This document shows positions 1 through 61,005 of a stretch of 61,005 nt of DNA, in pieces (position 1 is the first letter of the stretch; each line of letters begins with the position of its first letter). The notes below the pieces were generated by a model. That model searched no databases. It was given only the letters and a program-made list of their open reading frames with translations, and was not told where the DNA came from. A program made the position numbers and the translations under genes. Source of the DNA: Patescibacteria group bacterium (GTDB taxonomy: Bacteria; Patescibacteriota; Minisyncoccia; Phycocordibacterales; JANLHH01); assembly GCA_038063375.1 (NCBI GenBank), contig JBBTVG010000003.1, positions 9,060 to 70,064 of the forward strand, read 5' to 3'.

Positions 1-2
1 TT

Positions 3-233
3 GTAGCTATGGCGAACACCGGCGACAACTCTGCTGATGGAAGTTCCGGCGGCGAGGGAGGCAATGGCGGTGACATTGACAACAACGGTGACGATGTTGA
101 CGACAGTACAACCGGTTCCGGCGGAACAGGCGGTCAGGGAGGTCCTGGCGCGTTGATCCAAACGGGTCATGCAAACGCAAACGCAGGTGTGATCAACGTT
201 ATCAATCGCAACCTGACACGCATTCTGCGCTAA
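3..233 (+). CDS. C-terminal fragment of a secreted Gly/Asn-rich repeat protein (5' end lies outside the window)
   Basis: The frame is open to the window edge. It ends ...ANTGDNSADG...IQTGHANANAGVINVINRNL, the same TG-x-A-x-A-x-A-x-V-x-N-V-x-N unit that is repeated in ORF 900-3827. Confidence 0.5.
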   Translation, partial: VAMANTGDNSADGSSGGEGGNGGDIDNNGDDVDDSTTGSGGTGGQGGPGALIQTGHANANAGVINVINRNLTRILR

Positions 234-318
234 CAAATACATAGGACGGTCCTGTGTGTTTAAAGAAGGTGTGGGAAAGGGCTCTTTCAAGAGTGTTTTC
301 CCGCCTTCTACTAAGGTC

Positions 319-347
319 TTGATTAAATTGCACTTGTGTTGTATAAG
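319..347 (+). promoter_or_regulatory. sigma70-like promoter TTGATT-N17-TATAAG
   Basis: Hexamers at 319-324 and 342-347 with a 17-nt spacer, about 30 nt upstream of the ORF at 377, which has a GAGGG ribosome-binding site. Confidence 0.45.
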
Positions 348-376
348 GAGCTCATTGAGATCTTAGAGAGGGAACT

Positions 377-883
377 ATGAACAAGGCACATAAAAAAGTG
401 AACATAGTGTGCGGCGCGCTCGGGGTGCTCCTTCTCATGCCCATGTTCTCTGTTACGGCGGCTACGAACTCGATTACCAACACGGTTTCCAGTTCTGCTG
501 GAAGCGGGGGCAACAGCGCAGAGGGGGGTGAAGTAGTGGAAGGAACAACGTCGGCTAACGTGTTCATTAAAACGGTCGTAGACGGTAAGGTCATGGAGTT
601 CATCAACGAACACACCGATAACGCCGGGGAAGGAAAAGAGTTTAATACATTTTACAAAGACGAGACGGTGGAAGTAACCACAAAAGGGGAAGCCGGAGCA
701 AATAATCCTAATCTTGAACCGGGAGGGGGTGCGCTCACGGGGGAAATAATTAACAATACGGAAGAGAATACACCGAATGAAGTAGTGGATGAATCGGTCG
801 GAATATTCACGGAAACAAAATTTTCCTTCATCAAGTTTTTCTCACAAATGATGGCTTATGTATTCAATATATTCACAAAATAA
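377..883 (+). CDS. secreted hypothetical protein, related to the neighbouring repeat proteins
   Basis: N-terminal signal peptide MNKAHKKVNIVCGALGVLLLMPMFSVTAA. The GGNSAEGG...TSANVFIKT segment resembles the repeat unit of ORF 900-3827. Confidence 0.6.
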   Translation: MNKAHKKVNIVCGALGVLLLMPMFSVTAATNSITNTVSSSAGSGGNSAEGGEVVEGTTSANVFIKTVVDGKVMEFINEHTDNAGEGKEFNTFYKDETVEVTTKGEAGANNPNLEPGGGALTGEIINNTEENTPNEVVDESVGIFTETKFSFIKFFSQMMAYVFNIFTK

Positions 884-899
884 AGTAACCAAATTGACG

Positions 900-3827
900 A
901 TGCGATTCGTCGGCTTCTTGGTGCTTATCCCTCTCTCGTTCGGCAGTTTGACCGGTGTCGCGTTCGCAGAAACTTTAGGAGACGACACTGCATCTTCCAC
1001 ACCTGCGTCACTGAACACAGAGGGTAGCGCTGGCGACAGCGGTACTCCGGCCGAAGAAGGCGCGTTTATTAAAACAGGCGACGCGGGTGCGGGAGCAAAC
1101 GTAGGAAATACTGCAAATACGAACATAACTGATACAACGGGAAACGCCTCATCCACGCCGGAGATGACAGAAGGCGACACCGCGTCTTCCACGCCGGAGC
1201 TGTTGACCACAGAAGAAGAAGCGACGACCACCGCCTCAACAACCGTAACGAATACCAATGAAGCGACCACTACGAACACGGTAAGCGCGAGCGCCGCTAC
1301 GGGTGACAATAGCGCGGAAGGAGGCGGAGACTCGGTGATAGATACAGGCGATGCGTTTGCCTACGCGAATATCATCAATGTGGTCAACACGAATATTTTA
1401 AATTCAAACGGTTTCCTATTCTTTCTCAATAGTTTGTTTGGCAACGGTACCCTTGATCTGAACGACTATTTCAGCTTCTTTGAAAACGGCGGGGGAGAAG
1501 GATCACCATGTACACTGGAATCCTGCGAAGGGGGAGGAGCGACACTGAATGTCAAAAATGACAACAATGCGACAATCACCAACACTGTTATCGTTCGGTC
1601 AACGACTGGCGGCAACAACGCGACCAGCACAAGTGGCTCTGCCAACATCTATACCGGTGACGCGTACGCCGCAGCGAATGTGTTCAATCTCGCGAACACG
1701 AATATCACGAACTCAAATTATCTTTTATTTGCGTTCAATAATTTCGGCGATTACGACGGTGATGTTCTGCTTCCCGGAGAGAATTTCTTTTCTCATCTTC
1801 TGGGCGCGAACGGCTCCTCGCCTTCCGGTGGTGATGTTACGGTACACAATACGAATGAAGCTACTGTTGAAAATAGCGTGAACGCGGAGGCAAATACGGG
1901 AGAAAACAGCGCGAACAACACCGGCACGAGCAGTGCATTTATACAAACCGGCAACGCGTACGCGGGCTCAAATGTAGCCAATGTCGTTAATACCAATCTC
2001 TTTGGCGGCAGTACGGTTATCATGATGTTCCGAATCTATGGAAATTGGTCGGGAAGCGTCTTTGGTACGCCACCGGGGATCTCGTGGGCCGAAACACCCT
2101 ACGGCGTCCAATTATTCAACACACCGGAAGAGACAGACGGCGCGCCAGCGGAAAATTCCGACGGCACTCTAGGCGGGTCGCTTCATGTAGAAAACAACAA
2201 TACGGCGCTTATAAAAAACAACGTGCAAGTGTACGCACTCACGGGAGAAAACAAAGCGTATACGGAAAACGGTCAGGCGGCAATACGGACAGGTAATGCG
2301 TACGCGGGAGCAAATGTCGCCAATGTTGTTAATACTAATATAGTTGGGAAGAACTTGATGTTCCTGTTCTTCAATATCTTTGGCAATTGGCGCGGTAACA
2401 TTTCATTCGGACAACCGGATCTGTTGACCGTAGGGTCAGCACATTCGGAAGCAAGCTCCATCGGTCCCGGTTCGGATATTACCTATAACTTTACGGTTTC
2501 CAACTTGGGCAGCGCCCGCGCGACAAACGTGAAATTAAAGAACATCTTTGACGACACGTTCCTCTCCTTTGACGAGCATGACAGCGTGTTCCCCGAGGGT
2601 ATCACCTGGAACATCGGGAATATTCCGGCCAACGGAAGTGTGAATGTGTCGTATATGGCGCATGTCGGCAGTGATATTCCCTACGGAGAAACACTGCTTC
2701 GCGCGAGCGTGACCGCCACTCTTAACGAAACTGACAGTGATCCGTCAAACAACACGGAAGTGATTGACGTCATGGCGCTGCGAAGCAATCCTTCTTCCGG
2801 AAACAACAACAGCGGCGGTACAGGCGTTTCTTATACCCCTGATCCGGTATTGAAAATTACAAAAACATCCAATGCAAGTTCAACGGTTGCTATTACCGCC
2901 TCAAGCACCGTTGACTACACAATCGTAGTCAACAACGAAGGCGGAATGGCATACCACGCAGTATTGGTTGATACGATTACCGACGAAGCCGAAAAAATCA
3001 TCCATGAAGAATACTGGGAACTTGGCGAGATATTACCCAATGAGGAAATCACCGTCACTTATACGGTTGTCTTCAACGCAAGTACAACACCGGGAGTGTA
3101 TAAAAATCATGCCCAGGTGCTTTCTATCGGCAGGCATCCTTCCGTTAATCCATTCTACGGCTATTTTGCAGATTCAGCCGTTGTGACGAGCGATGTAATA
3201 ATTGTGGGCAACGAAGTGATATCTGCCCCGGAGTTAGCACCCGCACCTACCTGCGAGCCGTATCTGCGCGGATTTATCCGCACCGGCGCCAACAATGACC
3301 CGGCGGAAGTCACGAAACTCCAGCAATTCCTGAAAACGTATGAAGGGTTTACCGACCTTGCGGTAACGGGAACGTACAATAGCGCGACGCTCGCGGCGGT
3401 AAAAGCACTCCAGAGCAAGTACCGCGATGACATTTTGGGTCCATGGGGACTTGAACGCAACACGGGGTTTGTGTATTTCACTACGAAGAAAAAGATCAAC
3501 GAACTCTATTGCGCCGGACAAGCAGAGTTTGCGCTTAGTCTGGAAGAACAGCTGGAAGTGAACGCGTTCAAGGCGCTCATCGGGAGATTGAAGACACAAG
3601 TGAACGAATTGCCGGAATTTACCCAAGTGGGCGTGGTGAATGCGGCAAACGAGGGAATTGCCGCCGTGGAAACACCGGAGAGCGGTACAGAAAATAACGG
3701 CAACAGTCTTGTCGCGGGAGCGATTGAGTCGCTCCGCGGAGATGCCAACAAGGCTCTCCGCTCGGTTACCGACGCGGTAAAGAACGGTGTTGGAAGAATG
3801 GTTTCGTGGCTTCTATTCAATTTCTAG
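900..3827 (+). CDS. large secreted surface protein with a TG-D/N-A-Y-A...NTN tandem repeat region, two DUF11-like Ig repeats and a peptidoglycan-binding domain
   Basis: The ATG at 900 gives the signal peptide MRFVGFLVLIPLSFGSLTGVAFA, so the track start at 858 is probably too early. Other elements are a Thr/Ser-rich linker, repeats at aa 70-518 of the track ORF, DUF11-like SDITYNFTVSNLG and VDYTIVVNNEGG segments, and a PG_binding_1-like PAEVTKLQQFLK...TGTYNSATLAAVKALQ segment (nt 3252-3512). Confidence 0.8.
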   Translation: MRFVGFLVLIPLSFGSLTGVAFAETLGDDTASSTPASLNTEGSAGDSGTPAEEGAFIKTGDAGAGANVGNTANTNITDTTGNASSTPEMTEGDTASSTPELLTTEEEATTTASTTVTNTNEATTTNTVSASAATGDNSAEGGGDSVIDTGDAFAYANIINVVNTNILNSNGFLFFLNSLFGNGTLDLNDYFSFFENGGGEGSPCTLESCEGGGATLNVKNDNNATITNTVIVRSTTGGNNATSTSGSANIYTGDAYAAANVFNLANTNITNSNYLLFAFNNFGDYDGDVLLPGENFFSHLLGANGSSPSGGDVTVHNTNEATVENSVNAEANTGENSANNTGTSSAFIQTGNAYAGSNVANVVNTNLFGGSTVIMMFRIYGNWSGSVFGTPPGISWAETPYGVQLFNTPEETDGAPAENSDGTLGGSLHVENNNTALIKNNVQVYALTGENKAYTENGQAAIRTGNAYAGANVANVVNTNIVGKNLMFLFFNIFGNWRGNISFGQPDLLTVGSAHSEASSIGPGSDITYNFTVSNLGSARATNVKLKNIFDDTFLSFDEHDSVFPEGITWNIGNIPANGSVNVSYMAHVGSDIPYGETLLRASVTATLNETDSDPSNNTEVIDVMALRSNPSSGNNNSGGTGVSYTPDPVLKITKTSNASSTVAITASSTVDYTIVVNNEGGMAYHAVLVDTITDEAEKIIHEEYWELGEILPNEEITVTYTVVFNASTTPGVYKNHAQVLSIGRHPSVNPFYGYFADSAVVTSDVIIVGNEVISAPELAPAPTCEPYLRGFIRTGANNDPAEVTKLQQFLKTYEGFTDLAVTGTYNSATLAAVKALQSKYRDDILGPWGLERNTGFVYFTTKKKINELYCAGQAEFALSLEEQLEVNAFKALIGRLKTQVNELPEFTQVGVVNAANEGIAAVETPESGTENNGNSLVAGAIESLRGDANKALRSVTDAVKNGVGRMVSWLLFNF
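1065..2411 (+). repeat. protein-level tandem repeats inside ORF 900-3827
   Basis: Four full units plus one partial unit of [AN]TG[DE]N.A...G....I.TG[DN]A[YF]A.AN[VI].N[VL][VA]NTN[IL]. Each is followed by a hydrophobic block (FLFFLNSLFG, LLFAFNNFG, IMMFRIYGNWSG, MFLFFNIFGNWRG). Confidence 0.7.
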
Positions 3828-3884
3828 CCACAAACAATAAAAAGGTCGGACTTATTAATTATAAGCATTAAAAGAAATAAAAAT

Positions 3885-4493
3885 ATGAAAAAATATATTA
3901 TGAAAATTCCTACACTTATCCTTACTCTGGCGATCCTCATTACTCCGACATTTGTGTTTGCAGCACCAACAACATGCGCGGTCATTGGTGATGGCACTAT
4001 TACTGATTCAGTCGGTAACCCAATAACAACCGGTTATGATGAATTCGGTTATAATTATCAAGCGCACATGTTCAACGGGACATACGACAGCTCAGATAGA
4101 AATATTGACGGAACATATTGGGGTTCAACCGGTGATTACGTTGACGATTCATTGATGATGAAGTGGAGCGATGCGTGGCTTAGCAATAAGGATTGCAATA
4201 ATGACGGCAAGTTAGATCGCGGATTGGTAAATGGAGCGGTATCCGGAACAAGCATGGGATGGTTAACCAATCAAAATGAGGGCGATTATGATTCCGACGG
4301 AAACGGCTCGCAGGATGCTCACTACACTTATTTCACAAAGATAGTCTGGACGGGGCCCGGAAGCTCACTTTGGGGACAGTATACTACTATCCAAGAGGTT
4401 TATAACGATCCGGTAGGAGGGTTCAACGGCCTTCTCACTAAAATCGGAACTCCAGGATTTGGTCTTAACGATCAGTGGACAATGCTTCCGTAA
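3885..4493 (+). CDS. secreted hypothetical protein
   Basis: Signal peptide MKKYIMKIPTLILTLAILITPTFVFA, followed by a strong terminator. I recognise no family. Confidence 0.65.
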   Translation: MKKYIMKIPTLILTLAILITPTFVFAAPTTCAVIGDGTITDSVGNPITTGYDEFGYNYQAHMFNGTYDSSDRNIDGTYWGSTGDYVDDSLMMKWSDAWLSNKDCNNDGKLDRGLVNGAVSGTSMGWLTNQNEGDYDSDGNGSQDAHYTYFTKIVWTGPGSSLWGQYTTIQEVYNDPVGGFNGLLTKIGTPGFGLNDQWTMLP

Positions 4494-4498
4494 ACATA

Positions 4499-4530
4499 CA
4501 AAGACGCCTTCATGAAGGCGTCTTTGTTTT
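4499..4530 (+). terminator. rho-independent terminator
   Basis: AAAGACGCC / GGCGTCTTT stem followed by GTTTT, immediately after the stop codon at 4491-4493. Confidence 0.75.
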
Positions 4531-4536
4531 CGTCAG

Positions 4537-4567
4537 TTAACCACAGCTTATCTACACTTTATCCACT
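4537..4567 (+). promoter_or_regulatory. three DnaA-box-like 9-mers in 11-bp phase
   Basis: TTAACCACA (4537), TTATCTACA (4548) and TTATCCACT (4559). Each is one mismatch from TTATCCACA, and they are separated by exactly 2 bp. Confidence 0.3.
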
Positions 4568-4775
4568 TTTTTTGCAATAGAATTTGCTGAAAAATGCATA
4601 GCTCACAACATACTTTGTTTTTGTGAGGATGGATAACGCAAATAAGCGTGGTAGAGAGTGATATAGCTTCTGCGTCATATACTTGCGATACTTTGATTAA
4701 CAAGAGTACGAGATGTGGTCTGACATCTCGGCACTAATTATTATTTATTAGTTTATTAATTATTTGTTAATTCGT

Positions 4776-5630
4776 ATGAAAAAAATATTACTAAGTTTAA
4801 GTGCAATCGCTTTTGCGGGAGTTATTGTAGCGGGCGCCACTGGCGCATTCTTCCAGGATACGGAAACTTCAACGGGCAATACGTTTGCGGCTGGAGCAAT
4901 TGATTTGAAAGTAGACAATGAGAGCTATTATAACTCTCAAGTTTCAACAAGTACTTCTTGGCAACTTACAGACTTGACCATTGAGAAATTTTTTAATTTC
5001 TCTGATGTAAAGCCGGGTGATGACGGAGAAGACACGATCAGTCTTCATGTCAATAACAATGATTCGTGGCTTTGCGCGGATGTAACTCTTACCAGCAACG
5101 ACGACAACGGCATTACAGAGCCGGAAGGTGAAGATGGTGATGTTACTGATGGTCCCGGAAACGGAGAATTGGCAAATCACATTGAATTCATGTGGTGGGC
5201 TGATGATGGAGACAATGTATTTGAGTCGGATGAGGCAACTCTTCCTGGAACGGGAGGTACTCTTGGCGCTTTGAGTCTTAACGCGACAACGAGTGTGACA
5301 TTAGCAGACGCAAGCTTCAATGTTTGGAGTGCTACGAGTAGCGACCCTGTTCCAGGAGATGGATCAACTCGCTATATCGCAAAAGCATGGTGTTTTGGTG
5401 ATATTGGGCAAGCTGCGCTTCCTCAAAACAGTCCTACAGGTGACTGGAGCCCGGCGACGAACAACAATGGGGATGGAGTTATTGACGAACTTGATGGCGG
5501 ATTCAGTTGCAGTGGCGCTTCAAGTCTCAACAATGTTACTCAAACCGACAGCTTGACTGCCAACATTGGTTTCTATGCCGTGCAAAGCAGAAACAATGCC
5601 GGTTTTCTTTGCAGTCAGAGAGATCTCTAG
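4776..5630 (+). CDS. TasA/camelysin-like secreted protein with a SipW-type signal peptide (paralog 1)
   Basis: MKKILLSLSAIAFAGVIVAGATGAFFQDTETSTGNTFAAGAIDLKVDNES matches the Bacillus TasA/CalY N-terminal signature. The ATG at 4776 is preferred over the TTG at 4764. Confidence 0.75.
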   Translation: MKKILLSLSAIAFAGVIVAGATGAFFQDTETSTGNTFAAGAIDLKVDNESYYNSQVSTSTSWQLTDLTIEKFFNFSDVKPGDDGEDTISLHVNNNDSWLCADVTLTSNDDNGITEPEGEDGDVTDGPGNGELANHIEFMWWADDGDNVFESDEATLPGTGGTLGALSLNATTSVTLADASFNVWSATSSDPVPGDGSTRYIAKAWCFGDIGQAALPQNSPTGDWSPATNNNGDGVIDELDGGFSCSGASSLNNVTQTDSLTANIGFYAVQSRNNAGFLCSQRDL

Positions 5631-5709
5631 TAGGTTTATCAATTAATACGTCAAATCTAAGTTTCGAGTTTGAGGGGAATTTCTTGATATTTAGGAGCGG
5701 CATAAACCT

Positions 5710-7092
5710 ATGAAAAAAATTCTGTTAAGTCTTGGAATGATGCTCGCGGTGATCGCGGTAGTTACCGTGGGTACCGGCGCGTTTCTTTCGGATACCGAAG
5801 TTTCTGCCGACAATACGTTCACGGCGGGAGAAATTGACCTGAAGGTAGATAACGAAAGTTACTACAACGGGGCGGTTTCAACTTCGACGACATGGCTTGC
5901 TTCGGATCTCGTCAACGGCCTGCTCTTCTTCAATTTCACCGACCTTAAGCCGGATGATGAAGGAGAGGACACCATTTCGCTTCACGCAGGCACGAATGAC
6001 GCGTACGCATGTATGGACATCTCGCTTACTTCGGATGACGACCGCTCTTCAAACGAACCCGAACTTGGGGCCGGCGACGTAGCGGAGGATATCAACGATA
6101 CATGGGACGGCGAGCTTGCCGACAATCTCCAAATGTTCTGGTGGGCCGATGATGGTGATAACGTCTTTGAAGACGACGAGAATTCCATTTCCGGCGGCGT
6201 TAAAACACTTACGGAACTCGCGACAACCTCAACCTTCTCTGTTGCCCTTGCCGATTCATTAAACAACATCTGGACGAACGCGCCCGGACCAATTCCCGGA
6301 AATGAGACGCGCTACATTGGAAAAGCATGGTGCTTTGGAACATTAACTCTTGACCCGGTAGCAGCCGGACAGGGGGTTGATCCGACCGTAAACCCGGGTG
6401 TTGACTGCGATGGAACGACGCTTAATAACCTGACACAGACCGATGGAGCAACGCTTGATATTGCTTTCAGAGCAATTCAGGCCAGGAATAATCCTAATTT
6501 CCTCTGCAGTGGGCAGGAAACCCGCACGGCCGAGCTCACCGTCGTTAAGATAATTACAAACGATAACGGCGGAAACAACGTTATTGCCGATTTCCAGCTT
6601 CAAGTTGTGGGGACGGTGGTAACCAATGTGACGAGTGGCGCAACGACAACGTTTGCGGCGGATAATTACATAATCACGGAGACAGGTATCTCTGGTTATG
6701 TCGCTTCGTTTAGCGGCGATTGTGATGCTTCAGGTCAAATCACCCTTAATCCGGGCGATGCCAAAACCTGCACGATCACGAACAACGACCTTCCGGGAAA
6801 TATTACTCTTATTAAGAGCGTAATTAACAATAACGGCGGAATCAAACAACCGGTTCAGTTTCCACTCCTTGTTGACGGTAGCTTGGTGCAGAACAACACA
6901 GCAACTTCAACCCTCGCGAATATAGCTCATACCATTAATGAAACACAGCAATCAGGATACACATTTATCTCAATGTTAGGCGTGTCTAACTATGGGCAAT
7001 CATGTCCGGCAGTGCTTGGAGGTTCAATCACTCTTGCTGAAGGCGAAGCCATTACCTGCACCATCACGAACGACGATAATCCGCCTCTGTAA
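5710..7092 (+). CDS. TasA/camelysin-like secreted protein (paralog 2) with two extra C-terminal Ig-like repeats
   Basis: The N-terminus GTGAFLSDTEVSADNTFTAGEIDLKVDNES is collinear with paralog 1 up to RNNPNFLCSG. From nt 6526 there are two repeats of about 90 aa (VVKIITNDNGG...CTITNND and LIKSVINNNGG...CTITNDD). Confidence 0.75.
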   Translation: MKKILLSLGMMLAVIAVVTVGTGAFLSDTEVSADNTFTAGEIDLKVDNESYYNGAVSTSTTWLASDLVNGLLFFNFTDLKPDDEGEDTISLHAGTNDAYACMDISLTSDDDRSSNEPELGAGDVAEDINDTWDGELADNLQMFWWADDGDNVFEDDENSISGGVKTLTELATTSTFSVALADSLNNIWTNAPGPIPGNETRYIGKAWCFGTLTLDPVAAGQGVDPTVNPGVDCDGTTLNNLTQTDGATLDIAFRAIQARNNPNFLCSGQETRTAELTVVKIITNDNGGNNVIADFQLQVVGTVVTNVTSGATTTFAADNYIITETGISGYVASFSGDCDASGQITLNPGDAKTCTITNNDLPGNITLIKSVINNNGGIKQPVQFPLLVDGSLVQNNTATSTLANIAHTINETQQSGYTFISMLGVSNYGQSCPAVLGGSITLAEGEAITCTITNDDNPPL

Positions 7093-7167
7093 ATTTCGCC
7101 GCGGATATAATGCCTCTCGCCCAACTCCACATTCTTATGAGTGGGGTTCTAGATTGAGGCATGAATA

Positions 7168-7228
7168 GTCGCACCACACGGGCACTTCTTGTTTTCTAAG
7201 TCGCTTCGCGCCTAAGAAAACAATGTCG
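7168..7228 (+). promoter_or_regulatory. 61-nt conserved leader element, copy A, containing an imperfect hairpin and abutting the sipW-like start
   Basis: GTCGCACCACACGGGCACTTCTTGTTTTCTAAGTCGCTTCGCGCCTAAGAAAACAATGTCG. It is 57/61 identical to the reverse complement of 10899-10959. The TTGTTTTCTAAG / CTAAGAAAACAA arms pair at 11 of 12 positions. Confidence 0.7.
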
Positions 7229-7768
7229 CGCTCTTCATATATGGTAACAAAAATTGTATCGTACCTATTCGGAGCAATGGTGGTGATTATCACGGCACTT
7301 TTAATCGCTTCAGTCTTTCCTATCGCGGGCAACTTCAAGATACTCATTGTTCAATCCGGTTCTATGGAGCCGGCGATCAATACCGGAGGCATTGTCGTGG
7401 TGAAGCCCGTGTCTCAATATAGTGTGGGAGACGTGATCACTTTCGGTCCCGTATCAAAAACGAAAGCGCCCACCACCCACCGTATCGTTGATATACGATT
7501 TCAAAACGGAAATCCCGTGTATGTGACGAAGGGCGACGCGAACGAGGATACAGACACGCAAGAGGTATTGGCGAGACATGTGATCGGAAAAGTGCTTTTT
7601 GATATTCCCTTTTTGGGATATGTACTCGCGGCGGCGAAAACGCCCATCGGATTCGTGGTTTTGATCGTCATCCCCGCGGGACTCGTCGCGATTGACGAAG
7701 TGTACAAAATATATAGAGAGGTAAGAAGGATGAGGGGTAAAGCAAGAGAAAACGGGAAGAGGGCATAA
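7223..7768 (+). CDS. signal peptidase I, ER/archaeal type (SipW-like)
   Basis: Motifs QSGSMEPAINTGG (catalytic Ser), TTHRIVDI (His) and KGDANEDTD, with N- and C-terminal TM helices. The start may instead be Met-7 at 7241. Confidence 0.8.
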   Translation: MSRSSYMVTKIVSYLFGAMVVIITALLIASVFPIAGNFKILIVQSGSMEPAINTGGIVVVKPVSQYSVGDVITFGPVSKTKAPTTHRIVDIRFQNGNPVYVTKGDANEDTDTQEVLARHVIGKVLFDIPFLGYVLAAAKTPIGFVVLIVIPAGLVAIDEVYKIYREVRRMRGKARENGKRA

Positions 7769-7785
7769 ACAGTAAATATATTTGT

Positions 7786-9480
7786 ATGGCACGACATATA
7801 TTACAACTGAAAAAAATCAAAGAAACTCACGCTCATACTCTTAATTTGCGTGGTGCAATGCCTATTTCCGCGCGGGGAAAAAGAAGGAAGATCATTGATA
7901 TCAAGATTCTGCCTGTTCTCAAAAAACCGACTCTGACGACAGCGCGACCATCCGTTGCCCCATCGTACGCACGAATAATTGCGGTGTTCCTTATCGTTGT
8001 GGGGAGTGGAATGGCGCTTGGAACCGTGGGAAAGACTGTCTCCGTGTTCAACGACCTTGAAAGATCGTCGGCAAATTTGTTTGCGAGCGGTGTCATTGAC
8101 TTTTCACTTACGCTCACGCCATGGAGCAATTCCGTATGGCTTAATATGGAGCAGGGTACATCAAGCGCATACGATGTGGGCGTCTCGGCGCTTGCGGGAA
8201 GCAATCCGTTCCAGTATTACGCGTCAAGCACGAATTTTGGCGGCGATCCGGATTTTTGCGGCGCGCTTTCAACAAGAGCGATAGTTGGCAGTGAAGAACC
8301 ATACAACGGCTTACTGCGCGACATGCTTACGGCGACAACGACGACTCTTGGAGCCTGGAATTTTGAATTTTCCACCGGTCAAAATTTTGCGAACCGGATA
8401 TGCCGCTTTGACACCGACTTTAACGGCTGGCAGACGAGGCATAACCTGCCAAATTATGAAGAGGGTGGGTTTAAGGACACGGAAAAAATAACGCGGAGCA
8501 TTTATTCCGCGGGATTGCGTATCAATAAGGTATATTTTGAAAAAGAGGGCGAAGAAGACGGAGGCATCCACACGGGGGACGCTTCTTCAACAGTGACCGT
8601 CATAAATATCATCAATCAAAACGAAACGGATATTAACACCTGCGCGTGCGGAGATCCGCTTCATGATACGTACGGAGATGACAACGAAGCGCATTGCGAT
8701 CAAGAGGGAGGAGACACTATTGTCGTGAACGACAATAGTGTGATAGTCACGAATAATGCGACCGCAACAGCAAATACCGGCGGAAATAACGCAGAGGGCG
8801 GCGGCACGTTCCATGCGGATCACGAATGGGTTGAACTTTACAACCAAACGGATGAGGAGGTTAACATATCCGGTTGGACGATATGCGACAACGCGTCATG
8901 TGATGAACTTCTCGCTGACGCCCCCATTCCTCCTCATGGATTCGCGATCATTGCAGGCTCTGCGGAGGCATGGGACACGCACGACATCCCTCCAGGGGTG
9001 GTAACAATCGTTGTTTCTGATGGGGTCATTGGTGACGGACTCGGTAACGGCGCGGACATGCTCGTGCTTAAACGTCCGGACGGTGAGATTATTGACCAGA
9101 TGAATTGGGGTGCGCCTGATGGGAGTTGGACGAATTATAATGCCGATATATGGAATCCCGGAGTCGTGCCGCCCGGCGCGGGTGGCACGCTCGGGCGCGT
9201 ACCGGATGGCTACGACACGAATAATCCAAGTGATTTTTCCTCACTTCTTACTGTTTATCGGGAAGCCCCACCTTTAAATTTAAATGATGGAGAAGAAGGT
9301 TCTCTAGACGCGACAGAGGACGCCGAGATACAAGAGGAAACTTCGCAAAACACCGAGAACGAGGGAGAGCCAGAACCGGCACGCGCGCCGCGCGATGCGA
9401 GAGATTCCGAACGGTCGCAAAGAGGCGCACAACGTGAAGAAGATGTGACTAATGAAGAGAATATTGAAATTAGTTCTTAG
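7786..9480 (+). CDS. TasA-like SipW-substrate domain fused to repeat motifs, a lamin-tail domain and an acidic tail
   Basis: The TM helix plus GKTVSVFNDLERSSANLFASGVIDFSL gives the SipW-type signal. IHTGDASSTVTVINIINQNETDI and ANTGGNNAEGGG motifs are shared with ORF 900-3827. The LTD-like segment is EWVELYNQTDEEVNISGWTICDN...ADMLVLKRPDGEIIDQMNWG. The C-terminus is Glu/Asp-rich. The true start may be Met-25 at 7858. Confidence 0.7.
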   Translation: MARHILQLKKIKETHAHTLNLRGAMPISARGKRRKIIDIKILPVLKKPTLTTARPSVAPSYARIIAVFLIVVGSGMALGTVGKTVSVFNDLERSSANLFASGVIDFSLTLTPWSNSVWLNMEQGTSSAYDVGVSALAGSNPFQYYASSTNFGGDPDFCGALSTRAIVGSEEPYNGLLRDMLTATTTTLGAWNFEFSTGQNFANRICRFDTDFNGWQTRHNLPNYEEGGFKDTEKITRSIYSAGLRINKVYFEKEGEEDGGIHTGDASSTVTVINIINQNETDINTCACGDPLHDTYGDDNEAHCDQEGGDTIVVNDNSVIVTNNATATANTGGNNAEGGGTFHADHEWVELYNQTDEEVNISGWTICDNASCDELLADAPIPPHGFAIIAGSAEAWDTHDIPPGVVTIVVSDGVIGDGLGNGADMLVLKRPDGEIIDQMNWGAPDGSWTNYNADIWNPGVVPPGAGGTLGRVPDGYDTNNPSDFSSLLTVYREAPPLNLNDGEEGSLDATEDAEIQEETSQNTENEGEPEPARAPRDARDSERSQRGAQREEDVTNEENIEISS

Positions 9481-9484
9481 AAAA

Positions 9485-9513
9485 CAAAAACCCCCGCGCG
9501 GGGGTTTTTGTTT
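9485..9513. terminator. bidirectional rho-independent terminator
   Basis: CAAAAACCCCC-GCGC-GGGGGTTTTTG lies between the convergent ORFs ending at 9480 (+) and 9542 (-). Confidence 0.8.
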
Positions 9514-9541
9514 AACCGGTCTAACTAGGAATAGGGTTCAG

Positions 9542-10867
9542 TTATGGCCTCCAGTCGAGCGCCGCCGCAGCATTCACCAAGCCGTTTCCATACGTGTTGT
9601 CTTTTCCGGGAGCGCCTAGGTCTTGGGCGGTTGTTTCAATTGCCGCTCTTACATCGGCAGGTGTGGTGGCATAGCCGTTTGCAATGAGCAGTGCGGCGAC
9701 TCCCGCCACATGAGGGCTTGCCATGGATGTTCCGTTATAGAAATAGTATCCCCAATTATTTGTTTGTCTGCTGAATGTTTGCTGTAAGACGCCGTCTCCG
9801 TAGCCGTCGCCATTTTGATCAACCGAGAGATCGCCGCCTGGAGCAACGATGTCAATACTTGCGCCGTAGTTTGAGTATGGCGCCAGGGTTTCATCATAGC
9901 GAGTCGCTCCAACTGAAATGACATACGCGTCATATCCGGCAGGGTAGGAGGGGGTGTCATTCCCGCTGTTGCCTGCCGCGGCGACGATGGTCACCCCTTT
10001 TCCATAGGCGTAAGCGAGCGCCTCTTCAAGGTAGGAAGCTTTTGCGGAACCGCCAAGCGACATGTTGATGACTTTCGCGCCATTATCGGCCGCGAAACGC
10101 ACACCGAGGGCTATGTCTGCGTAGGTGCCGCTTCCATTTTTATTGAGTACCTTGATCGGCATAATGCGCGCTTTGTGGGCAACACCCGCTACGCCGACGC
10201 CATTGTTGGTACTTTGTGCGATAGTGCCCGTCACATGCGTTCCGTGGCCTTCGTCGTCATTAGGATGAGTGTCTTTGTTCACAAAGTCGTAACCGGGAGC
10301 AAAGAGCGTGACAGCGAGGTCGGGGGCGCGATAATATTTATTCCGGCGATTCTTCTCGGTATAATTTTCATACGCCACTCCGGTGTCAATGACCGCAACG
10401 GTAACACCTGAACCTGTTGAAGTATTCCAGGCCTCTTCTGCTTCAATGCCTCCGTACACAGGGTTATCCAAGTGCCATTGATATTTATAGAACGGGTCGT
10501 TTGGCACCATGAATGAGTGTGCGATATAATTCGGTTCGGCATAGAGAACATCCGAGTTTGATCGGTATTTGCCCAATGCTGTTTCAAGTGTTTCTCCTGG
10601 TGAAAGACGTATCCTCTGGAAACGGGATTCGTTTTTGAATTTTACGATAACCTCGTCTTCTGCGCGGAGCGCTCCCTCGCGCGCGTTCATGTTCCTTAAT
10701 TCCAAACGCGAACTTCTTTCGCGAGAAACGACGCCGTTCTCAAGCCGCTCTTGCATGACCGTGAAATCCACTGTGATGCCGGGAGTTGCGTATACCGCTT
10801 GAGAATATACGAATCCGAGCGACAACATAAGAGCAAAGAAAAGAATGTATTTTTTCATATTTTTCAT
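9542..10867 (-). CDS. secreted subtilisin-like serine protease (peptidase S8) with an N-terminal propeptide
   Basis: Signal peptide MKNMKKYILFFALMLSLGFVYSQAVYA. Catalytic triad motifs VAVIDTGV, HGTHVTGTIA and GTSMASPHVAGVAALL. Confidence 0.9.
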   Translation of the reverse strand: MKNMKKYILFFALMLSLGFVYSQAVYATPGITVDFTVMQERLENGVVSRERSSRLELRNMNAREGALRAEDEVIVKFKNESRFQRIRLSPGETLETALGKYRSNSDVLYAEPNYIAHSFMVPNDPFYKYQWHLDNPVYGGIEAEEAWNTSTGSGVTVAVIDTGVAYENYTEKNRRNKYYRAPDLAVTLFAPGYDFVNKDTHPNDDEGHGTHVTGTIAQSTNNGVGVAGVAHKARIMPIKVLNKNGSGTYADIALGVRFAADNGAKVINMSLGGSAKASYLEEALAYAYGKGVTIVAAAGNSGNDTPSYPAGYDAYVISVGATRYDETLAPYSNYGASIDIVAPGGDLSVDQNGDGYGDGVLQQTFSRQTNNWGYYFYNGTSMASPHVAGVAALLIANGYATTPADVRAAIETTAQDLGAPGKDNTYGNGLVNAAAALDWRP

Positions 10868-10898
10868 GGTTTTTTGAGATATTAAAACGAGTAAACAA

Positions 10899-10959
10899 CG
10901 ACATTGTTTTCTTAGATGCGAAGCAACTTAGAAAACAAGAAGTGCGCGTGTGGTGCGAC
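10899..10959 (-). promoter_or_regulatory. 61-nt conserved leader element, copy B, 31 nt upstream of the S8 protease start
   Basis: The reverse complement reads GTCGCACCACACGCGCACTTCTTGTTTTCTAAGTTGCTTCGCATCTAAGAAAACAATGTCG, 57/61 identical to 7168-7228. Confidence 0.7.
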
Positions 10960-11068
10960 CTTTTTGAGAACTTGCATATTTCAAGCTTAGCACCACCGTT
11001 TCAGGTGTCAATAGGTATATTTGATATGCCGGAGCAGCGTTTTTTACGGAGGGCGGCAAAGCGTTTTG

Positions 11069-11177
11069 TTTACCGAGCACCACTTTTACTAACTTCTTCG
11101 TTAGGTATCTACAGAAACAATAATATGCCATGCGCAAAAAACCTCCTGTTTCAAGGGTAAAAGTGGTGCTCGGTTTA
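11069..11177 (+). mobile_element. MITE-like element, family 1, copy 1 (101-bp element plus 4-bp TTTA direct flanks)
   Basis: Terminal inverted repeats CCGAGCACCACTTTTAC (11073-11089) and GTAAAAGTGGTGCTCGG (11157-11173). TTTA lies immediately on both sides. The interior is homologous to copies 2 and 3. Confidence 0.7.
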
Positions 11178-11202
11178 CCTGTGGTGCTGTGTGCGGTACA
11201 AT
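11174..11202 (+). promoter_or_regulatory. promoter TTTACC-N17-TACAAT, with the -10 box 6 nt before the ATG (leaderless arrangement)
   Basis: The first four bases of the -35 box are the right-hand flank of the MITE. TACAAT is at 11197-11202 and the ATG at 11209. Confidence 0.45.
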
Positions 11203-11208
11203 AGACTC

Positions 11209-11688
11209 ATGTTAAACGAGAAGATCATATTTTTGTTTCTACTGCTTATCCTTGTCCTCGCCGGCATAGCCGGCGCTATTTTAAATAGCGTGGAAATGCA
11301 AAAGGAAAAAATCAGGAAAAATAATACCGCGGATCTCATAAACACATTTGAAGAATGCGCCGCGGCGGGGTTTCCTGTCATGGAGTCTTATCCGCGCCAA
11401 TGCAGAACATCGGAAGGAAAGCATTTCACTGAAGAGATTGAGGCGCCTCTCAAAGAAACACCTACCGCAGATGTCGGATCTAAGAGCGGCTGTGTGCCTG
11501 CCGGATGCAGTGGTCAGTTGTGTCTTGAAGAGGAACAAGCGGGCAACATCATGACCACGTGCGAATACAAACCCGAGTATGCCTGCTATCGGAGTGCGGT
11601 GTGTGAGAGGCAAAAGAGCGGTGCGTGCGGTTGGAGAGAAACAGAGGAGTTGCGAATATGCAGAACGGAAGCCCTAAGAGAACAGTAG
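11209..11688 (+). CDS. membrane-anchored hypothetical protein with a C-terminal eight-cysteine cluster
   Basis: TM helix IIFLFLLLILVLAGIAGAIL. The C-terminal CVPAGCSGQLC...TTCEYKPEYACYRSAVCERQKSGACGW...RIC segment has 8 Cys. The ATG at 11209 is preferred over the GTG at 11191. Confidence 0.6.
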   Translation: MLNEKIIFLFLLLILVLAGIAGAILNSVEMQKEKIRKNNTADLINTFEECAAAGFPVMESYPRQCRTSEGKHFTEEIEAPLKETPTADVGSKSGCVPAGCSGQLCLEEEQAGNIMTTCEYKPEYACYRSAVCERQKSGACGWRETEELRICRTEALREQ

Positions 11689-11719
11689 GACAAAAGTTTT
11701 TATGGTATAATTTTTAATA

Positions 11720-12976
11720 ATGGAAAAAAAGGCATTACAATTTCCGAAAGGATTTCTCTGGGGCGCGGCAACTTCCGCGCACCAAGTGGAAGGAGGGAAC
11801 ACCAATGATTGGTCGGAATGGGAGAAGGAACACGCGGAGCGTTTTGCAGAGGAGGCGAAAAAACACTGGGAGCCATGGCAACAGGAGCGATTTCCCGAGA
11901 TGTTTGACCCGGCGAACTATATTTCAGGGAAAGCGGCGGATCACTACAATCGGTACGAGGAAGATTTTGATATCGCGAAGTCGCTTGGGCACAATGCTCA
12001 TCGGTTTTCCATTGAATGGTCGCGTATTGAACCGGAAGAGGGAAAGTTTGATACAAAAGAAATTGAACATTACCGGCAGGTGATCCAAGCGCTCAAAAAG
12101 CGTGGCTTGGAGCCGTTCGTAACGATCTGGCACTGGCCTCTGCCACTATGGCTTGCGGAGAAAGGAGGATGGGAAGCACCCGGGGCGACCATGTATTTTG
12201 AGCGTTATGCGGCAAAGCTCGCGTCTCTCTTCAAAGACGATGTGCGTTTTTGGATCACCATCAATGAGTCGCAAATATACGCGCTCCATGGATATACCAC
12301 AGGGGAATGGCCTCCGGGAAAAAAAAATGTATTTCTCTATTTCTGGGTCATCCACAAAATTATCGGCGCGCACAAAAAAGCATATCAAGCGATTAAGGCA
12401 ATAGCGCCCTTGGCGCAGGTGGGAGTCGCGACTCATAATATTTATTTTGAAGCGCACCAAAATACGTTTATCAATAGAATGTTGAAAAAGGCGGTTGACT
12501 GGTGGTGGAATGATTATTTTTTAAACAAAATTTCGCGCTATCAAGATTTCGTCGGTCTCAATAATTATCTTCACAACCGAATAGACTACGGCTTCAACAA
12601 GAACGAAAACATGAAGCTTTCTGATATGGGATGGGAGCTGTATCCGGAAGCGCTCTATTATACTTTGATGGGGCTCAAAAAATATCATGTGCCCGTGTAT
12701 GTCATGGAAAGCGGATTGGCGGATGCGGATGATTCCCGTCGAGAATGGTTCATCAAGGCGCTCGTTGAACAAGTGTATCGCGCCAATAAAAGTGGTGTGG
12801 ACGTAAGAGGATTTTTATACTGGTCGCTTCTGGATAATTTTGAATGGGATAAGGGATTTTGGCCCAGGTTTGGATTGGTGGAAATTGATTACCAGACGCT
12901 GGAACGCAAGATTCGCCCAAGCGTCCGAGCCTACGCGGAGATTTGCAGATCAAATTCTCTTATCCAAAAAGAATAA
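11720..12976 (+). CDS. GH1 family beta-glucosidase
   Basis: The N-terminal signature is FPKGFLWGAATSAHQVEGGN. WITINESQ is the acid/base motif and YVMESGLA the nucleophile region. Confidence 0.85.
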   Translation: MEKKALQFPKGFLWGAATSAHQVEGGNTNDWSEWEKEHAERFAEEAKKHWEPWQQERFPEMFDPANYISGKAADHYNRYEEDFDIAKSLGHNAHRFSIEWSRIEPEEGKFDTKEIEHYRQVIQALKKRGLEPFVTIWHWPLPLWLAEKGGWEAPGATMYFERYAAKLASLFKDDVRFWITINESQIYALHGYTTGEWPPGKKNVFLYFWVIHKIIGAHKKAYQAIKAIAPLAQVGVATHNIYFEAHQNTFINRMLKKAVDWWWNDYFLNKISRYQDFVGLNNYLHNRIDYGFNKNENMKLSDMGWELYPEALYYTLMGLKKYHVPVYVMESGLADADDSRREWFIKALVEQVYRANKSGVDVRGFLYWSLLDNFEWDKGFWPRFGLVEIDYQTLERKIRPSVRAYAEICRSNSLIQKE

Positions 12977-12977
12977 T

Positions 12978-13946
12978 ATGATCAGTTGGGTATATATTGC
13001 CATTGTCGCGTACTTTCTCACGGCTCTCAATTCCGTTGTTGATAAGTATTTGTTGGGACGATCCATTCCGCATCCCGTGGTGTACGCATTTTATGTTGGC
13101 GTGTTCAGCATCTTTACGATAATCCTTACGCCATTCGGCTTCATGTGGCCCGGATGGGTGCAATTCGGCGCGGCGCTTTTTGTCGGTATCGTGTTTCTTT
13201 TGGCTCTTATTTCGTTCTTTGCCGCTCTGAAGGCGGATGAAGCGTCGCGTATGGTTTCCATTGTTGGCGGCGTTACGCCAATTTTTATTCTTATTTTGTC
13301 CGCGGTCGTATTTGGGGATAGTCTCAGGGGAAATGAGTATTACGCGCTCGCTCTTCTCGTCTTAGGGACAGTGGTTATTTCCGCACGCCGCAACCGCACG
13401 TGCAGTATTTTTCAACTGAACAAACACGAATGCGCGCGCAGTACGGAACTCGCGATTCTCGCGGCGCTCTTTTTCGCGCTCTTTTTTATTTCCGCGCGAT
13501 TTGTCTTTGATAATCAAGAATTCATTTCCGGATTTATATGGACACGCATCGGAAGTTTCCTCGCCGCATTTCTGTTGCTCTTGATACCAAGCAACAGAAA
13601 ACTTATTTTTAATACAACAAAAAAAGTGGGCGCAAAAATGGGCGGATTGTTTGTCGCAAACAAGACGCTGGCCGGATTTGCATTTTTGATGCTTAATTAC
13701 GCGATTGCCATCGGAAACGTTACGCTAGTGAACGCTCTTGAGGGGGTGAAGTATATATTTCTCTTGGTGCTTGTGTTTATTATCTCAAGATTCCGCCCTT
13801 CCATACTGCAAGAAGAGACAACCTTTTTGATTTTACTGCAAAAGACCACCGCCATCACCCTTATTTTCTTGGGAATACTATTATTGTCCGGACTATCATT
13901 GACTGATCTATGGGGGACGTTATCACCCGTTAACTATTATCAATAA
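12978..13946 (+). CDS. EamA/DMT-family transporter
   Basis: About 10 TM helices. The ATG at 12978 lies 1 nt after the GH1 stop. The track's 12840 start overlaps the GH1 gene and is rejected. Confidence 0.65.
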   Translation: MISWVYIAIVAYFLTALNSVVDKYLLGRSIPHPVVYAFYVGVFSIFTIILTPFGFMWPGWVQFGAALFVGIVFLLALISFFAALKADEASRMVSIVGGVTPIFILILSAVVFGDSLRGNEYYALALLVLGTVVISARRNRTCSIFQLNKHECARSTELAILAALFFALFFISARFVFDNQEFISGFIWTRIGSFLAAFLLLLIPSNRKLIFNTTKKVGAKMGGLFVANKTLAGFAFLMLNYAIAIGNVTLVNALEGVKYIFLLVLVFIISRFRPSILQEETTFLILLQKTTAITLIFLGILLLSGLSLTDLWGTLSPVNYYQ

Positions 13947-14977
13947 TGCGTTTTAAACGACTCACAATCATTTCGGTGCTCGTGCTCATACTTGTTGTCG
14001 CCGTACTAGCATTTTCGTTGAAAAGGCCCGCGAGCGCGACCGGCGTAGAACGTTGGGGTGTAACGTTTTCTCATCAATTTGGGCAATATCTGGAGATTGA
14101 TTGGCGTAAAGCATATATTGCCATACTCGATGAATTGAAACCGCCGATGATACGCTTGCCGTTTTACTGGAATGATATTGAGAAAAACGAAGAGGAATTT
14201 AATTTTGAAATATATGATTTTCTTGTTGATGAAGCGGAAAAACGAGGAGTGGAGCTTACGCTTGTCGTAGGCATGCGGGTGCCGCGGTGGCCGGAATGCC
14301 ATATTCCGCTTTGGGCAAAAAGCTTGCCGCTCGCAGAGCAAAAAGAAGAAGTCAAAGACGTGATTGTTGCTGTTGTTGAAAGGTATAAGCAGAGGAAGAG
14401 CGTTGTTATGTGGCAGGTGGAGAACGAGCCGTTCCTGCCGTTTTTCGGGGACTGTCCCGCACCGGATGGCGATCAACTTGATGAAGAAATTAAAATTGTG
14501 CGTTTTCTTGATCCGGAACGCCCTATTTTAGTGACTGACAGCGGGGAGCTTTCTACGTGGGTTCCTGCCGCTAAAAGGGGAGATGTATTTGGAACGACCA
14601 TGTATCGCATCGTGTGGAGCGATCTGTTCAGTCCATACCTTGGGTTCATTGATTATCATTTGCCCCCAAAATTTTTCTGGCTGAAGGCGAACATTGTTCA
14701 TTTGTTTTTCGGTAACAACAAGCGGATTATCAACGTGGAATTACAGGCAGAGCCGTGGAATCCGGAATTTTATCAAGGCGTTTCAAAAAGTCTTGACGGA
14801 AACTCGCCATCAATGAATCTTCCGCAGTTTCTTGACAACATAGAGTATGCGCGCGAAGTGGGATTTCCCGATGTCTATTTATGGGGTGTTGAATGGTGGT
14901 ATATAATGAAAGAAGAATTTGACGATCCTCGCTTTTGGGAAGCGGCAAAGGACGTCATCGCGACCTCTTCGCGTTAG
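13946..14977 (+). CDS. membrane-anchored putative glycoside hydrolase (clan GH-A TIM-barrel-like)
   Basis: The N-terminal TM anchor is followed by WQVENEPF (an NEP acid/base-type motif). The start overlaps the preceding stop (TAATG). Confidence 0.5.
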   Translation: MRFKRLTIISVLVLILVVAVLAFSLKRPASATGVERWGVTFSHQFGQYLEIDWRKAYIAILDELKPPMIRLPFYWNDIEKNEEEFNFEIYDFLVDEAEKRGVELTLVVGMRVPRWPECHIPLWAKSLPLAEQKEEVKDVIVAVVERYKQRKSVVMWQVENEPFLPFFGDCPAPDGDQLDEEIKIVRFLDPERPILVTDSGELSTWVPAAKRGDVFGTTMYRIVWSDLFSPYLGFIDYHLPPKFFWLKANIVHLFFGNNKRIINVELQAEPWNPEFYQGVSKSLDGNSPSMNLPQFLDNIEYAREVGFPDVYLWGVEWWYIMKEEFDDPRFWEAAKDVIATSSR

Positions 14978-15015
14978 CGTTAACAAAGACTGCAGGGTAA
15001 CCCTTGGCAAAACAA

Positions 15016-15040
15016 AAAGCCGAGCGAGAAGCTCGGCTTT
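15016..15040. terminator. bidirectional terminator hairpin
   Basis: AAAGCCGAGC-GAGAA-GCTCGGCTTT lies between convergent ORFs. An A-run upstream gives a T-run on the minus strand. Confidence 0.7.
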
Positions 15041-15053
15041 CACAATATATGTA

Positions 15054-15422
15054 TCACAAAGAGGGAGGAACTGACGCGCGTTGAAAGAATTTTTCCAGAA
15101 TTTTTTGCACACATCCTCTGTTGTAACGCCCCCATTCCCATAAGGTGTTGTACTGACGATGGGTCCAAAATTCTTCTCGTTGTACATAAAAGAGCTTTGT
15201 TTTGGTTACAATCCGATAGTTCATCGTACCGTCAGAAGATCTGCGTGTGTCGATCACCCGGAGCCATTTGCCGATCAGGTGGCAAACACAATTATGTGCA
15301 GGCGAGTGGATGGCACAAACACATCTTTTTATAAAGACTGACTGATCGACTATTGATGGGGTATCTTCCGGGTTGGTTGATACCAATCGCAACACAATAT
15401 GATGTTTTTGCGCCTGGAGCAT
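15054..15422 (-). CDS. hypothetical Cys/His-rich protein
   Basis: GGGAG ribosome-binding site 6 nt before the ATG, with a terminator downstream. It contains CVCAIHSPAHNCVCH. I recognise no family. Confidence 0.55.
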   Translation of the reverse strand: MLQAQKHHIVLRLVSTNPEDTPSIVDQSVFIKRCVCAIHSPAHNCVCHLIGKWLRVIDTRRSSDGTMNYRIVTKTKLFYVQREEFWTHRQYNTLWEWGRYNRGCVQKILEKFFQRASVPPSL

Positions 15423-15499
15423 GGTAATCTCCCTGTGTGTTTCCTAAATAAAATGATACCTATGGATATGCCGTCTGTCAATATTCACCCGACCAACAC

Positions 15500-15528
15500 T
15501 TGACATTAATATAAAGATAGTGTATTAT
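15500..15528 (+). promoter_or_regulatory. promoter TTGACA-N17-TATTAT
   Basis: Hexamers at 15500-15505 and 15523-15528, upstream of the ORF at 15623. Confidence 0.55.
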
Positions 15529-15622
15529 GCATGCATCGACCTTCTCTGGGCCGATTTCATCTTTTGCCATGCGGCCAAAAGTGAATGTTCCTTCAACCAA
15601 AACTACACGGAGATTCATAACG

Positions 15623-15922
15623 ATGAACAATCCTAATGGTAACGTACAAAAGGTTGTTGTTATGCAGGGGTCAAGTAAGAATGTCATGGTGGCATTTCTG
15701 CTCTCCTTTTTCTTCGGTCCCCTGGGTATGTTTTACTCAACGGTGTCGGGTGCCCTCATCATGCTGGTAATTTCCATCGTGGTCGGCATCTTTACACTCG
15801 GTTTCGGACTGTTCATTACTTGGCCGATCTGCATCATCTGGGCATGTGTCGCGGCAGGTAATCATAACAAAAAAGAATCGGCGGCATTTGCCAAACCGTG
15901 TGGTGGTGAGATTCCATTGTGA
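15623..15922 (+). CDS. small membrane protein (TM2-like)
   Basis: The ATG at 15623 has a GGAG 10 nt upstream. It has two or three TM helices (VMVAFLLSFFFGPLGMFYS...). The track's start at 15527 is rejected. Confidence 0.6.
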   Translation: MNNPNGNVQKVVVMQGSSKNVMVAFLLSFFFGPLGMFYSTVSGALIMLVISIVVGIFTLGFGLFITWPICIIWACVAAGNHNKKESAAFAKPCGGEIPL

Positions 15923-15964
15923 AAGTAATCGTTAGCCGGTAAGTGAACGCGGAAGTCAAAACCG

Positions 15965-15997
15965 AAGACGGTCCTTCAAAAGGACCGTCTTTTTTTT
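15965..15997 (+). terminator. rho-independent terminator
   Basis: AAGACGGTCCT-TCAAA-AGGACCGTCTT followed by a T7 run. Confidence 0.85.
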
Positions 15998-16073
15998 GCT
16001 CACTTTTGTTGCCAAGTGCTACCCTTAACAACATGAGCTTGGAGCTTTAGCGGCACCGAAAGGTGCTATGCCA

Positions 16074-16118
16074 TTTTTCACTACGGGGCTTGCCTTGCGG
16101 TTTAATGCCCTTTATAAT
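16074..16118 (+). promoter_or_regulatory. promoter TTGCCT-N17-TATAAT with a shared 20-nt upstream box
   Basis: The -35 box is at 16090-16095 and the -10 box at 16113-16118. TTTTTCACTACGGGGCTTGC (16074-16093) is identical to 53432-53451. The spacer plus -10 (GCTTGC..TGCGGTTTAATGCCCTTTATAAT) is 28/31 identical to 59066-59096. Confidence 0.55.
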
Positions 16119-16127
16119 ATTGGGAAT

Positions 16128-16349
16128 ATGCTGAAGAAATTTTTAATGAAAAAAATGATGAAGTCCCAGCTTAAAAATGTGCCGGAAGACCAGCAGGAGA
16201 AGATACTGAAAGCAGTCGAAGAGAACCCCGATCTGTTTCAAAGCATCGGTCTGGAGATACAGGCAAAGATGAAGGAAGGGAAGGACCAGATGTCCGCGAC
16301 GATGGAGGTTATACACAACCACCAAGAGGAACTGCGCAACATAATGTGA
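16128..16349 (+). CDS. small Lys/Glu-rich hypothetical protein (73 aa)
   Basis: The ATG lies 9 nt after the TATAAT box and has no Shine-Dalgarno sequence. The track start at 16068 would overlap the promoter. Confidence 0.5.
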   Translation: MLKKFLMKKMMKSQLKNVPEDQQEKILKAVEENPDLFQSIGLEIQAKMKEGKDQMSATMEVIHNHQEELRNIM

Positions 16350-16361
16350 TAGCATTTAATC

Positions 16362-16865
16362 ATGGAGTGGCACACTTTTTTAATAGTTGTTCACCTCATT
16401 GGCGCCGCTCTTGGTGTCGGCGGGGCGACATTTGCGGAAATTTTTCTTCTCAAAGCGGTGCGAGACGGGGAAATTGATCCCGTTGAAAGCAGTTTCATGC
16501 AAGTAACTTACCGCGTCGTGCGGGTGGGGCTCTTCCTTTTGATACTTTCCGGTTTCGGATTTCTTATTTTGTATCGTTTCACCGGTCTGGAAGAACGCTT
16601 GTATAGTCCGCTTTTGTGGTCGAAACTGAGTATTGTGGTAGTGATCCTTATTAACGCCATCCTTTTGCAAGCACGGCATATTCCGCTTTGGCTCGGCAGC
16701 GCGCTTTCTTTTGCCTCATGGTACGCGGCAATGCTCATTCTCCCCCTACGTTCAGCAATCATGCCGATTTCATATCTTGAGATAATGGGGTGGTACGTCG
16801 TTTCTGTCGCGGTCGTCGCCGTTGCCTTGAGCATTATCAGAAGATCTCTGGGTATTAAATTTTAA
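16362..16865 (+). CDS. integral membrane protein (4-5 TM helices)
   Basis: Hydrophobic profile. It is tightly packed with the next two ORFs. Confidence 0.6.
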   Translation: MEWHTFLIVVHLIGAALGVGGATFAEIFLLKAVRDGEIDPVESSFMQVTYRVVRVGLFLLILSGFGFLILYRFTGLEERLYSPLLWSKLSIVVVILINAILLQARHIPLWLGSALSFASWYAAMLILPLRSAIMPISYLEIMGWYVVSVAVVAVALSIIRRSLGIKF

Positions 16866-16867
16866 AT

Positions 16868-17323
16868 ATGAGCACATTTCTTGGATACATGCTTGTCGCG
16901 CACATCATTTTAGGCCTCATCGGTATCGGGGCGTTCTACGCTGTGTGGATGGGGCTTTTAAAAAAAGTTCCGAAACTTGCCTTTTTGTTCTGGGCATCCC
17001 TGCTTGGCTTTCTTTCTTTCATCGCTTCGTGGCTCACGGGCGGATATTATTACGTGGAGTATTATGGAGGAGCGGTGAAGCCCATTATCAAGGCGGGTGA
17101 ATATCCGTGGGCGCACCTTGTGGTGATGGAAGCAAAAGAACATATCTTCTTGTTTTTGCCGATCCTTGCGACGCTTGTTTTCCTCTCGTTGGCACTTTTG
17201 AAAGAGACCGCACTTCTCAATCAAGGGATCAGAAAAGCGCTTGCGTACGTTGTAGGATTCATTGTTATCGCGGGTATCGCCATTACGCTTGGGGGAATGC
17301 TGATATCAGGCGCAGTGAGATAA
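16868..17323 (+). CDS. integral membrane protein (4 TM helices)
   Basis: Hydrophobic profile, with a 2-nt gap after the previous ORF. Confidence 0.6.
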   Translation: MSTFLGYMLVAHIILGLIGIGAFYAVWMGLLKKVPKLAFLFWASLLGFLSFIASWLTGGYYYVEYYGGAVKPIIKAGEYPWAHLVVMEAKEHIFLFLPILATLVFLSLALLKETALLNQGIRKALAYVVGFIVIAGIAITLGGMLISGAVR

Positions 17324-17333
17324 TCTAATACAT

Positions 17334-17657
17334 ATGGACAAAAAATTAAAAATCGTCAATTCATTTATCGCCGGAGCTATTGTTGCGAGCGCATTTATTG
17401 CCGGGGCAACGATCGGCGGGGAATTATATAAACCGTTTAAAGATTGGCTCGCAGGGACGTTTTACCATCATTGGGTTGGGAAAGGCGTCTTGTCGGTTCT
17501 AATCTTCTTGGCAGTCGCTTTTGTGCACGGATTTATCGTAAAACATCCGACCGAAGAGCGCGTGCACAAGTCTCTCCTGGTACTCTTTGGCGTCCTCGTA
17601 CTTTCTTCACTTTCTATCTTGCTCTTTTTCCTGTATGAGTTTAAGATAAGTCATTAA
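17334..17657 (+). CDS. small integral membrane protein (3 TM helices)
   Basis: Hydrophobic profile. Confidence 0.55.
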   Translation: MDKKLKIVNSFIAGAIVASAFIAGATIGGELYKPFKDWLAGTFYHHWVGKGVLSVLIFLAVAFVHGFIVKHPTEERVHKSLLVLFGVLVLSSLSILLFFLYEFKISH

Positions 17658-17682
17658 CTAGAATAAGTAACAGAAGAAAGGT

Positions 17683-18261
17683 ATGGAAAAAAAGAAGGTG
17701 TTGGTATTTTTAGGACAAGAGGACAGCGAGACACTTTCGGGTTTCCTTGCGGACAGCTATGAACAGGGCGCGAAGGATGCAGGTCACGAAGTCAAAAGAA
17801 TAAATATTGGTGATCTCAAATTTGATCCACTATTACACAAAGGATACAAAGAGATCCAGGAGCTTGAGCCTGACCTCATACGCGTACAAGAAGAGATGAA
17901 GTGGGCTGATCACGTTGCTCTTTTTTATCCCAATTGGTGGGGTACCATGCCTGCGATACTCAAAGGCATGTTTGATCGGATGTTTCTTCCGGGCTTTGCT
18001 TTCAAGTTCCACAAGAATTCGTGGGGGTGGGATAGGCTCCTGAAAGGCAGAAGCGCGCGTGTCTTTATCACCATGAACAGAAATCCATTTTTGATGTGGA
18101 TTCTTTATGGAGACAACAGCAATGAGATTGAGAGAAATATTTTGAAATTTGCCGGTTTCTCGGTGCGACTCACAGAGATCGGTCCTGTGAAAAATATGAG
18201 CGACAAGAAACGGGATGCCCTCAAGAAAAAGACATACGAGTTCGGTAAAAAAGCACAATAA
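17683..18261 (+). CDS. flavodoxin-like fold NAD(P)H (quinone) oxidoreductase family protein
   Basis: KVLVFLGQ...WADHVALFYPNWWGTMPAILKGMFDRMFLPGFAFKF is typical of the Flavodoxin_2 / MdaB-YwrO-type family. Confidence 0.75.
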   Translation: MEKKKVLVFLGQEDSETLSGFLADSYEQGAKDAGHEVKRINIGDLKFDPLLHKGYKEIQELEPDLIRVQEEMKWADHVALFYPNWWGTMPAILKGMFDRMFLPGFAFKFHKNSWGWDRLLKGRSARVFITMNRNPFLMWILYGDNSNEIERNILKFAGFSVRLTEIGPVKNMSDKKRDALKKKTYEFGKKAQ

Positions 18262-18295
18262 CAAAGACACTCTATGTAAATAGAGCCCCCCGTGC

Positions 18296-18324
18296 CGGGA
18301 TTTGCTCTTTTGTGGTGTATGTTG
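18296..18324 (+). repeat. direct repeat A flanking the AT-rich toxin-antitoxin/hydrolase islet
   Basis: CGGGATTTGCTCTTTTGTGGTGTATGTTG is 24/29 identical to 19890-19918 in the same orientation. Confidence 0.45.
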
Positions 18325-18384
18325 TTAACCCTCTTGACTTATCAGTTAACAATTGTTAACCTTATTATTTACTTAGGTTAACAA
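18322..18384 (+). promoter_or_regulatory. operator array of GTTAAC palindromes overlapping a TTGACT -35 box
   Basis: The sites are TTGTTAAC (18322), the perfect 16-bp palindrome GTTAACAATTGTTAAC (18345-18360) and GTTAACAA (18377), arranged symmetrically. TTGACT is at 18334-18339. The array lies directly upstream of the HTH gene. Confidence 0.6.
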
Positions 18385-18392
18385 GCAAATTC

Positions 18393-18674
18393 ATGGAAAA
18401 TACAGGTAAAAAAGCAATATATATCTCTGTTGCAGAGCTTGCGGAAATGCTAGGTATTAGTCGTGTTGCTGTTTTTAAGAAAATCAAAAAAGGCCAAATT
18501 CCCGCTGAAAAGATTGGTCGTTCTTATGCTATTTCCATGGAACACGTTAGTGAATTGGTTAGTGATGTAAGTTCTCCTGTTTTAACTGATGAAAAAAAAG
18601 AGGAGATAAAAAAGGCAGTAGAAAAAGTTGTGAAAGAGTACGGAGAAACACTACGCCTTCTCGGTAAAGAATGA
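18393..18674 (+). CDS. excisionase/MerR-type HTH protein, probable antitoxin of the Doc pair
   Basis: The HTH is ISVAELAEMLGISRVAVFKKIKKGQIPAEKIGRSYAI. It has a 4-nt ATGA overlap with the downstream Doc-like gene. Confidence 0.65.
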   Translation: MENTGKKAIYISVAELAEMLGISRVAVFKKIKKGQIPAEKIGRSYAISMEHVSELVSDVSSPVLTDEKKEEIKKAVEKVVKEYGETLRLLGKE

Positions 18675-19108
18675 ATATGAAATTTAAAAGACTTACAATC
18701 ATTGATATTGAGTATGTTGCTCATAGTTTGGCAAAAGAAACAATGACATGGTCAGAACCAATTCCTGATTTTAGCACGCGATACACGAACTCATTAGAAA
18801 GATGTATTGAAACTCCATTTCAATCTTTTGGCGGTAAACAATTATACCCCGGACTTTTGAAGAAAGCTTCCATCCTTTTTTATCTCATGGTAAAAAATCA
18901 CCCATTTCAGAATGGCAATAAACGTATCGCCATGACAACATTATTTTATTTTTTATTTCAAAATAAAAAGTGGCTTAAAGTAGATAACCAAGAATTGTAT
19001 AATTTTGCCCGCTGGGTTGCGGAAAGTAATGCCAAACTCAAAGACGATACAGTTAGTGCTATTGAGACCTTTTTATCATCTTATCTTGTAGACCTTAAAA
19101 ATAAGTAA
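18671..19108 (+). CDS. doc: Fic/Doc family toxin (death-on-curing-like)
   Basis: The core motif HPFQNGNKRIAMTT matches the Doc variant of the Fic motif. Confidence 0.75.
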   Translation: MNMKFKRLTIIDIEYVAHSLAKETMTWSEPIPDFSTRYTNSLERCIETPFQSFGGKQLYPGLLKKASILFYLMVKNHPFQNGNKRIAMTTLFYFLFQNKKWLKVDNQELYNFARWVAESNAKLKDDTVSAIETFLSSYLVDLKNK

Positions 19109-19134
19109 AATATTATGTCGTCTTTTTAACAAAA

Positions 19135-19842
19135 ATGGAAGATCGTATCAAATGCGGGTCAAAAACACTCAATATACATATAGTGAATTCTGGTCAATTT
19201 AAACTGTGTATATTATTTCTTTCAGGCGGTGTCACTAAGTTAGGCAAAGAGCGTTACTACGAATGGCAGGAGAACTTAAAGTCTCTCGGCATTAGCTCTG
19301 TGAGTTTTGATTACTCAGGAGTGAATGGTTCTGGTGATTTGCTTAAAAGAAGTTCCCTTGAGTCAAGGGTTGAGGAAGGAGCTTTCGTGGCAGATTGGAT
19401 GAAAAATCATATCTGCGCTGAACACTACATACTCTACGGAGTAAGTATGGGTGGTTACATAGCTCTTGGTTTGACTGCAAAGAGACCAGGCATATTTAAA
19501 AAGTTGATTCTCCACGCACCAGCCGCTTACCCTTTGAAAGCTCATGGTATACCCTTTGGAGAACAGTTTACGGAAGAAATAAAAAGGGGAAGCAACCGGG
19601 AAGACTCACTCTCATTTGACTGGTTGAGGGAATATGATAAACCAACTTTGCTTATAGAATCAGAGAATGACGAAGTGATACCGGAGCAAATTATTGAAAG
19701 GTATAGAACGATCAAGGGAGAAGACAAGGATTTTAAAACCCTTTCATTAAAAGATGCCCCCCATGATCTGTGGGGAAATGCATCCGAAAGTATCCAATTC
19801 AGAAACGAAATATACAATATGTTACTAAGTTTTATTAAGTAG
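19135..19842 (+). CDS. alpha/beta hydrolase
   Basis: The nucleophile elbow is YGVSMGG, with C-terminal ENDEVIP and APHDLW segments. Confidence 0.7.
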   Translation: MEDRIKCGSKTLNIHIVNSGQFKLCILFLSGGVTKLGKERYYEWQENLKSLGISSVSFDYSGVNGSGDLLKRSSLESRVEEGAFVADWMKNHICAEHYILYGVSMGGYIALGLTAKRPGIFKKLILHAPAAYPLKAHGIPFGEQFTEEIKRGSNREDSLSFDWLREYDKPTLLIESENDEVIPEQIIERYRTIKGEDKDFKTLSLKDAPHDLWGNASESIQFRNEIYNMLLSFIK

Positions 19843-19889
19843 GTTTATGATTATTGACAGGATAACAATTAAGTACATCCCACCTCTGG

Positions 19890-19918
19890 CGGGATCTGCT
19901 CTTTTATAGTATATTTTG
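19890..19918 (+). repeat. direct repeat B flanking the AT-rich islet, immediately upstream of ychF
   Basis: CGGGATCTGCTCTTTTATAGTATATTTTG. See 18296-18324. Confidence 0.45.
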
Positions 19919-19922
19919 CCTC

Positions 19923-21026
19923 ATGTCGCTTTCTATTGGAATTGTAGGATTACCGAATGTCGGGAAATCAACCCTCTTCAACGCGCTTACCCAAAAAGCG
20001 GTTCCCGCGGAGAATTATCCGTTTTGCACCATTGATCCGTCGGTCGGTGTTGTCGCTGTGCCGGATGAGCGATTGGCTAAACTTTCGGAATTTTCAAAGT
20101 CGGCGAAAACAATCCCCGCGGCGATTGAGTTTGTGGATATCGCTGGGCTTGTGAAAGGGGCCGCGGAAGGCGAAGGACTTGGCAACCAATTCCTTTCAAA
20201 CATCAGAGAAGTGGACGCGATCGCCGAAGTGGTGCGTATCTTTGAAGATTCCAATGTGACGCACGTGGAGGGAGAAATAGACCCGTCTCGTGACATAGAG
20301 ATCATCAATCTTGAGCTTATTCTCGCCGATATGCAAACACTCGGGAAGCGTCTTGGTAATATTGAACGAGACGTAAAGCGCGGCGATAAAGCGGCTGCTC
20401 TGGAGAAAGAGGTGCTCAAAAAAGTTGAAAAAACGCTGGAGGAAGGGAAGCTTGCCAATTCGGTTTCTTTGGGGGAAAAAGAGAAGGAGGCTATTCAGAG
20501 TATGCATCTTCTCACCATGAAACCGATCCTTTATATTTTGAACAAAAAGTCCGGAGGAAAAAATTTGGATGAGACGAATGATGAACGATATCAAAAACTT
20601 TTAGCGCTTTTTAAGGAAATTGGCGCTCAGTACGTGGTGGTTGATGCCGGCATTGAACATGAGCTCTCGGGTATTGAAGGAGAAGATCGCGCGGTGTTCA
20701 GAAAAGAACTTGGCGCAGAGGAAGGCAGTGACGGCATTGATATGCTCATACGCGGAAGCTATGAGTTGCTCGGACTGATCACCTATTTTACGACCGGGGA
20801 AGATGAGACGAGAGGCTGGACCATCAAAAAAGACTCCGCGGCGCCAGTGGCGGGTATGGCGATACACACCGATTTTCGCGATAAATTTATCCGCGCCGAA
20901 GTGATCAATTGGCAAGATCTTCTTTCTGCCGGGTCAATGGGGAAAGCCCGCGAGCAAGGACTACTTCGCACCGAAGGAAAAGAATACGTAGTGAAAGACG
21001 GAGACGTGGTGGAATTCAAGATCTAG
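19923..21026 (+). CDS. ychF: ribosome-binding ATPase YchF
   Basis: GIVGLPNVGKSTLFNALT P-loop, a full-length OBG-type architecture and a C-terminal VKDGDVVEFK segment. Confidence 0.92.
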   Translation: MSLSIGIVGLPNVGKSTLFNALTQKAVPAENYPFCTIDPSVGVVAVPDERLAKLSEFSKSAKTIPAAIEFVDIAGLVKGAAEGEGLGNQFLSNIREVDAIAEVVRIFEDSNVTHVEGEIDPSRDIEIINLELILADMQTLGKRLGNIERDVKRGDKAAALEKEVLKKVEKTLEEGKLANSVSLGEKEKEAIQSMHLLTMKPILYILNKKSGGKNLDETNDERYQKLLALFKEIGAQYVVVDAGIEHELSGIEGEDRAVFRKELGAEEGSDGIDMLIRGSYELLGLITYFTTGEDETRGWTIKKDSAAPVAGMAIHTDFRDKFIRAEVINWQDLLSAGSMGKAREQGLLRTEGKEYVVKDGDVVEFKI

Positions 21027-21037
21027 CACCATTGAAC

Positions 21038-21107
21038 CCCCATTGGACGTCCGACGTCCAATGGGGTGTGTGCAAAGAAAAATCCCCGTGTCTTCACACG
21101 GGGATTT
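21038..21107 (+). terminator. tandem terminator hairpins after ychF
   Basis: CCCCATTGGACG / CGTCCAATGGGG (21038-21066) and AAATCCCCGTG / CACGGGGATTT (21080-21107). Confidence 0.7.
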
Positions 21108-21126
21108 GGATAAAGCAGGAGCGTAA

Positions 21127-21237
21127 TTATCGATAGTTGTACATTTCCCTCATCGGATCTTCGTTACGTGTCCGCCACTTTTTGCAAGACACAGTTTGGC
21201 AAAAAACCTTCCATCCCAAACGAAAACGATACTTCAT
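21127..21237 (-). CDS. candidate small ORF (36 aa), MKYRFRLGWKVFCQTVSCKKWRTRNEDPMREMYNYR
   Basis: An AAGGAGAAGG ribosome-binding site precedes the ATG, and it lies downstream of the gene at 21322-21792. It is below the ORF-track size cut-off. I recognise no homology. Confidence 0.2.
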   Translation of the reverse strand: MKYRFRLGWKVFCQTVSCKKWRTRNEDPMREMYNYR

Positions 21238-21321
21238 GGCCGCCTTCTCCTTTTTAGTGTTATCTTCGCTATAGAGAACTACCACTTAAAGCATACATCA
21301 TTATGTAATGTATGTCAATCA

Positions 21322-21792
21322 TTACTTGAGCGTGGCGGTGAGAAAGTTGTAATCTACTAATACACGTTCAATGACTTGTTTTTCACCGTCCTTTGTGTCG
21401 TACGTTGTTCGGTAGACCTCGCGATAAGCCACATCCACCGTCTTGCCCTTGTGGTTCTTAAGTTTTTCGTAGGTTTCCTTCCGGGTGATGATGAATTGAC
21501 CGTGCTGGCACTTAAAAACAATTGCGAATTTTTCGGGCACCGTTACGCTACTGATCTGAAGACCGCCACCGAGTACGATACCAAAGTTACCGCCGAAGTC
21601 CATACCTATCGGCCCCGGCCCAGTCTTAATGAGAGTGAGACCGAGTTCGGCGTTGTGTCGAGATGGAGTGTAGACCGTCTCGATGATCACCGCATCTTCG
21701 TGTAAAGTGTCCGAAAATTCTCGCTTGATCTCCTTACAACCGGTCGAGAGGAGAACAATTCCACAGACAAAAACCGCCACAAAGTTTCTCAT
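21322..21792 (-). CDS. probable lipoprotein, function unknown
   Basis: Signal peptide MRNFVAVFVCGIVLLSTGC with a lipobox-like Cys, and an AGGAGG ribosome-binding site upstream. Confidence 0.6.
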   Translation of the reverse strand: MRNFVAVFVCGIVLLSTGCKEIKREFSDTLHEDAVIIETVYTPSRHNAELGLTLIKTGPGPIGMDFGGNFGIVLGGGLQISSVTVPEKFAIVFKCQHGQFIITRKETYEKLKNHKGKTVDVAYREVYRTTYDTKDGEKQVIERVLVDYNFLTATLK

Positions 21793-21931
21793 TCGCCCAA
21801 CCTCCTTTCAAGGAATGATAATTAATCTAATTATAGAATGACAAATATAAATGGATTTGTCAATAGTCACCCTTGAATCTTCTTTAGGGAGTTATATACT
21901 GTAACCATTAACTATAAGTACCTCTTTATCT

Positions 21932-22912
21932 ATGGAACCAGCAATTACGCAAAAACCTAGAACGACACCGAAGGACTTCTTTCTTCATTTGGGCGCGATT
22001 GTGGCGCTGTATATAAGCATCATAAGCGTTCTTACGCTCCTGTTTGAGATTATTAACCAGCTCTATCCTCAGCCGTTTGGATACACGGACCCTTACGCGA
22101 GCGGCGTCTCCTTGGCGATGTCGATGCTTATCGTCGCGTTCCCGCTATACGTTCTTTTTATGCGTGTCATTTCCGGTGTAGAGAGATCTTCCCCTGAAAA
22201 ACGCGAGCTTTCGGTGCGCAAGTGGCTTATCTATCTCACGCTTTTTCTCGCGGGAGTAGTTATCGCAGTTGATCTTATCGTGCTTCTACAAAAATTCTTC
22301 GCGGGGGAAGAAATCACCATTGCGTTTGCTCTGAAAGTCCTTTCTATCGTTGTTGTCCTTGTGGCGGTATTCGGCTACTATCTCTACGACATTAAACACG
22401 ATCAAGGCGAGGGAGCGAAAATACGAAGACTCTCCGCATATGGCGCCGGTGCTTTCGCTATTCTTGCGATTGCAATCGGATTTTTAGTGATGGGGTCGCC
22501 TTACACACAGAGAGAAAAGCGCTTTGACGCGGATCGCGTGACTGACCTTCAAAGCATTCAATATCAAGTTGTTTATTATTGGCAAAGCAAAGAAAAATTG
22601 CCGGTAACACTTGACGATCTCAAGGATCCGATAAGCGGCTTTGTCCTTCCTATGGATCCGGCAACTGACGCTTCCTACGAATACGTGCTGACAGGGGAAC
22701 TCTCATTCCAATTGTGCGCAACATTCACCAGAGAAACACCGACAGGCGTAAGCTTACAAGAATACACTACCCCGCAGGCGTATCCGTATAAAAACGGGCT
22801 CAATGAAAATTGGCAACATGGAGTGGGGAGAGTATGTTTTGACCGTACTATTGATCCGGAGCTGTATCCTCCGCGGAGCGTGACGGAAAAAAATATTCCG
22901 GCGAGCAGGTGA
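21932..22912 (+). CDS. DUF5671-like membrane protein with a pilin-like C-terminal globular domain
   Basis: The N-terminal DFFLHLGAIVALYISIISVLTLLFE segment is followed by 4-5 TM helices. The C-terminal segment is SIQYQVVYYWQSKEKLPVTLDDL...PMDPATDASYEY...FQLCATF. Confidence 0.5.
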   Translation: MEPAITQKPRTTPKDFFLHLGAIVALYISIISVLTLLFEIINQLYPQPFGYTDPYASGVSLAMSMLIVAFPLYVLFMRVISGVERSSPEKRELSVRKWLIYLTLFLAGVVIAVDLIVLLQKFFAGEEITIAFALKVLSIVVVLVAVFGYYLYDIKHDQGEGAKIRRLSAYGAGAFAILAIAIGFLVMGSPYTQREKRFDADRVTDLQSIQYQVVYYWQSKEKLPVTLDDLKDPISGFVLPMDPATDASYEYVLTGELSFQLCATFTRETPTGVSLQEYTTPQAYPYKNGLNENWQHGVGRVCFDRTIDPELYPPRSVTEKNIPASR

Positions 22913-22939
22913 TTTTGCGAGAAAACTGCTTTCCACGGG

Positions 22940-22977
22940 ACAAACAAAAAGCCCTTTAACGAGGGCTTTTTGTTTGT
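22940..22977 (+). terminator. rho-independent terminator
   Basis: ACAAACAAAAAGCCC / GGGCTTTTTGTTTGT hairpin. Confidence 0.8.
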
Positions 22978-22989
22978 TATAGTAAAGAG

Positions 22990-25401
22990 ATGAAGTCTTA
23001 CGACCACAAAAAGATAGAAAAAAAATGGCAAAAGAAATGGGAGGAGGGCGGTTTATATCACGCCGGTGAAGATTCTCGTAAACCGAAACAATACGTGCTG
23101 GGCATGTTTCCCTATCCTTCGGGAGATGGTTTGCATGTAGGGCACGTTCTAGGATATACGGCGACGGACATATATAGCCGATATAAAAGGATGGGGGGTT
23201 TTGATGTGTTGCAACCAATGGGGTGGGATGCATTCGGATTGCCTGCGGAAAACTATGCTATTAAAACCGGTACCCATCCGCGCGAAACGACCGATACGGC
23301 GATTAACAACTTTCGCAAGCAAATAAAATCACTCGGTCTTTCATATGATTGGACGCGAGAAATAGGAACGCACACGCCGGAATATTATAAATGGACACAG
23401 TGGTTTTTCCTGCTTTTATATAAAAATAACCTCGCATACAAAGCACGAGCGCACGTGAATTGGTGTGATTCGTGCAAAACGGTTCTGGCAAACGAACAGG
23501 TAGAGAACGGTCTGTGCGAGCGTTGTAAAAATCAAGTGATCCAAAAAGATCTGGAGCAGTGGTTTTTTAAGATCACCGATTTCACGGAAGATTTGATAAA
23601 CGGTCTTGATACGGTGAATTGGCCGCAATCAACGATAATCAATCAGAGAAATTGGATAGGGAAGTCGGAAGGATCGGAGATCGGATTCAAAATTAAAGAT
23701 ACGAAGCATACGATACAAGTATTCACTACGCGCGCTGACACGCTTTTTGGCGCAACATACCTCGTGCTTGCGCCGGAGCACGAGGAAATAACACATTTCA
23801 AAGAACAAATCACAAATTGGGAAGAAGTGGAAAAATATATTGAGGATGTGAAGAAAAAAACCGAGCTTGAGCGCATGGCGGAGGGGAAAGACCTGCCTAC
23901 CGGCAAGGCGGGGAAAACGGGAGTTCCCTTAAAAGGAATCAAAGCGATCAATCCGGCGAATAGCGAGGAAGTCCCTATTTTTATCGCCGACTACGTACTG
24001 GCGCACTATGGCACTGGGGCGATCATGGCCGTGCCTGCGCACGATGAGCGCGATTTTGAATTCGCGAAAAAATTTAACATTACCGTTAAAGAAGTAATTC
24101 AAGGTGGTGACCTAAGTAAGGGGGCGTATATGGGGAGCGGAACTCTGATTAATTCGGGGACGTTCAACGGAGTGGGCAGTGTTGATGCAAAAAAGGCAAT
24201 CACGGAATTTGTGGGCGGGAAAATGAAAACGACATACAAACTTCGCGACTGGCTCATTTCACGACAAAGGTATTGGGGAGCACCTATTCCTGTCGTCTAT
24301 GACCCACAGGGTACACCGCATGGAATTCCCGAGGAACACCTGCCGTGGCAGTTGCCTACAGATGTGGAATTTAAACCGACGGGCGTATCGCCACTCTCGC
24401 AATCCAAAGAACTCAAAGACCGCACGGAAAAAATATTCGGAAAAGGATGGACACCCGAAGTGGACACCTTAGACACGTTCGTATGTTCCAGCTGGTATTA
24501 TTTCCGCTTCGCCGACCCGCACAACAGTAATGCTTTTGCTTCAAAGGAAGCGCTGAAACGCTTTCTTCCTGTTGATATGTACGTAGGCGGTGCCGAGCAC
24601 ACGGTACTTCACTTGCTCTATGCGCGTTTTTTTACAAAAGTACTTCATAAACTCGGATATATATCATTCACAGAACCTTTCGCAACCCTCCGACACCAAG
24701 GAATGATACTTGCCACTGATGGAAGAAAAATGAGTAAAAGTTTTGGCAATGTGGTAAATCCGGATGACGTCGTAGAAACTTTCGGCGCGGATTCAGTCCG
24801 TATGTATGAAATGTTTATGGGATCGCTTGAAGATGCAAAACCGTGGAAAACGGATAACATTATCGGCATAAGAAGATTTTTGGAGAAAGTGTGGAGATTG
24901 CAGTTAAAAGTGCAAGAGGAAGCGTCAAAAACAGAAGATAGTACGGTAGAAGCGACACTGCACAAAACGATAAAAAAAGTGTCAGACGACATTGAAACAT
25001 TCGGGTTCAACACGGCGATCTCGCAGATGATGATTTGTGTAAATACTTTTGAAAAACAGGGAACGATCGATAGGGAAAATTTCAAAATCTTACTGAAGCT
25101 CCTCGCCCCTTTCGCGCCACACATTACGGAGGAATTATGGGAAATGCTCGAGCATACCGGATCAATTCATTTGGAAGAATGGCCAACATACGACAAGAAG
25201 AAGATAAGAGACGAAACGTTTGTTATTGCCGTTCAAATAAACGGGAAAGTGCGCGACACATTTGAGATATCCGCTGACCTGGACGAAGAGCAGGTAAAAG
25301 TACGCGCGACTTCTCTTGAAAGTGTCCGCAAATGGACCGAAGGCAAAGAGATCAAGAAATTTATCTATGTAAAAAATAAATTAGTGAGCATTGTGGTCTG
25401 A
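22990..25401 (+). CDS. leuS: leucine--tRNA ligase
   Basis: The HIGH region is MFPYPSGDGLHVGHVLGY and KMSKS is present. The length is 803 aa. Confidence 0.95.
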   Translation: MKSYDHKKIEKKWQKKWEEGGLYHAGEDSRKPKQYVLGMFPYPSGDGLHVGHVLGYTATDIYSRYKRMGGFDVLQPMGWDAFGLPAENYAIKTGTHPRETTDTAINNFRKQIKSLGLSYDWTREIGTHTPEYYKWTQWFFLLLYKNNLAYKARAHVNWCDSCKTVLANEQVENGLCERCKNQVIQKDLEQWFFKITDFTEDLINGLDTVNWPQSTIINQRNWIGKSEGSEIGFKIKDTKHTIQVFTTRADTLFGATYLVLAPEHEEITHFKEQITNWEEVEKYIEDVKKKTELERMAEGKDLPTGKAGKTGVPLKGIKAINPANSEEVPIFIADYVLAHYGTGAIMAVPAHDERDFEFAKKFNITVKEVIQGGDLSKGAYMGSGTLINSGTFNGVGSVDAKKAITEFVGGKMKTTYKLRDWLISRQRYWGAPIPVVYDPQGTPHGIPEEHLPWQLPTDVEFKPTGVSPLSQSKELKDRTEKIFGKGWTPEVDTLDTFVCSSWYYFRFADPHNSNAFASKEALKRFLPVDMYVGGAEHTVLHLLYARFFTKVLHKLGYISFTEPFATLRHQGMILATDGRKMSKSFGNVVNPDDVVETFGADSVRMYEMFMGSLEDAKPWKTDNIIGIRRFLEKVWRLQLKVQEEASKTEDSTVEATLHKTIKKVSDDIETFGFNTAISQMMICVNTFEKQGTIDRENFKILLKLLAPFAPHITEELWEMLEHTGSIHLEEWPTYDKKKIRDETFVIAVQINGKVRDTFEISADLDEEQVKVRATSLESVRKWTEGKEIKKFIYVKNKLVSIVV

Positions 25402-25427
25402 AAAAGAGGCGGATCGGGTGCCAAGAC

Positions 25428-25523
25428 TTGACCGAGCACCACCTTTACTCTTGAAACAAATAATGTAATTATTATTTCTGCAGATACCCAATGGAGGACT
25501 TAGTAAAAGTGGTGCTCGGTTGA
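25428..25523 (-). mobile_element. MITE-like element, family 1, copy 2 (88 bp plus 4-bp TTGA flanks), inverted relative to copies 1 and 3
   Basis: Terminal inverted repeats CCGAGCACCACCTTTAC (25432-25448) and GTAAAAGTGGTGCTCGG (25503-25519). TTGA lies on both sides. The reverse complement of the interior aligns with copy 1 (GGGTATCTGCAGAAATAATAAT). Confidence 0.7.
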
Positions 25524-25599
25524 CTCCGATTTGACATCATGCTAAATATAGTATATTGTATTAGACAATTCCATTGAGAGCATTGCGACAACCACTATT

Positions 25600-26625
25600 A
25601 TGACGGTAATCACATTCAAACCAAAGCAGGTTTCCAACAGACTCCTTTCCGTATTGCCGGAGAGAACCAGGGATATATTAGTTCAGCGTTACGGCCTTTC
25701 TGATGGAGAAAGATCCACACTTGAAGCGATCGGGCAAACCTACGGTATTACCCGTGAACGGGTGCGACAAATTGAAAATTTCGCGCTCAATACGATCCGG
25801 AAATCCGACACGTATCAAAAAGAAACTCCCGCATTTGAAGAATTGAAGAATGTTGTTATTTCACTCGGTGGGGTGGTTGCCGAGGATGATCTGTTGTCTC
25901 ATGTCACCAAAGACCCGAACACGCAAAACCACGTACACCTTTTTCTTGTTTTGGGGGATACCTTCCAGCGCCAAAAAGAGGATGAGCAATTCAAGCACCG
26001 ATGGGTTGTGGACAACACTGTGGCGCAAAAGGTGCATCAATCATTACAACGTCTGCATGAGGGTCTCTCAGATGAAGATCTCATCTCCGAAAGCGAAATA
26101 ATTTCACGATTTTTGGGATACCTGAAAGATGTCTCCGAAGAATATAAGAACGAAGAAATCGCAAAGCGATGGCTTTCCATTTCTAAAAAGGTGCAGAAAA
26201 ATCCACTGGGGGAATGGGGTATTGCGGAGTCGCCAAACATCAAAGCGCGCGGTATGCGTGATTACGCCTTTCTGGTTATCAGGCGCCATGGCAACCCAAT
26301 GCATTTTACCGAGGTGGCAAAAGAAATTGAAAAATCCTTTGGGAAAAAAGCTCACGTGGCAACCTGTCACAATGAACTTATCAAGGACCCTCGTTTTGTA
26401 CTTGTAGGGCGAGGTTTGTACGCCCTTTCTTCATGGGGATATTCCAGCGGTATCGTTCGCGATGTCATTGCCGACATTCTCAAAAAGAACGGCCCGCTCC
26501 CCAAACAGGATATCGTAGATAAGGTACTCAAAGAACGCTACGTAAAGCCGAATACCATTGTTGTTAATCTTCAAGACGTTAAGTATTTCAAAAAGAACAA
26601 GGACGGATCTTATACATTGGTGTAA
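25600..26625 (+). CDS. DNA-binding protein with a sigma-70 region-4-like HTH and a C-terminal HARE-HTH-like domain
   Basis: RYGLSDGERSTLEAIGQTYGITRERVRQIENFALNTIRK resembles sigma region 4. The C-terminal segment is MHFTEVAKEIEK...RFVLVGRGLYAL. Confidence 0.5.
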   Translation: MTVITFKPKQVSNRLLSVLPERTRDILVQRYGLSDGERSTLEAIGQTYGITRERVRQIENFALNTIRKSDTYQKETPAFEELKNVVISLGGVVAEDDLLSHVTKDPNTQNHVHLFLVLGDTFQRQKEDEQFKHRWVVDNTVAQKVHQSLQRLHEGLSDEDLISESEIISRFLGYLKDVSEEYKNEEIAKRWLSISKKVQKNPLGEWGIAESPNIKARGMRDYAFLVIRRHGNPMHFTEVAKEIEKSFGKKAHVATCHNELIKDPRFVLVGRGLYALSSWGYSSGIVRDVIADILKKNGPLPKQDIVDKVLKERYVKPNTIVVNLQDVKYFKKNKDGSYTLV

Positions 26626-26712
26626 GTTTCCTTTCCGTCGCCATATACTCTTTGTCTGTGGCGATTTTGAGTTCCGAAAATGTGATCTTTCGTGTATGAT
26701 AAGACATATAGT

Positions 26713-27954
26713 ATGGAATTGATCATAGATTTCTTCTCTCGTGCATTAGGAAGCGTGGTTCTCGCTTCTTATGACACGGCACCCATTTGGGTACCACTCG
26801 TACTCGGCGTAATCGCGGCGCGGACATGGGTATATTATGTTCGCGCAAATCATCTTGCCCAACAAAAATGGGTAGTACTTGAGATAAAGATTCCCCGGGA
26901 TACTTTCAAGTCGCCGCTTGCCATGGAGGTGGTGCTCTCCGCGCTTCATCAGACCAGTGGAGAGAGTAATTGGTATGCCAAATATATTCTCGGGAAGAGC
27001 AGAGTGTGGTTCTCTCTGGAATTGGTTTCCATTGAAGGGAAAGTGCGTTTTTTCTTGCTGACGCGGCCTTTTTTCAGAAGTGTCGTGCAAAATAATATAT
27101 ACGCCCAATATCCCACCATAGAGATCTTTGAAGTTGCGGATTACACATCACACGTGCCGTACGGACAAGAGGAGTCCCTCTGGTCGTTGTGGGGACTTGA
27201 ATTTGCGCTTACAAAAGAAGATCCATATCCAATCAAAACCTACGTTGATTATGGACTTGATAAAGACCCCAAAGAGGAATTCAAAATAGATCCGATGACC
27301 CCCATGCTGGAAATGCTCGGTTCTATCGGCAAAGGAAATCAGATGTGGATACAAATTTTGGTGCGCGCCACCAAGAAGGATAACAAGAAGGCAGGCGGGT
27401 TATTTGGCAAAGCGGCGGATTGGAAAAAAGACGGGGAGGAACTCGTAGAGAAACTTCGCAAAGAGTACAGCAAACAAGAACCGAAACCCGGACAGACGTT
27501 TGCATTTGATCGGACACTTACGAAAGGCCAGCAGGAAGAAATTGCCGCCATAGAACGCAGTATAGCAAAGCCCGGATTTGATTGCGGTATCAGGGGAATC
27601 TATCTGGCAAAAGGAGACACCTTTGATGCTACCAACATTCCCGGCATGCTCGGGGCGTTCAAGCAATACAACTCAAATGAACTCAATGGGTTCAAACCGT
27701 CAAACGTAACGGGGTTTGACTTTCCGTGGGAAGATTTTCGGGGTATGCGCTTGAGCGAAAAAAAGGCGACACTATTCAATGCATATGTGCGCCGCAGTTA
27801 CTTTCATCCTCCGTATAAGAGAAAGTCCTTTGTGCTCAACTCCGAGGAGCTTGCCACCATTTTCCATTTCCCGGGCAGCGTAGCGGAAACCCCAACATTT
27901 GAACGTATTGAATCCAAAAAAGTAGAACCTCCCGCAAATCTTCCGGTAGGATGA
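26713..27954 (+). CDS. conserved hypothetical membrane-anchored protein
   Basis: N-terminal TM helices are followed by WVVLEIKIPRD. The in-frame ATG at 26713 is preferred over the GTG at 26692. I recognise no catalytic motif. Confidence 0.55.
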   Translation: MELIIDFFSRALGSVVLASYDTAPIWVPLVLGVIAARTWVYYVRANHLAQQKWVVLEIKIPRDTFKSPLAMEVVLSALHQTSGESNWYAKYILGKSRVWFSLELVSIEGKVRFFLLTRPFFRSVVQNNIYAQYPTIEIFEVADYTSHVPYGQEESLWSLWGLEFALTKEDPYPIKTYVDYGLDKDPKEEFKIDPMTPMLEMLGSIGKGNQMWIQILVRATKKDNKKAGGLFGKAADWKKDGEELVEKLRKEYSKQEPKPGQTFAFDRTLTKGQQEEIAAIERSIAKPGFDCGIRGIYLAKGDTFDATNIPGMLGAFKQYNSNELNGFKPSNVTGFDFPWEDFRGMRLSEKKATLFNAYVRRSYFHPPYKRKSFVLNSEELATIFHFPGSVAETPTFERIESKKVEPPANLPVG

Positions 27955-27994
27955 TCGGCAGAAGTGTTCCACAAACGCGACTTTTTGATTTTTT

Positions 27995-29023
27995 ATGAGG
28001 ATAAGAACATATAAAGAAAAATTACAAACGGAGATACGGAAGGCAATTGACGCGTATTTCAAAAGCGATCACCCGAGGCACGTTCGCGTGGTCTCCACGG
28101 CGGCAATATCCCTGTTCGTACTGTTCGTGATCTCGTATCACGCGCTTTTTACGCCACCTCGGAACTTTCCCGTAGGCGGTCTTATCTCCATTGAAAAAGG
28201 GGAGACACTGGATGAAATTGCAAAATTGTTCGTGGAAAAAGGAGTGATACGCTCACCATTTTTGTTCAAGTCTTTTGTTATTATACTTGCCGGGGACAGG
28301 GGCTCGCTTTCCGGCGATTACTTTTTTGAGATCCCTTTTGATTCATGGCAAATGGCGACACATGTTACCCGCGGAGAATTCGGACTTGATCCTGTGCGCG
28401 TTACCATTCCGGAGGGGTTTACCGTTACTGATATTGCAAGGAAGCTCAGTGGATCACTGCCGTCATTTAATGAGGCGGAATTTATCAGATTGGCGAAAGA
28501 TGAGGAAGGGTACCTATTCCCCGATACCTATTTTTTCCTGCCGAACATTAAACCGGCCAATATCATACGCGACATGAAAGACAACTTTTCTCAAAAAACG
28601 GCAATACTCCGTGACACATTGGAAGCATCAGGGAAGACTCCCCGAGAAGTAATTACCATGGCTTCCATCATTGAAAAAGAAGCGATTACTCCCAGCGATA
28701 AAAGACTCGTTTCAGGTATACTTTGGAAGCGCATTGATATCGGCATGCCGCTTCAGGTTGACGCGCCGTTTGCCTATGCGATCAACAAAAGTACTTTTGA
28801 GCTCACCTTGGACGATCTGGCATTAGATTCCCCATATAATACGTACAAAAACCCCGGATTGCCTGCGGGACCTATCGCAAATCCGGGGTTGGAATCAATT
28901 CTTGCCGCGTTGGAACCGGAAAAATCTTCGTATCTTTTCTATCTTTCCGATAAAAAGAGCACCATTCATTACTCGGCGACATTTGAAGAACATAAGAGAA
29001 ACAAGAGCTTATTCCTTAACTGA
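27995..29023 (+). CDS. mltG: endolytic murein transglycosylase MltG (YceG-like)
   Basis: Motifs YLFPDTYFF, ASIIEKEA, LQVDAPFAYA and YNTYKNPGLPAGPIANPG. Confidence 0.9.
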   Translation: MRIRTYKEKLQTEIRKAIDAYFKSDHPRHVRVVSTAAISLFVLFVISYHALFTPPRNFPVGGLISIEKGETLDEIAKLFVEKGVIRSPFLFKSFVIILAGDRGSLSGDYFFEIPFDSWQMATHVTRGEFGLDPVRVTIPEGFTVTDIARKLSGSLPSFNEAEFIRLAKDEEGYLFPDTYFFLPNIKPANIIRDMKDNFSQKTAILRDTLEASGKTPREVITMASIIEKEAITPSDKRLVSGILWKRIDIGMPLQVDAPFAYAINKSTFELTLDDLALDSPYNTYKNPGLPAGPIANPGLESILAALEPEKSSYLFYLSDKKSTIHYSATFEEHKRNKSLFLN

Positions 29024-29060
29024 TTTTTATCAGAGAGTCCCTACGAACAGTTAAAATACC

Positions 29061-29621
29061 ATGAAAGAACGCAACTTGGCATTCATTGATTTGGAGACCA
29101 CAGGTCTGGAACTTAAACGACATGAAATTATTGAGATCGGCTGCATTGTCGCGCGGCAAATCCAGAGAGAACCCGGAGAAAAGGGCGGAGCATCTCTCCA
29201 GGTCATTGAAGAATTTGAAATAAAAGTAAAACCCGAACATTTTGAAACGGCGGATCCGGTAAGTCTTGAGATCAACGGCTATCGTGAGGATGATTGGAAG
29301 GATGCTCTCTCCCTTTCTGCCGCGATGCAAATAGTGGCCGAGAAGACCAAAGAGGCAAACATTGTTGCGCACAATGTCGCGTTTGACTGGATGTTTCTTG
29401 AAAAAGCGTTTGAGGAAACGGGCGTAAAAAACATGATGCATTACCACAAATTGGACACTATCCCGATCGCGTTTGCAAAACTCTACGACGTGCCTGAAGT
29501 ACAAAAATTTTCTCTCCGATCGCTCTGTGAATATTACGGCATTGAAAACAAAAAAGCTCATACGGCCCTCTCGGATGCGAGAGCGACGTATGAGCTGTAT
29601 CGGCGACTTATGAACGCGTAG
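29061..29621 (+). CDS. DEDDh 3'-5' exonuclease (DnaQ/epsilon-like)
   Basis: Exo motifs FIDLETTGL, AHNVAFDWMFL and HTALSDARATYELY. Confidence 0.85.
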   Translation: MKERNLAFIDLETTGLELKRHEIIEIGCIVARQIQREPGEKGGASLQVIEEFEIKVKPEHFETADPVSLEINGYREDDWKDALSLSAAMQIVAEKTKEANIVAHNVAFDWMFLEKAFEETGVKNMMHYHKLDTIPIAFAKLYDVPEVQKFSLRSLCEYYGIENKKAHTALSDARATYELYRRLMNA

Positions 29622-29880
29622 GGTCTTTGTGACGTATGGTCACAAATTCTATCTCTTGCCACTTTTCAACAACATGTTGGATGCACCCGAAGTGCCCATT
29701 TTCTGTCTGAATGACGAACCAGGGGTCTGTGTTTCCGGAATGCCTGATATCTATTATCTGTGCTTCATGGACACCCAATGAGAGCTTTTCAAGTCTTATG
29801 GGGAATAATACTTCTTTTGTTTTTACATTCACGGGCAATAGAGTAACTTCTTTGTGCACTTCTAACCTGACTGATGCCAT
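29608..29880 (-). CDS. hypothetical protein
   Basis: An AAGGAGG ribosome-binding site lies 9 nt before the ATG at 29880. It overlaps the previous gene convergently by 14 nt. Confidence 0.5.
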   Translation of the reverse strand: MASVRLEVHKEVTLLPVNVKTKEVLFPIRLEKLSLGVHEAQIIDIRHSGNTDPWFVIQTENGHFGCIQHVVEKWQEIEFVTIRHKDPTRS

Positions 29881-29957
29881 GCGGGACAACCTCCTTTGCG
29901 GCGTGAACAGTAAAAATTTTCATTTAATCTGACTTTTTATATCAAATTTGAAAGTTC

Positions 29958-31094
29958 ATGTCAACGATGCTAGAGTTACGTAACATGTCGCCTACGAGCA
30001 AAAATACAAAGAAAAAAACAAAAGTTTTCGTCGGTCTCTCGGGAGGAGTGGACTCTTCGGTAGCGGCGGCGCTCCTCCAAAAAGAAGAGTTTGATGTCAC
30101 AGGGGTGTTCATCAAGGTATGGCAGCCGCCGTTTTTGCCATGCACATGGCGAGAGGAACAGAGAGACGCGATGCGCGTTGCCGCCCACTTGGACATTCCA
30201 TTTTACACATTTGATTTTGAAAAAGAATATAAAAAAGAAGTTGTAGACTACATGATTGGTGAATACAAAGAAGGAAGGGTGCCGAACCCCGATGTCATGT
30301 GCAATAAGAATATAAAGTTTGGCGCTTTTTTGGACAAGGCGCTTGCAATGGGGGCGGATCTTATTGCCATGGGACACTATGCGCGCATCAAACGAATGGG
30401 AGAGGGAAGCGGAGAAAAAAAGGAGGCGCCAGAGCATCTCTTGCTTAAAGGGGTTGATGAGAATAAAGACCAATCCTATTTTCTTTGGACACTGACAGAA
30501 AAGCAATTGGCGCAGACGCTATTTCCGATCGGGGGATATAAAAAATCGGAAGTAAGAGAGATGGCGGAAAAATTTGGGCTCCCCACGGCGCAAAAAAAAG
30601 ACAGCCAAGGACTTTGTTTTATCGGCAAAGTGGAAATGAAAGATTTTTTGAAGCACTATATTGACGAGAAACCGGGCGATGCTATTGATACAAAAGGGAC
30701 TGTTATCGGTCGCCACGAGGGGGCGTGGTTTTATACGATCGGACAGAGACATGGGTTTATGATCGCTAAAAAAAGCGCGCACGAACTCCCATACTATGTC
30801 ATTGGAAAAGATATTCGGGCGAACACGATCACCGTGGCCAATCAGCAGATAGAGGAAGGTTTTGCGAAAAGGGAAGTTATCTTGAAAGACGTCAACTGGA
30901 ATTACGCGACACCTCAAAAAGGAAAAAACTATCAAGCGAGGACCAGATACAGACAAGTATTGCAAGCATGTGAGATGCTCCCTTTGGGGAATGAGACGCA
31001 AGTGGTGTTTGCTGTGCCGCAAAATGTCGCACCGGGACAATCCTTAGTGTTGTACGATGATGATCAGTGCTTGGGAGGAGGTATTATCGCATAG
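29958..31094 (+). CDS. mnmA: tRNA 2-thiouridine(34) synthase MnmA
   Basis: The PP-loop is VFVGLSGGVDSSVAA, with full-length collinearity. The start could instead be at 29985. Confidence 0.92.
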   Translation: MSTMLELRNMSPTSKNTKKKTKVFVGLSGGVDSSVAAALLQKEEFDVTGVFIKVWQPPFLPCTWREEQRDAMRVAAHLDIPFYTFDFEKEYKKEVVDYMIGEYKEGRVPNPDVMCNKNIKFGAFLDKALAMGADLIAMGHYARIKRMGEGSGEKKEAPEHLLLKGVDENKDQSYFLWTLTEKQLAQTLFPIGGYKKSEVREMAEKFGLPTAQKKDSQGLCFIGKVEMKDFLKHYIDEKPGDAIDTKGTVIGRHEGAWFYTIGQRHGFMIAKKSAHELPYYVIGKDIRANTITVANQQIEEGFAKREVILKDVNWNYATPQKGKNYQARTRYRQVLQACEMLPLGNETQVVFAVPQNVAPGQSLVLYDDDQCLGGGIIA

Positions 31095-31097
31095 AAT

Positions 31098-31256
31098 AAA
31101 GGGTATTAAACCGCAGGGCAGCGCCTCTACCCATTTTGTGTTCACTTCGCTCACTCTTTCCCGCCCCAAGGGGCGGGGTATTAAACCCTTTGTTGCCGTC
31201 TCTCGCTCGGGAATGAAAAAAAGATTTTTTCATTCCGCTCACTCGCTAGGCAATAA
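31098..31256 (+). repeat. modular palindromic repeat locus, family 2 (two adjacent units)
   Basis: GGGTATTAAACC boxes lie at 31101 and 31176 and CGCTCACTC boxes at 31148 and 31236. There are GC hairpins CCCGCCCCAAGGGGCGGG and GGAATGAAAAAAAGATTTTTTCATTCC. Unit 31176-31256 is nearly identical to the reverse complement of 56498-56581. Confidence 0.7.
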
Positions 31257-31348
31257 ACGTCAGGAATTCGTCTCTCTGTCAAGGTTGTCGTAAGGTTTTC
31301 ATGTGGTAGAATGGCGGTGTCATTAGCAACTATATATTATTACGATTT

Positions 31349-31882
31349 ATGCCGAATAACAAATATTACTCAAGAAACAACCTTATCTCTACGTTCCTTA
31401 TTGGAGTTCTGGCGGGATTCGGCTTGTATTCCATGTGGGATAATTCCGCTGCCGTGAAGAGTTTCGTAAAACAAGACAAAGGGGTGCAAAAAGAAGGAGA
31501 CGTGATGGATGAATCTTTAAATGAAGGTGCTTTGCTTGATACGAATAAAGAATCTTTCGGTACATACGTGCTCTCCGCACAAGACCAGCCGGAGGGGCTT
31601 AAAGTGCTTATTGATTCTGCAATAATGAGCGCGCAAGGATGGATCGTGATCCATGAGGATCGTGATGGCGCTCCGGGCAATATTTTGGGAGCGCAGCGCT
31701 TTGAGGCGGGTGTTTCCGCGGGGGAAGTGGAACTCCAGCGCAATACCGTTGAAGGGGGAACATACTACGCTATGGTCCATACTGATGATGGCGATGGCCA
31801 ATTTGATCACACAAAAGATCTCCCCTTAATAGAAAACGACGCGCCGGTCATGGTGAAATTCAGCGCTATCCGCGCCCACTAA
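31349..31882 (+). CDS. secreted or membrane-anchored hypothetical protein
   Basis: N-terminal TM helix LISTFLIGVLAGFGLY. The C-terminal domain contains GWIVIHEDRDGAPGNILG...YYAMVHTDDGDGQFD. Confidence 0.55.
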   Translation: MPNNKYYSRNNLISTFLIGVLAGFGLYSMWDNSAAVKSFVKQDKGVQKEGDVMDESLNEGALLDTNKESFGTYVLSAQDQPEGLKVLIDSAIMSAQGWIVIHEDRDGAPGNILGAQRFEAGVSAGEVELQRNTVEGGTYYAMVHTDDGDGQFDHTKDLPLIENDAPVMVKFSAIRAH

Positions 31883-31901
31883 TCAATTAAGCCCGCTACA
31901 C

Positions 31902-32321
31902 ATGTGGCTTTTTTACGCACTTCTTTCCGCATTGACCGCCGCGCTTGTCGCGATTTTTGCGAAGCTCGGCCTTAAAGACCTTGATTCTATTCTCGCGACG
32001 ACCATTCGCGGAATTATCATGGCATCATTCCTTGTGGTGGTCAGCTTATTCTTGAAAAAATTTGACGGATTTTCTCTGGCATCACTGAATCAAAAGGAAT
32101 GGCTTTTGATAACCCTTGCGGGTATTTCCGGCGCGCTTTCGTGGCTCTTCTACTTTTTCGCATTGCAAAAGGGCGACGCTACCGGCGTGGTGGCCATTGA
32201 TAAATTGAGTATCGTGTTTGTCGTCCTTCTTGCCGCAATATTTCTTTCCGAAGGCATTGGCTGGAAGTCCGCCGCAGGCGCTCTTCTTATGGTGGGGGGC
32301 GCGATCCTTATCGCGTTCTAG
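31902..32321 (+). CDS. small EamA-like (DMT superfamily) membrane protein
   Basis: A single EamA-type domain with 4-5 TM helices, 139 aa. Confidence 0.6.
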   Translation: MWLFYALLSALTAALVAIFAKLGLKDLDSILATTIRGIIMASFLVVVSLFLKKFDGFSLASLNQKEWLLITLAGISGALSWLFYFFALQKGDATGVVAIDKLSIVFVVLLAAIFLSEGIGWKSAAGALLMVGGAILIAF

Positions 32322-32382
32322 AATGTATTCTACGGGGGTCAACTCAATTGTTTTTTATATAAATTTGATATAATGTATTCGT

Positions 32383-32673
32383 ATGAATAAAAATAATCTC
32401 TCTTTTAATTTACCAGTTATGATTACAAAGCAAGGGCGACGTTTTGTTGCTTATACTCCCGCGCTTGATATATCCACTTCGGGGAAATCCGAAAAAGACG
32501 TTCAAAAAAAGTTTGCAGAATTGGCAAACTTATTTCTTGAGGAAATAATACAAGCTGGCACTGCGAATGATGTGTTGTCTGAATTAGGTTGGAAAAAAGC
32601 ACAAAGAAACTGGAGTCCTCCGCAGGTTGTATCCTCAAAATTTGTCGGTGTGCGCATGCCTAGTTTTGCTTAA
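32383..32673 (+). CDS. hicB: HicB-family antitoxin
   Basis: RRFVAYTPALDISTSGKSEKDVQKKFAELANLFLEE matches the UPF0150/HicB fold signature, and the gene is followed by hicA fragments. Confidence 0.7.
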   Translation: MNKNNLSFNLPVMITKQGRRFVAYTPALDISTSGKSEKDVQKKFAELANLFLEEIIQAGTANDVLSELGWKKAQRNWSPPQVVSSKFVGVRMPSFA

Positions 32674-32675
32674 AC

Positions 32676-33084
32676 ATGCCACGTATTGGAACGATTCACT
32701 GGAAAGAATTTGAAAAATTTCTGCTCTTCGTTGGATGTAAATTCACAAGAGAAAAAGGCGACCACCGTGTTTATTAGCGACATAGAGCGAGTGAAATGTG
32801 TGAGATTTGTTTTGTGCTAACGCACAAAACAAATCTCACACATTTCCGAGCCGAGGAGCTAATATAGGTAAATACCGCGGGGCTTGCCCCGCGTAAGGAC
32901 GAGCGAAGCGAGTACCTATATTACTCTGGGACTTTGCCCCTGAGGCCTATATTGGAAAGATGGGATAAAACGGCCGGTCGTTATTCCACGCGACACCTCA
33001 TTGCCCCCGTTTATAATACTGAATAATTTGAAAGTTTTGGGTGTTTCTCGTGATGAGTACATTAAGATAATTAATAATTTATAA
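32676..33084 (+). pseudogene. hicA: hicA toxin gene split by a 178-bp repeat insertion
   Basis: The 5' part (32676-32774) encodes MPRIGTIHWKEFEKFLLFVGCKFTREKGDHRVY and then hits a TAG. The 3' part (32953-33084) encodes WKDGIKRPVVIPRDTSLPPFIILNNLKVLGVSRDEYIKIINNL in the +1 frame. Joined, they give a full-length HicA-like protein. Confidence 0.7.
32775..32952 (-). mobile_element. composite palindromic insertion (family 2-related) inside hicA
   Basis: The TTATTAGC / GCTAATA ends and the GAGCGAGTGA box resemble the other family 2 units. It contains a perfect 25-bp stem (32793-32817 / 32822-32846, loop TAAC). A second unit is ATATAGGTA...GCGGGGCTTGCCCCGC...TACCTATAT. CCTATATT occurs twice. Confidence 0.65.
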
Positions 33085-33130
33085 ATTTACATGGGTAATA
33101 ATACAAAACATCCATTAACTATCAGGGGGG

Positions 33131-33159
33131 TTGACAAAAACATCAAAATAGTTTAATAT
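33131..33159 (+). promoter_or_regulatory. promoter TTGACA-N17-TAATAT
   Basis: Near-consensus hexamers upstream of the GGDEF gene, which has a GGAGG ribosome-binding site 9 nt before the ATG. Confidence 0.65.
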
Positions 33160-33196
33160 GCTTAATAGATTTCACATCATACGGAGGTAGATTCCG

Positions 33197-33805
33197 ATGT
33201 TTATTGAATGGTTCTTACGGCTGTTCCCGCAGTATCGGGAGCTTGGAAGAAAGTTAAAAGAACTGGATTCACTTGCTCATGAAGATGTGCTGACGGGGAT
33301 TTGGAACAGAAATGGCTTCAAGAGGCTCGTGGAGCCAATCCTTGAGACCATGGAACGCCAGAATGGCTATCAAGTCCGTGGAGGCGCGGTTCGCGACGTT
33401 TCGCTGGTGTTTATTGATCTTGATAAATTCAAGCCGATCAACGACACGTTCGGCCACGAAGTTGGCGACCAAGTCCTGCAGCGATTTGCTCAGTTTTTGA
33501 AAACGAGCACGCGAAGAGTTGATATTGTGGGTCGGTGGTATCAAGGAGATGAATTTGTTATTGCCTTTGTCGGGGTAAATCATCAAGACGCCCTCCGACA
33601 TGTAGAGATACTCAAAAACAAAGCGAAATCGTCTCCAATGCTCACCCTTCAAACACCGTCCGGACACAGTCTCCAGATAAGCGCATCATTCGGTGTCGTA
33701 TCCGTGTTTCAGGATCCCAATTGGCCAATCTTTGATCTTCTGCTACTTGCCAGAAAAGCTGATGTAGCGATGTACAAAGAAAAACAGGCAAAAGGGAAAA
33801 CGTAA
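33197..33805 (+). CDS. stand-alone GGDEF-domain protein (diguanylate cyclase-like, QGDEF variant)
   Basis: DVLTGIWNRNGF and FIDLDKFKPINDTFGHEVGDQVL are present. The active-site region is RRVDIVGRWYQGDEFVIAF. There is no sensor domain. Confidence 0.8.
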   Translation: MFIEWFLRLFPQYRELGRKLKELDSLAHEDVLTGIWNRNGFKRLVEPILETMERQNGYQVRGGAVRDVSLVFIDLDKFKPINDTFGHEVGDQVLQRFAQFLKTSTRRVDIVGRWYQGDEFVIAFVGVNHQDALRHVEILKNKAKSSPMLTLQTPSGHSLQISASFGVVSVFQDPNWPIFDLLLLARKADVAMYKEKQAKGKT

Positions 33806-33814
33806 AGGTGTTGC

Positions 33815-33850
33815 AAAACGGGGTTCTTAGGAACCCCGTTTTTTTCTTTT
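33815..33850 (+). terminator. rho-independent terminator
   Basis: AAAACGGGGTTC-TTAG-GAACCCCGTTTT followed by a T-run. Confidence 0.85.
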
Positions 33851-33872
33851 TGGGGTATGCTACAATAGACCA

Positions 33873-34655
33873 ATGTCACAGTACTATAATCCCAAACGCA
33901 CAAGAAATATCTTTGATCCGAAAAGTTCCGAACCATTCCGCTTGAGCCGTTCAAAAATTGACCGGTTTCTGGAATGCCCCAGATGTTTTTATCTGGACAG
34001 ACGGCTCGGCGTAGACAGACCGCCGGGATTCCCTTTTTCCCTGAACTCCGCCGTAGACAAGCTCTTGAAAAAGGAGTTTGACATGCATCGCGTGAAAAAA
34101 ACCGCGCATCCGCTCATGACGGAATACGGTATTGACGCAATACCCTACAGTAATCCTGATCTGGACAAATGGCGGGAAAATTTCGTAGGCGTGCAATATC
34201 TTCATGAGCCGACCAACTTCATCATAACGGGAGCGATTGATGATGTGTGGGTGAATCCAACAGGGGAGCTCATTGTGGTGGACTATAAAGCAACCAGCAA
34301 AGAAGCACAGGTAAGCCTGGACGCCGACTGGCAGATCGGCTACAAACGCCAGATGGAAGTGTATCAATGGCTCTTGCGCCGAAACGGTTTCACTGTTTCC
34401 AGCAGGGGATACTTTGTCTATTGCAACGGCGACGCGGACAAAGAAACATTTGACGGGAAGTTGGAATTTGATATTACCGTACTGCCGTATGACGGGAACG
34501 ACGACTGGATAGAAAAGACAATCAAAGAAGCGCGGGTTTGTTTGGACAAGAGCGTGTTGCCCGAAGCCGACGCGCAATGCGATTATTGCCGCTATCGCGA
34601 CGCAGTAGCGACCGTATCACAAAAACAATCTCCAAAACAATCTTCGCTTTTATAG
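33873..34655 (+). CDS. PD-(D/E)XK nuclease family protein (Cas4/RecB-like, Cys-cluster)
   Basis: The core is GAIDDVWV...LIVVDYKAT. Cys residues occur at CPRCFY and C-terminal QCDYCRY. Confidence 0.7.
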   Translation: MSQYYNPKRTRNIFDPKSSEPFRLSRSKIDRFLECPRCFYLDRRLGVDRPPGFPFSLNSAVDKLLKKEFDMHRVKKTAHPLMTEYGIDAIPYSNPDLDKWRENFVGVQYLHEPTNFIITGAIDDVWVNPTGELIVVDYKATSKEAQVSLDADWQIGYKRQMEVYQWLLRRNGFTVSSRGYFVYCNGDADKETFDGKLEFDITVLPYDGNDDWIEKTIKEARVCLDKSVLPEADAQCDYCRYRDAVATVSQKQSPKQSSLL

Positions 34656-34683
34656 GTTTCAAGACGTGGTACAATAGATCAAA

Positions 34684-35757
34684 ATGGAAGCGACACTATA
34701 CATTACCATAGGAATTCTTTTTGCGATTATTTTTGCCGGCGCGGTGTTTGTATACATGAAAATTCGCTCGCAAAAAGAAGGCGAGGAACGCGAAGACGGG
34801 GACAAAGTATTTCTTTTGCTCCAAAATCAAATTGAAAATCTCGCACGCACGCTGGACGCGAAGCTCGGTGAATCGCAAAAGGAGATGCAGTCGGCAGTGC
34901 GCACGCAATTTTCCGAATCACAAAAGCTGATCCGGGACATCACGGAACAAATAACCCACGTGAAAGAGACCAATCGGCAGGTGATCAACGTGACCGACCA
35001 GCTTAAAACGCTTCAAAATACCCTGCAAAACCCCAAACAACGCGGCGTACTCGGCGAATATTATCTTGATACGGTCTTAAAGAACGTATTTCCTCCCGAC
35101 CAATATAAACTTCAGTACAAGTTTGAGGACGGCGAGATCGTGGACGCAGTCATCATTTTGGAGAAAAAAATACTCCCCATTGACTCAAAATTTTCACTTG
35201 AGAACTACAACCGTGTCGTGCAAGAGACGGACCAAACGGAACGAGAACGATTGGAAAAATTATTCATACAGGACATCAAGATGCGCATTGATGAAACCGC
35301 AAAATATATCAGACCCAAGGAAGGAACGATGGACTTTGCGTTCATGTTTATTCCTTCGGAGGCGATCTACTACGATTTGTTGGTTAATAAAGTGGGTTCG
35401 GTGAAAAGTTCAACGCGCGACCTTATTGAATACGCTTTCCGCGAGAAGCACGTCATCATTGTTTCTCCCACCTCGTTCATGGCATACCTGCAAACAGTGC
35501 TTCAGGGGCTTCGGGCGCTCAAGATAGAAGAATCTGCCAAAGAGATCCAAAAAAGAGTGGGGGAGCTCGGACGCCATATAGCCAACTACGATCAATACAT
35601 GCACAAACTGGGTAGCTCTCTCGGTACGACGGTAAATCACTTCAACACGGCGCACAAAGAGCTCAAGAAAATAGACAAAGATGTCATACGCATCGCGGAT
35701 GCCGCTCCCGGCGTGGAGGTGCTCACGATTGAAAAACCCGAAGTGGAGGATGAGTAG
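34684..35757 (+). CDS. rmuC: DNA recombination protein RmuC
   Basis: An N-terminal TM helix and coiled coil are followed by the FMFIPSEAIYYDLL and IIVSPTSFMAYLQTV blocks. Confidence 0.8.
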   Translation: MEATLYITIGILFAIIFAGAVFVYMKIRSQKEGEEREDGDKVFLLLQNQIENLARTLDAKLGESQKEMQSAVRTQFSESQKLIRDITEQITHVKETNRQVINVTDQLKTLQNTLQNPKQRGVLGEYYLDTVLKNVFPPDQYKLQYKFEDGEIVDAVIILEKKILPIDSKFSLENYNRVVQETDQTERERLEKLFIQDIKMRIDETAKYIRPKEGTMDFAFMFIPSEAIYYDLLVNKVGSVKSSTRDLIEYAFREKHVIIVSPTSFMAYLQTVLQGLRALKIEESAKEIQKRVGELGRHIANYDQYMHKLGSSLGTTVNHFNTAHKELKKIDKDVIRIADAAPGVEVLTIEKPEVEDE

Positions 35758-35826
35758 AAATCAATACCGTGCGAAGTTGTCGTGATAGTACTTCAGTATT
35801 ATCGTTTTTGATACAATCCAACAATA

Positions 35827-36510
35827 ATGATCACAACAAATCAAAAGGATGTGCTTTTCAGGGAAATTTCTTTATATCTAAAAAAATATAAAGTTAAATC
35901 ATTACTTGATATAGGAGCAGGGGATGGCATATTAGCTCAAAAACTAGCTAACAGAGTGTCTCGATACCTCGCAATAGAAAGCGACAGGGAACGTATTGAA
36001 AAATTAAGGGGTTTTGGTCTAGAAACCATCCATGCTACATTCCCCCAAGGCATAGCTGGCAAGTTTGACATGGTATTAGCGTCTCATTCTATTCCTGAGG
36101 ATGAAAGTCTCTACAGGCCTTTTTTGGAAACGGCATGGAATACACTTAATGATAAAGGGGTTTTATTGATAGTCACGTTTAAAGGGCAACATGGGGAACT
36201 ACACGATTTAAGAAATAAATGGAGGGACACTAAAGATTCCGATGGTATTGATGAAAAACTTTACCATGCGATGTTGAATATTTTAAAGACATACGGCAAA
36301 GTAGAAATTCATCGAGTTGTTAGTGAATTCCAATCAGAAAATATTGATGAAATTACAGATTTTGCGATCCGTTCTATAAGCCCCAAAGAGTCTGAAAAAG
36401 AAGCATGCGTACAGTTTTTAAGAGATTTCTTTAAAATAAAGCATTTTTCAGAGGGTAAATACTTTTTCCCCCACGAACATGTTTTTATTTCTGTTTCTCG
36501 TCTCTCATAA
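35827..36510 (+). CDS. class I SAM-dependent methyltransferase
   Basis: Motif I is LLDIGAGDGILAQKLA. The gene is AT-rich (about 30-33 % GC in sampled lines). Confidence 0.7.
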   Translation: MITTNQKDVLFREISLYLKKYKVKSLLDIGAGDGILAQKLANRVSRYLAIESDRERIEKLRGFGLETIHATFPQGIAGKFDMVLASHSIPEDESLYRPFLETAWNTLNDKGVLLIVTFKGQHGELHDLRNKWRDTKDSDGIDEKLYHAMLNILKTYGKVEIHRVVSEFQSENIDEITDFAIRSISPKESEKEACVQFLRDFFKIKHFSEGKYFFPHEHVFISVSRLS

Positions 36511-36515
36511 AAAAT

Positions 36516-36540
36516 CCGGTAGCTTATTAGGCTACCGGTT
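36516..36540. terminator. bidirectional terminator hairpin
   Basis: CCGGTAGC-TTATTAG-GCTACCGG lies between convergent genes. The T-run is on the minus-strand side. Confidence 0.6.
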
Positions 36541-36563
36541 CTCTCAATATGCCTAAAGCCGTC

Positions 36564-36926
36564 CTACGTTGAGTGGTGACCTTGGTGCTCTTTGCCGTCC
36601 GGCGTCATGAGACAATGACAGGCCATGAGAATTTCTCCATTCGGGCCCAATCGCCAGCTGGTCTCAAGGGCACCGAGAAGTTCGGCATCACCCACTAGGA
36701 CAGGTCGTATGATCTGCTCACGTGCTTCACGGTTAGTGCTCTCGAGTAGCACTTCTCCTTCATCGATCGAGAAATGAGTATGCAACAGGGTAACACCGAA
36801 CCGATTCAGAGCGTTATGCCTTGCGAGCACTTCGGCAAGTTCGCGGAAGAGCGGATCGTCCGCCTTCGTTCTTGGCCGGACGGAATCAACATCTGGTAGC
36901 TCTGCATATGTAAGCGCTGTACTCAT
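36564..36926 (-). CDS. hypothetical protein, compositionally atypical (about 55 % GC)
   Basis: A strong AGGAGGTG ribosome-binding site precedes the ATG. I recognise no family. Its GC content is far above that of its neighbours. Confidence 0.6.
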   Translation of the reverse strand: MSTALTYAELPDVDSVRPRTKADDPLFRELAEVLARHNALNRFGVTLLHTHFSIDEGEVLLESTNREAREQIIRPVLVGDAELLGALETSWRLGPNGEILMACHCLMTPDGKEHQGHHST

Positions 36927-37092
36927 AATTACACCTCCTATGGGTGTGTTTTTTCCGATGGGACAATCCCAGTGGTTTCGCGGTCAATATATCATTCCAA
37001 ATGGTAGAGTGTCAATAACAAGTCTAAAACAAAATACCAAAAATGTTTTGGGCAGACATATTTAGTACATTACTAATGTAATGTACAAACTG

Positions 37093-37197
37093 TTGACCGA
37101 GCACCACTTTTACGAGCTTCTCCGTTGGATATTTACAGAAACAATGGTTATACCATACACCAAAAACCTTTTAAGAGCAGGAGTGGTGCTCGGTTGA
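37093..37197 (+). mobile_element. MITE-like element, family 1, copy 3 (97 bp plus 4-bp TTGA flanks)
   Basis: The left terminal repeat CCGAGCACCACTTTTAC is at 37097-37113. The right end AGTGGTGCTCGG finishes at 37193. TTGA lies on both sides. The right flank forms TTGACA-N16-TAATAT. Confidence 0.65.
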
Positions 37198-37293
37198 CAA
37201 ATAAAGGAAAATATGTAATATCATCGTAAGAAAGCCTAGACGAAGGCTTTTTCTTTATTTATAGGATGTCGGGGGTATTAATTCAAGGTTTTT

Positions 37294-37746
37294 ATGACAA
37301 CAGAGGCGAAAAATTCCATTTTTCAATTCTTGAAATTTGGGGTCGTGGGAGTATTAAACACCTTAGTTGATCTTGGGGTGTTTAACCTGCTTATTTTCCT
37401 TTTCGGGCTTGTCCATGGGCCTTTGTTTGTCGGATTTAAGGCCATTTCGTTCGTCGTGGCAGTTACTAACAGCTACTTCATGAACAAACACCTCGTGTTT
37501 AATACCCGAGGAGCTTTGAATTTTACGGAAAAGGGGAGGGGTGCGGAATTCAGCCTATTTTTAATAGTGAGCGTTGTGGGCCTTCTCCTGAATGTGCTCG
37601 TTTCTTATGTCGTATTTATGGCAGGAAAAACGCTTGCGCCGGAAGTGTCGTATTATCTCTTCGCGAATACGGGAGCCATCCTTGGCTCCGGGGTCGTCAT
37701 GCTCTGGAATTTTCTGGGCTACAAATTTTTTGTTTTTAAGAAATAA
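37294..37746 (+). CDS. gtrA: GtrA-family membrane protein
   Basis: LKFGVVGVLNTLVDLGVFNLL with 4 TM helices. It is the first gene of the glycan operon. Confidence 0.75.
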   Translation: MTTEAKNSIFQFLKFGVVGVLNTLVDLGVFNLLIFLFGLVHGPLFVGFKAISFVVAVTNSYFMNKHLVFNTRGALNFTEKGRGAEFSLFLIVSVVGLLLNVLVSYVVFMAGKTLAPEVSYYLFANTGAILGSGVVMLWNFLGYKFFVFKK

Positions 37747-37748
37747 CC

Positions 37749-40109
37749 ATGCACCCGATTTTTCTTTCAGTCATCATACCGGCGTATAAAGAAGGAGAGA
37801 GAATTGGCTCTACGCTTCTTTGCCTGGATAAATATTTTCATGACAAGCCGTATTCATACGAGATCATCGTGGTAAATGACGGCTCGCCGGATGACACCGC
37901 CACCACCGTACTTTCATACAGGAAAAAGATCAAAAATCTTAAGCTTATTGATAATCCCCGAAACAAAGGGAAAGGTTACGCCGTGCAGACCGGCATGCTT
38001 GCCGCTCATGGAGAATACAAACTTTTCATGGACGCGGATAATTCCGTAACCATTGATCATGTAGAGCGGTTCCTTGATCACGCGAGAGAGGGGCATGACG
38101 TTGTGATCGGTTCTATAGAGGTGAAAGGAGCGATTGTTCGCGAAGGAAATCAGTGGTATCGGAGAATTCTAGGTGCGATATCAAAGGTGCTTGTGAGATT
38201 CGTCGCAGTGCCCTACATACGAGACACACAACGCGGGTTCAAACTTTTCACGAGGAAAGCGGCTGATGTCATATTTCCCGCGCAAACAATCCATGGCTTT
38301 GGTTTTGATATGGAATTGCTCCTCATTGCGCAAAAGAGAGGCTACAGTATTAAGGAGTTGCCGGTAAAATGGATCAATCCTGCAGGCTCCACCGTTTCTC
38401 CTATGGCATACGTTACGACGTTTAAGGAATTGATGCAGATCAAGTGGAATTCTATCTCGGGTGTATATGACAAAGCGCACTATCCGGAAATACATTACCC
38501 CGCGTACGCACCAGCACTTTCGGGTGGGAAACAAGTTTCGCCATCAAATTTTTCATTACTGGTTGAAAGTATTAAAGAATCTGCCGTGTTTGATTATTGG
38601 AGACAATCCACATATGACGCCAATATTGTACAGTTTAGCGAAGACCATGAAAGAGAGCGGGGGAAAGGATTCTTTTATCAGGACGATGAATTCGTGCATC
38701 ATACCGATCTTCATCATCATGAGACAGCCTTTTACGTCCTTATGCAACACCAGAAGACGCTTTTGGGTGTTTTAGCGCTCGTGCTGGGAGCCTCTCTCAT
38801 TATCAATTGGCACACTACCGTTTTGGTTCTTTTCGCCACGCTGACGATACTGTACTTTGCCGATCTTCTCTTTGGCCTCTTTCTCGTATTCCGCAGTCTC
38901 GGTTCTTTTTCTGAAATAAAAATAAGCTCTGCCGAGATGGAAGAGGTTCAGGGAGGGGAGTGGCCAACCTATACGATCTTTTGCCCCTTGTATAAGGAGT
39001 GGCAGGTAGTTGAACAATTCGCCGCCGCGATGGGCAATCTGGATTATCCGAAAGACAAACTGCAGATATTGTTTCTCCTTGAAGCCGATGATCAGGAAAC
39101 CATCAGGAAGATCAGCTCGTTTGACCTGCCTTCAAATTTTGAGATCGTTGTTGTTCCGCATTCTTTCCCAAAAACAAAGCCCAAAGCAATGAACTACGGG
39201 CTTGCGTATGCAAAAGGGGAATACCTGGTGGTCTATGACGCGGAGGATGTCCCCGAGCGCGATCAGCTGAAGAAAGCTGTCCTTGCTTTCAAAAAATCCA
39301 GCCCGCAAACAGTATGCGTTCAGGCAAAGCTTAACTTTTATAATCCGAAGCAAAATCTGCTCACCCGAGTCTTTACCGCGGAGTATTCACTATGGTTTGA
39401 TCTCATTTTGCCGGGCCTGCAGTCCATCAACGCGCCCATTCCGCTGGGAGGCACTTCAAACCATTTTCGGACAGAAGACATAAAAGCGCTCTTCGGCTGG
39501 GACGCATTCAACGTGACAGAAGACTGCGATCTTGGCATGCGTATCGTAAAACGAGGACTCCGAACCGCAATTGTTGACTCCACTACCTACGAAGAAGCGA
39601 ATTCGGGTTTGAGAAATTGGTATCGACAAAGAAGTCGTTGGATAAAAGGGTATATCCAAACCTATTTGGTGCACATGCGCGCGCCGAGAACATTCGCCAA
39701 GATGAGCAGTCCCGCGCATCTTTTGGGACTCCAGCTTATCGTGGGCGGTAAAGTTTTATCCATGTTCATTAATCCGCTCATGTGGGGGATTACTATTGCT
39801 TACTTTGCATTCCGCGCGCAAGTGGGGGAGACCATTGAATCCTTCTTTCCGGACCCTATTCTTTATATCGGGCTTACTTCTTTTGTCTTTGGGAATTTCC
39901 TCTATCTTTACTATTACATGATCGGTTGTGCCAAGCGCGGTCTCTACGACATCATTAAATACGCGTTCTTGGTGCCGTTCTACTGGCTCGGCATGAGTAT
40001 GGCGGCATGGCAGGCGCTCTATGAGATCATAGTGAAGCCGCACTATTGGGCAAAAACGGTGCACGGCCTCCACTTGAAACTGGAACAAAAGCTTAGCAGC
40101 GCGAAATAA
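37749..40109 (+). CDS. two-domain GT2 glycosyltransferase: a GtrB/DPG-synthase-like N-domain plus a membrane-embedded processive-type GT2 C-domain
   Basis: The N-domain has LSVIIPAYKE...IIVVNDGSPDDT...FMDADNS. The C-domain has TIFCPLYKE...VVYDAEDVP...QRSRWIKG (a QxxRW motif) and is flanked by TM helices. Confidence 0.75.
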   Translation: MHPIFLSVIIPAYKEGERIGSTLLCLDKYFHDKPYSYEIIVVNDGSPDDTATTVLSYRKKIKNLKLIDNPRNKGKGYAVQTGMLAAHGEYKLFMDADNSVTIDHVERFLDHAREGHDVVIGSIEVKGAIVREGNQWYRRILGAISKVLVRFVAVPYIRDTQRGFKLFTRKAADVIFPAQTIHGFGFDMELLLIAQKRGYSIKELPVKWINPAGSTVSPMAYVTTFKELMQIKWNSISGVYDKAHYPEIHYPAYAPALSGGKQVSPSNFSLLVESIKESAVFDYWRQSTYDANIVQFSEDHERERGKGFFYQDDEFVHHTDLHHHETAFYVLMQHQKTLLGVLALVLGASLIINWHTTVLVLFATLTILYFADLLFGLFLVFRSLGSFSEIKISSAEMEEVQGGEWPTYTIFCPLYKEWQVVEQFAAAMGNLDYPKDKLQILFLLEADDQETIRKISSFDLPSNFEIVVVPHSFPKTKPKAMNYGLAYAKGEYLVVYDAEDVPERDQLKKAVLAFKKSSPQTVCVQAKLNFYNPKQNLLTRVFTAEYSLWFDLILPGLQSINAPIPLGGTSNHFRTEDIKALFGWDAFNVTEDCDLGMRIVKRGLRTAIVDSTTYEEANSGLRNWYRQRSRWIKGYIQTYLVHMRAPRTFAKMSSPAHLLGLQLIVGGKVLSMFINPLMWGITIAYFAFRAQVGETIESFFPDPILYIGLTSFVFGNFLYLYYYMIGCAKRGLYDIIKYAFLVPFYWLGMSMAAWQALYEIIVKPHYWAKTVHGLHLKLEQKLSSAK

Positions 40110-40110
40110 T

Positions 40111-42537
40111 ATGAAAGAAAAAGTGGCATACCTGTTTAATAAGAAAGTACTTTCGGGGGCAACGCTCCTCGTCGCTTCTTTCATGTTTGCCAACGTGCTC
40201 AATTTTCTCTTCAACGCGTTTTTGGGAAGGGAACTCTCCGCGGAAGATTTTGGCCTGATAACCGTTTTGAACACTATTGTCTACCTCACAAGTCTTTTTA
40301 TCGGCGGTGTGGGGACGACCGTTAACCACCGTACGGCTTATATTTCTGGACGCCAAAACCCTTCGGCAGGTGTCGCGTTTCTCTACCGCGTCCGGCAATA
40401 CGGTTTTCTCATCACCATCGCGCTCTCGCTCTTGTGGGTCGCTCTCCTGCCTTCCATCGCGCATTTCTTTCAGATTGACCGTTTGGACCTTCTCTTTTAT
40501 TTCACGCCGATCATTACCTTGGGCGTCTTAGTGTCAGCCAATAGGGGGTTCTTGCAGGGTAATTTCAAATTTATCGCGCTTGCGTTCATTGTGGCGTTGG
40601 AAGCGGCAAGCAAACTGCTCTTTGCCATATTGTTTGTGTATGCCGGAGCGTACGCGTGGGTGGCGCTCTCCATACCGCTTTCCACCGCGGTCGCGTTCCT
40701 CCTCTCTTCCATCTTAGCGCGTAAATATATCCATGTATTCACCGCAGAAAAAGAAGAAGAGACGAACATCCCCTTTCACTTTCCCGGCCGATTTTACGTC
40801 GCGGCGGTGTTCACCGGTTTGGCAACAGCGGGGTTTTTGAGCGTTGACATCATATTCGCGAAGCATTATCTGACCCCTATTGTCGCGGGAGAGTACGCTT
40901 TGCTATCTCTCGTCGGCAAGATGATATTTTTCTTTGGTTCTCTTTTGACTCCTTTTATTATTACCTTTGTGAGTCGTGCCGAAGGGGAAGGAAAAGACCC
41001 CAACACGACCTTCTACGCGCTTTTTGCCGGTATTCTCCTCTTAGTCGGAGGCGCCTTTGTCGCGCTCGGCCCCTTGGGTGACTTTTTTGTTCCACTGCTT
41101 TTTGGTGCCAAAGCAGAACCGATCCTTCCATACCTTGTTAAGTATTCACTCGGCATCATGCTCTTCACTCTCGGGAATGCCATTGTGATATACCATTTGG
41201 CGCGCAAACATTATATTTTTCCGGTGTTGGCGTTTTGTACGGCAATCGTTTTGTCCGTCGGCATCATATGGTCGCACGACTCCATCGGCGCCATTACCCA
41301 CGTACTGCTTTTGGTAAGCAGTGTGAATTTGATGGTCATATTGATCCTTCACGCGTTCCAGAGAAATGAAAAATTCTTCCTCGCAAACATGGTAGACCTT
41401 TTGAATGTATTGTATCCGCTCCACTCACTCCACACCGCATCCAGCGTCGGTAAAAAGATATTGATATTCAACTGGCGCGACACCAAACACGTATTTGCCG
41501 GAGGAGCAGAGCTCTATGTGCATGAGCTTGCGAAACGATGGGTGAAAAACGGAAACAGCGTCACTGTCTTTGCCGGCAACGACAGAAAAAATACCCGATA
41601 CGACCTCGTGGACGGCGTGCATATCGTCAGGAGAGGCGGGTTCTACACAGTCTATGCCTGGGCGTTTATCTACTATCTGATACAGTTCAGAGGAAAGTTT
41701 GATGTGATCATTGACGCGCAAAACGGTATTCCATTTTTCACGCCACTGTACGCGAAAGAGCCCGTGTATGCACTCCTTCACCATGTACACCAAGATGTTT
41801 TCTATAAATATCTTCCCTTGCCGCTCGCATTTTTCGCCGCTTCTCTTGAAAAATATCTCATGCCATTCGTGTATAGAAATACGCGCTTTATCACCGTATC
41901 AGAATCATCACGACAAGACATGATTCGACTCGGTATCACCAAAGCAAGCATTCAAGTGGTAAATCCCGGCGTTGATCTGGATAGTCTTACACCCGGAGAA
42001 AAAAGTTCTACGCCCGTTATTTTCTCAATTGGACGGCTGAAGGCGTATAAATCCATTGACGTGCTGGTAAGGGCGTTCAAAAAAGTGATCATTGCAGTGC
42101 CAACAGCACAGCTTGTCATCGCGGGAGACGGCGAAGAAAAAGAAACTTTGCGCGCGCTTGCGGAAGAGCTTGGTCTCAAACTCAAGGTGAAATTTCTGGG
42201 AAAGATATCCGAGAGAGAGAAACTCGCTTGGTTTCAAAAAGCATGGGTATTCGTGAATCCATCCATGATGGAGGGGTGGGGAATCACCACCATTGAGGCA
42301 AATGCCTGCGGGGTGCCGGTCGTGGCATCTGACATACCGGGACTTCGCGACTCGGTACAAAACCCGCATACGGGATTTCTAGTGCCTTATGGCGATACTG
42401 AAGCGTTTGCGAGAAAAATTGTGCTTTTATGCACGGACAACACGACCCGAGAAAAAATGGGCTCGGCCGGGCTCGCCTGGGCGCAAAACTTCGGATGGAA
42501 CAGCGCCACAGAAAAGTTTTTAAAGATACTCATATGA
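40111..42537 (+). CDS. fusion of a Wzx/MOP-type oligosaccharide flippase and a GT4 glycosyltransferase
   Basis: The N-terminal part is about 420 aa and polytopic (LLVASFMFANVLNFLFNAFLGRELS...). The C-terminal GT-B part has ILIFNWRD...GGAELYVHELA and EGWGITTIEANACGVPVVASD. Confidence 0.7.
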   Translation: MKEKVAYLFNKKVLSGATLLVASFMFANVLNFLFNAFLGRELSAEDFGLITVLNTIVYLTSLFIGGVGTTVNHRTAYISGRQNPSAGVAFLYRVRQYGFLITIALSLLWVALLPSIAHFFQIDRLDLLFYFTPIITLGVLVSANRGFLQGNFKFIALAFIVALEAASKLLFAILFVYAGAYAWVALSIPLSTAVAFLLSSILARKYIHVFTAEKEEETNIPFHFPGRFYVAAVFTGLATAGFLSVDIIFAKHYLTPIVAGEYALLSLVGKMIFFFGSLLTPFIITFVSRAEGEGKDPNTTFYALFAGILLLVGGAFVALGPLGDFFVPLLFGAKAEPILPYLVKYSLGIMLFTLGNAIVIYHLARKHYIFPVLAFCTAIVLSVGIIWSHDSIGAITHVLLLVSSVNLMVILILHAFQRNEKFFLANMVDLLNVLYPLHSLHTASSVGKKILIFNWRDTKHVFAGGAELYVHELAKRWVKNGNSVTVFAGNDRKNTRYDLVDGVHIVRRGGFYTVYAWAFIYYLIQFRGKFDVIIDAQNGIPFFTPLYAKEPVYALLHHVHQDVFYKYLPLPLAFFAASLEKYLMPFVYRNTRFITVSESSRQDMIRLGITKASIQVVNPGVDLDSLTPGEKSSTPVIFSIGRLKAYKSIDVLVRAFKKVIIAVPTAQLVIAGDGEEKETLRALAEELGLKLKVKFLGKISEREKLAWFQKAWVFVNPSMMEGWGITTIEANACGVPVVASDIPGLRDSVQNPHTGFLVPYGDTEAFARKIVLLCTDNTTREKMGSAGLAWAQNFGWNSATEKFLKILI

Positions 42538-43517
42538 ATACGAAGAATCAAAAAAAACTTGAAGTCTCAATAGGAATTCCCGCGTATAACGAGGAAGCAA
42601 ATATTGGCTACCTTTTGCACGCACTCTTGGCACAAAAAGAAAAAAATTTCACGTTAAAAGAGATTATTGTTGTTTCCGACGGGAGTACCGACAAAACAGC
42701 AGAAATTACCCGCTCTTTCACTGACATTCGCATACGTCTCATTGTTAATAAATCGAGAAAGGGTCAAGTAAGTGCACAAAATATAATCTTCACGATTGCA
42801 AAATCCGATGTCGTTGTCCTCCTTGAGGCGGATACTATTCCGTTGGATATTAACTATCTTGCACGACTCATTGAACCAATCGTTGTTGATAACAAAATAG
42901 GGCTTGTGCAAGGTAATTTGACTCCACTCCCTGCTCGCACATCGTTTGGCTCTGTATTAAAAGCACAGACTGATATTTACCACAATTTATCAATAAAAGA
43001 TCGTGATGTTTCCCAATGGATAACATCAGGGCGAGGCGGGCGGGTATTTGCACGACACGTATATGAAAAATTACGTTGGCCAAATGCAGTACCAGAAGAT
43101 TCGTATGCTCTTCTTTGGTGTCGTTCACGTGGTATTCCCACTGTTTTTCAAAAATCAGCCGTGTGTAATTTCTGCTGTCCCGAGACATTTTCAGATTTGT
43201 TGAAAACGCGAGCAAAGATCATGAGTGGGAAGAAATCTCTCGAAAAATATTTCGACAGGGATACTATAGAAAAAATCTACAACCGACCACGACATTTGCG
43301 TATGCGTATGTTTGCAGAGTTTATACTAAAATACCCTTTCTACGCTATTTACTATCTATGGTTACTAGTCGCGCTTAAATTTTTTCAAAACAGTAAACCA
43401 TTCAGTGATTTTTCGGAGATGACTATTTCAACAAAAAATCTTAATATTATAAGCGGTGTTTCAAAATTCAACCCGCTCCATGAACCCTATATGCCATCAA
43501 AAAAAATATATGGATGA
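42534..43517 (+). CDS. GT2 glycosyltransferase (tandem paralog 1)
   Basis: VSIGIPAYNEEANIGYLL...IIVVSDGSTDKT. ATGA overlap with the previous stop. The track's start at 42429 is rejected. Confidence 0.8.
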   Translation: MNTKNQKKLEVSIGIPAYNEEANIGYLLHALLAQKEKNFTLKEIIVVSDGSTDKTAEITRSFTDIRIRLIVNKSRKGQVSAQNIIFTIAKSDVVVLLEADTIPLDINYLARLIEPIVVDNKIGLVQGNLTPLPARTSFGSVLKAQTDIYHNLSIKDRDVSQWITSGRGGRVFARHVYEKLRWPNAVPEDSYALLWCRSRGIPTVFQKSAVCNFCCPETFSDLLKTRAKIMSGKKSLEKYFDRDTIEKIYNRPRHLRMRMFAEFILKYPFYAIYYLWLLVALKFFQNSKPFSDFSEMTISTKNLNIISGVSKFNPLHEPYMPSKKIYG

Positions 43518-44439
43518 TAAAAATAACAAATTAAAAGTTTCCATCGGTATCCCGGCTTACAATGAGGCTGGGAACATTGCCGTTCTTCTTGCATCAATAC
43601 TGAAGCAAGATTCTCCAAATTTCACCCTGCAGGAAATAATTATAGTTTCCGATGGGAGCACGGACGAAACTGTTGCAAAGGTGAGGACAGTCAATGACCC
43701 GAGAATTAAGATTTGGGAATACAAAGAGCGTATAGGGAAGTCGCAACACCTAAACACCATTTTCCGAAAGGCAAAAGGGGATATTATTGTCTTATTTGAT
43801 GCAGACGTAGTCTTGACGCACAAGAACGTCATCGCAAAGCTTATCACTCCTTTACTCAATAATACCAAAGTTGGCCTTGTTGGCGGCAACCCGCAACCAA
43901 CAACCGCAAAAACGTTTATTGAAAAAGGGGTGAATGCCACATTTCGAGCGTACAGCCCTCTTCGCACAATTTTAAAAAATGGTAATAATGCATTTGGTTG
44001 TGACGGAAGAATTTTGGCACTTTCAAAAGTTTTTGCGGATGCCGTGACTGTTCCCGGGGATATGATCGCGAACGATGCTTTTCTTTACTTTTCGTGTATC
44101 ACAAAGGGGTTTTTGTTCCGCCATGTGTCTGGAGCGCAAGTTTGGTTTACTTCTCCAAAAAATATCAAAGATCAGGTCAAGCAAAACAAACGTTTTATCG
44201 CAAGCCACTATCGTCTTGAACGAATATTCGGTCCCGTAGTCCCGGCTGAATACCATGTGCCAACATTTCTTGCGTACAAACTTCAATTGAGAGAATTTGT
44301 TAGAGCGCCGTTCTCAAGTCTGGCAGTTTTTCTCATTAATCTTTACTGTAAAGCACGCGCAAAAAGGGATGAGAAAAAGATGAATGCAAAATGGCTTATG
44401 GCGCATAGCACCAAAGAAGAGATTGCGGCTTATTTTTAA
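43510..44439 (+). CDS. GT2 glycosyltransferase (tandem paralog 2)
   Basis: VSIGIPAYNEAGNIAVLL...IIIVSDGSTDET. It overlaps the previous gene by 8 nt. Confidence 0.8.
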   Translation: MDDKNNKLKVSIGIPAYNEAGNIAVLLASILKQDSPNFTLQEIIIVSDGSTDETVAKVRTVNDPRIKIWEYKERIGKSQHLNTIFRKAKGDIIVLFDADVVLTHKNVIAKLITPLLNNTKVGLVGGNPQPTTAKTFIEKGVNATFRAYSPLRTILKNGNNAFGCDGRILALSKVFADAVTVPGDMIANDAFLYFSCITKGFLFRHVSGAQVWFTSPKNIKDQVKQNKRFIASHYRLERIFGPVVPAEYHVPTFLAYKLQLREFVRAPFSSLAVFLINLYCKARAKRDEKKMNAKWLMAHSTKEEIAAYF

Positions 44440-44444
44440 TCAGG

Positions 44445-45650
44445 ATGAGTATGAACATATTAATTCCCAACGCAACAGGACCAAACAATATCGGAGATCA
44501 AGCTGCTTTACGCGCATTGATCTCCTTACTGCGCGCGAAACACAAAGAGGCGGCTATTATAATTCATAGTTCCAATCCCGAATTATATCGCAAAAAAATC
44601 GCTGACAAAGTGCTGCCCCATCTGTATTTTTGGTCCGTTTTTCAAAATTTAAATCCTTTCGTGAGGATGTTTCGTCTTATTCAGCTTATTCTTCAATACA
44701 TTCTTATTCGTTTCAATGTTCGGTCTGGTTTGGCAGAGCAAACACTCGTAGACATACTCAAGGATTATCGCAGGGCTGATCTCATTGTTTTTGTTGGGGG
44801 TGGTTATTTCAGGTCAAATAAAGGGGTAACGCAGTCGCTTAATCTTTTGATGATTCTTTCATTATTCTTATTTGCCAAGCTTTTTTCGGTAAGAAAAATC
44901 GTAGCACCGATGGGTTTTGGTCCTTTTGCATATCATTGGCAGGAGCGACTTGTAGTAAATGTTTTGCGAGGTTTTGACATCATTTCAGCGCGCGAAAATA
45001 TTTCTTTTGATCTTCTTCGGAAGCATCAGATTGATAATGTTATTCTATCAATAGATCATGCGCTTCTCTTGAGGGGTGCCATTCACAAGAAAGAATCTTC
45101 TGATTTTATCCTTGGTTTTACCTTGCGTAAGTGGCTTGATAAAAAGAAGTGGGAGCAATTTGAAGATCAATTTCTAAATGCAATGGAATATTTCAGTAAA
45201 GATAAAAACATTCTTTTTCAGCCCATCGTCCAAGTACGGGGTATTAAATATGGGGAATTTGATATCTCTATCACGCAACGAATGTCTGCGTTATTGGGAA
45301 AAAGAGGGTTCCGCGCACTTCCAATTAAAGAGGTTGAAAATGTCGATGAGGCACTTTTAGCATACGCTAATATGGATTTATTGCTTGGTATGCGCATGCA
45401 CTCCAATATACTTGCAGCTCTCTCCGGAACACCCTTTGTGGCAATTTCGTATGAACATAAAACCGAAGGCATTGCGGAATTATTGGGGATGAAGGAATAT
45501 TCTATTCCTTGTAATAAAATCAGCGCGGGAAGTTTATTTGAGCTTTTAGAACGTGCGTACCAGTCACGTGATGAGTTGAGTAAAAAATTAACCGCACGGA
45601 TTGATCAGATACGGAAAGAAGAGACTAAACGTTGGCACGAGATATTATAA
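44445..45650 (+). CDS. polysaccharide pyruvyl transferase family protein
   Basis: N-terminal NATGPNNIGDQAAL and C-terminal RMHSNILAALSGTPFVAISYEHKTEG segments. Confidence 0.7.
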   Translation: MSMNILIPNATGPNNIGDQAALRALISLLRAKHKEAAIIIHSSNPELYRKKIADKVLPHLYFWSVFQNLNPFVRMFRLIQLILQYILIRFNVRSGLAEQTLVDILKDYRRADLIVFVGGGYFRSNKGVTQSLNLLMILSLFLFAKLFSVRKIVAPMGFGPFAYHWQERLVVNVLRGFDIISARENISFDLLRKHQIDNVILSIDHALLLRGAIHKKESSDFILGFTLRKWLDKKKWEQFEDQFLNAMEYFSKDKNILFQPIVQVRGIKYGEFDISITQRMSALLGKRGFRALPIKEVENVDEALLAYANMDLLLGMRMHSNILAALSGTPFVAISYEHKTEGIAELLGMKEYSIPCNKISAGSLFELLERAYQSRDELSKKLTARIDQIRKEETKRWHEIL

Positions 45651-45664
45651 ATACCACTATTTAT

Positions 45665-47716
45665 ATGAAAAAAACTGTATCAATCGGCATTCCGGCATAT
45701 AACGAAGAAGGAAATATCGGGCATCTTATTAACGCACTCCTGAAGCAGAAAGGGGATAATTTCACACTGAAAGAGATCATTATCATCTCGGACGCAAGCA
45801 ACGACAAGACTGCGGAGACAGTGAAAAGCATATCCGATGAACGCATCATATTTAGTGAGAACAAGGAGCGTATCGGGCAAGCTTTGAGCCAAAACCTAAT
45901 CCTCGAGCAATTTACAGGGGATATACTCATTTTTTTAAATGCGGATGTTTTGCCCGTAGATGAATATTTTATTCAAGAAATGACCCAACCATTTTACAAA
46001 GATCCTCGGATCGGAATCGTATCTTCGCGAGAAATTCCCCTTGATCCGCAAATTTTTTTTGAAAGGATCATCCACTATGGTTTCATGCTTAAGACGCGTA
46101 TTTTCGAACAGAAAAACCATGCTCAAAACATGTACCTTTGCCGTGGTTCAAATCGGGCATTTTCAAGTGAATTTGTAAAACAAATGAAATGGCCCAGTGC
46201 TGTCGGAGAAGACGTCTATTCTTATTTTCAGTGTCTAGAAAAAGGATATACTTTTTCCTACATTACCATGACCGGAGTTCGCCTGAAACTTCCGGATAAT
46301 TTTAAGGATCATTTGCAACAAAGCGCTCGTTATGTTGTATCGGAGAAAGCGATGCTCGATTATTTCCAAAAAGATTCCATAAAACAAGAATACAAGATAC
46401 CGGTAAACATGCTGTTAAAAACCGTCATACCGTCGATTTTTAAACATCCGATATTTTTTTCCTACTATTTCCTGATATTTATAGCTACGCGAATCTACCC
46501 CAAGAAGAACAGATTCGGCAATAGTAAATGGGAGATTTCAAAATCTTCTAAAATTCTTATTAAAAAAGAATCTTTTGATATTAATATAGATGGAGAAGTT
46601 AGGCAAAAAATGAAAATTGCAATTCTCGATATGGATAATCTCAGAAATCCACATTGGAAAGGTGGCCAAGCAAGAGTTACATGGCAAATTGGAAGGCGCT
46701 TGGCCCAAAAAGGGCACGAAGTAGTAGTTTTTTGCTCCAAATATCGTACGTACAAGGATTACACCGAGGATGGAATCATTTACAAACATGTTGGTCTAGT
46801 TAGCAAAAATCCTCAGTTAACTAATTTCGTGTTTCTTTTAATACTTCCTTTTATCGTGAGAAAAATAAAAGCAGATATTATCTTAGAAAATTTTACGGCT
46901 CCAATTGCAACATGTTTCTCACCACTGTTTACAAAAATTCCAGTTATATTTACTACGCCATTTCTTAATCCAGGGTCAATGGAAAAAAGATACAAATTGC
47001 CCTTCAGTAAGATAATGAACTTCGGTCTTAAATTTTACAAATATGGCATACCACTTACCGTTGAGCAAGAAAATATCATCAAAAAAATTAATCCTCAGAT
47101 CAAAACAAAGGTAATAGGAAACGCTGTTGAAAGTAGTTATTTTACCTACCCAACAGAAGAAAAAAATTACATTCTCTTTTTTGGTAGACTGGATATAAAG
47201 CCAAAAGGTTTAGATATTCTCCTGAAGGCATTTAGTCTGGTGTGCGGACAAATTCCAGAAAGCCTTTATATCATGGGGTCAGGCACGGAAACTAATCTTG
47301 CCTCTCTTAAGCAGATGATTAATAGCTATGATATTAATAGCCGAGTAAAATTACTAGGACACCTCGAAGGTACGGAAAAAGAACGGTATATTGCCGAATC
47401 TAAGTTTATAGCTGCACCCTCGCAGTTTGAGGGGCAATCGTTAAGTATGATAGAGTCAATGGCTCTCGGCAAAGCTGTAGTTTGTTTTGATATTTCAGGG
47501 TCTAAGTGGGCAGGAGATAATTGCTTTAGAGTAAAAAAAATAACTTGCGAGGCATTTGCGGAGGAAATGGTACGGGCTTCAAAAAACAATACCGAGAGGC
47601 AGGAGATAGGAAAAAATGCGAGGGTGTTTGTTAAAAATTATAACTGGGATGAGAGCGCTAAATCATATGAAAATTTCATGAAAGAGGTGATAAAAGAACC
47701 AGTAAGGTTAGGATGA
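45665..47716 (+). CDS. GT2-GT4 fusion glycosyltransferase
   Basis: The N-domain VSIGIPAYNEEGNIGHLI...IIIISDASNDKT is paralogous to the two preceding GT2 genes. The C-domain has MKIAILDMDN...KGHEVVVF and EGQSLSMIESMALGKAVVCFD. Confidence 0.75.
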   Translation: MKKTVSIGIPAYNEEGNIGHLINALLKQKGDNFTLKEIIIISDASNDKTAETVKSISDERIIFSENKERIGQALSQNLILEQFTGDILIFLNADVLPVDEYFIQEMTQPFYKDPRIGIVSSREIPLDPQIFFERIIHYGFMLKTRIFEQKNHAQNMYLCRGSNRAFSSEFVKQMKWPSAVGEDVYSYFQCLEKGYTFSYITMTGVRLKLPDNFKDHLQQSARYVVSEKAMLDYFQKDSIKQEYKIPVNMLLKTVIPSIFKHPIFFSYYFLIFIATRIYPKKNRFGNSKWEISKSSKILIKKESFDINIDGEVRQKMKIAILDMDNLRNPHWKGGQARVTWQIGRRLAQKGHEVVVFCSKYRTYKDYTEDGIIYKHVGLVSKNPQLTNFVFLLILPFIVRKIKADIILENFTAPIATCFSPLFTKIPVIFTTPFLNPGSMEKRYKLPFSKIMNFGLKFYKYGIPLTVEQENIIKKINPQIKTKVIGNAVESSYFTYPTEEKNYILFFGRLDIKPKGLDILLKAFSLVCGQIPESLYIMGSGTETNLASLKQMINSYDINSRVKLLGHLEGTEKERYIAESKFIAAPSQFEGQSLSMIESMALGKAVVCFDISGSKWAGDNCFRVKKITCEAFAEEMVRASKNNTERQEIGKNARVFVKNYNWDESAKSYENFMKEVIKEPVRLG

Positions 47717-47737
47717 TGCTATAATTCAAGAAAATAT

Positions 47738-48892
47738 ATGACAATTTGTTATTTTGGAGCATACGACAAAACATATTCAAAAGATAAAATTAACTTAGAC
47801 GGCCTTAAAAAGGTAGGGGTTAATATTGTTGAGTGCAATATAAAAAAACCACCAGTTAAATTTACATCAAAAATTTATTTTGCCTTTTTCACCATTCTCC
47901 ATCCATTTACATTACCTTTTCGGAACATTTACGGGCTCGTGAAGGGAATTTATCTTTTTATTGTTACCCCCTATGACGTTATTTTGGTTGGACATCCGGG
48001 TCATTTTGATGTACCTGCTGCCTATCTATTGGCAAAAATAATTCGAAAGCCCTTGATATTTGATACAGTCCTCTCACTTTATGATGTTTTTGTGAACGAG
48101 AAAAAACTAATAAAGAAAGATTCCACTAAGGGAAAACTTTTATTTGCTGCAGAAAAAATAATATATTCTCTTTGTGATGTGATACTTGTAATAAGTAGGC
48201 AAGAAAAAGTATTCTTTGAAAAGCTGTTTACATTGCCATCTTCAAAAATAGATATTTCATATTTGGGTGCCGATGATGGCATATATTATGTGCGCCCAGA
48301 ATCAAAGTTTGATACTCAAGGGAAGTTTATTATTGCATTTTACGGTTTTCACGCTCCTTTGCACGGCGTTCCATATATTATGAGGAGCGCGAAAATATGC
48401 GAGAAAGATCCTTCAATTCAATACCTTTTTATTGGTGCCGCAGGACAAACCTATGAGTCTGACATTCTCCTCTCCCAGGAACTTGGTTTGCAAAATGTCT
48501 CATTCTTGAAACTCAGCGAAACAACAGGGGCAATTGATGTGTTGAGTAAGGCTGATATAGTATTGGGTGTTTTTGAAAATATGGCAACCGGGTTAAGGGC
48601 AATCCCTAATAAAATTTTTCAGGGATTGGCGATGGAAAAACCTGTCATAACGGCCAAAAGCGATGGCATTTTAGAGCTATTCACTCACGGAAAAAATATT
48701 TACCTTTGTAATACAGCTGACCCTCAATCACTAGCAAACGCAATTCTTGAGCTTAAAAGTAATAAGCAATTAAGGAACACTATTGCAGAAAATGGGTACA
48801 AGTTGTACCGTGAGCAATTCACTTGCGAAGCCGTAGCAAGAAATATTGTGAAAATTTGCAAGAGAGTCATTCAACAAAAATATGAAAAATAA
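47738..48892 (+). CDS. GT4 (GT-B fold) glycosyltransferase
   Basis: The C-terminal segment IPNKIFQGLAMEKPVITAK is typical of GT-B enzymes. Confidence 0.65.
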   Translation: MTICYFGAYDKTYSKDKINLDGLKKVGVNIVECNIKKPPVKFTSKIYFAFFTILHPFTLPFRNIYGLVKGIYLFIVTPYDVILVGHPGHFDVPAAYLLAKIIRKPLIFDTVLSLYDVFVNEKKLIKKDSTKGKLLFAAEKIIYSLCDVILVISRQEKVFFEKLFTLPSSKIDISYLGADDGIYYVRPESKFDTQGKFIIAFYGFHAPLHGVPYIMRSAKICEKDPSIQYLFIGAAGQTYESDILLSQELGLQNVSFLKLSETTGAIDVLSKADIVLGVFENMATGLRAIPNKIFQGLAMEKPVITAKSDGILELFTHGKNIYLCNTADPQSLANAILELKSNKQLRNTIAENGYKLYREQFTCEAVARNIVKICKRVIQQKYEK

Positions 48893-50417
48893 ACTCGCCA
48901 TCATTTTTATAGTGTTGATCGCAGCGTCTCTATATGCGCTTACTTTGCATGGCGTTCCCGGTAATCCAGGGCCGGCGCTTATTAAAGACAACCTTGACCA
49001 GGCAACCAAACCGTTTGAACTTTCTCCCGAGCGAGGGCGATACGCGCATGTCGTTGCATTAGCCGAAACTGGTCACTACGAGTTGAGTCAAGAATGGGCG
49101 AATGCCGTATATCCGGATGTTGGGTATGTAAACGGCAAGTTCTACAGTTTCTTTGCACCGGGAATATCTTACATGGCGGCACCGTTCTATTTGCTCGGTA
49201 AAAATTACGACCTTGCGCAAGTATTCACGTTCGGGTTTGTTTCCCTTATGAGCATTCTTGCGATGATATTTCTCTATAAAATCGCGAGGGAAATATTGTT
49301 ATTTCCTGTCTGGGTGTCTCTTTTTTCGGTGTTGGTATTTGCGTTTGGTTCCACAGCGTGGAGTTACGCGATAACGCTCTATCAACACCATGTAACGCTC
49401 TTTTTCATGCTCTCTTCTTTTTATGCCGTGTGGAAATATCGCGCAGGCGGTGTGGCAAGCATCTTCTGGGCGATATTTGTCTGGGTTCAATACGCTCTCG
49501 CCATATCCATAGATTATCCCAATGCCATTCTCATGCTTCCCGTCATGATCTATTTCCTTGCTTCTTCGTTCCAAATCGTAACAAAAGAGCGGGAATACAA
49601 GGTCAAATTTAAACTCGCCATTCTCTACACATTTCTTGTTTTTATCGTGATATCGGGTTTCCACGCTTATCACAACGAACATTATTTCGGCAGCTGGAAA
49701 GCGGTAAGCGGCGGTATTCCTGGGTATAAAACTATTCTTGAACAAAATATTTTCGCGCAAGAAAATGCGGAAGCGGAAATAAAACGACTGCATCAAGAAA
49801 AAAAGATCGTAGGATTTTTTAAAGAAGTGAACGTACCGCGAAGTTTTTACGCGCTTACAGTTTCTCCAGATAGAGGAATAGCACTCTATGTTCCTATACT
49901 CCTTCTTGGATTATTGGGAATATATCGTATGCGCAAAACACTGACACCCGAGATAGTCACGCTCCTTGGGCTCATCGGTGTCAATTTCTTTTTTTACAGC
50001 AGTTGGGGCGACCCGTGGGGTGGATGGGCATACGGCCCGCGCTATCTCATACCTTCCATGGCAATATTGTCACTTTTTGTCGCGTTGTGGCTTGCTCGCG
50101 GTAAATGGGAGATCTCAAAAAAGTTCTTAGTATTCGTTTTGTTCGCTTATTCAAGCGCTATCGCGCTTCTCGGTGCTTTGACCACCAACGCAGTTCCGCC
50201 GAAAATTGAAGCGGACTTTCTTGGACTGAAATATAATTTTCTCTATAACTTGGATTTCTTTCTTGACGGCAAGAGCGGAAGTTTTCTCTATAATACGTAT
50301 TTTGCGCACTCTATCAGCTTACAAAATTATTTTCTTCTGATTTACGTGGCGCTTCTCGTTGTGGTAACCGTCATTCTCTTTATCGTGCCTCTTTTTGAAA
50401 CCAAACATGAATCTTAG
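48882..50417 (+). CDS. polytopic membrane protein, GT-C fold (ArnT/PMT-like) glycosyltransferase candidate
   Basis: About 12 TM helices with an extracytoplasmic first loop. It overlaps the previous stop. Confidence 0.5.
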   Translation: MKNKLAIIFIVLIAASLYALTLHGVPGNPGPALIKDNLDQATKPFELSPERGRYAHVVALAETGHYELSQEWANAVYPDVGYVNGKFYSFFAPGISYMAAPFYLLGKNYDLAQVFTFGFVSLMSILAMIFLYKIAREILLFPVWVSLFSVLVFAFGSTAWSYAITLYQHHVTLFFMLSSFYAVWKYRAGGVASIFWAIFVWVQYALAISIDYPNAILMLPVMIYFLASSFQIVTKEREYKVKFKLAILYTFLVFIVISGFHAYHNEHYFGSWKAVSGGIPGYKTILEQNIFAQENAEAEIKRLHQEKKIVGFFKEVNVPRSFYALTVSPDRGIALYVPILLLGLLGIYRMRKTLTPEIVTLLGLIGVNFFFYSSWGDPWGGWAYGPRYLIPSMAILSLFVALWLARGKWEISKKFLVFVLFAYSSAIALLGALTTNAVPPKIEADFLGLKYNFLYNLDFFLDGKSGSFLYNTYFAHSISLQNYFLLIYVALLVVVTVILFIVPLFETKHES

Positions 50418-52104
50418 CATTACCATAACAAAAGAGCGGCTTCTCGCACTCAAGAACTGGTTCTCTGCCCGCGATCCGGAGCGATGGATCCTTTGGAGCG
50501 CGGTAGTACTTGCGATCGGGGCAACGGTCTACTCGTACCTTCACGGCTACATCATCGCGTACGGAGACGCGGAGTCGCATTTGAATATCGCCAAACGCGT
50601 GGTCGACAGCCTCACCCCGGGCTTCGCCCAATTGGGCGGTATTTGGCTGCCATTGCCGCACATCCTCATGATACCGTTCATGTACTCCGATTTATTATGG
50701 CGGAGCGGGCTCGCGGGTTCCATTATTTCCGGCGCGGCTTTTGTGGTTTCGTCACTTTTTCTCTACAAACTCGTGTGGCGCGTTACGGCAAGAAGAGGGG
50801 CGGCGCTTGTTGGGGCTATTGTCTTCATGACCAATCCAAACGTGCTGTATTTTCAGTCTACGCCGATGACGGAATTGACGCTCATCGCGTTCTTTGTGCT
50901 TTCAACCTACTATTTCGTTAAGTTTTTACAGGAAGACCGGATCATATCGCTTATCCTTGCCGCGGCATTCGGATTTGCCGCCACGCTCTCACGCTACGAC
51001 GGCTGGGCGCTCGTGCTGATGGAGGCCGGCATTATTGTTCTTTTGTATTTTCCGTACCGATTTAATGGGGACGCGTGGAAAAGCTTTTGGAAAATGGACA
51101 GCATAAAACATTTTGTGGTAAGTCGTGCTGAAAGCACAAAAGAATCACTCCGCGATTTGATAGGCAAACTTGAGGGAAAGCTGGTCTTGTATTCCACGCT
51201 CGCATTCTTTGGTATTCTCTTGTGGTTTGTGTGGGACTGGCTCATTTTGGGTGACCCGCTGTATTTTACCCATAGCACATTTTCTGCCGCCTCCCAACAG
51301 CAGGGCTGGCTCGCGCGCGGCGAACTCCCGGCGTATAAAAATGTTTGGGTTTCATTCTTGTATTACTTTGTCACCAGTATGAGTAATATCGGGATCGTAG
51401 CGTTTTTGGTCACGCTTGTCGGCTTGGCATACTTTATCTTTGATACAAGCGTTAAACACCGCATATATATTCTTCTGGTACTATTGGTTCCATTTTTCTT
51501 TAATGCCACGACGCTTTTTCTTGGGCAGTCGGTTATTTTTATTCCTCACTTAACCCCGACTTCTTTTGAGTGGACGCTCTTTAACGCGCGCTATGGCATC
51601 ATGATGGTTCCTTTTGCGGCGATGTGTGTGGGGTATCTATTTTATCGAAGCAGAGGGGCAGGGAAGGCGCTCATCGGAGGACTTCTCATTTTTCAAATAG
51701 CGCTCTATGGCATCGGGTACTCCGAGGTGATCTCTTTAGCGGACGGCACGAGGGGTCTTTCTTCGGGCATCACCAAGATGCACGATGCCCAATTTTGGTT
51801 TGCCGAAAATTATGATGATGGACTGGTGCTGGAAGACGACTTTGCGCGCAGTGTCAGTCTCATCAGAACCGGCGTTCCCATGGAAAAATTCATCTATGTC
51901 GGCAACAGGCCGTATTGGGAAGAATCCCTGGTTGAACCGCAAAAGTACGCGACGTGGATCATCATGCAGGAAAATGACACGTTGTGGAAGAATTTCTTTG
52001 AAAGACCTGAATTGGAAGCGAGACTTTATAAATATTTCAATAAAGCGTATACTTCACCTGAAATCCTTATCTTTAAACGAATCAAAGATGTCCCATCTAT
52101 TTAA
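50407..52104 (+). CDS. polytopic membrane protein, GT-C fold (ArnT/PMT-like) glycosyltransferase candidate
   Basis: YGDAESHLNIAKRV in the first loop and more than 10 TM helices. The ATG at 50407 overlaps the previous gene by 11 nt. Confidence 0.5.
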   Translation: MNLSITITKERLLALKNWFSARDPERWILWSAVVLAIGATVYSYLHGYIIAYGDAESHLNIAKRVVDSLTPGFAQLGGIWLPLPHILMIPFMYSDLLWRSGLAGSIISGAAFVVSSLFLYKLVWRVTARRGAALVGAIVFMTNPNVLYFQSTPMTELTLIAFFVLSTYYFVKFLQEDRIISLILAAAFGFAATLSRYDGWALVLMEAGIIVLLYFPYRFNGDAWKSFWKMDSIKHFVVSRAESTKESLRDLIGKLEGKLVLYSTLAFFGILLWFVWDWLILGDPLYFTHSTFSAASQQQGWLARGELPAYKNVWVSFLYYFVTSMSNIGIVAFLVTLVGLAYFIFDTSVKHRIYILLVLLVPFFFNATTLFLGQSVIFIPHLTPTSFEWTLFNARYGIMMVPFAAMCVGYLFYRSRGAGKALIGGLLIFQIALYGIGYSEVISLADGTRGLSSGITKMHDAQFWFAENYDDGLVLEDDFARSVSLIRTGVPMEKFIYVGNRPYWEESLVEPQKYATWIIMQENDTLWKNFFERPELEARLYKYFNKAYTSPEILIFKRIKDVPSI

Positions 52105-53359
52105 ACTGACAGCAATACTGCTTCTTTTCTTCGTTCTGTTTTTCTCTCCTGCCATAAACCCCGAAATACCCGTTTTCTCGGGAACGTTATGGAAGTATCA
52201 ATGCGTTGATACGGTAAAATATTCACGGGATACGGCGCGAGAGTGGGGTGGCAAGAGTGATGCGGTGGAATGGATAGAAGAACAGGTGGGCGCGATCAAA
52301 GAAACGGGTGCCAACTGCATATCCATCGGTACGCCGTATGACGAGGAATTTGTGCCGTTCCTGTCGCTGTGGGTGGAGGCGGCGCGCCGACACAATCTGC
52401 ATGTGTGGTTTCGCGGCAATCTCTCTTCATGGGAAGGGTGGTTTAGTTATCCGCTCTATACCGATCCGGCGGAACATCATCGCGATATCTACACGTTTAT
52501 CATCGCGCATCCGGAACTCTTTCGGAAAGGAGATATTTTCACTCCCGCGCCGGAGGCGGAGAACGGCATCTTGAAGAACGTATGGGAATCAGACGCGAAA
52601 AAAGAAGCGTTTCGTGATTTTCTTGTTGACTCTTACGAGAACTGTCAGAAGGCGATGGAAAAGGCGGGAGTAAAAGCGACCTGCGGGTATTTCTCCGTGA
52701 ACGGCGATGTCGCTAAGTCAATTCTCACCAAGGAAGTGGTCAAAAAAACAGGGAACGTGGTGGTAGTGGATCATTACGTGAAAGACTCGAAAAAGCTCGT
52801 GGCGGATGTGGAGTACTTGTATGAAAAATATGACGCGCCCGTGGTGCTGGGAGAATTTGGCGCGCCCATTCCCGATATTCATGGATACTTGTCAGAAACA
52901 AAACAGGCGCAAGTGGTGGAGGATATTCTGGATGAAGTGTATAGAAAAAAAGGGTCTGTTGTTATAGAAGGATTAAATTATTGGACGCTTCTGGGCGGTT
53001 CTACTTCGCTTTTAAACGATGACAAGAGCGAACGGAAAGTTTTTAAAACCATTCAAAAATACTATAAGCCGTTTGTGGTGGAGGGAATCGTGACCGACAC
53101 GCGAGGCACAAGACTTGCAGGCATACCTCTCATTATCGGCGGAGGCAAAAACAGTATAGAAAGCGACAGGGACGGAAATTATCAGATATTGACCCCCTAT
53201 GACAGTATTGAGCTCTCTATTAGCATGGATAAATATGTGCCGGTTTCGGAATCTTTCACGCGAAATGAGGACGGACGCCAGTATCACAATATCGTACTGG
53301 AACCCACAAATCCAAGCCTCTTCTATAGGTTTACGCTCTGGCTCCAAGGTGCCAAATAG
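52088..53359 (+). CDS. secreted TIM-barrel glycoside-hydrolase-like protein with a C-terminal carboxypeptidase-regulatory-like domain
   Basis: Signal/anchor MSHLFKLTAILLLFFVLFFSPA, then VVLGEFGAP (a GH5-like nucleophile context) and C-terminal GIVTDTRGTRLAGIPL...DRDGNYQI. The track's start at 51785 is rejected. Confidence 0.5.
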   Translation: MSHLFKLTAILLLFFVLFFSPAINPEIPVFSGTLWKYQCVDTVKYSRDTAREWGGKSDAVEWIEEQVGAIKETGANCISIGTPYDEEFVPFLSLWVEAARRHNLHVWFRGNLSSWEGWFSYPLYTDPAEHHRDIYTFIIAHPELFRKGDIFTPAPEAENGILKNVWESDAKKEAFRDFLVDSYENCQKAMEKAGVKATCGYFSVNGDVAKSILTKEVVKKTGNVVVVDHYVKDSKKLVADVEYLYEKYDAPVVLGEFGAPIPDIHGYLSETKQAQVVEDILDEVYRKKGSVVIEGLNYWTLLGGSTSLLNDDKSERKVFKTIQKYYKPFVVEGIVTDTRGTRLAGIPLIIGGGKNSIESDRDGNYQILTPYDSIELSISMDKYVPVSESFTRNEDGRQYHNIVLEPTNPSLFYRFTLWLQGAK

Positions 53360-53431
53360 AGTAAATACTTGCCCCGCTAGTAGAAAACGGTATGGTCATA
53401 TCAAAGATATGACGCGCAAGGCGCCATACCG

Positions 53432-53476
53432 TTTTTCACTACGGGGCTTGCATTTTTTAGTATTTTAGGTAGAATA
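53432..53476 (+). promoter_or_regulatory. rplU promoter TTGCAT-N17-AGAATA with a shared 20-nt upstream box
   Basis: TTTTTCACTACGGGGCTTGC (53432-53451) is identical to 16074-16093. It follows a long terminator-like stem (AAAACGGTATGG / CCATACCGTTTT, 53384-53443). Confidence 0.5.
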
Positions 53477-53483
53477 AGAAGCT

Positions 53484-53804
53484 ATGAAATTCGCAGTTAT
53501 AGAAACAGGTGGCAAGCAGTACAAAGTCTCTGAAGGAGACGCTCTTACCATTGAAAAGCTCCCCGGCGAGCACAAGGAAGGGGACACAATCATCTTTGAT
53601 AAGGTGCTTCTTGTAGATGACGGCAAAACCACGAAAGTGGGGACCCCGTATCTTGAAGGTGTTACCGTGGAAGCGGTATTTACTGAAGAGGGGAAGGGAA
53701 AGAAGGTGGTCGTCATCCGATATAAGTCAAAAAGTCGTTATTTCAAGAAAAAAGGTCATCGTCAGCCATACAATACGGTGACCATCTCATCGGTGGCAAA
53801 GTAA
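53484..53804 (+). CDS. rplU: 50S ribosomal protein L21
   Basis: MKFAVIETGGKQYKVSEGD...HRQPYT-like C-terminus. Confidence 0.92.
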   Translation: MKFAVIETGGKQYKVSEGDALTIEKLPGEHKEGDTIIFDKVLLVDDGKTTKVGTPYLEGVTVEAVFTEEGKGKKVVVIRYKSKSRYFKKKGHRQPYNTVTISSVAK

Positions 53805-53835
53805 CACATAGGACGGTCCCCTGTATTTAGCACTA

Positions 53836-53873
53836 AAGCAAAACCCCGCTCAAACGAGTGGGGTTTTGCTTTA
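53836..53873. terminator. bidirectional rho-independent terminator
   Basis: AAGCAAAACCCCGCTC-AAAC-GAGTGGGGTTTTGCTT lies between rplU (+) and recR (-). Confidence 0.8.
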
Positions 53874-53902
53874 TGAAGGCAATACGAAGGCAAGGCCTTC
53901 GT

Positions 53903-54517
53903 TTAATTTCTGTTCTTGAGAGCGCTTTCAAGGGTGTCAGTGTCGGAATATTCAACTTCGGTTCCGGTGGAGAAGCCGCGGCCAAGCGTGGTGACTTTCA
54001 ATCCTGCCTTTTGCGTGAATGGCTCCAATATCTTTTTTACATATTGAGTCGCGTTTTCTCCTTCCGGATTAACGGAAAGAGCCACGATCACTTCTTTGAG
54101 ACCGATCTTTACTCCTCGAGACACTGCGTCAATAAGCTCTTTTGCGCGAATCTTTTTTGCGGGTTCAGCCACTAGAATGGGGAGCGAGCCGCCCAGTACG
54201 AAAAACCTGCCGTGGTAGACATTCGTTTTTTTGACGTTCTCAAGATCAACGTCCTTTTCAACCACCATAAGTATTGAGATGTCGGTGTTTGGGTCGGCAC
54301 AGATATCGCAGAGGCGCTGTTTTTCGCCACCCGTGAAGTGGCGATAACAAAACTCGCATTGGGAAATTTCTTTTTTCAGATTCGCGATAAGGCGCGAAAG
54401 CTCTTGCAGGGATTCACTGTCTTGCGTGAGCAAAAAATAGACAAAGCGTCTTGCTTGCCGCAACCCTATGCCGGGAAATTTTCTAAACAGCTCGGTAAGT
54501 TTTTCAATTGAATTCAT
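53903..54517 (-). CDS. recR: recombination protein RecR
   Basis: LPGIGLRQARRFVYFL helix-hairpin-helix, a C4 zinc finger CEFCYRHF...RLCDIC, and a Toprim region. Confidence 0.9.
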   Translation of the reverse strand: MNSIEKLTELFRKFPGIGLRQARRFVYFLLTQDSESLQELSRLIANLKKEISQCEFCYRHFTGGEKQRLCDICADPNTDISILMVVEKDVDLENVKKTNVYHGRFFVLGGSLPILVAEPAKKIRAKELIDAVSRGVKIGLKEVIVALSVNPEGENATQYVKKILEPFTQKAGLKVTTLGRGFSTGTEVEYSDTDTLESALKNRN

Positions 54518-54636
54518 CCCGTTAGAGGCAAGTCGCGATCATCGCGCCGTGTACCCGGTTATTTTTATAATGTTGTGTTTGAATTCGTAACATTGTTTTT
54601 TATATTAAAACGACTGCGGCCTCTAACGGGATTCAT
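54512..54636. mobile_element. MITE-like element, family 3 (113 bp, 12-bp perfect terminal inverted repeats) with a 6-bp target-site duplication ATTCAT
   Basis: CCCGTTAGAGGC (54518-54529) and GCCTCTAACGGG (54619-54630). ATTCAT lies at 54512-54517 and 54631-54636. The left copy contains the recR start codon (CAT on the + strand). Confidence 0.75.
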
Positions 54637-54644
54637 GGTTTACG

Positions 54645-56018
54645 TTAGAATGCCTCAAAGTCTTCGCTGGTGCCGGCGTATTGGCTCTTCTCAATATTAA
54701 GAAACGTTGTTTTTTTAGCATCAAAATAGAGTTCAATTTTTCCCGTAGGACCATTTCTGTGTTTCTCAATAAGAATCTCGGCGATATTCGGCTTGTCGGA
54801 ATCTTCTTTATATTTATCCTCGCGGTGAATAAAGAGCACCATGTCCGCGTCTTGTTCAATAGAGCCGGAATCGCGCAGGTCGGAGAGTCTGGGTTTGCCG
54901 CCGCGGGATTCAACCGCGCGTGAGAGCTGAGAAAGCGCCAACACCGGCACCTCAAGCTCTCGAGCGAGTGCTTTCAAGGATCGGGATATTTCCGTCACTT
55001 GATTCACCATAGAATCATAGTTTTTGGATGTCTGCATAAGCTGGAGGTAGTCTACGATAATAAGTCCCAAGCCGTGCTCGCTTTTCAGGCGTCGTGCCGT
55101 GGAGCGCATCCCCAAGACGGTGTTGGAGGGCTTGTCATCAATGAAAATAGGCGCTTTTGCAAGCTTGTCCAGAGAGTCTCTGATTTTTGAGAATTCCTCA
55201 TCGGTGGTGAGTTTGCCGGTGCGCAGTTTCCATGCATCCACGTGCGATTCGGCGGCAAGCATACGGTCTACCAGCTGTTGAGAACTCATCTCAAGAGAAA
55301 AAATGCCGACGGGGATATTGTGTTGTGTGGCGGCTTGTCTGGCAATATCAAGCGCAAGCGCCGTCTTACCCATGGAAGGGCGCGCCGCCAAGATGATGAG
55401 GTCTGATTTTTGGAGACCCGCGATATGATCATCAAGAGCTTTGAATCCCGTAGGAATGCCGCGAAGCTGGTCCTTTTTATGGTGGAGGGACTCAAGACGA
55501 TCCCACGCCTCCCCAAGCGTTTCGCGGATACTTACGAACCTCTGTCCAATGGGTGCATTCGTAACGGCAAAGATCTGTCTTTCCGCTTCGTCCAAGAGCT
55601 CTTCAATGTGCGAGTCTTCTTTATAGCCAAGTTCTGATATGCGGCCGGAGACATCAATAAGGCTTCGCATGACTGCCTTTTTTTGCACGATCTCGGCGTA
55701 ATGTTTTAAATTGGACGCCGAGGGTACGGCGTTTACCAGCTCTGTCAGATAGGTGCTTCCGCCGATCTGGTCCAGTTTCTTTTTTTCTTGCAGTTTGCTG
55801 GAAAGAGAAAGAAGATCAATGGGTTCGCTTCTTGAAAAAAGTTCAAGCATTGACTGGAAGATGTAGCGATGCTTTTCGGCGTAAAATGAATCCGGCGTAA
55901 TGATATCAATTGATTCATTCATCCCATCCGGTTTGAGCATGAGAGAGCCCAAGAGTGCCTTTTCTGATTCAAGATTCTGCGGCGGAATGCGCATGTTGGT
56001 GTTTTGTTTTTGCGCCAT
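54645..56018 (-). CDS. dnaB: replicative DNA helicase DnaB
   Basis: N-terminal PPQNLESEKALLGS, Walker A ARPSMGKTALAL, and IIVDYLQLM. The ATG at 56018 is preferred; the track extension to 56108 has no homology. Confidence 0.92.
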   Translation of the reverse strand: MAQKQNTNMRIPPQNLESEKALLGSLMLKPDGMNESIDIITPDSFYAEKHRYIFQSMLELFSRSEPIDLLSLSSKLQEKKKLDQIGGSTYLTELVNAVPSASNLKHYAEIVQKKAVMRSLIDVSGRISELGYKEDSHIEELLDEAERQIFAVTNAPIGQRFVSIRETLGEAWDRLESLHHKKDQLRGIPTGFKALDDHIAGLQKSDLIILAARPSMGKTALALDIARQAATQHNIPVGIFSLEMSSQQLVDRMLAAESHVDAWKLRTGKLTTDEEFSKIRDSLDKLAKAPIFIDDKPSNTVLGMRSTARRLKSEHGLGLIIVDYLQLMQTSKNYDSMVNQVTEISRSLKALARELEVPVLALSQLSRAVESRGGKPRLSDLRDSGSIEQDADMVLFIHREDKYKEDSDKPNIAEILIEKHRNGPTGKIELYFDAKKTTFLNIEKSQYAGTSEDFEAF

Positions 56019-56103
56019 AGTGTAGCCATTGTAGCATAGAATTTTAGCCAGGAAAGAAAGCGCTACGGGAGAACATGTAGACAAGGTGTGGGTATCTAGG
56101 GCT

Positions 56104-56136
56104 ATCATCCGCCAAGGGTTACCCTTGGCGGATGAT
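56104..56136. promoter_or_regulatory. 33-nt perfect palindrome in the dnaB / 56208 divergent control region
   Basis: ATCATCCGCCAAGGGT-T-ACCCTTGGCGGATGAT lies directly upstream of the -35 box at 56138. Confidence 0.4.
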
Positions 56137-56137
56137 A

Positions 56138-56166
56138 TTGACGATACACGTCAATAAAGGTATAGT
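56138..56166 (+). promoter_or_regulatory. promoter TTGACG-N17-TATAGT
   Basis: The hexamers lie upstream of the ORF at 56208, which has an AAAGGAGG ribosome-binding site. Confidence 0.55.
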
Positions 56167-56207
56167 TTTCAATAGAACATCAACCATCACAAGAAAGGAG
56201 GTTCCCT

Positions 56208-56465
56208 ATGCGCCCTGTGTGGTATCCGCGAAAAGAACACGTGGCTCTTGCTGTTATCTTTGGAATTGCCGTTGTTCTGCCAATCGCAGTAATGGGATGG
56301 CGCAAAGCGATCTTCCTGGTGATAGTGAATGTCATCATCATTCTGGTAATAGGAGAGCATAATCGGTCAAAAGACATATTTGAAAAATGGAAAAAAGAAC
56401 GGGAAGAACTCCTCACACCCGTGGAGAAAAACAAGAAACACTCCTTTGATCTTGGTAAAAAGTAA
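56208..56465 (+). CDS. small membrane protein
   Basis: Strong AAAGGAGG ribosome-binding site, two TM helices, and a terminator downstream. Confidence 0.65.
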   Translation: MRPVWYPRKEHVALAVIFGIAVVLPIAVMGWRKAIFLVIVNVIIILVIGEHNRSKDIFEKWKKEREELLTPVEKNKKHSFDLGKK

Positions 56466-56470
56466 AAAGC

Positions 56471-56499
56471 AATAGAGGCGCAAACGCGCCTCTATTTTT
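56471..56499 (+). terminator. rho-independent terminator
   Basis: ATAGAGGCGC-AAAC-GCGCCTCTAT followed by TTTTT. Confidence 0.8.
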
Positions 56500-56581
56500 T
56501 ATTGCCTAGCGAGTGAGCGGAGAGAAAAAGTATCTTCTTTTTCTCTCCCGAACGAGCGACGGCAACAAAGGGTTTAATACC
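56498..56581 (-). repeat. family 2 repeat unit, overlapping the 3' end of cysS
   Basis: TTATTGCCTAGCGAGTGAGCGGA-(hairpin GAGAAAAAG...CTTTTTCTC)-TCCCGAACGAGCGACGGCAACAAAGGGTTTAATACCC. Its reverse complement aligns with 31176-31256. The GGGTATTAA box supplies the last cysS codons and the stop. Confidence 0.7.
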
Positions 56582-57956
56582 CTTTATATATTCTCGCCCC
56601 CGTGTCCGTATCTTTTATTTCATATCCCAACGATTCTATCTGTGTGCGCAATTCGTCGGACTTTTGCCAGTTCGCATCTTTGCGATATTGTTCGCGCTCT
56701 CGTGCAAGTTTAATTATTTCTTCGGGAATCTCATCGGGTTTCTGATTTGCGATATTGAGACCGAGTACTTCGTCAAACAAAACAATTGTTGCTTTTTTGT
56801 CGGCGGGGGAGAGAGTGATATCTTTAACCAGTTCCCACAGGAGCGCTATCGCTCTCGGCGTATCTAAGTCGCTATTGATGAATGAGTGAAATTTCTCCGC
56901 GTAATCTTTATCAGCGCGCCCGATTTCTTTTCCGTATTCCACAAACAATGCGTAGAGTTTCCCTAGTGCGGTTTGCGCGCCGCTCTGCGCCTCCCAGGTG
57001 AAGTTAATTGTTTTTTTGTAATCGGCAGTGAGGAGCCAGTAACGATAGCCGAAAGGGGAATATCCCTTTTCTTTCAGCGTTTTCAGAGTAATGAAATTGC
57101 CCCCTGATTTTGCCATTTTCTCGCCTAGAATATTCACAAACCCAGTGTGCATCCAATAATTCACAAATCTCTCTCCCGTGGCCGTCTCCGACTGCGCGAT
57201 CTCATTCGTGTGATGCACGGGAATATGATCAATTCCGCCCGTATGAATATCAAAATGCACACCGAGATATTTCATTGACATCGCGCTGCATTCCAAATGC
57301 CAACCCGGAAAACCGACACCCCACGGAGAGTCCCATTCCTGCTGACGTTTTTCTTCCGGCTTTGAAAATTTCCAAAGAGCGAAGTCGGTGCTGTTTCTTT
57401 TTTCCGGATTCTTCAAAACGCGTGCTCCTTCTTTGAGTCCCGCAATATTGAGACGCGCCAACTGCCCGTAGTGTTCGTATGTTGAAGTGTCAAAATAGAC
57501 ACCGTCGGATGTCGTATAGACAGCGCCTTTCTTCTCCAATGTTTTGATGAGTTCAATTTGTTCGGCAATATGTTCGCTCGCTTTGGGGAATAAAGTCCCC
57601 GTGGTGTCTATATTGAGCAAAGAGAGGTCAGCCAAAAAAGCGTCCGTATAATATGCGGCGATTTCTTTCGCGGTTTTTCCTTCGCGCCGCGCTCCCGCTT
57701 CCAGCTTGTCCTCACCCTCGTCCTCGTCAGAGGTCAAATGCCCGACGTCCGTGATATTGATGACCTGCTTTACGACATACTTATTGAATACGAACATTTT
57801 GCGCAATACATCGGCAAATATATAGGCGCGCAAATTGCCGATATGCGCATAGTCGTATACCGTCGGCCCGCAGTGGTACATAAAAACCTCCCTCTCGGCA
57901 AGCGGGTGGAACAATTCTTTTGAACGCGTGAGCGTATTGTATAGGTGTATGTCCAT
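56574..57956 (-). CDS. cysS: cysteine--tRNA ligase
   Basis: The HIGH region is [17 protein letters not shown] and the KMSKS variant is KMAKSGGN. Confidence 0.93.
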
Positions 57957-57974
57957 GTAATCCTGTCTCCCGAC

Positions 57975-58889
57975 CTAGATCCACTTCTTGCGCTTAAAGT
58001 ACAGGAACATAAGAAATGTTGCAAATCCCATGATTCCCATCACGATCCAGAAATCTCCCGGTGTACCGATAATGGGAATATAAACGGTATTCATGCCGAA
58101 GATCGCCGCAATCAAAGAAAGAGGGAAGGTGACAAATGCCATGATCGTCAGGATCTTCATGACCTCGTTTTGTTTCGTGGAGAGGAGCGAGTCATTGGTG
58201 TTGCGCAACTCAAGAACGGTTTCTCTGTTGCCTTCAAGGTGGCTTGCGATCTTGAAATATTCGCCGGAAATGGCGCTGAGGTAATACGAGAATTTTTCTC
58301 CAAAAAATCTGCTTCCTACCATCTCAAGGGAGGAGAGCACGTCCTGATGGAGACGTATGGACTGTTTGAAATTAAGAAGATTTCTATTGATCTTGGATAT
58401 TTTTTCCACCATGGCTCTTTCTTTTCCTTTAAAGATATCTTCTTCCACCTTCTCTAGCGCGGCATTCACGTATTCAAGTTCTTGCGCGAGAGATTTATAC
58501 AACTCTTTGGCGATATAGAAAAATACAAACCCCGCATGATTGCCGATGTGACTTTTATCAATGATTGAATTCACCTCAAACACTTTGGAAAATTCGTGCA
58601 AGGTGTCTATCATCGTGTAGTGCGTAGTGATGATAAAATCTTTCCCGATAACGAAGTCCACTTCCTGTTCCGGATCGTGTCCATGCGTATGCTGGAATGC
58701 GGGGAAGTGAAGTATCAAATAGATAAAGTTGTCGTAGAGGTCCACCTTGGGGCGCAGTGTAGGGGAGCGAAGTTCTTCAGCCACCAGAGGATGAATGCCA
58801 AACTCTTTCATAAGAGCGCGCACTTCTTCTTGTGTCGGAGACTCAAGGTCTATCCACGTGATTTTTTTGTATTTGTATCGGGAGATCAT
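57975..58889 (-). CDS. corA: magnesium/cobalt transporter CorA
   Basis: The GMN motif is in IAAIFGMNTVYIP, with two C-terminal TM helices. Confidence 0.88.
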   Translation of the reverse strand: MISRYKYKKITWIDLESPTQEEVRALMKEFGIHPLVAEELRSPTLRPKVDLYDNFIYLILHFPAFQHTHGHDPEQEVDFVIGKDFIITTHYTMIDTLHEFSKVFEVNSIIDKSHIGNHAGFVFFYIAKELYKSLAQELEYVNAALEKVEEDIFKGKERAMVEKISKINRNLLNFKQSIRLHQDVLSSLEMVGSRFFGEKFSYYLSAISGEYFKIASHLEGNRETVLELRNTNDSLLSTKQNEVMKILTIMAFVTFPLSLIAAIFGMNTVYIPIIGTPGDFWIVMGIMGFATFLMFLYFKRKKWI

Positions 58890-58930
58890 TAAGGGTACTG
58901 TACTGCTTGCAGATTAAATAACGTATTACC

Positions 58931-58959
58931 ATTATAACTTCCCTAATATCGGATAACAA
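58931..58959 (-). promoter_or_regulatory. corA promoter TTGTTA-N17-TATAAT (minus strand)
   Basis: The reverse complement of 58954-58959 is TTGTTA and that of 58931-58936 is TATAAT. Confidence 0.5.
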
Positions 58960-58963
58960 GTTA

Positions 58964-59088
58964 TTATGCCTAGTGAGGAGCGGAATAAAAATCGAAACAA
59001 ATGAAATGAGTGAAGATTTGTATTCAATCCGAATGACGGCATAACAAAGGGTATTAAACCACAGAGCTTGCTCTGCGGTTTAATACCC
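58964..59088 (-). repeat. family 2 repeat unit plus a palindromic GGTATTAAACC / GGTTTAATACC module
   Basis: TTATGCCTAGTGAGGAGCGGA...GACGGCATAACAAAGGGTATTAAACC is followed by ACAGAGCTTGCTCTGC and GGTTTAATACCC. Confidence 0.65.
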
Positions 59089-59096
59089 TTTATAAT
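59068..59096 (+). promoter_or_regulatory. promoter TTGCTC-N17-TATAAT built from the repeat module
   Basis: The -35 box lies in the hairpin loop of the module. The spacer is the GGTTTAATACCC box. It is 28/31 identical to the promoter at 16088-16118. Confidence 0.5.
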
Positions 59097-59131
59097 TGGC
59101 TCCATTGCCACCTGTGGTACATTATTTCACC

Positions 59132-60397
59132 ATGTCGTCTCTGTATAAGAAAATCATCGTAGTCGTTCTTTTGATTGTGACGCTTTCCGGCAGTTTCCTT
59201 TTTGGCGTATTCATGGGGTACGAGAGAAGACCTGAAGTGGCGAAAGTGACTTCGTTGTTTGATAAAGAGAACGCTTTAGCCCCCGCCGTTGACTTCGGGC
59301 CATTCTGGAAAGTGTGGAATCTCATCAATGAGAAATATGTTTCCTCTGACGGTCCGACTGACCAAGAAAAAGTATGGGGCGCCATTTCGGGATTGGTAGG
59401 ATCACTGGATGATCCGTATTCGGTATTTCTCCCTCCCGAAGAAGCTGCGATCTTTCAGAGCGACATCAGCGGAGAATTCCAGGGCGTCGGGATGGAGATC
59501 GGCGTACGGGATAATATACCCACCGTTATCGCGCCCCTCAAAAATACTCCCGCCGAGCGAGCAGGCATTTTGCCGGGCGATAAGATCATTAAAATAGACG
59601 ATACCGTGAGCGTTGATCTCGGTATTGACGAGGCGGTACGCCTTATCAGGGGAACGAAAGGAACAACCGTAATACTCACCATTTTGCGAGAAGGCGAAGG
59701 AGAACCGCTTGAGATAAAGATTGTTCGCGATATCATTGAAATCCCCACTATTGATACCGAAACGCGAACGCCTGCAGGAGGTGTTGCCAAAGAAGATGCG
59801 GCAAACGAAAATGGCAACCCTGAAGATATTTATGTTTTACGCCTCTATAACTTCTCGGCGAATTCGCCATTCTTGTTCAGGGAATCATTACGACAATTTG
59901 CCGTCTCGGGAAAGCACAAGTTGATTTTGGATCTTCGCGGTAATCCGGGCGGTTATCTGGAAGCCGCCGTGGACATGGCAAGCTGGTTTCTCCCGGTCGG
60001 GAAAGTGATCGTTCGAGAAGACTTTGGGGAAGCGGCCGAAGAAAGAGTTTACAGGAGCAAGGGATATGATATATTTGGTCCTGACCTTAAGATGGTGGTA
60101 CTGGTCAACGGGGGCTCTGCTTCGGCCTCAGAGATCTTGGCAGGCGCGCTCTCAGAACATGGCGTAGCAACCCTCGTCGGCACCAAGACGTTCGGCAAGG
60201 GATCTGTCCAGGAACTCATCGGCGTCACGGATGACACCGCCTTAAAGGTCACCGTGGCCAGATGGTTGACCCCACTAGGCATCTCTATCTCAGAGAAGGG
60301 AATCATCCCGGACGTGGAGGTGGAGATCACTAAAGAAGACATCGTTGCCGAGAAAGATCCGCAGATGCAAAAAGCGATTGAAATTCTTGCGCGCTAA
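59132..60397 (+). CDS. ctpA: S41 family C-terminal processing peptidase (CtpA-like) with a PDZ domain
   Basis: Motifs LDLRGNPGGYL, GGSASASEILAGAL and KTFGKGSVQ, with an N-terminal TM anchor. The ATG at 59132 is preferred over the TTG at 59096. Confidence 0.88.
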   Translation: MSSLYKKIIVVVLLIVTLSGSFLFGVFMGYERRPEVAKVTSLFDKENALAPAVDFGPFWKVWNLINEKYVSSDGPTDQEKVWGAISGLVGSLDDPYSVFLPPEEAAIFQSDISGEFQGVGMEIGVRDNIPTVIAPLKNTPAERAGILPGDKIIKIDDTVSVDLGIDEAVRLIRGTKGTTVILTILREGEGEPLEIKIVRDIIEIPTIDTETRTPAGGVAKEDAANENGNPEDIYVLRLYNFSANSPFLFRESLRQFAVSGKHKLILDLRGNPGGYLEAAVDMASWFLPVGKVIVREDFGEAAEERVYRSKGYDIFGPDLKMVVLVNGGSASASEILAGALSEHGVATLVGTKTFGKGSVQELIGVTDDTALKVTVARWLTPLGISISEKGIIPDVEVEITKEDIVAEKDPQMQKAIEILAR

Positions 60398-60439
60398 ATC
60401 TTTTTAAAGAGAAACTTACGAATTAATACTACAAAATAT

Positions 60440-60886
60440 ATGAAAGTTATACTGCTCCACGATATTCCAAAAGTTGGAAAGAAATATGATGTGAAAGAGA
60501 TTTCTAGCGGACATGTGAGGAATTTTCTTTTGCCAAAAGGATTGGTGCAAATCGCCACCGATAACACGCTTAAGGTTGTGGAAGAGAGGAAAAAGATATC
60601 TGACGCCGGACGTAAAATTCATGAGGATCTTTTGATAAAAAATATTGGAAGTCTCAAGGGAACAGCGGTCACCATGCGTGCAAAAGCAAACGAAAAAGGT
60701 CACCTTTTCGCAGGAATACACAAAGAGGAGATCGTTCCTGAAATAAAAAAACAGCTCCGCTTGGATATTGAGCCCAACCACATTGAGCTTCCGGACCCCA
60801 TAAAAGAACTGGGTGAAACAGAAATCGCGGTTTCAGCTCATGGGCGAAGTGCTACATTTAAACTGGTAGTGGAAAAAGAAGAGTAA
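60440..60886 (+). CDS. rplI: 50S ribosomal protein L9
   Basis: MKVILLHDIPKVGKKYDVKEISSGHVRNFLLPKGL. Confidence 0.9.
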   Translation: MKVILLHDIPKVGKKYDVKEISSGHVRNFLLPKGLVQIATDNTLKVVEERKKISDAGRKIHEDLLIKNIGSLKGTAVTMRAKANEKGHLFAGIHKEEIVPEIKKQLRLDIEPNHIELPDPIKELGETEIAVSAHGRSATFKLVVEKEE

Positions 60887-60900
60887 GAAATGATCGTACA

Positions 60901-60932
60901 AAAAATACCCCGCAAAGAGCGGGGTATTTTTT
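60901..60932 (+). terminator. rho-independent terminator
   Basis: AAAAATACCCCGC-AAAGA-GCGGGGTATTTTT. Confidence 0.85.
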
Positions 60933-61005
60933 GTACGGTTTCTTTAGATGACGTTTACTACTTTCTTTTTTATGGTTTTTCCGTTAAAACCCGTTTTTCT
61001 TTTGG

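What the first reader, a model, noticed from the sequence alone, without database searches (positions are those of the whole stretch)
4776..9480. tapA-sipW-tasA-like fibre locus: three SipW-type signal-peptide proteins around an archaeal-type signal peptidase
**Shared signal motif.** ORFs 4776-5630, 5710-7092 and 7786-9480 each carry the same motif directly after an N-terminal hydrophobic helix: GATGAFFQDTETSTGNTFAAGAIDLKV, GTGAFLSDTEVSADNTFTAGEIDLKV and GKTVSVFNDLERSSANLFASGVIDFSL. I recognise this as the SipW-dependent signal/N-terminus of Bacillus TasA, CalY and camelysin.

**Peptidase.** These ORFs bracket ORF 7223-7768. Its SGSMEP, THRI and GDANEDTD motifs and C-terminal TM helix are those of the ER/archaeal-type signal peptidase SipW.

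**Known function elsewhere.** In Bacillus this gene set builds donor-strand-exchanged TasA biofilm fibres. TasA-like subunits also form archaeal bundling pili.

**What differs here.** The set is elaborated. Paralog 2 has two extra Ig-like repeats. Paralog 3 is fused to a lamin-tail domain and an acidic tail, and contains the repeat motif of the giant surface protein upstream.

**Why it matters.** In an apparently CPR-like, probably host-attached organism this could be an uncharacterised adhesive fibre or pilus. I am not aware of an experimental description.
Basis: partly seen in the sequence, partly recalled or inferred. Interest (0 to 1): 0.8.

Follow-up and report, generated by a model that had tools for sequence, protein, structure and literature searches.

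The report
TasA-like fibre operon in a Parcubacterium
A four-gene operon in an ultra-small candidate-phyla-radiation (CPR) bacterium encodes relatives of the Bacillus biofilm-fibre protein TasA and their dedicated archaeal-type signal peptidase; the kind of system is known, but this widespread CPR version has its own architecture and has never been studied experimentally.

Summary
ORFs 4776-5630, 5710-7092 and 7786-9480 carry the only three copies in the window of a TasA/SipW-type N-terminal motif. They bracket ORF 7223-7768, an ER/archaeal-type signal peptidase with a Ser47-His86-Asp105 triad.

- **Paralogs 1 and 2** pass TIGR04088. The paralog 1 model finds the TasA fibre (8AUR) and the archaeal bundling pilus (7UEG) as its top two PDB matches. 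TasA interface residues F29, P62 and Q232 align with family-invariant F26, P80 and Q270.
- **Paralog 3** is not a TapA homologue. It is a divergent TasA-like beta-sandwich, followed by a surface-repeat unit, a lamin-tail domain and an acidic tail.
- **Conservation.** The locus is a conserved Parcubacteria/Microgenomates module. In 80 related loci, 1-4 (most often 3) TasA-like genes are followed by the peptidase (73 of 74 evaluable). The paralog-3 domain then follows as the next gene (37) or fused to the peptidase in one ORF (29).

The most likely function is a SipW-processed, donor-strand-exchanged surface fibre that displays adhesin domains, primed or anchored by paralog 3. Polymerisation itself is untested. 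TasA homologues in Patescibacteria were already noted by a Pfam survey in 2022 and by automated annotation. I therefore rate this a new variant of a known kind, of moderate interest.

The parts
4500..4531 (+). Intrinsic-terminator-like perfect palindrome (AAAGACGCCTTCA/TGAAGGCGTCTTT) followed by a T-run. It ends the upstream gene 3885-4493 and marks the 5' boundary of the operon.
   Evidence: Read directly from the sequence. The pattern scan missed it.
4532..4775 (+). AT-rich upstream region of the operon. A promoter is presumed here but was not identified.
   Evidence: No consensus sigma-70 site and no Rfam family were found.
4776..5630 (+). Paralog 1: a 284-aa TasA-like subunit with the core only. 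It is the candidate major fibre subunit.
   Evidence: PF12389 23.7 bits (cut-off 22.5) and TIGR04088 20 bits (cut-off 19). More than 2579 homologues, all from CPR. AF2 pLDDT 78.6. Foldseek top hits are 8AUR and 7UEG.
4776..4847 (+). Predicted signal peptide of paralog 1 (residues 1-24). Cleavage is predicted at A-T-G-A|F-F-Q-D.
   Evidence: Site logo of 169 homologues: T at -3 in 95% and A at -1 in 95%. It is in register with B. subtilis TasA G-T-W-A|A-F-N-D, whose mature N-terminus is the start of the 8AUR chain.
4848..4907 (+). Residues 25-44, FFQDTETSTGNTFAAGAIDL: the candidate N-terminal donor strand.
   Evidence: This is the most conserved segment of the family, at 95% or more at 11 of 20 positions. 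It has low confidence in the AF2 monomer: the under-50 pLDDT segment 17-40 covers residues 25-40, and DSSP assigns no secondary structure until the first strand at residue 43. It aligns with the TasA donor strand, residues 28-46 (PMC9674648).
5710..7092 (+). Paralog 2: a 460-aa TasA-like core (residues 1-270) plus two C-terminal prealbumin-like SpaA-type domains. It is the candidate adhesin-bearing subunit.
   Evidence: 50% identity to paralog 1. TIGR04088 20.9 bits. SpaA_2 49.2 bits at residues 273-356 and SpaA_4 at 389-455.
7223..7768 (+). SipW/SEC11-type (S26B) signal peptidase I, 181 aa. It has an N-terminal and a C-terminal TM helix. The catalytic residues are Ser47 (7361-7363), His86 (7478-7480) and Asp105 (7535-7537).
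   Evidence: TIGR02228 105 bits (cut-off 51.85). SEC11A match at E 1.5e-8. SGSM, THR and GD.N are 95% or more conserved in 75 homologues.
7786..9480 (+). Paralog 3, 564 aa. In order it has a basic cytoplasmic N-region, a TM helix, the SipW-type motif, a divergent TasA-like beta-sandwich, one surface-repeat unit, an LTD and an acidic tail. It is the candidate fibre initiator or anchor.
7786..8043 (+). Paralog 3 residues 1-86: a 62-aa basic cytoplasmic segment plus a TM helix. Cleavage is predicted at T-V-S|V-F-N-D.
   Evidence: This segment corresponds to the linker plus third TM helix of the SipW fusion proteins seen in 29 related loci. Site logo: T at -3 in 87% and S at -1 in 70%.
8044..8511 (+). 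Paralog 3 residues 87-242: the motif VFNDLERSSANLFASGVIDF followed by a beta-sandwich domain.
   Evidence: AF2 pLDDT 84.5, with most of the motif (protein residues 82-94 and 97-99) below pLDDT 50. Foldseek finds pilin-type sandwiches, including the TasA fibre at probability 0.99. hhalign to the TasA-like family gives E 3.8e-10.
8566..8820 (+). One unit of the 'I-x-TGDA...N-x-x-N-x-N / ...ANTGGNNAEGGG' repeat shared with the upstream 989-aa surface protein.
   Evidence: The repeat is conserved in the L001 homologue.
8791..9111 (+). Lamin-tail domain (residues 336-442).
   Evidence: PF00932 45.7 bits against a cut-off of 34.3.
9268..9477 (+). Acidic low-complexity C-terminal tail.
   Evidence: Read directly from the sequence. 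The fusion homologues have similar E/P/T-rich tails.

Best explanation
The locus 4776-9480 is a self-contained operon of a Parcubacterium. It encodes a TasA-superfamily surface-fibre system.

**Proposed mechanism**
1. The Sec system exports paralogs 1 and 2.
2. The membrane-embedded SipW/SEC11-type peptidase (ORF 7223-7768) cleaves them after T-x-A. This exposes the invariant N-terminus FF(S/Q)DTETSxGNTFxAGxIDL.
3. That N-terminus acts as a donor strand. It inserts into the beta-sandwich of the next subunit, as in Bacillus TasA fibres and archaeal bundling pili, and so builds a non-covalent fibre.
4. Paralog 1 (core only) would be the bulk subunit.
5. Paralog 2 and its relatives would decorate the fibre with adhesin-type C-terminal domains. 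Here these are SpaA-like; elsewhere they are vWA, CBM, beta-helix and others.
6. Paralog 3 is made next to the peptidase and, in many relatives, as one polypeptide with it. It is a divergent TasA-like sandwich with the same motif. It most likely plays the part that TapA plays in Bacillus, priming and/or anchoring the fibre at the membrane. Its LTD and acidic tail would face the envelope or the partner cell.

**Shown:** homology of the signal and N-terminal region; the peptidase type; the fold resemblance; the operon conservation; the gene fusion.

**Inferred:** cleavage by this peptidase; polymerisation; the initiator/anchor role; any role in host attachment.
For: **Signal and family**
- TIGR04088 is above cut-off for paralogs 1 and 2, and PF12389 is above cut-off for paralog 1.
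- PF12389 matches 51 of 83 long family representatives, with a best E of 1.1e-9.

**Fold**
- The AF2 model of paralog 1 (pLDDT 78.6) has the motif segment disordered.
- Out of 350,542 PDB chains, its two best Foldseek hits are the TasA fibre 8AUR (E 3.9e-3, probability 0.97) and the bundling pilus 7UEG.

**Register with TasA**
- hhalign of the family against B. subtilis TasA gives E 1.2e-4 over the first ~80 residues.
- With greedy extension it gives E 3.6e-5.
- In that alignment TasA F29, P62 and Q232 align with family-invariant F26, P80 and Q270. These are the 'proline box' that Roske et al. found to be the most conserved protomer-interface residues (PMC10151520).
- The cleavage site T-x-[AS]|[FY]-[FY]-x-D is in register with the experimentally known mature N-termini of TasA (8AUR) and TapA (6QAY).

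**Peptidase**
- It is S26B type with a Ser-His-Asp triad.
- It lies within 300 nt of the last TasA-like gene in 73 of 74 evaluable related loci.
- One CPR MAG in the literature has both sipW and lepB, while two others have lepB only. SipW is therefore an accessory peptidase, not the housekeeping one (PMC10936435 supplement).

**Third component**
- It is homologous to the TasA-like family.
- It is present after SipW in 66 of 72 evaluable loci, and fused to SipW in 29 of them.

**C-terminal cargo**
- The appended domains are adhesin-type: SpaA_2 in 27 representatives, VWA in 10, and also CBM96, beta-helix and DUF642.
Against: - No oligomer model or experiment shows polymerisation.
- TM-scores to TasA are modest (0.36 and 0.43), and Foldseek E-values are only ~1e-3.
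- The Pfam match covers only the first ~60 of 196 profile positions. It is below threshold for paralog 2 and absent for paralog 3.
- The middle of the greedy hhalign alignment is unreliable. F200, the fourth proline-box residue, has no clear counterpart.
- The CPR core is larger than TasA (about 260 against 210 residues). It has four invariant cysteines and acidic motifs that TasA lacks, so the assembly mode could differ.
- Paralog 3 has no similarity to TapA beyond the motif. Its role is assigned by position and analogy only.
- The window contains no evidence on the organism's lifestyle.
Confidence: 0.6

Rival explanations
1. The three proteins are SipW-processed surface or secreted adhesins that do not polymerise. 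The conserved N-terminus would be only a recognition and sorting element for the dedicated peptidase, or a cell-wall or S-layer docking peptide.
For: - Polymerisation is not demonstrated.
- The fold match to TasA is modest.
- The variable C-terminal adhesin domains, and the LTD and PG-binding-type neighbours, fit ordinary surface proteins.
Against: - Signal peptidases need only small residues at -1 and -3. Yet about 20 residues after the site are near-invariant across about 170 paralogs. That indicates a structural role for the mature N-terminus.
- That segment is unstructured in the monomer model.
- TasA interface residues F29, P62 and Q232 have invariant counterparts.
- Every member of the superfamily characterised so far is a donor-strand filament: TasA, AbpA, AbpX, CanA and the archaeal threads (PMC9674648, PMC9245690, PMC12518558).
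Confidence: 0.25
2. Paralog 3 is not cleaved. It stays as a membrane anchor, in the fused forms as part of the peptidase. Its membrane-proximal motif would fill the empty groove of the basal fibre subunit and tether the fibre. It would not act as a released TapA-like nucleator.
For: - It has a long basic cytoplasmic N-region plus a TM helix, which is unlike a normal signal peptide.
- It is fused to SipW in 29 loci.
- TIGR04088 does not recognise it.
Against: The small residues T (-3, 87%) and S (-1, 70%) are conserved exactly where TasA and TapA are cut. That would be unnecessary for an uncleaved anchor.
Confidence: 0.3
3. ORF 7223-7768 is simply the cell's general signal peptidase, and its position among secreted-protein genes is incidental.
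For: No LepB-type gene was seen in the 61-kb window.
Against: - The peptidase is adjacent to TasA-like genes in 73 of 74 loci, and is fused to a TasA-like domain in 29.
- One published Patescibacteria MAG carries lepB as well as sipW, and other Patescibacteria MAGs have lepB only.
- The window covers only a fraction of the genome.
Confidence: 0.05
4. The proteins are camelysin-type metalloproteases (the Pfam name Peptidase_M73) or RiPP precursors (the JGI product name).
For: Only the database names.
Against: - Neither paralog contains an HExxH or other zinc-protease motif.
- The Pfam match is to the signal and N-terminal strand only.
- The proteins are 280-990 aa folded beta-sandwich proteins, not short peptides.
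Confidence: 0.03

Closest known systems
Bacillus subtilis tapA-sipW-tasA operon (TasA biofilm fibres; PDB 8AUR and 5OF1; TapA 6QAY and 6HQC)
   Same: - A dedicated S26B (SipW) peptidase is encoded among its substrates.
- The substrates share the T-x-A|(A/F)-F-x-D...(F)-x-(A/S)-G-x-(L/I)-D-L N-terminus.
- The fold is a beta-sandwich/jelly-roll.
- The interface residues F29, P62 and Q232 have counterparts.
- An accessory protein with the same N-terminal motif is genetically coupled to sipW. In Bacillus the tapA stop codon overlaps the sipW start codon; here the accessory gene is adjacent or fused.
   Different: - There is no TapA homologue, and the gene order differs.
- There are 1-4 TasA-like genes per locus (most often 3) rather than one.
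- The core is about 50 residues larger, with four invariant Cys and acidic motifs (WWADDGDNV, KPGDxGEDT).
- Many subunits carry C-terminal adhesin domains.
- The third component is itself TasA-like and carries a TM anchor, an LTD and an acidic tail.
- The peptidase scores below the Bacillus SipW equivalog cut-off (111 against 190 bits).
Bacillus cereus sipW-tasA(calY1)...calY2 locus (camelysins)
   Same: Several TasA paralogs lie with one SipW, and there is no TapA. One paralog is thought to take the initiator role (PMC10151520).
   Different: The camelysins are single-domain and closely related to TasA. No peptidase-substrate fusion, LTD or SpaA/vWA cargo is known in that locus.
Archaeal TasA-superfamily filaments: AbpA bundling pili (7UEG), AbpX, cannulae CanA, Sulfolobus threads
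   Same: - They are the second-best structural match.
- They are donor-strand-complemented beta-sandwich filaments.
- AbpX/TasA-like genes often lie next to a signal peptidase I and to further paralogs (PMC12518558).
- The peptidase here is of the archaeal/ER type.
   Different: - Sequence similarity is negligible.
- The AbpA and CanA loci lack a dedicated peptidase.
- Cannulae use Ca2+ sites. The acidic invariant motifs of the CPR family might do likewise, but that was not tested.
Chaperone-usher (type I) pili and sortase-assembled Gram-positive pili (SpaA)
   Same: - The paralog 3 sandwich matches donor-strand-complemented pilins (AggA, PsaA, EcpA, CsuA/B) and the Gram-positive pilin CppA.
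- Paralog 2 carries SpaA-type prealbumin-fold domains.
   Different: There is no usher, chaperone, sortase or LPXTG signal in the locus. The resemblance is of fold and principle only.

Membership tests
TasA / CalY / camelysin (Pfam PF12389, TasA superfamily) | Significant match to the family profile | tested here: inconclusive
   - Paralog 1 scores 23.7 bits against the gathering score of 22.5, but only profile positions 5-63 of 196 are matched.
- Paralog 2 scores 19.8 bits, below threshold.
- Paralog 3 has no hit.
- 51 of 83 family representatives match at E of 1e-3 or better, with a best E of 1.1e-9.
TasA / CalY / camelysin (Pfam PF12389, TasA superfamily) | SipW-dependent-type signal peptide and mature N-terminus (TIGR04088) | tested here: met
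   - Paralog 1 scores 20.0 bits and paralog 2 scores 20.9 bits against a cut-off of 19.
- Paralog 3 is not detected by the model. It does carry the motif in the same register and matches the family profile.
TasA / CalY / camelysin (Pfam PF12389, TasA superfamily) | TasA-like jelly-roll/beta-sandwich fold | tested here: inconclusive
   The two best PDB matches of the paralog 1 model are 8AUR (E 3.9e-3, probability 0.97, TM 0.36/0.43) and 7UEG. The ranking is telling, but the scores are modest. Paralog 3 finds 8AUR at rank 8 among generic pilin sandwiches.
TasA / CalY / camelysin (Pfam PF12389, TasA superfamily) | Conserved protomer-interface residues (TasA F29, P62, F200, Q232) | tested here: inconclusive
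   F29, P62 and Q232 align with invariant F26, P80 and Q270. F200 has no reliable counterpart. The C-terminal part of this result rests on a greedy hhalign run.
TasA / CalY / camelysin (Pfam PF12389, TasA superfamily) | Polymerisation by N-terminal donor-strand exchange | not testable with these tools
   No multimer prediction was available. The only indirect evidence is the disordered, near-invariant N-terminal segment.
SipW / SEC11 / archaeal-type signal peptidase I (MEROPS S26B) | Match to the archaeal/ER-type profile rather than the bacterial LepB profile | tested here: met
   TIGR02228 scores 105.2 bits against a cut-off of 51.85. TIGR02227 scores 26.7 against 47. The only PDB sequence matches are SEC11A and SEC11C.
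SipW / SEC11 / archaeal-type signal peptidase I (MEROPS S26B) | Ser-His(-Asp) catalytic residues instead of a Ser-Lys dyad | tested here: met
   S47 (SGSMEP), H86 (TTHRI) and D105 (KGDAN) align with the SEC11A motifs. They are 95% or more conserved in 75 CPR homologues. The residue roles come from my own knowledge of Tjalsma et al. 2000.
SipW / SEC11 / archaeal-type signal peptidase I (MEROPS S26B) | Equivalog of Bacillus SipW (NF046067) | tested here: not met
   It scores 111.2 bits against a cut-off of 190. It is the same type of enzyme, but not an orthologue by NCBI's criterion.
SipW / SEC11 / archaeal-type signal peptidase I (MEROPS S26B) | Processes the neighbouring TasA-like proteins | not testable with these tools
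   This is inferred from adjacency in 73 of 74 loci, from the fusions and from the conserved -3/-1 residues.
TapA (YqxM) | Sequence or profile similarity to TapA | tested here: not met
   hhalign of the paralog 3 family against TapA gives probability 1.5% over 18 columns, the motif only. The TapA sequence was verified against 6QAY.
TapA (YqxM) | TasA-like N-terminal strand and genetic coupling to sipW (functional features) | tested here: met
   The motif is in register. The gene is next to sipW (37 loci) or fused to it (29 loci) out of 72 evaluable. This supports 'works like TapA', not membership of the family.
Lamin-tail domain (PF00932) | Profile match above the gathering score | tested here: met
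   45.7 bits against 34.3, at paralog 3 residues 336-442.
SpaA-type prealbumin-fold domain (PF19403) | Profile match above the gathering score | tested here: met
   49.2 bits against 25, in two stretches in paralog 2.

The most novel reading that the evidence does not exclude
Parcubacteria build their main adhesive surface fibre with a chaperone-free TasA-type system. In this system the archaeal-type signal peptidase and the fibre initiator form one functional unit, and in about 40% of lineages literally one polypeptide.

The proposed sequence is as follows. The peptidase cuts its own fused substrate. This frees a donor strand at the membrane. That strand nucleates polymerisation of 1-4 paralogous subunit types, which display interchangeable adhesin domains (SpaA-like, vWA, CBM). 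The fibre would be the host- or partner-attachment organelle of these ultra-small bacteria.
Probability: 0.3. Interest if true: 0.75.

Novelty: new variant of a known kind. Interest (0 to 1): 0.55.

Why it matters
CPR/Patescibacteria make up a large share of bacterial diversity. How most of them, Parcubacteria especially, hold on to surfaces or partner cells is unknown beyond type IV pili.

This locus defines a large family:
- about 900 clusters at 50% identity with E of 1e-30 or better;
- 295 confirmed hits in a collection of one genome per species.

Its core is unusually well conserved for CPR, at 55-60% identity across candidate phyla. It sits in a stereotyped operon.

If it forms fibres, several things follow:
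- It extends donor-strand-exchange TasA filaments to a third major branch of life's diversity.
- It offers a natural peptidase-initiator fusion that could clarify how TasA-type fibres are primed.
- It gives concrete targets (mature paralog 1, and the paralog 3 N-terminal peptide) for in vitro assembly, and for recognising filaments in cryo-ET of enrichments.

If it does not form fibres, it is still a well-defined family of SipW-dependent surface proteins.

Tried and rejected
- **Direct sequence searches of the PDB.** Paralog 1 alone and the family profile found nothing related to TasA. The only hit was a chance-level 'exported protein', 9OW2. The relation to TasA needed profile-profile and fold comparison.
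- **A global hhalign run** gave nothing. Only local or greedy modes align.
- **TapA homology of paralog 3** was rejected.
- **The weak DUF7268 hit in paralog 3** (17 bits against a cut-off of 27) was not pursued.
- **Upstream and downstream genes as operon members.** I considered the upstream surface-protein genes (377-883, 858-3827, 3885-4493) and the convergent S8 protease (9542-10867) and rejected all of them:
  - A terminator separates the upstream genes from the operon.
  - Homologues of the 989-aa protein are near the locus in only about 12 of 80 loci.
  - The 202-aa protein is nearby in one locus and an S8 protease in two.
- **My first regex-based count of the third component** was wrong. 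A spurious second peptidase domain hit and too strict a pattern caused it. I replaced it with an HMM-based count.
- **Promoter scan and Rfam scan** found nothing usable.
- **Literature searches** for SipW, TasA or LTD together with CPR found only the one-line Pfam survey statement.
- **Both structure-prediction jobs** went on monomers, so no oligomer test could be attempted.

Full report
**1. Observation**

The four ORFs are present as described. The quoted motif strings, the SGSMEP, THRI and GDANEDTD motifs and the C-terminal hydrophobic helix of ORF 7223-7768 can all be read in the translations.

A regular expression for the shared motif, run over all six reading frames of the 61-kb window, hits three times only. 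The hits are at 4848, 5782 and 8044, once in each of the three ORFs. The clustering is therefore not chance.

A perfect 26-nt palindrome plus T-run at 4500-4531 ends the upstream gene. The downstream gene, an S8 protease at 9542-10867, is convergent. So 4776-9480 is a self-contained four-gene unit.

**2. Organism**

The nearest relatives of every protein examined come from CPR metagenome-assembled genomes (MAGs).
- For the TasA-like proteins these are Kaiserbacteria, Yonathbacteria, Lloydbacteria, Nomurabacteria, Zambryskibacteria, Portnoybacteria, Vogelbacteria and Giovannonibacteria, and more distantly Woesebacteria and Daviesbacteria.
- The window's leucyl-tRNA synthetase is closest to Yanofskybacteria, Kaiserbacteria, Wildermuthbacteria and Paceibacterota sequences, at 60-67% identity.

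The rest of the window is ordinary chromosome. It encodes LeuRS, CysRS, DnaB, RecR, YchF, MnmA, YceG, RmuC and CorA, plus a long glycosyltransferase cluster.

**3. The peptidase**

- ORF 7223-7768 passes the archaeal-type signal peptidase I model (TIGR02228, 105 bits against a cut-off of 51.85).
- It fails the bacterial LepB model (TIGR02227, 26.7 against 47).
- It resembles Bacillus SipW but scores below the equivalog cut-off (NF046067, 111 against 190).
- Its only sequence matches in the PDB are the human signal-peptidase-complex catalytic subunits SEC11A and SEC11C (E 1.5e-8). The SGSMEP, HR and GDxN motifs align.
- In an alignment of 75 CPR homologues, S45-G-S47-M, T-H86-R and G-D105-x-N are 95% or more conserved.

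The enzyme is therefore an S26B (Ser-His-Asp) peptidase. Assignment of the catalytic roles rests on published work on SipW and SEC11, which I cite from my own knowledge.

**4. Paralogs 1 and 2**

They are 50% identical over a 270-aa core. Both pass the SipW-dependent signal model TIGR04088.

Pfam's TasA/camelysin model PF12389 is just above threshold for paralog 1 and just below for paralog 2. In both it matches only the first ~60 profile positions.

The family is large and confined to CPR in all listed hits:
- more than 2579 hits in the 90% identity database;
- 902, 2016 and 3861 cluster representatives at 50% identity, at E of 1e-30, 1e-10 and 1e-3 or better.

The core is unusually conserved, at 55-60% identity across candidate phyla. 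It has invariant blocks FFxDxExSxxNxxxAGxxDL, FFxFxDxKPGDxGEDTI, WWADDGDNVxE, KAWCFG and FxAxQxRxN, and four invariant cysteines.

An AlphaFold2 model of paralog 1 (pLDDT 78.6) is a beta-sandwich. Residues 17-40, which are the end of the signal peptide plus the conserved motif, have pLDDT below 50. Against 350,542 PDB chains, its two best Foldseek matches are the TasA fibre (8AUR, E 3.9e-3, probability 0.97, TM 0.36/0.43) and the Pyrobaculum bundling pilus (7UEG). These are the two solved TasA-superfamily filaments that appear among the listed matches. The scores are modest, but the ranking is specific.

**5. Register with TasA**

I verified a recalled B. subtilis TasA sequence against 8AUR: residues 28-261 are identical.
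- hhalign of the CPR family against TasA aligns the signal peptide, the mature N-terminus and the 'LKPGD' strand (E 1.2e-4).
- With greedy extension the alignment runs to the C-terminal strand (E 3.6e-5).

In that alignment TasA F29, P62 and Q232 fall on the family-invariant F26, P80 and Q270. Roske et al. identified F29, P62, F200 and Q232 (the 'proline box') as the most conserved residues of TasA and the camelysins, and all four lie in the protomer interface of the filament (PMC10151520). The fourth residue, F200, has no reliable counterpart here, and the middle of the alignment is unreliable.

In TasA, residues 28-38 are the donor strand that completes the next subunit (PMC9674648).

**6. 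Cleavage site**

- In 169 TasA-like ORFs from related loci the site reads G-[AG]-T(95%)-G-A(95%) | F(94%)-F-S-D(100%)-T-E(99%)-T-S(99%)-x-G-N(99%)-T-F-x-A-G(99%)-x-I-D-L(99%).
- In 31 paralog-3-like sequences it reads T(87%)-V-S(70%) | Y-F-N-D(100%)-x-E-x-S-x-x-N-x-L-x-A.
- B. subtilis TasA (G-T-W-A|A-F-N-D) and TapA (T-S-A|A-F-H-D) are cut at the same register. The chains of 8AUR and 6QAY start at those residues.

This predicts cleavage at A24|F25 in paralogs 1 and 2, and at S86|V87 in paralog 3.

The roughly 20 residues after the site are far more conserved than a peptidase recognition site requires. That argues for a structural role of the mature N-terminus.

**7. Paralog 3**

It has, in order:
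- a 62-aa basic N-region and a TM helix;
- the motif;
- a beta-sandwich;
- one unit of the repeat found four times in the upstream 989-aa protein;
- an LTD (PF00932, 45.7 bits);
- an acidic tail.

TIGR04088 does not detect it. A profile of its family nevertheless matches the TasA-like family at probability 96.7%, E 3.8e-10, over 85 columns. Those columns cover the TM helix, the motif and the first strands.

The N-domain model (pLDDT 84.5) again leaves most of the motif at low confidence. It matches pilin-type sandwiches: CppA, AggA, PsaA, EcpA, CsuA/B, and the TasA fibre at rank 8 with probability 0.99.

Against TapA there is nothing beyond the motif (probability 1.5%). Against TasA the match is weak (E 6.8e-4). 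Paralog 3 is therefore a third, divergent TasA-like protein and not a TapA homologue.

**8. Synteny**

I analysed 80 non-redundant related loci, from metagenomes and from a collection of one genome per species.
- 74 have the peptidase downstream of the TasA-like genes. In 73 of these it lies within 300 nt of the last one. In the other six loci the contig ends first.
- Loci that are complete upstream hold 1 (2 loci), 2 (13), 3 (32) or 4 (11) TasA-like genes.
- A profile of the paralog 3 N-domain finds that domain directly after the peptidase in 66 of 72 evaluable loci. It is the next gene in 37, often overlapping, and part of the same ORF as the peptidase in 29.

The fused proteins read as follows: SipW domain, its C-terminal TM helix, a basic linker of about 60-90 aa, a third TM helix, then ...G-S-T-V-S-Y-F-N-D-x-E-x-S..., a beta-sandwich and an acidic or proline-rich tail.

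This topology puts the catalytic domain and the cleavage site on the same (outer) side of the membrane. It also explains the odd long basic N-region of the window's paralog 3: that region is the former linker. The window's four-gene arrangement, including the LTD, recurs in L001, L006, L007, L019, L021, L034, L053 and L066.

**9. Cargo domains**

Among 83 longer family representatives the domains C-terminal to the core are:
- SpaA_2 (27) and SpaA_4 (5);
- VWA (10);
- beta-helix (4);
- InlB-type B-repeat (3);
- CBM96 (2) and DUF642 (2);
- single cases of DUF11, S8 protease, CARDB and macroglobulin domains.

These are typical adhesin or binding modules.

**10. Mechanism**

The best-supported reading is a TasA-type system, as set out in the Best explanation section.
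- *Shown here:* the homology of the signal and N-terminal region, the peptidase type, the fold resemblance, the conserved operon and the fusion.
- *Inferred:* cleavage by this peptidase, donor-strand polymerisation, and the role of paralog 3.

The initiator/anchor role is proposed by analogy with TapA. TapA donates its TasA-like N-terminus to prime TasA assembly, is present at low abundance like SipW, and is translationally coupled to sipW (PMC10151520 and PMC9674648). A peptidase-initiator fusion would enforce exactly that stoichiometry and location.

Whether paralog 3 is released or stays as a membrane tether cannot be decided here. The conserved small -3 and -1 residues favour cleavage.

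The invariant acidic motifs and cysteines suggest metal sites and disulfides. A VKOR gene adjoins the locus in L001, and archaeal cannulae of the same superfamily need Ca2+ (PMC12518558). This point is speculation.

**11. Is the peptidase dedicated?**

No LepB-type gene lies in the window, but the window is only a fraction of the genome. In the supplementary tables of Kuroda et al. 2024 (PMC10936435), one Patescibacteria MAG (PMX.50) has both sipW (K13280, expressed) and lepB. Two others have lepB only. That fits an accessory, substrate-dedicated enzyme.

In the same MAG the gene numbered just before sipW, PMX.50_00003, is among the five most highly expressed secreted proteins of unknown function. 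It was modelled there as a 'galactose-binding domain fold'. It may belong to this family, but I could not verify that without its sequence. Treat it as a lead only.

**12. Novelty**

- Wang et al. 2022 reported, from a Pfam PF12389 survey, that TasA homologues occur in Patescibacteria among other phyla (PMC9245690).
- NCBI and JGI pipelines already label some relatives 'TasA family protein' or 'SipW-like signal peptide'.
- I found no paper in the searchable library that describes the CPR operon, its paralog arrays, the cargo domains, the third component or the peptidase fusion.

The system is therefore a new variant of a known kind. It is not categorically new, and the bare statement 'TasA-like proteins exist in CPR' is already known.

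**13. Verdict**

I put interest at about 0.55. The family is widespread, well conserved and experimentally untouched, and it has one unusual feature, the SipW-initiator fusion. But its class was foreseeable from existing annotation, and its key property, fibre formation, is still inferred.

Noticed in passing
window 156, 1338, 1647, 1941, 2283, 8566 (+ strand); ORFs 9-233, 858-3827, 7786-9480: An uncharacterised repeat, 'I-x-T-G-[DNH]-A-x(5)-[VI]-x-N-[VIL]-x-N-x-N', preceded by '...A-x-T-G-x-N-x-A-x-G-G', occurs six times. It is found in a truncated upstream ORF, four times in the 989-aa DUF11/PG-binding surface protein, and once in paralog 3. That region has no Pfam, NCBIfam or PDB match. Homologues of the 989-aa protein lie within 10 kb of the TasA-like locus in about 12 of 80 related loci.
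   Followed up: partly
window 4500-4531: A perfect 26-nt palindrome plus T-run (a textbook intrinsic terminator) lies after ORF 3885-4493. The terminator scan did not report it, probably because the loop is too short for its rule.
   Followed up: yes
L020, L026, L040, L050, L052, L058, L059, L065, L071 (SipW fusion ORFs, cytoplasmic linker): A subset of the SipW-paralog-3 fusion proteins shares a conserved cytoplasmic linker motif, about 'R-M-M-D-I-x-x-P-V'. The window's paralog 3 has a possible remnant of it (IIDIKILPV, LNLRG). Its function is unknown.
   Followed up: partly
L001 5569-6024 (- strand): A VKOR (disulfide-bond formation) gene lies about 860 bp upstream of the TasA-like operon in a related contig. 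The TasA-like core has four invariant cysteines, and the paralog 3 N-domain has two.
   Followed up: no
window 37294-53359: A 16-kb cluster of surface-glycan genes, with lower G+C (0.36-0.42) than the rest of the window. It encodes GtrA, several two-domain GT2/GT4 glycosyltransferases of 690-810 aa, a polysaccharide pyruvyl transferase, a PMT_2-type transferase and a CarboxypepD_reg-domain protein.
   Followed up: no
window 33197-33805; L001 19057-19701: A stand-alone 202-aa GGDEF diguanylate cyclase is present in the window. A GGDEF gene also lies about 6.5 kb downstream of the locus in L001. A link between c-di-GMP and the fibre operon was not examined.
   Followed up: no
window 9542-10867 (- strand): A convergent secreted S8 subtilase with a fervidolysin-type propeptide. 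It is mycosin-like but below the equivalog cut-off (216 against 279 bits). S8 genes occur near the locus in only 2 of 80 related loci, so it is probably unrelated to the operon.
   Followed up: partly
L057, L060, L079 and many 'uncultured Candidatus Saccharibacteria' records: Several public MAG contigs that carry this Parcubacteria-type locus are titled Gammaproteobacteria or Saccharibacteria. These are probably mislabelled or mis-binned records.
   Followed up: no
window 25600-26625 and 31349-31882: A 341-aa protein combines sigma-70 region 4 with a HARE-HTH domain. A 177-aa protein has a DUF7282 domain. Both are unexplored.
   Followed up: no
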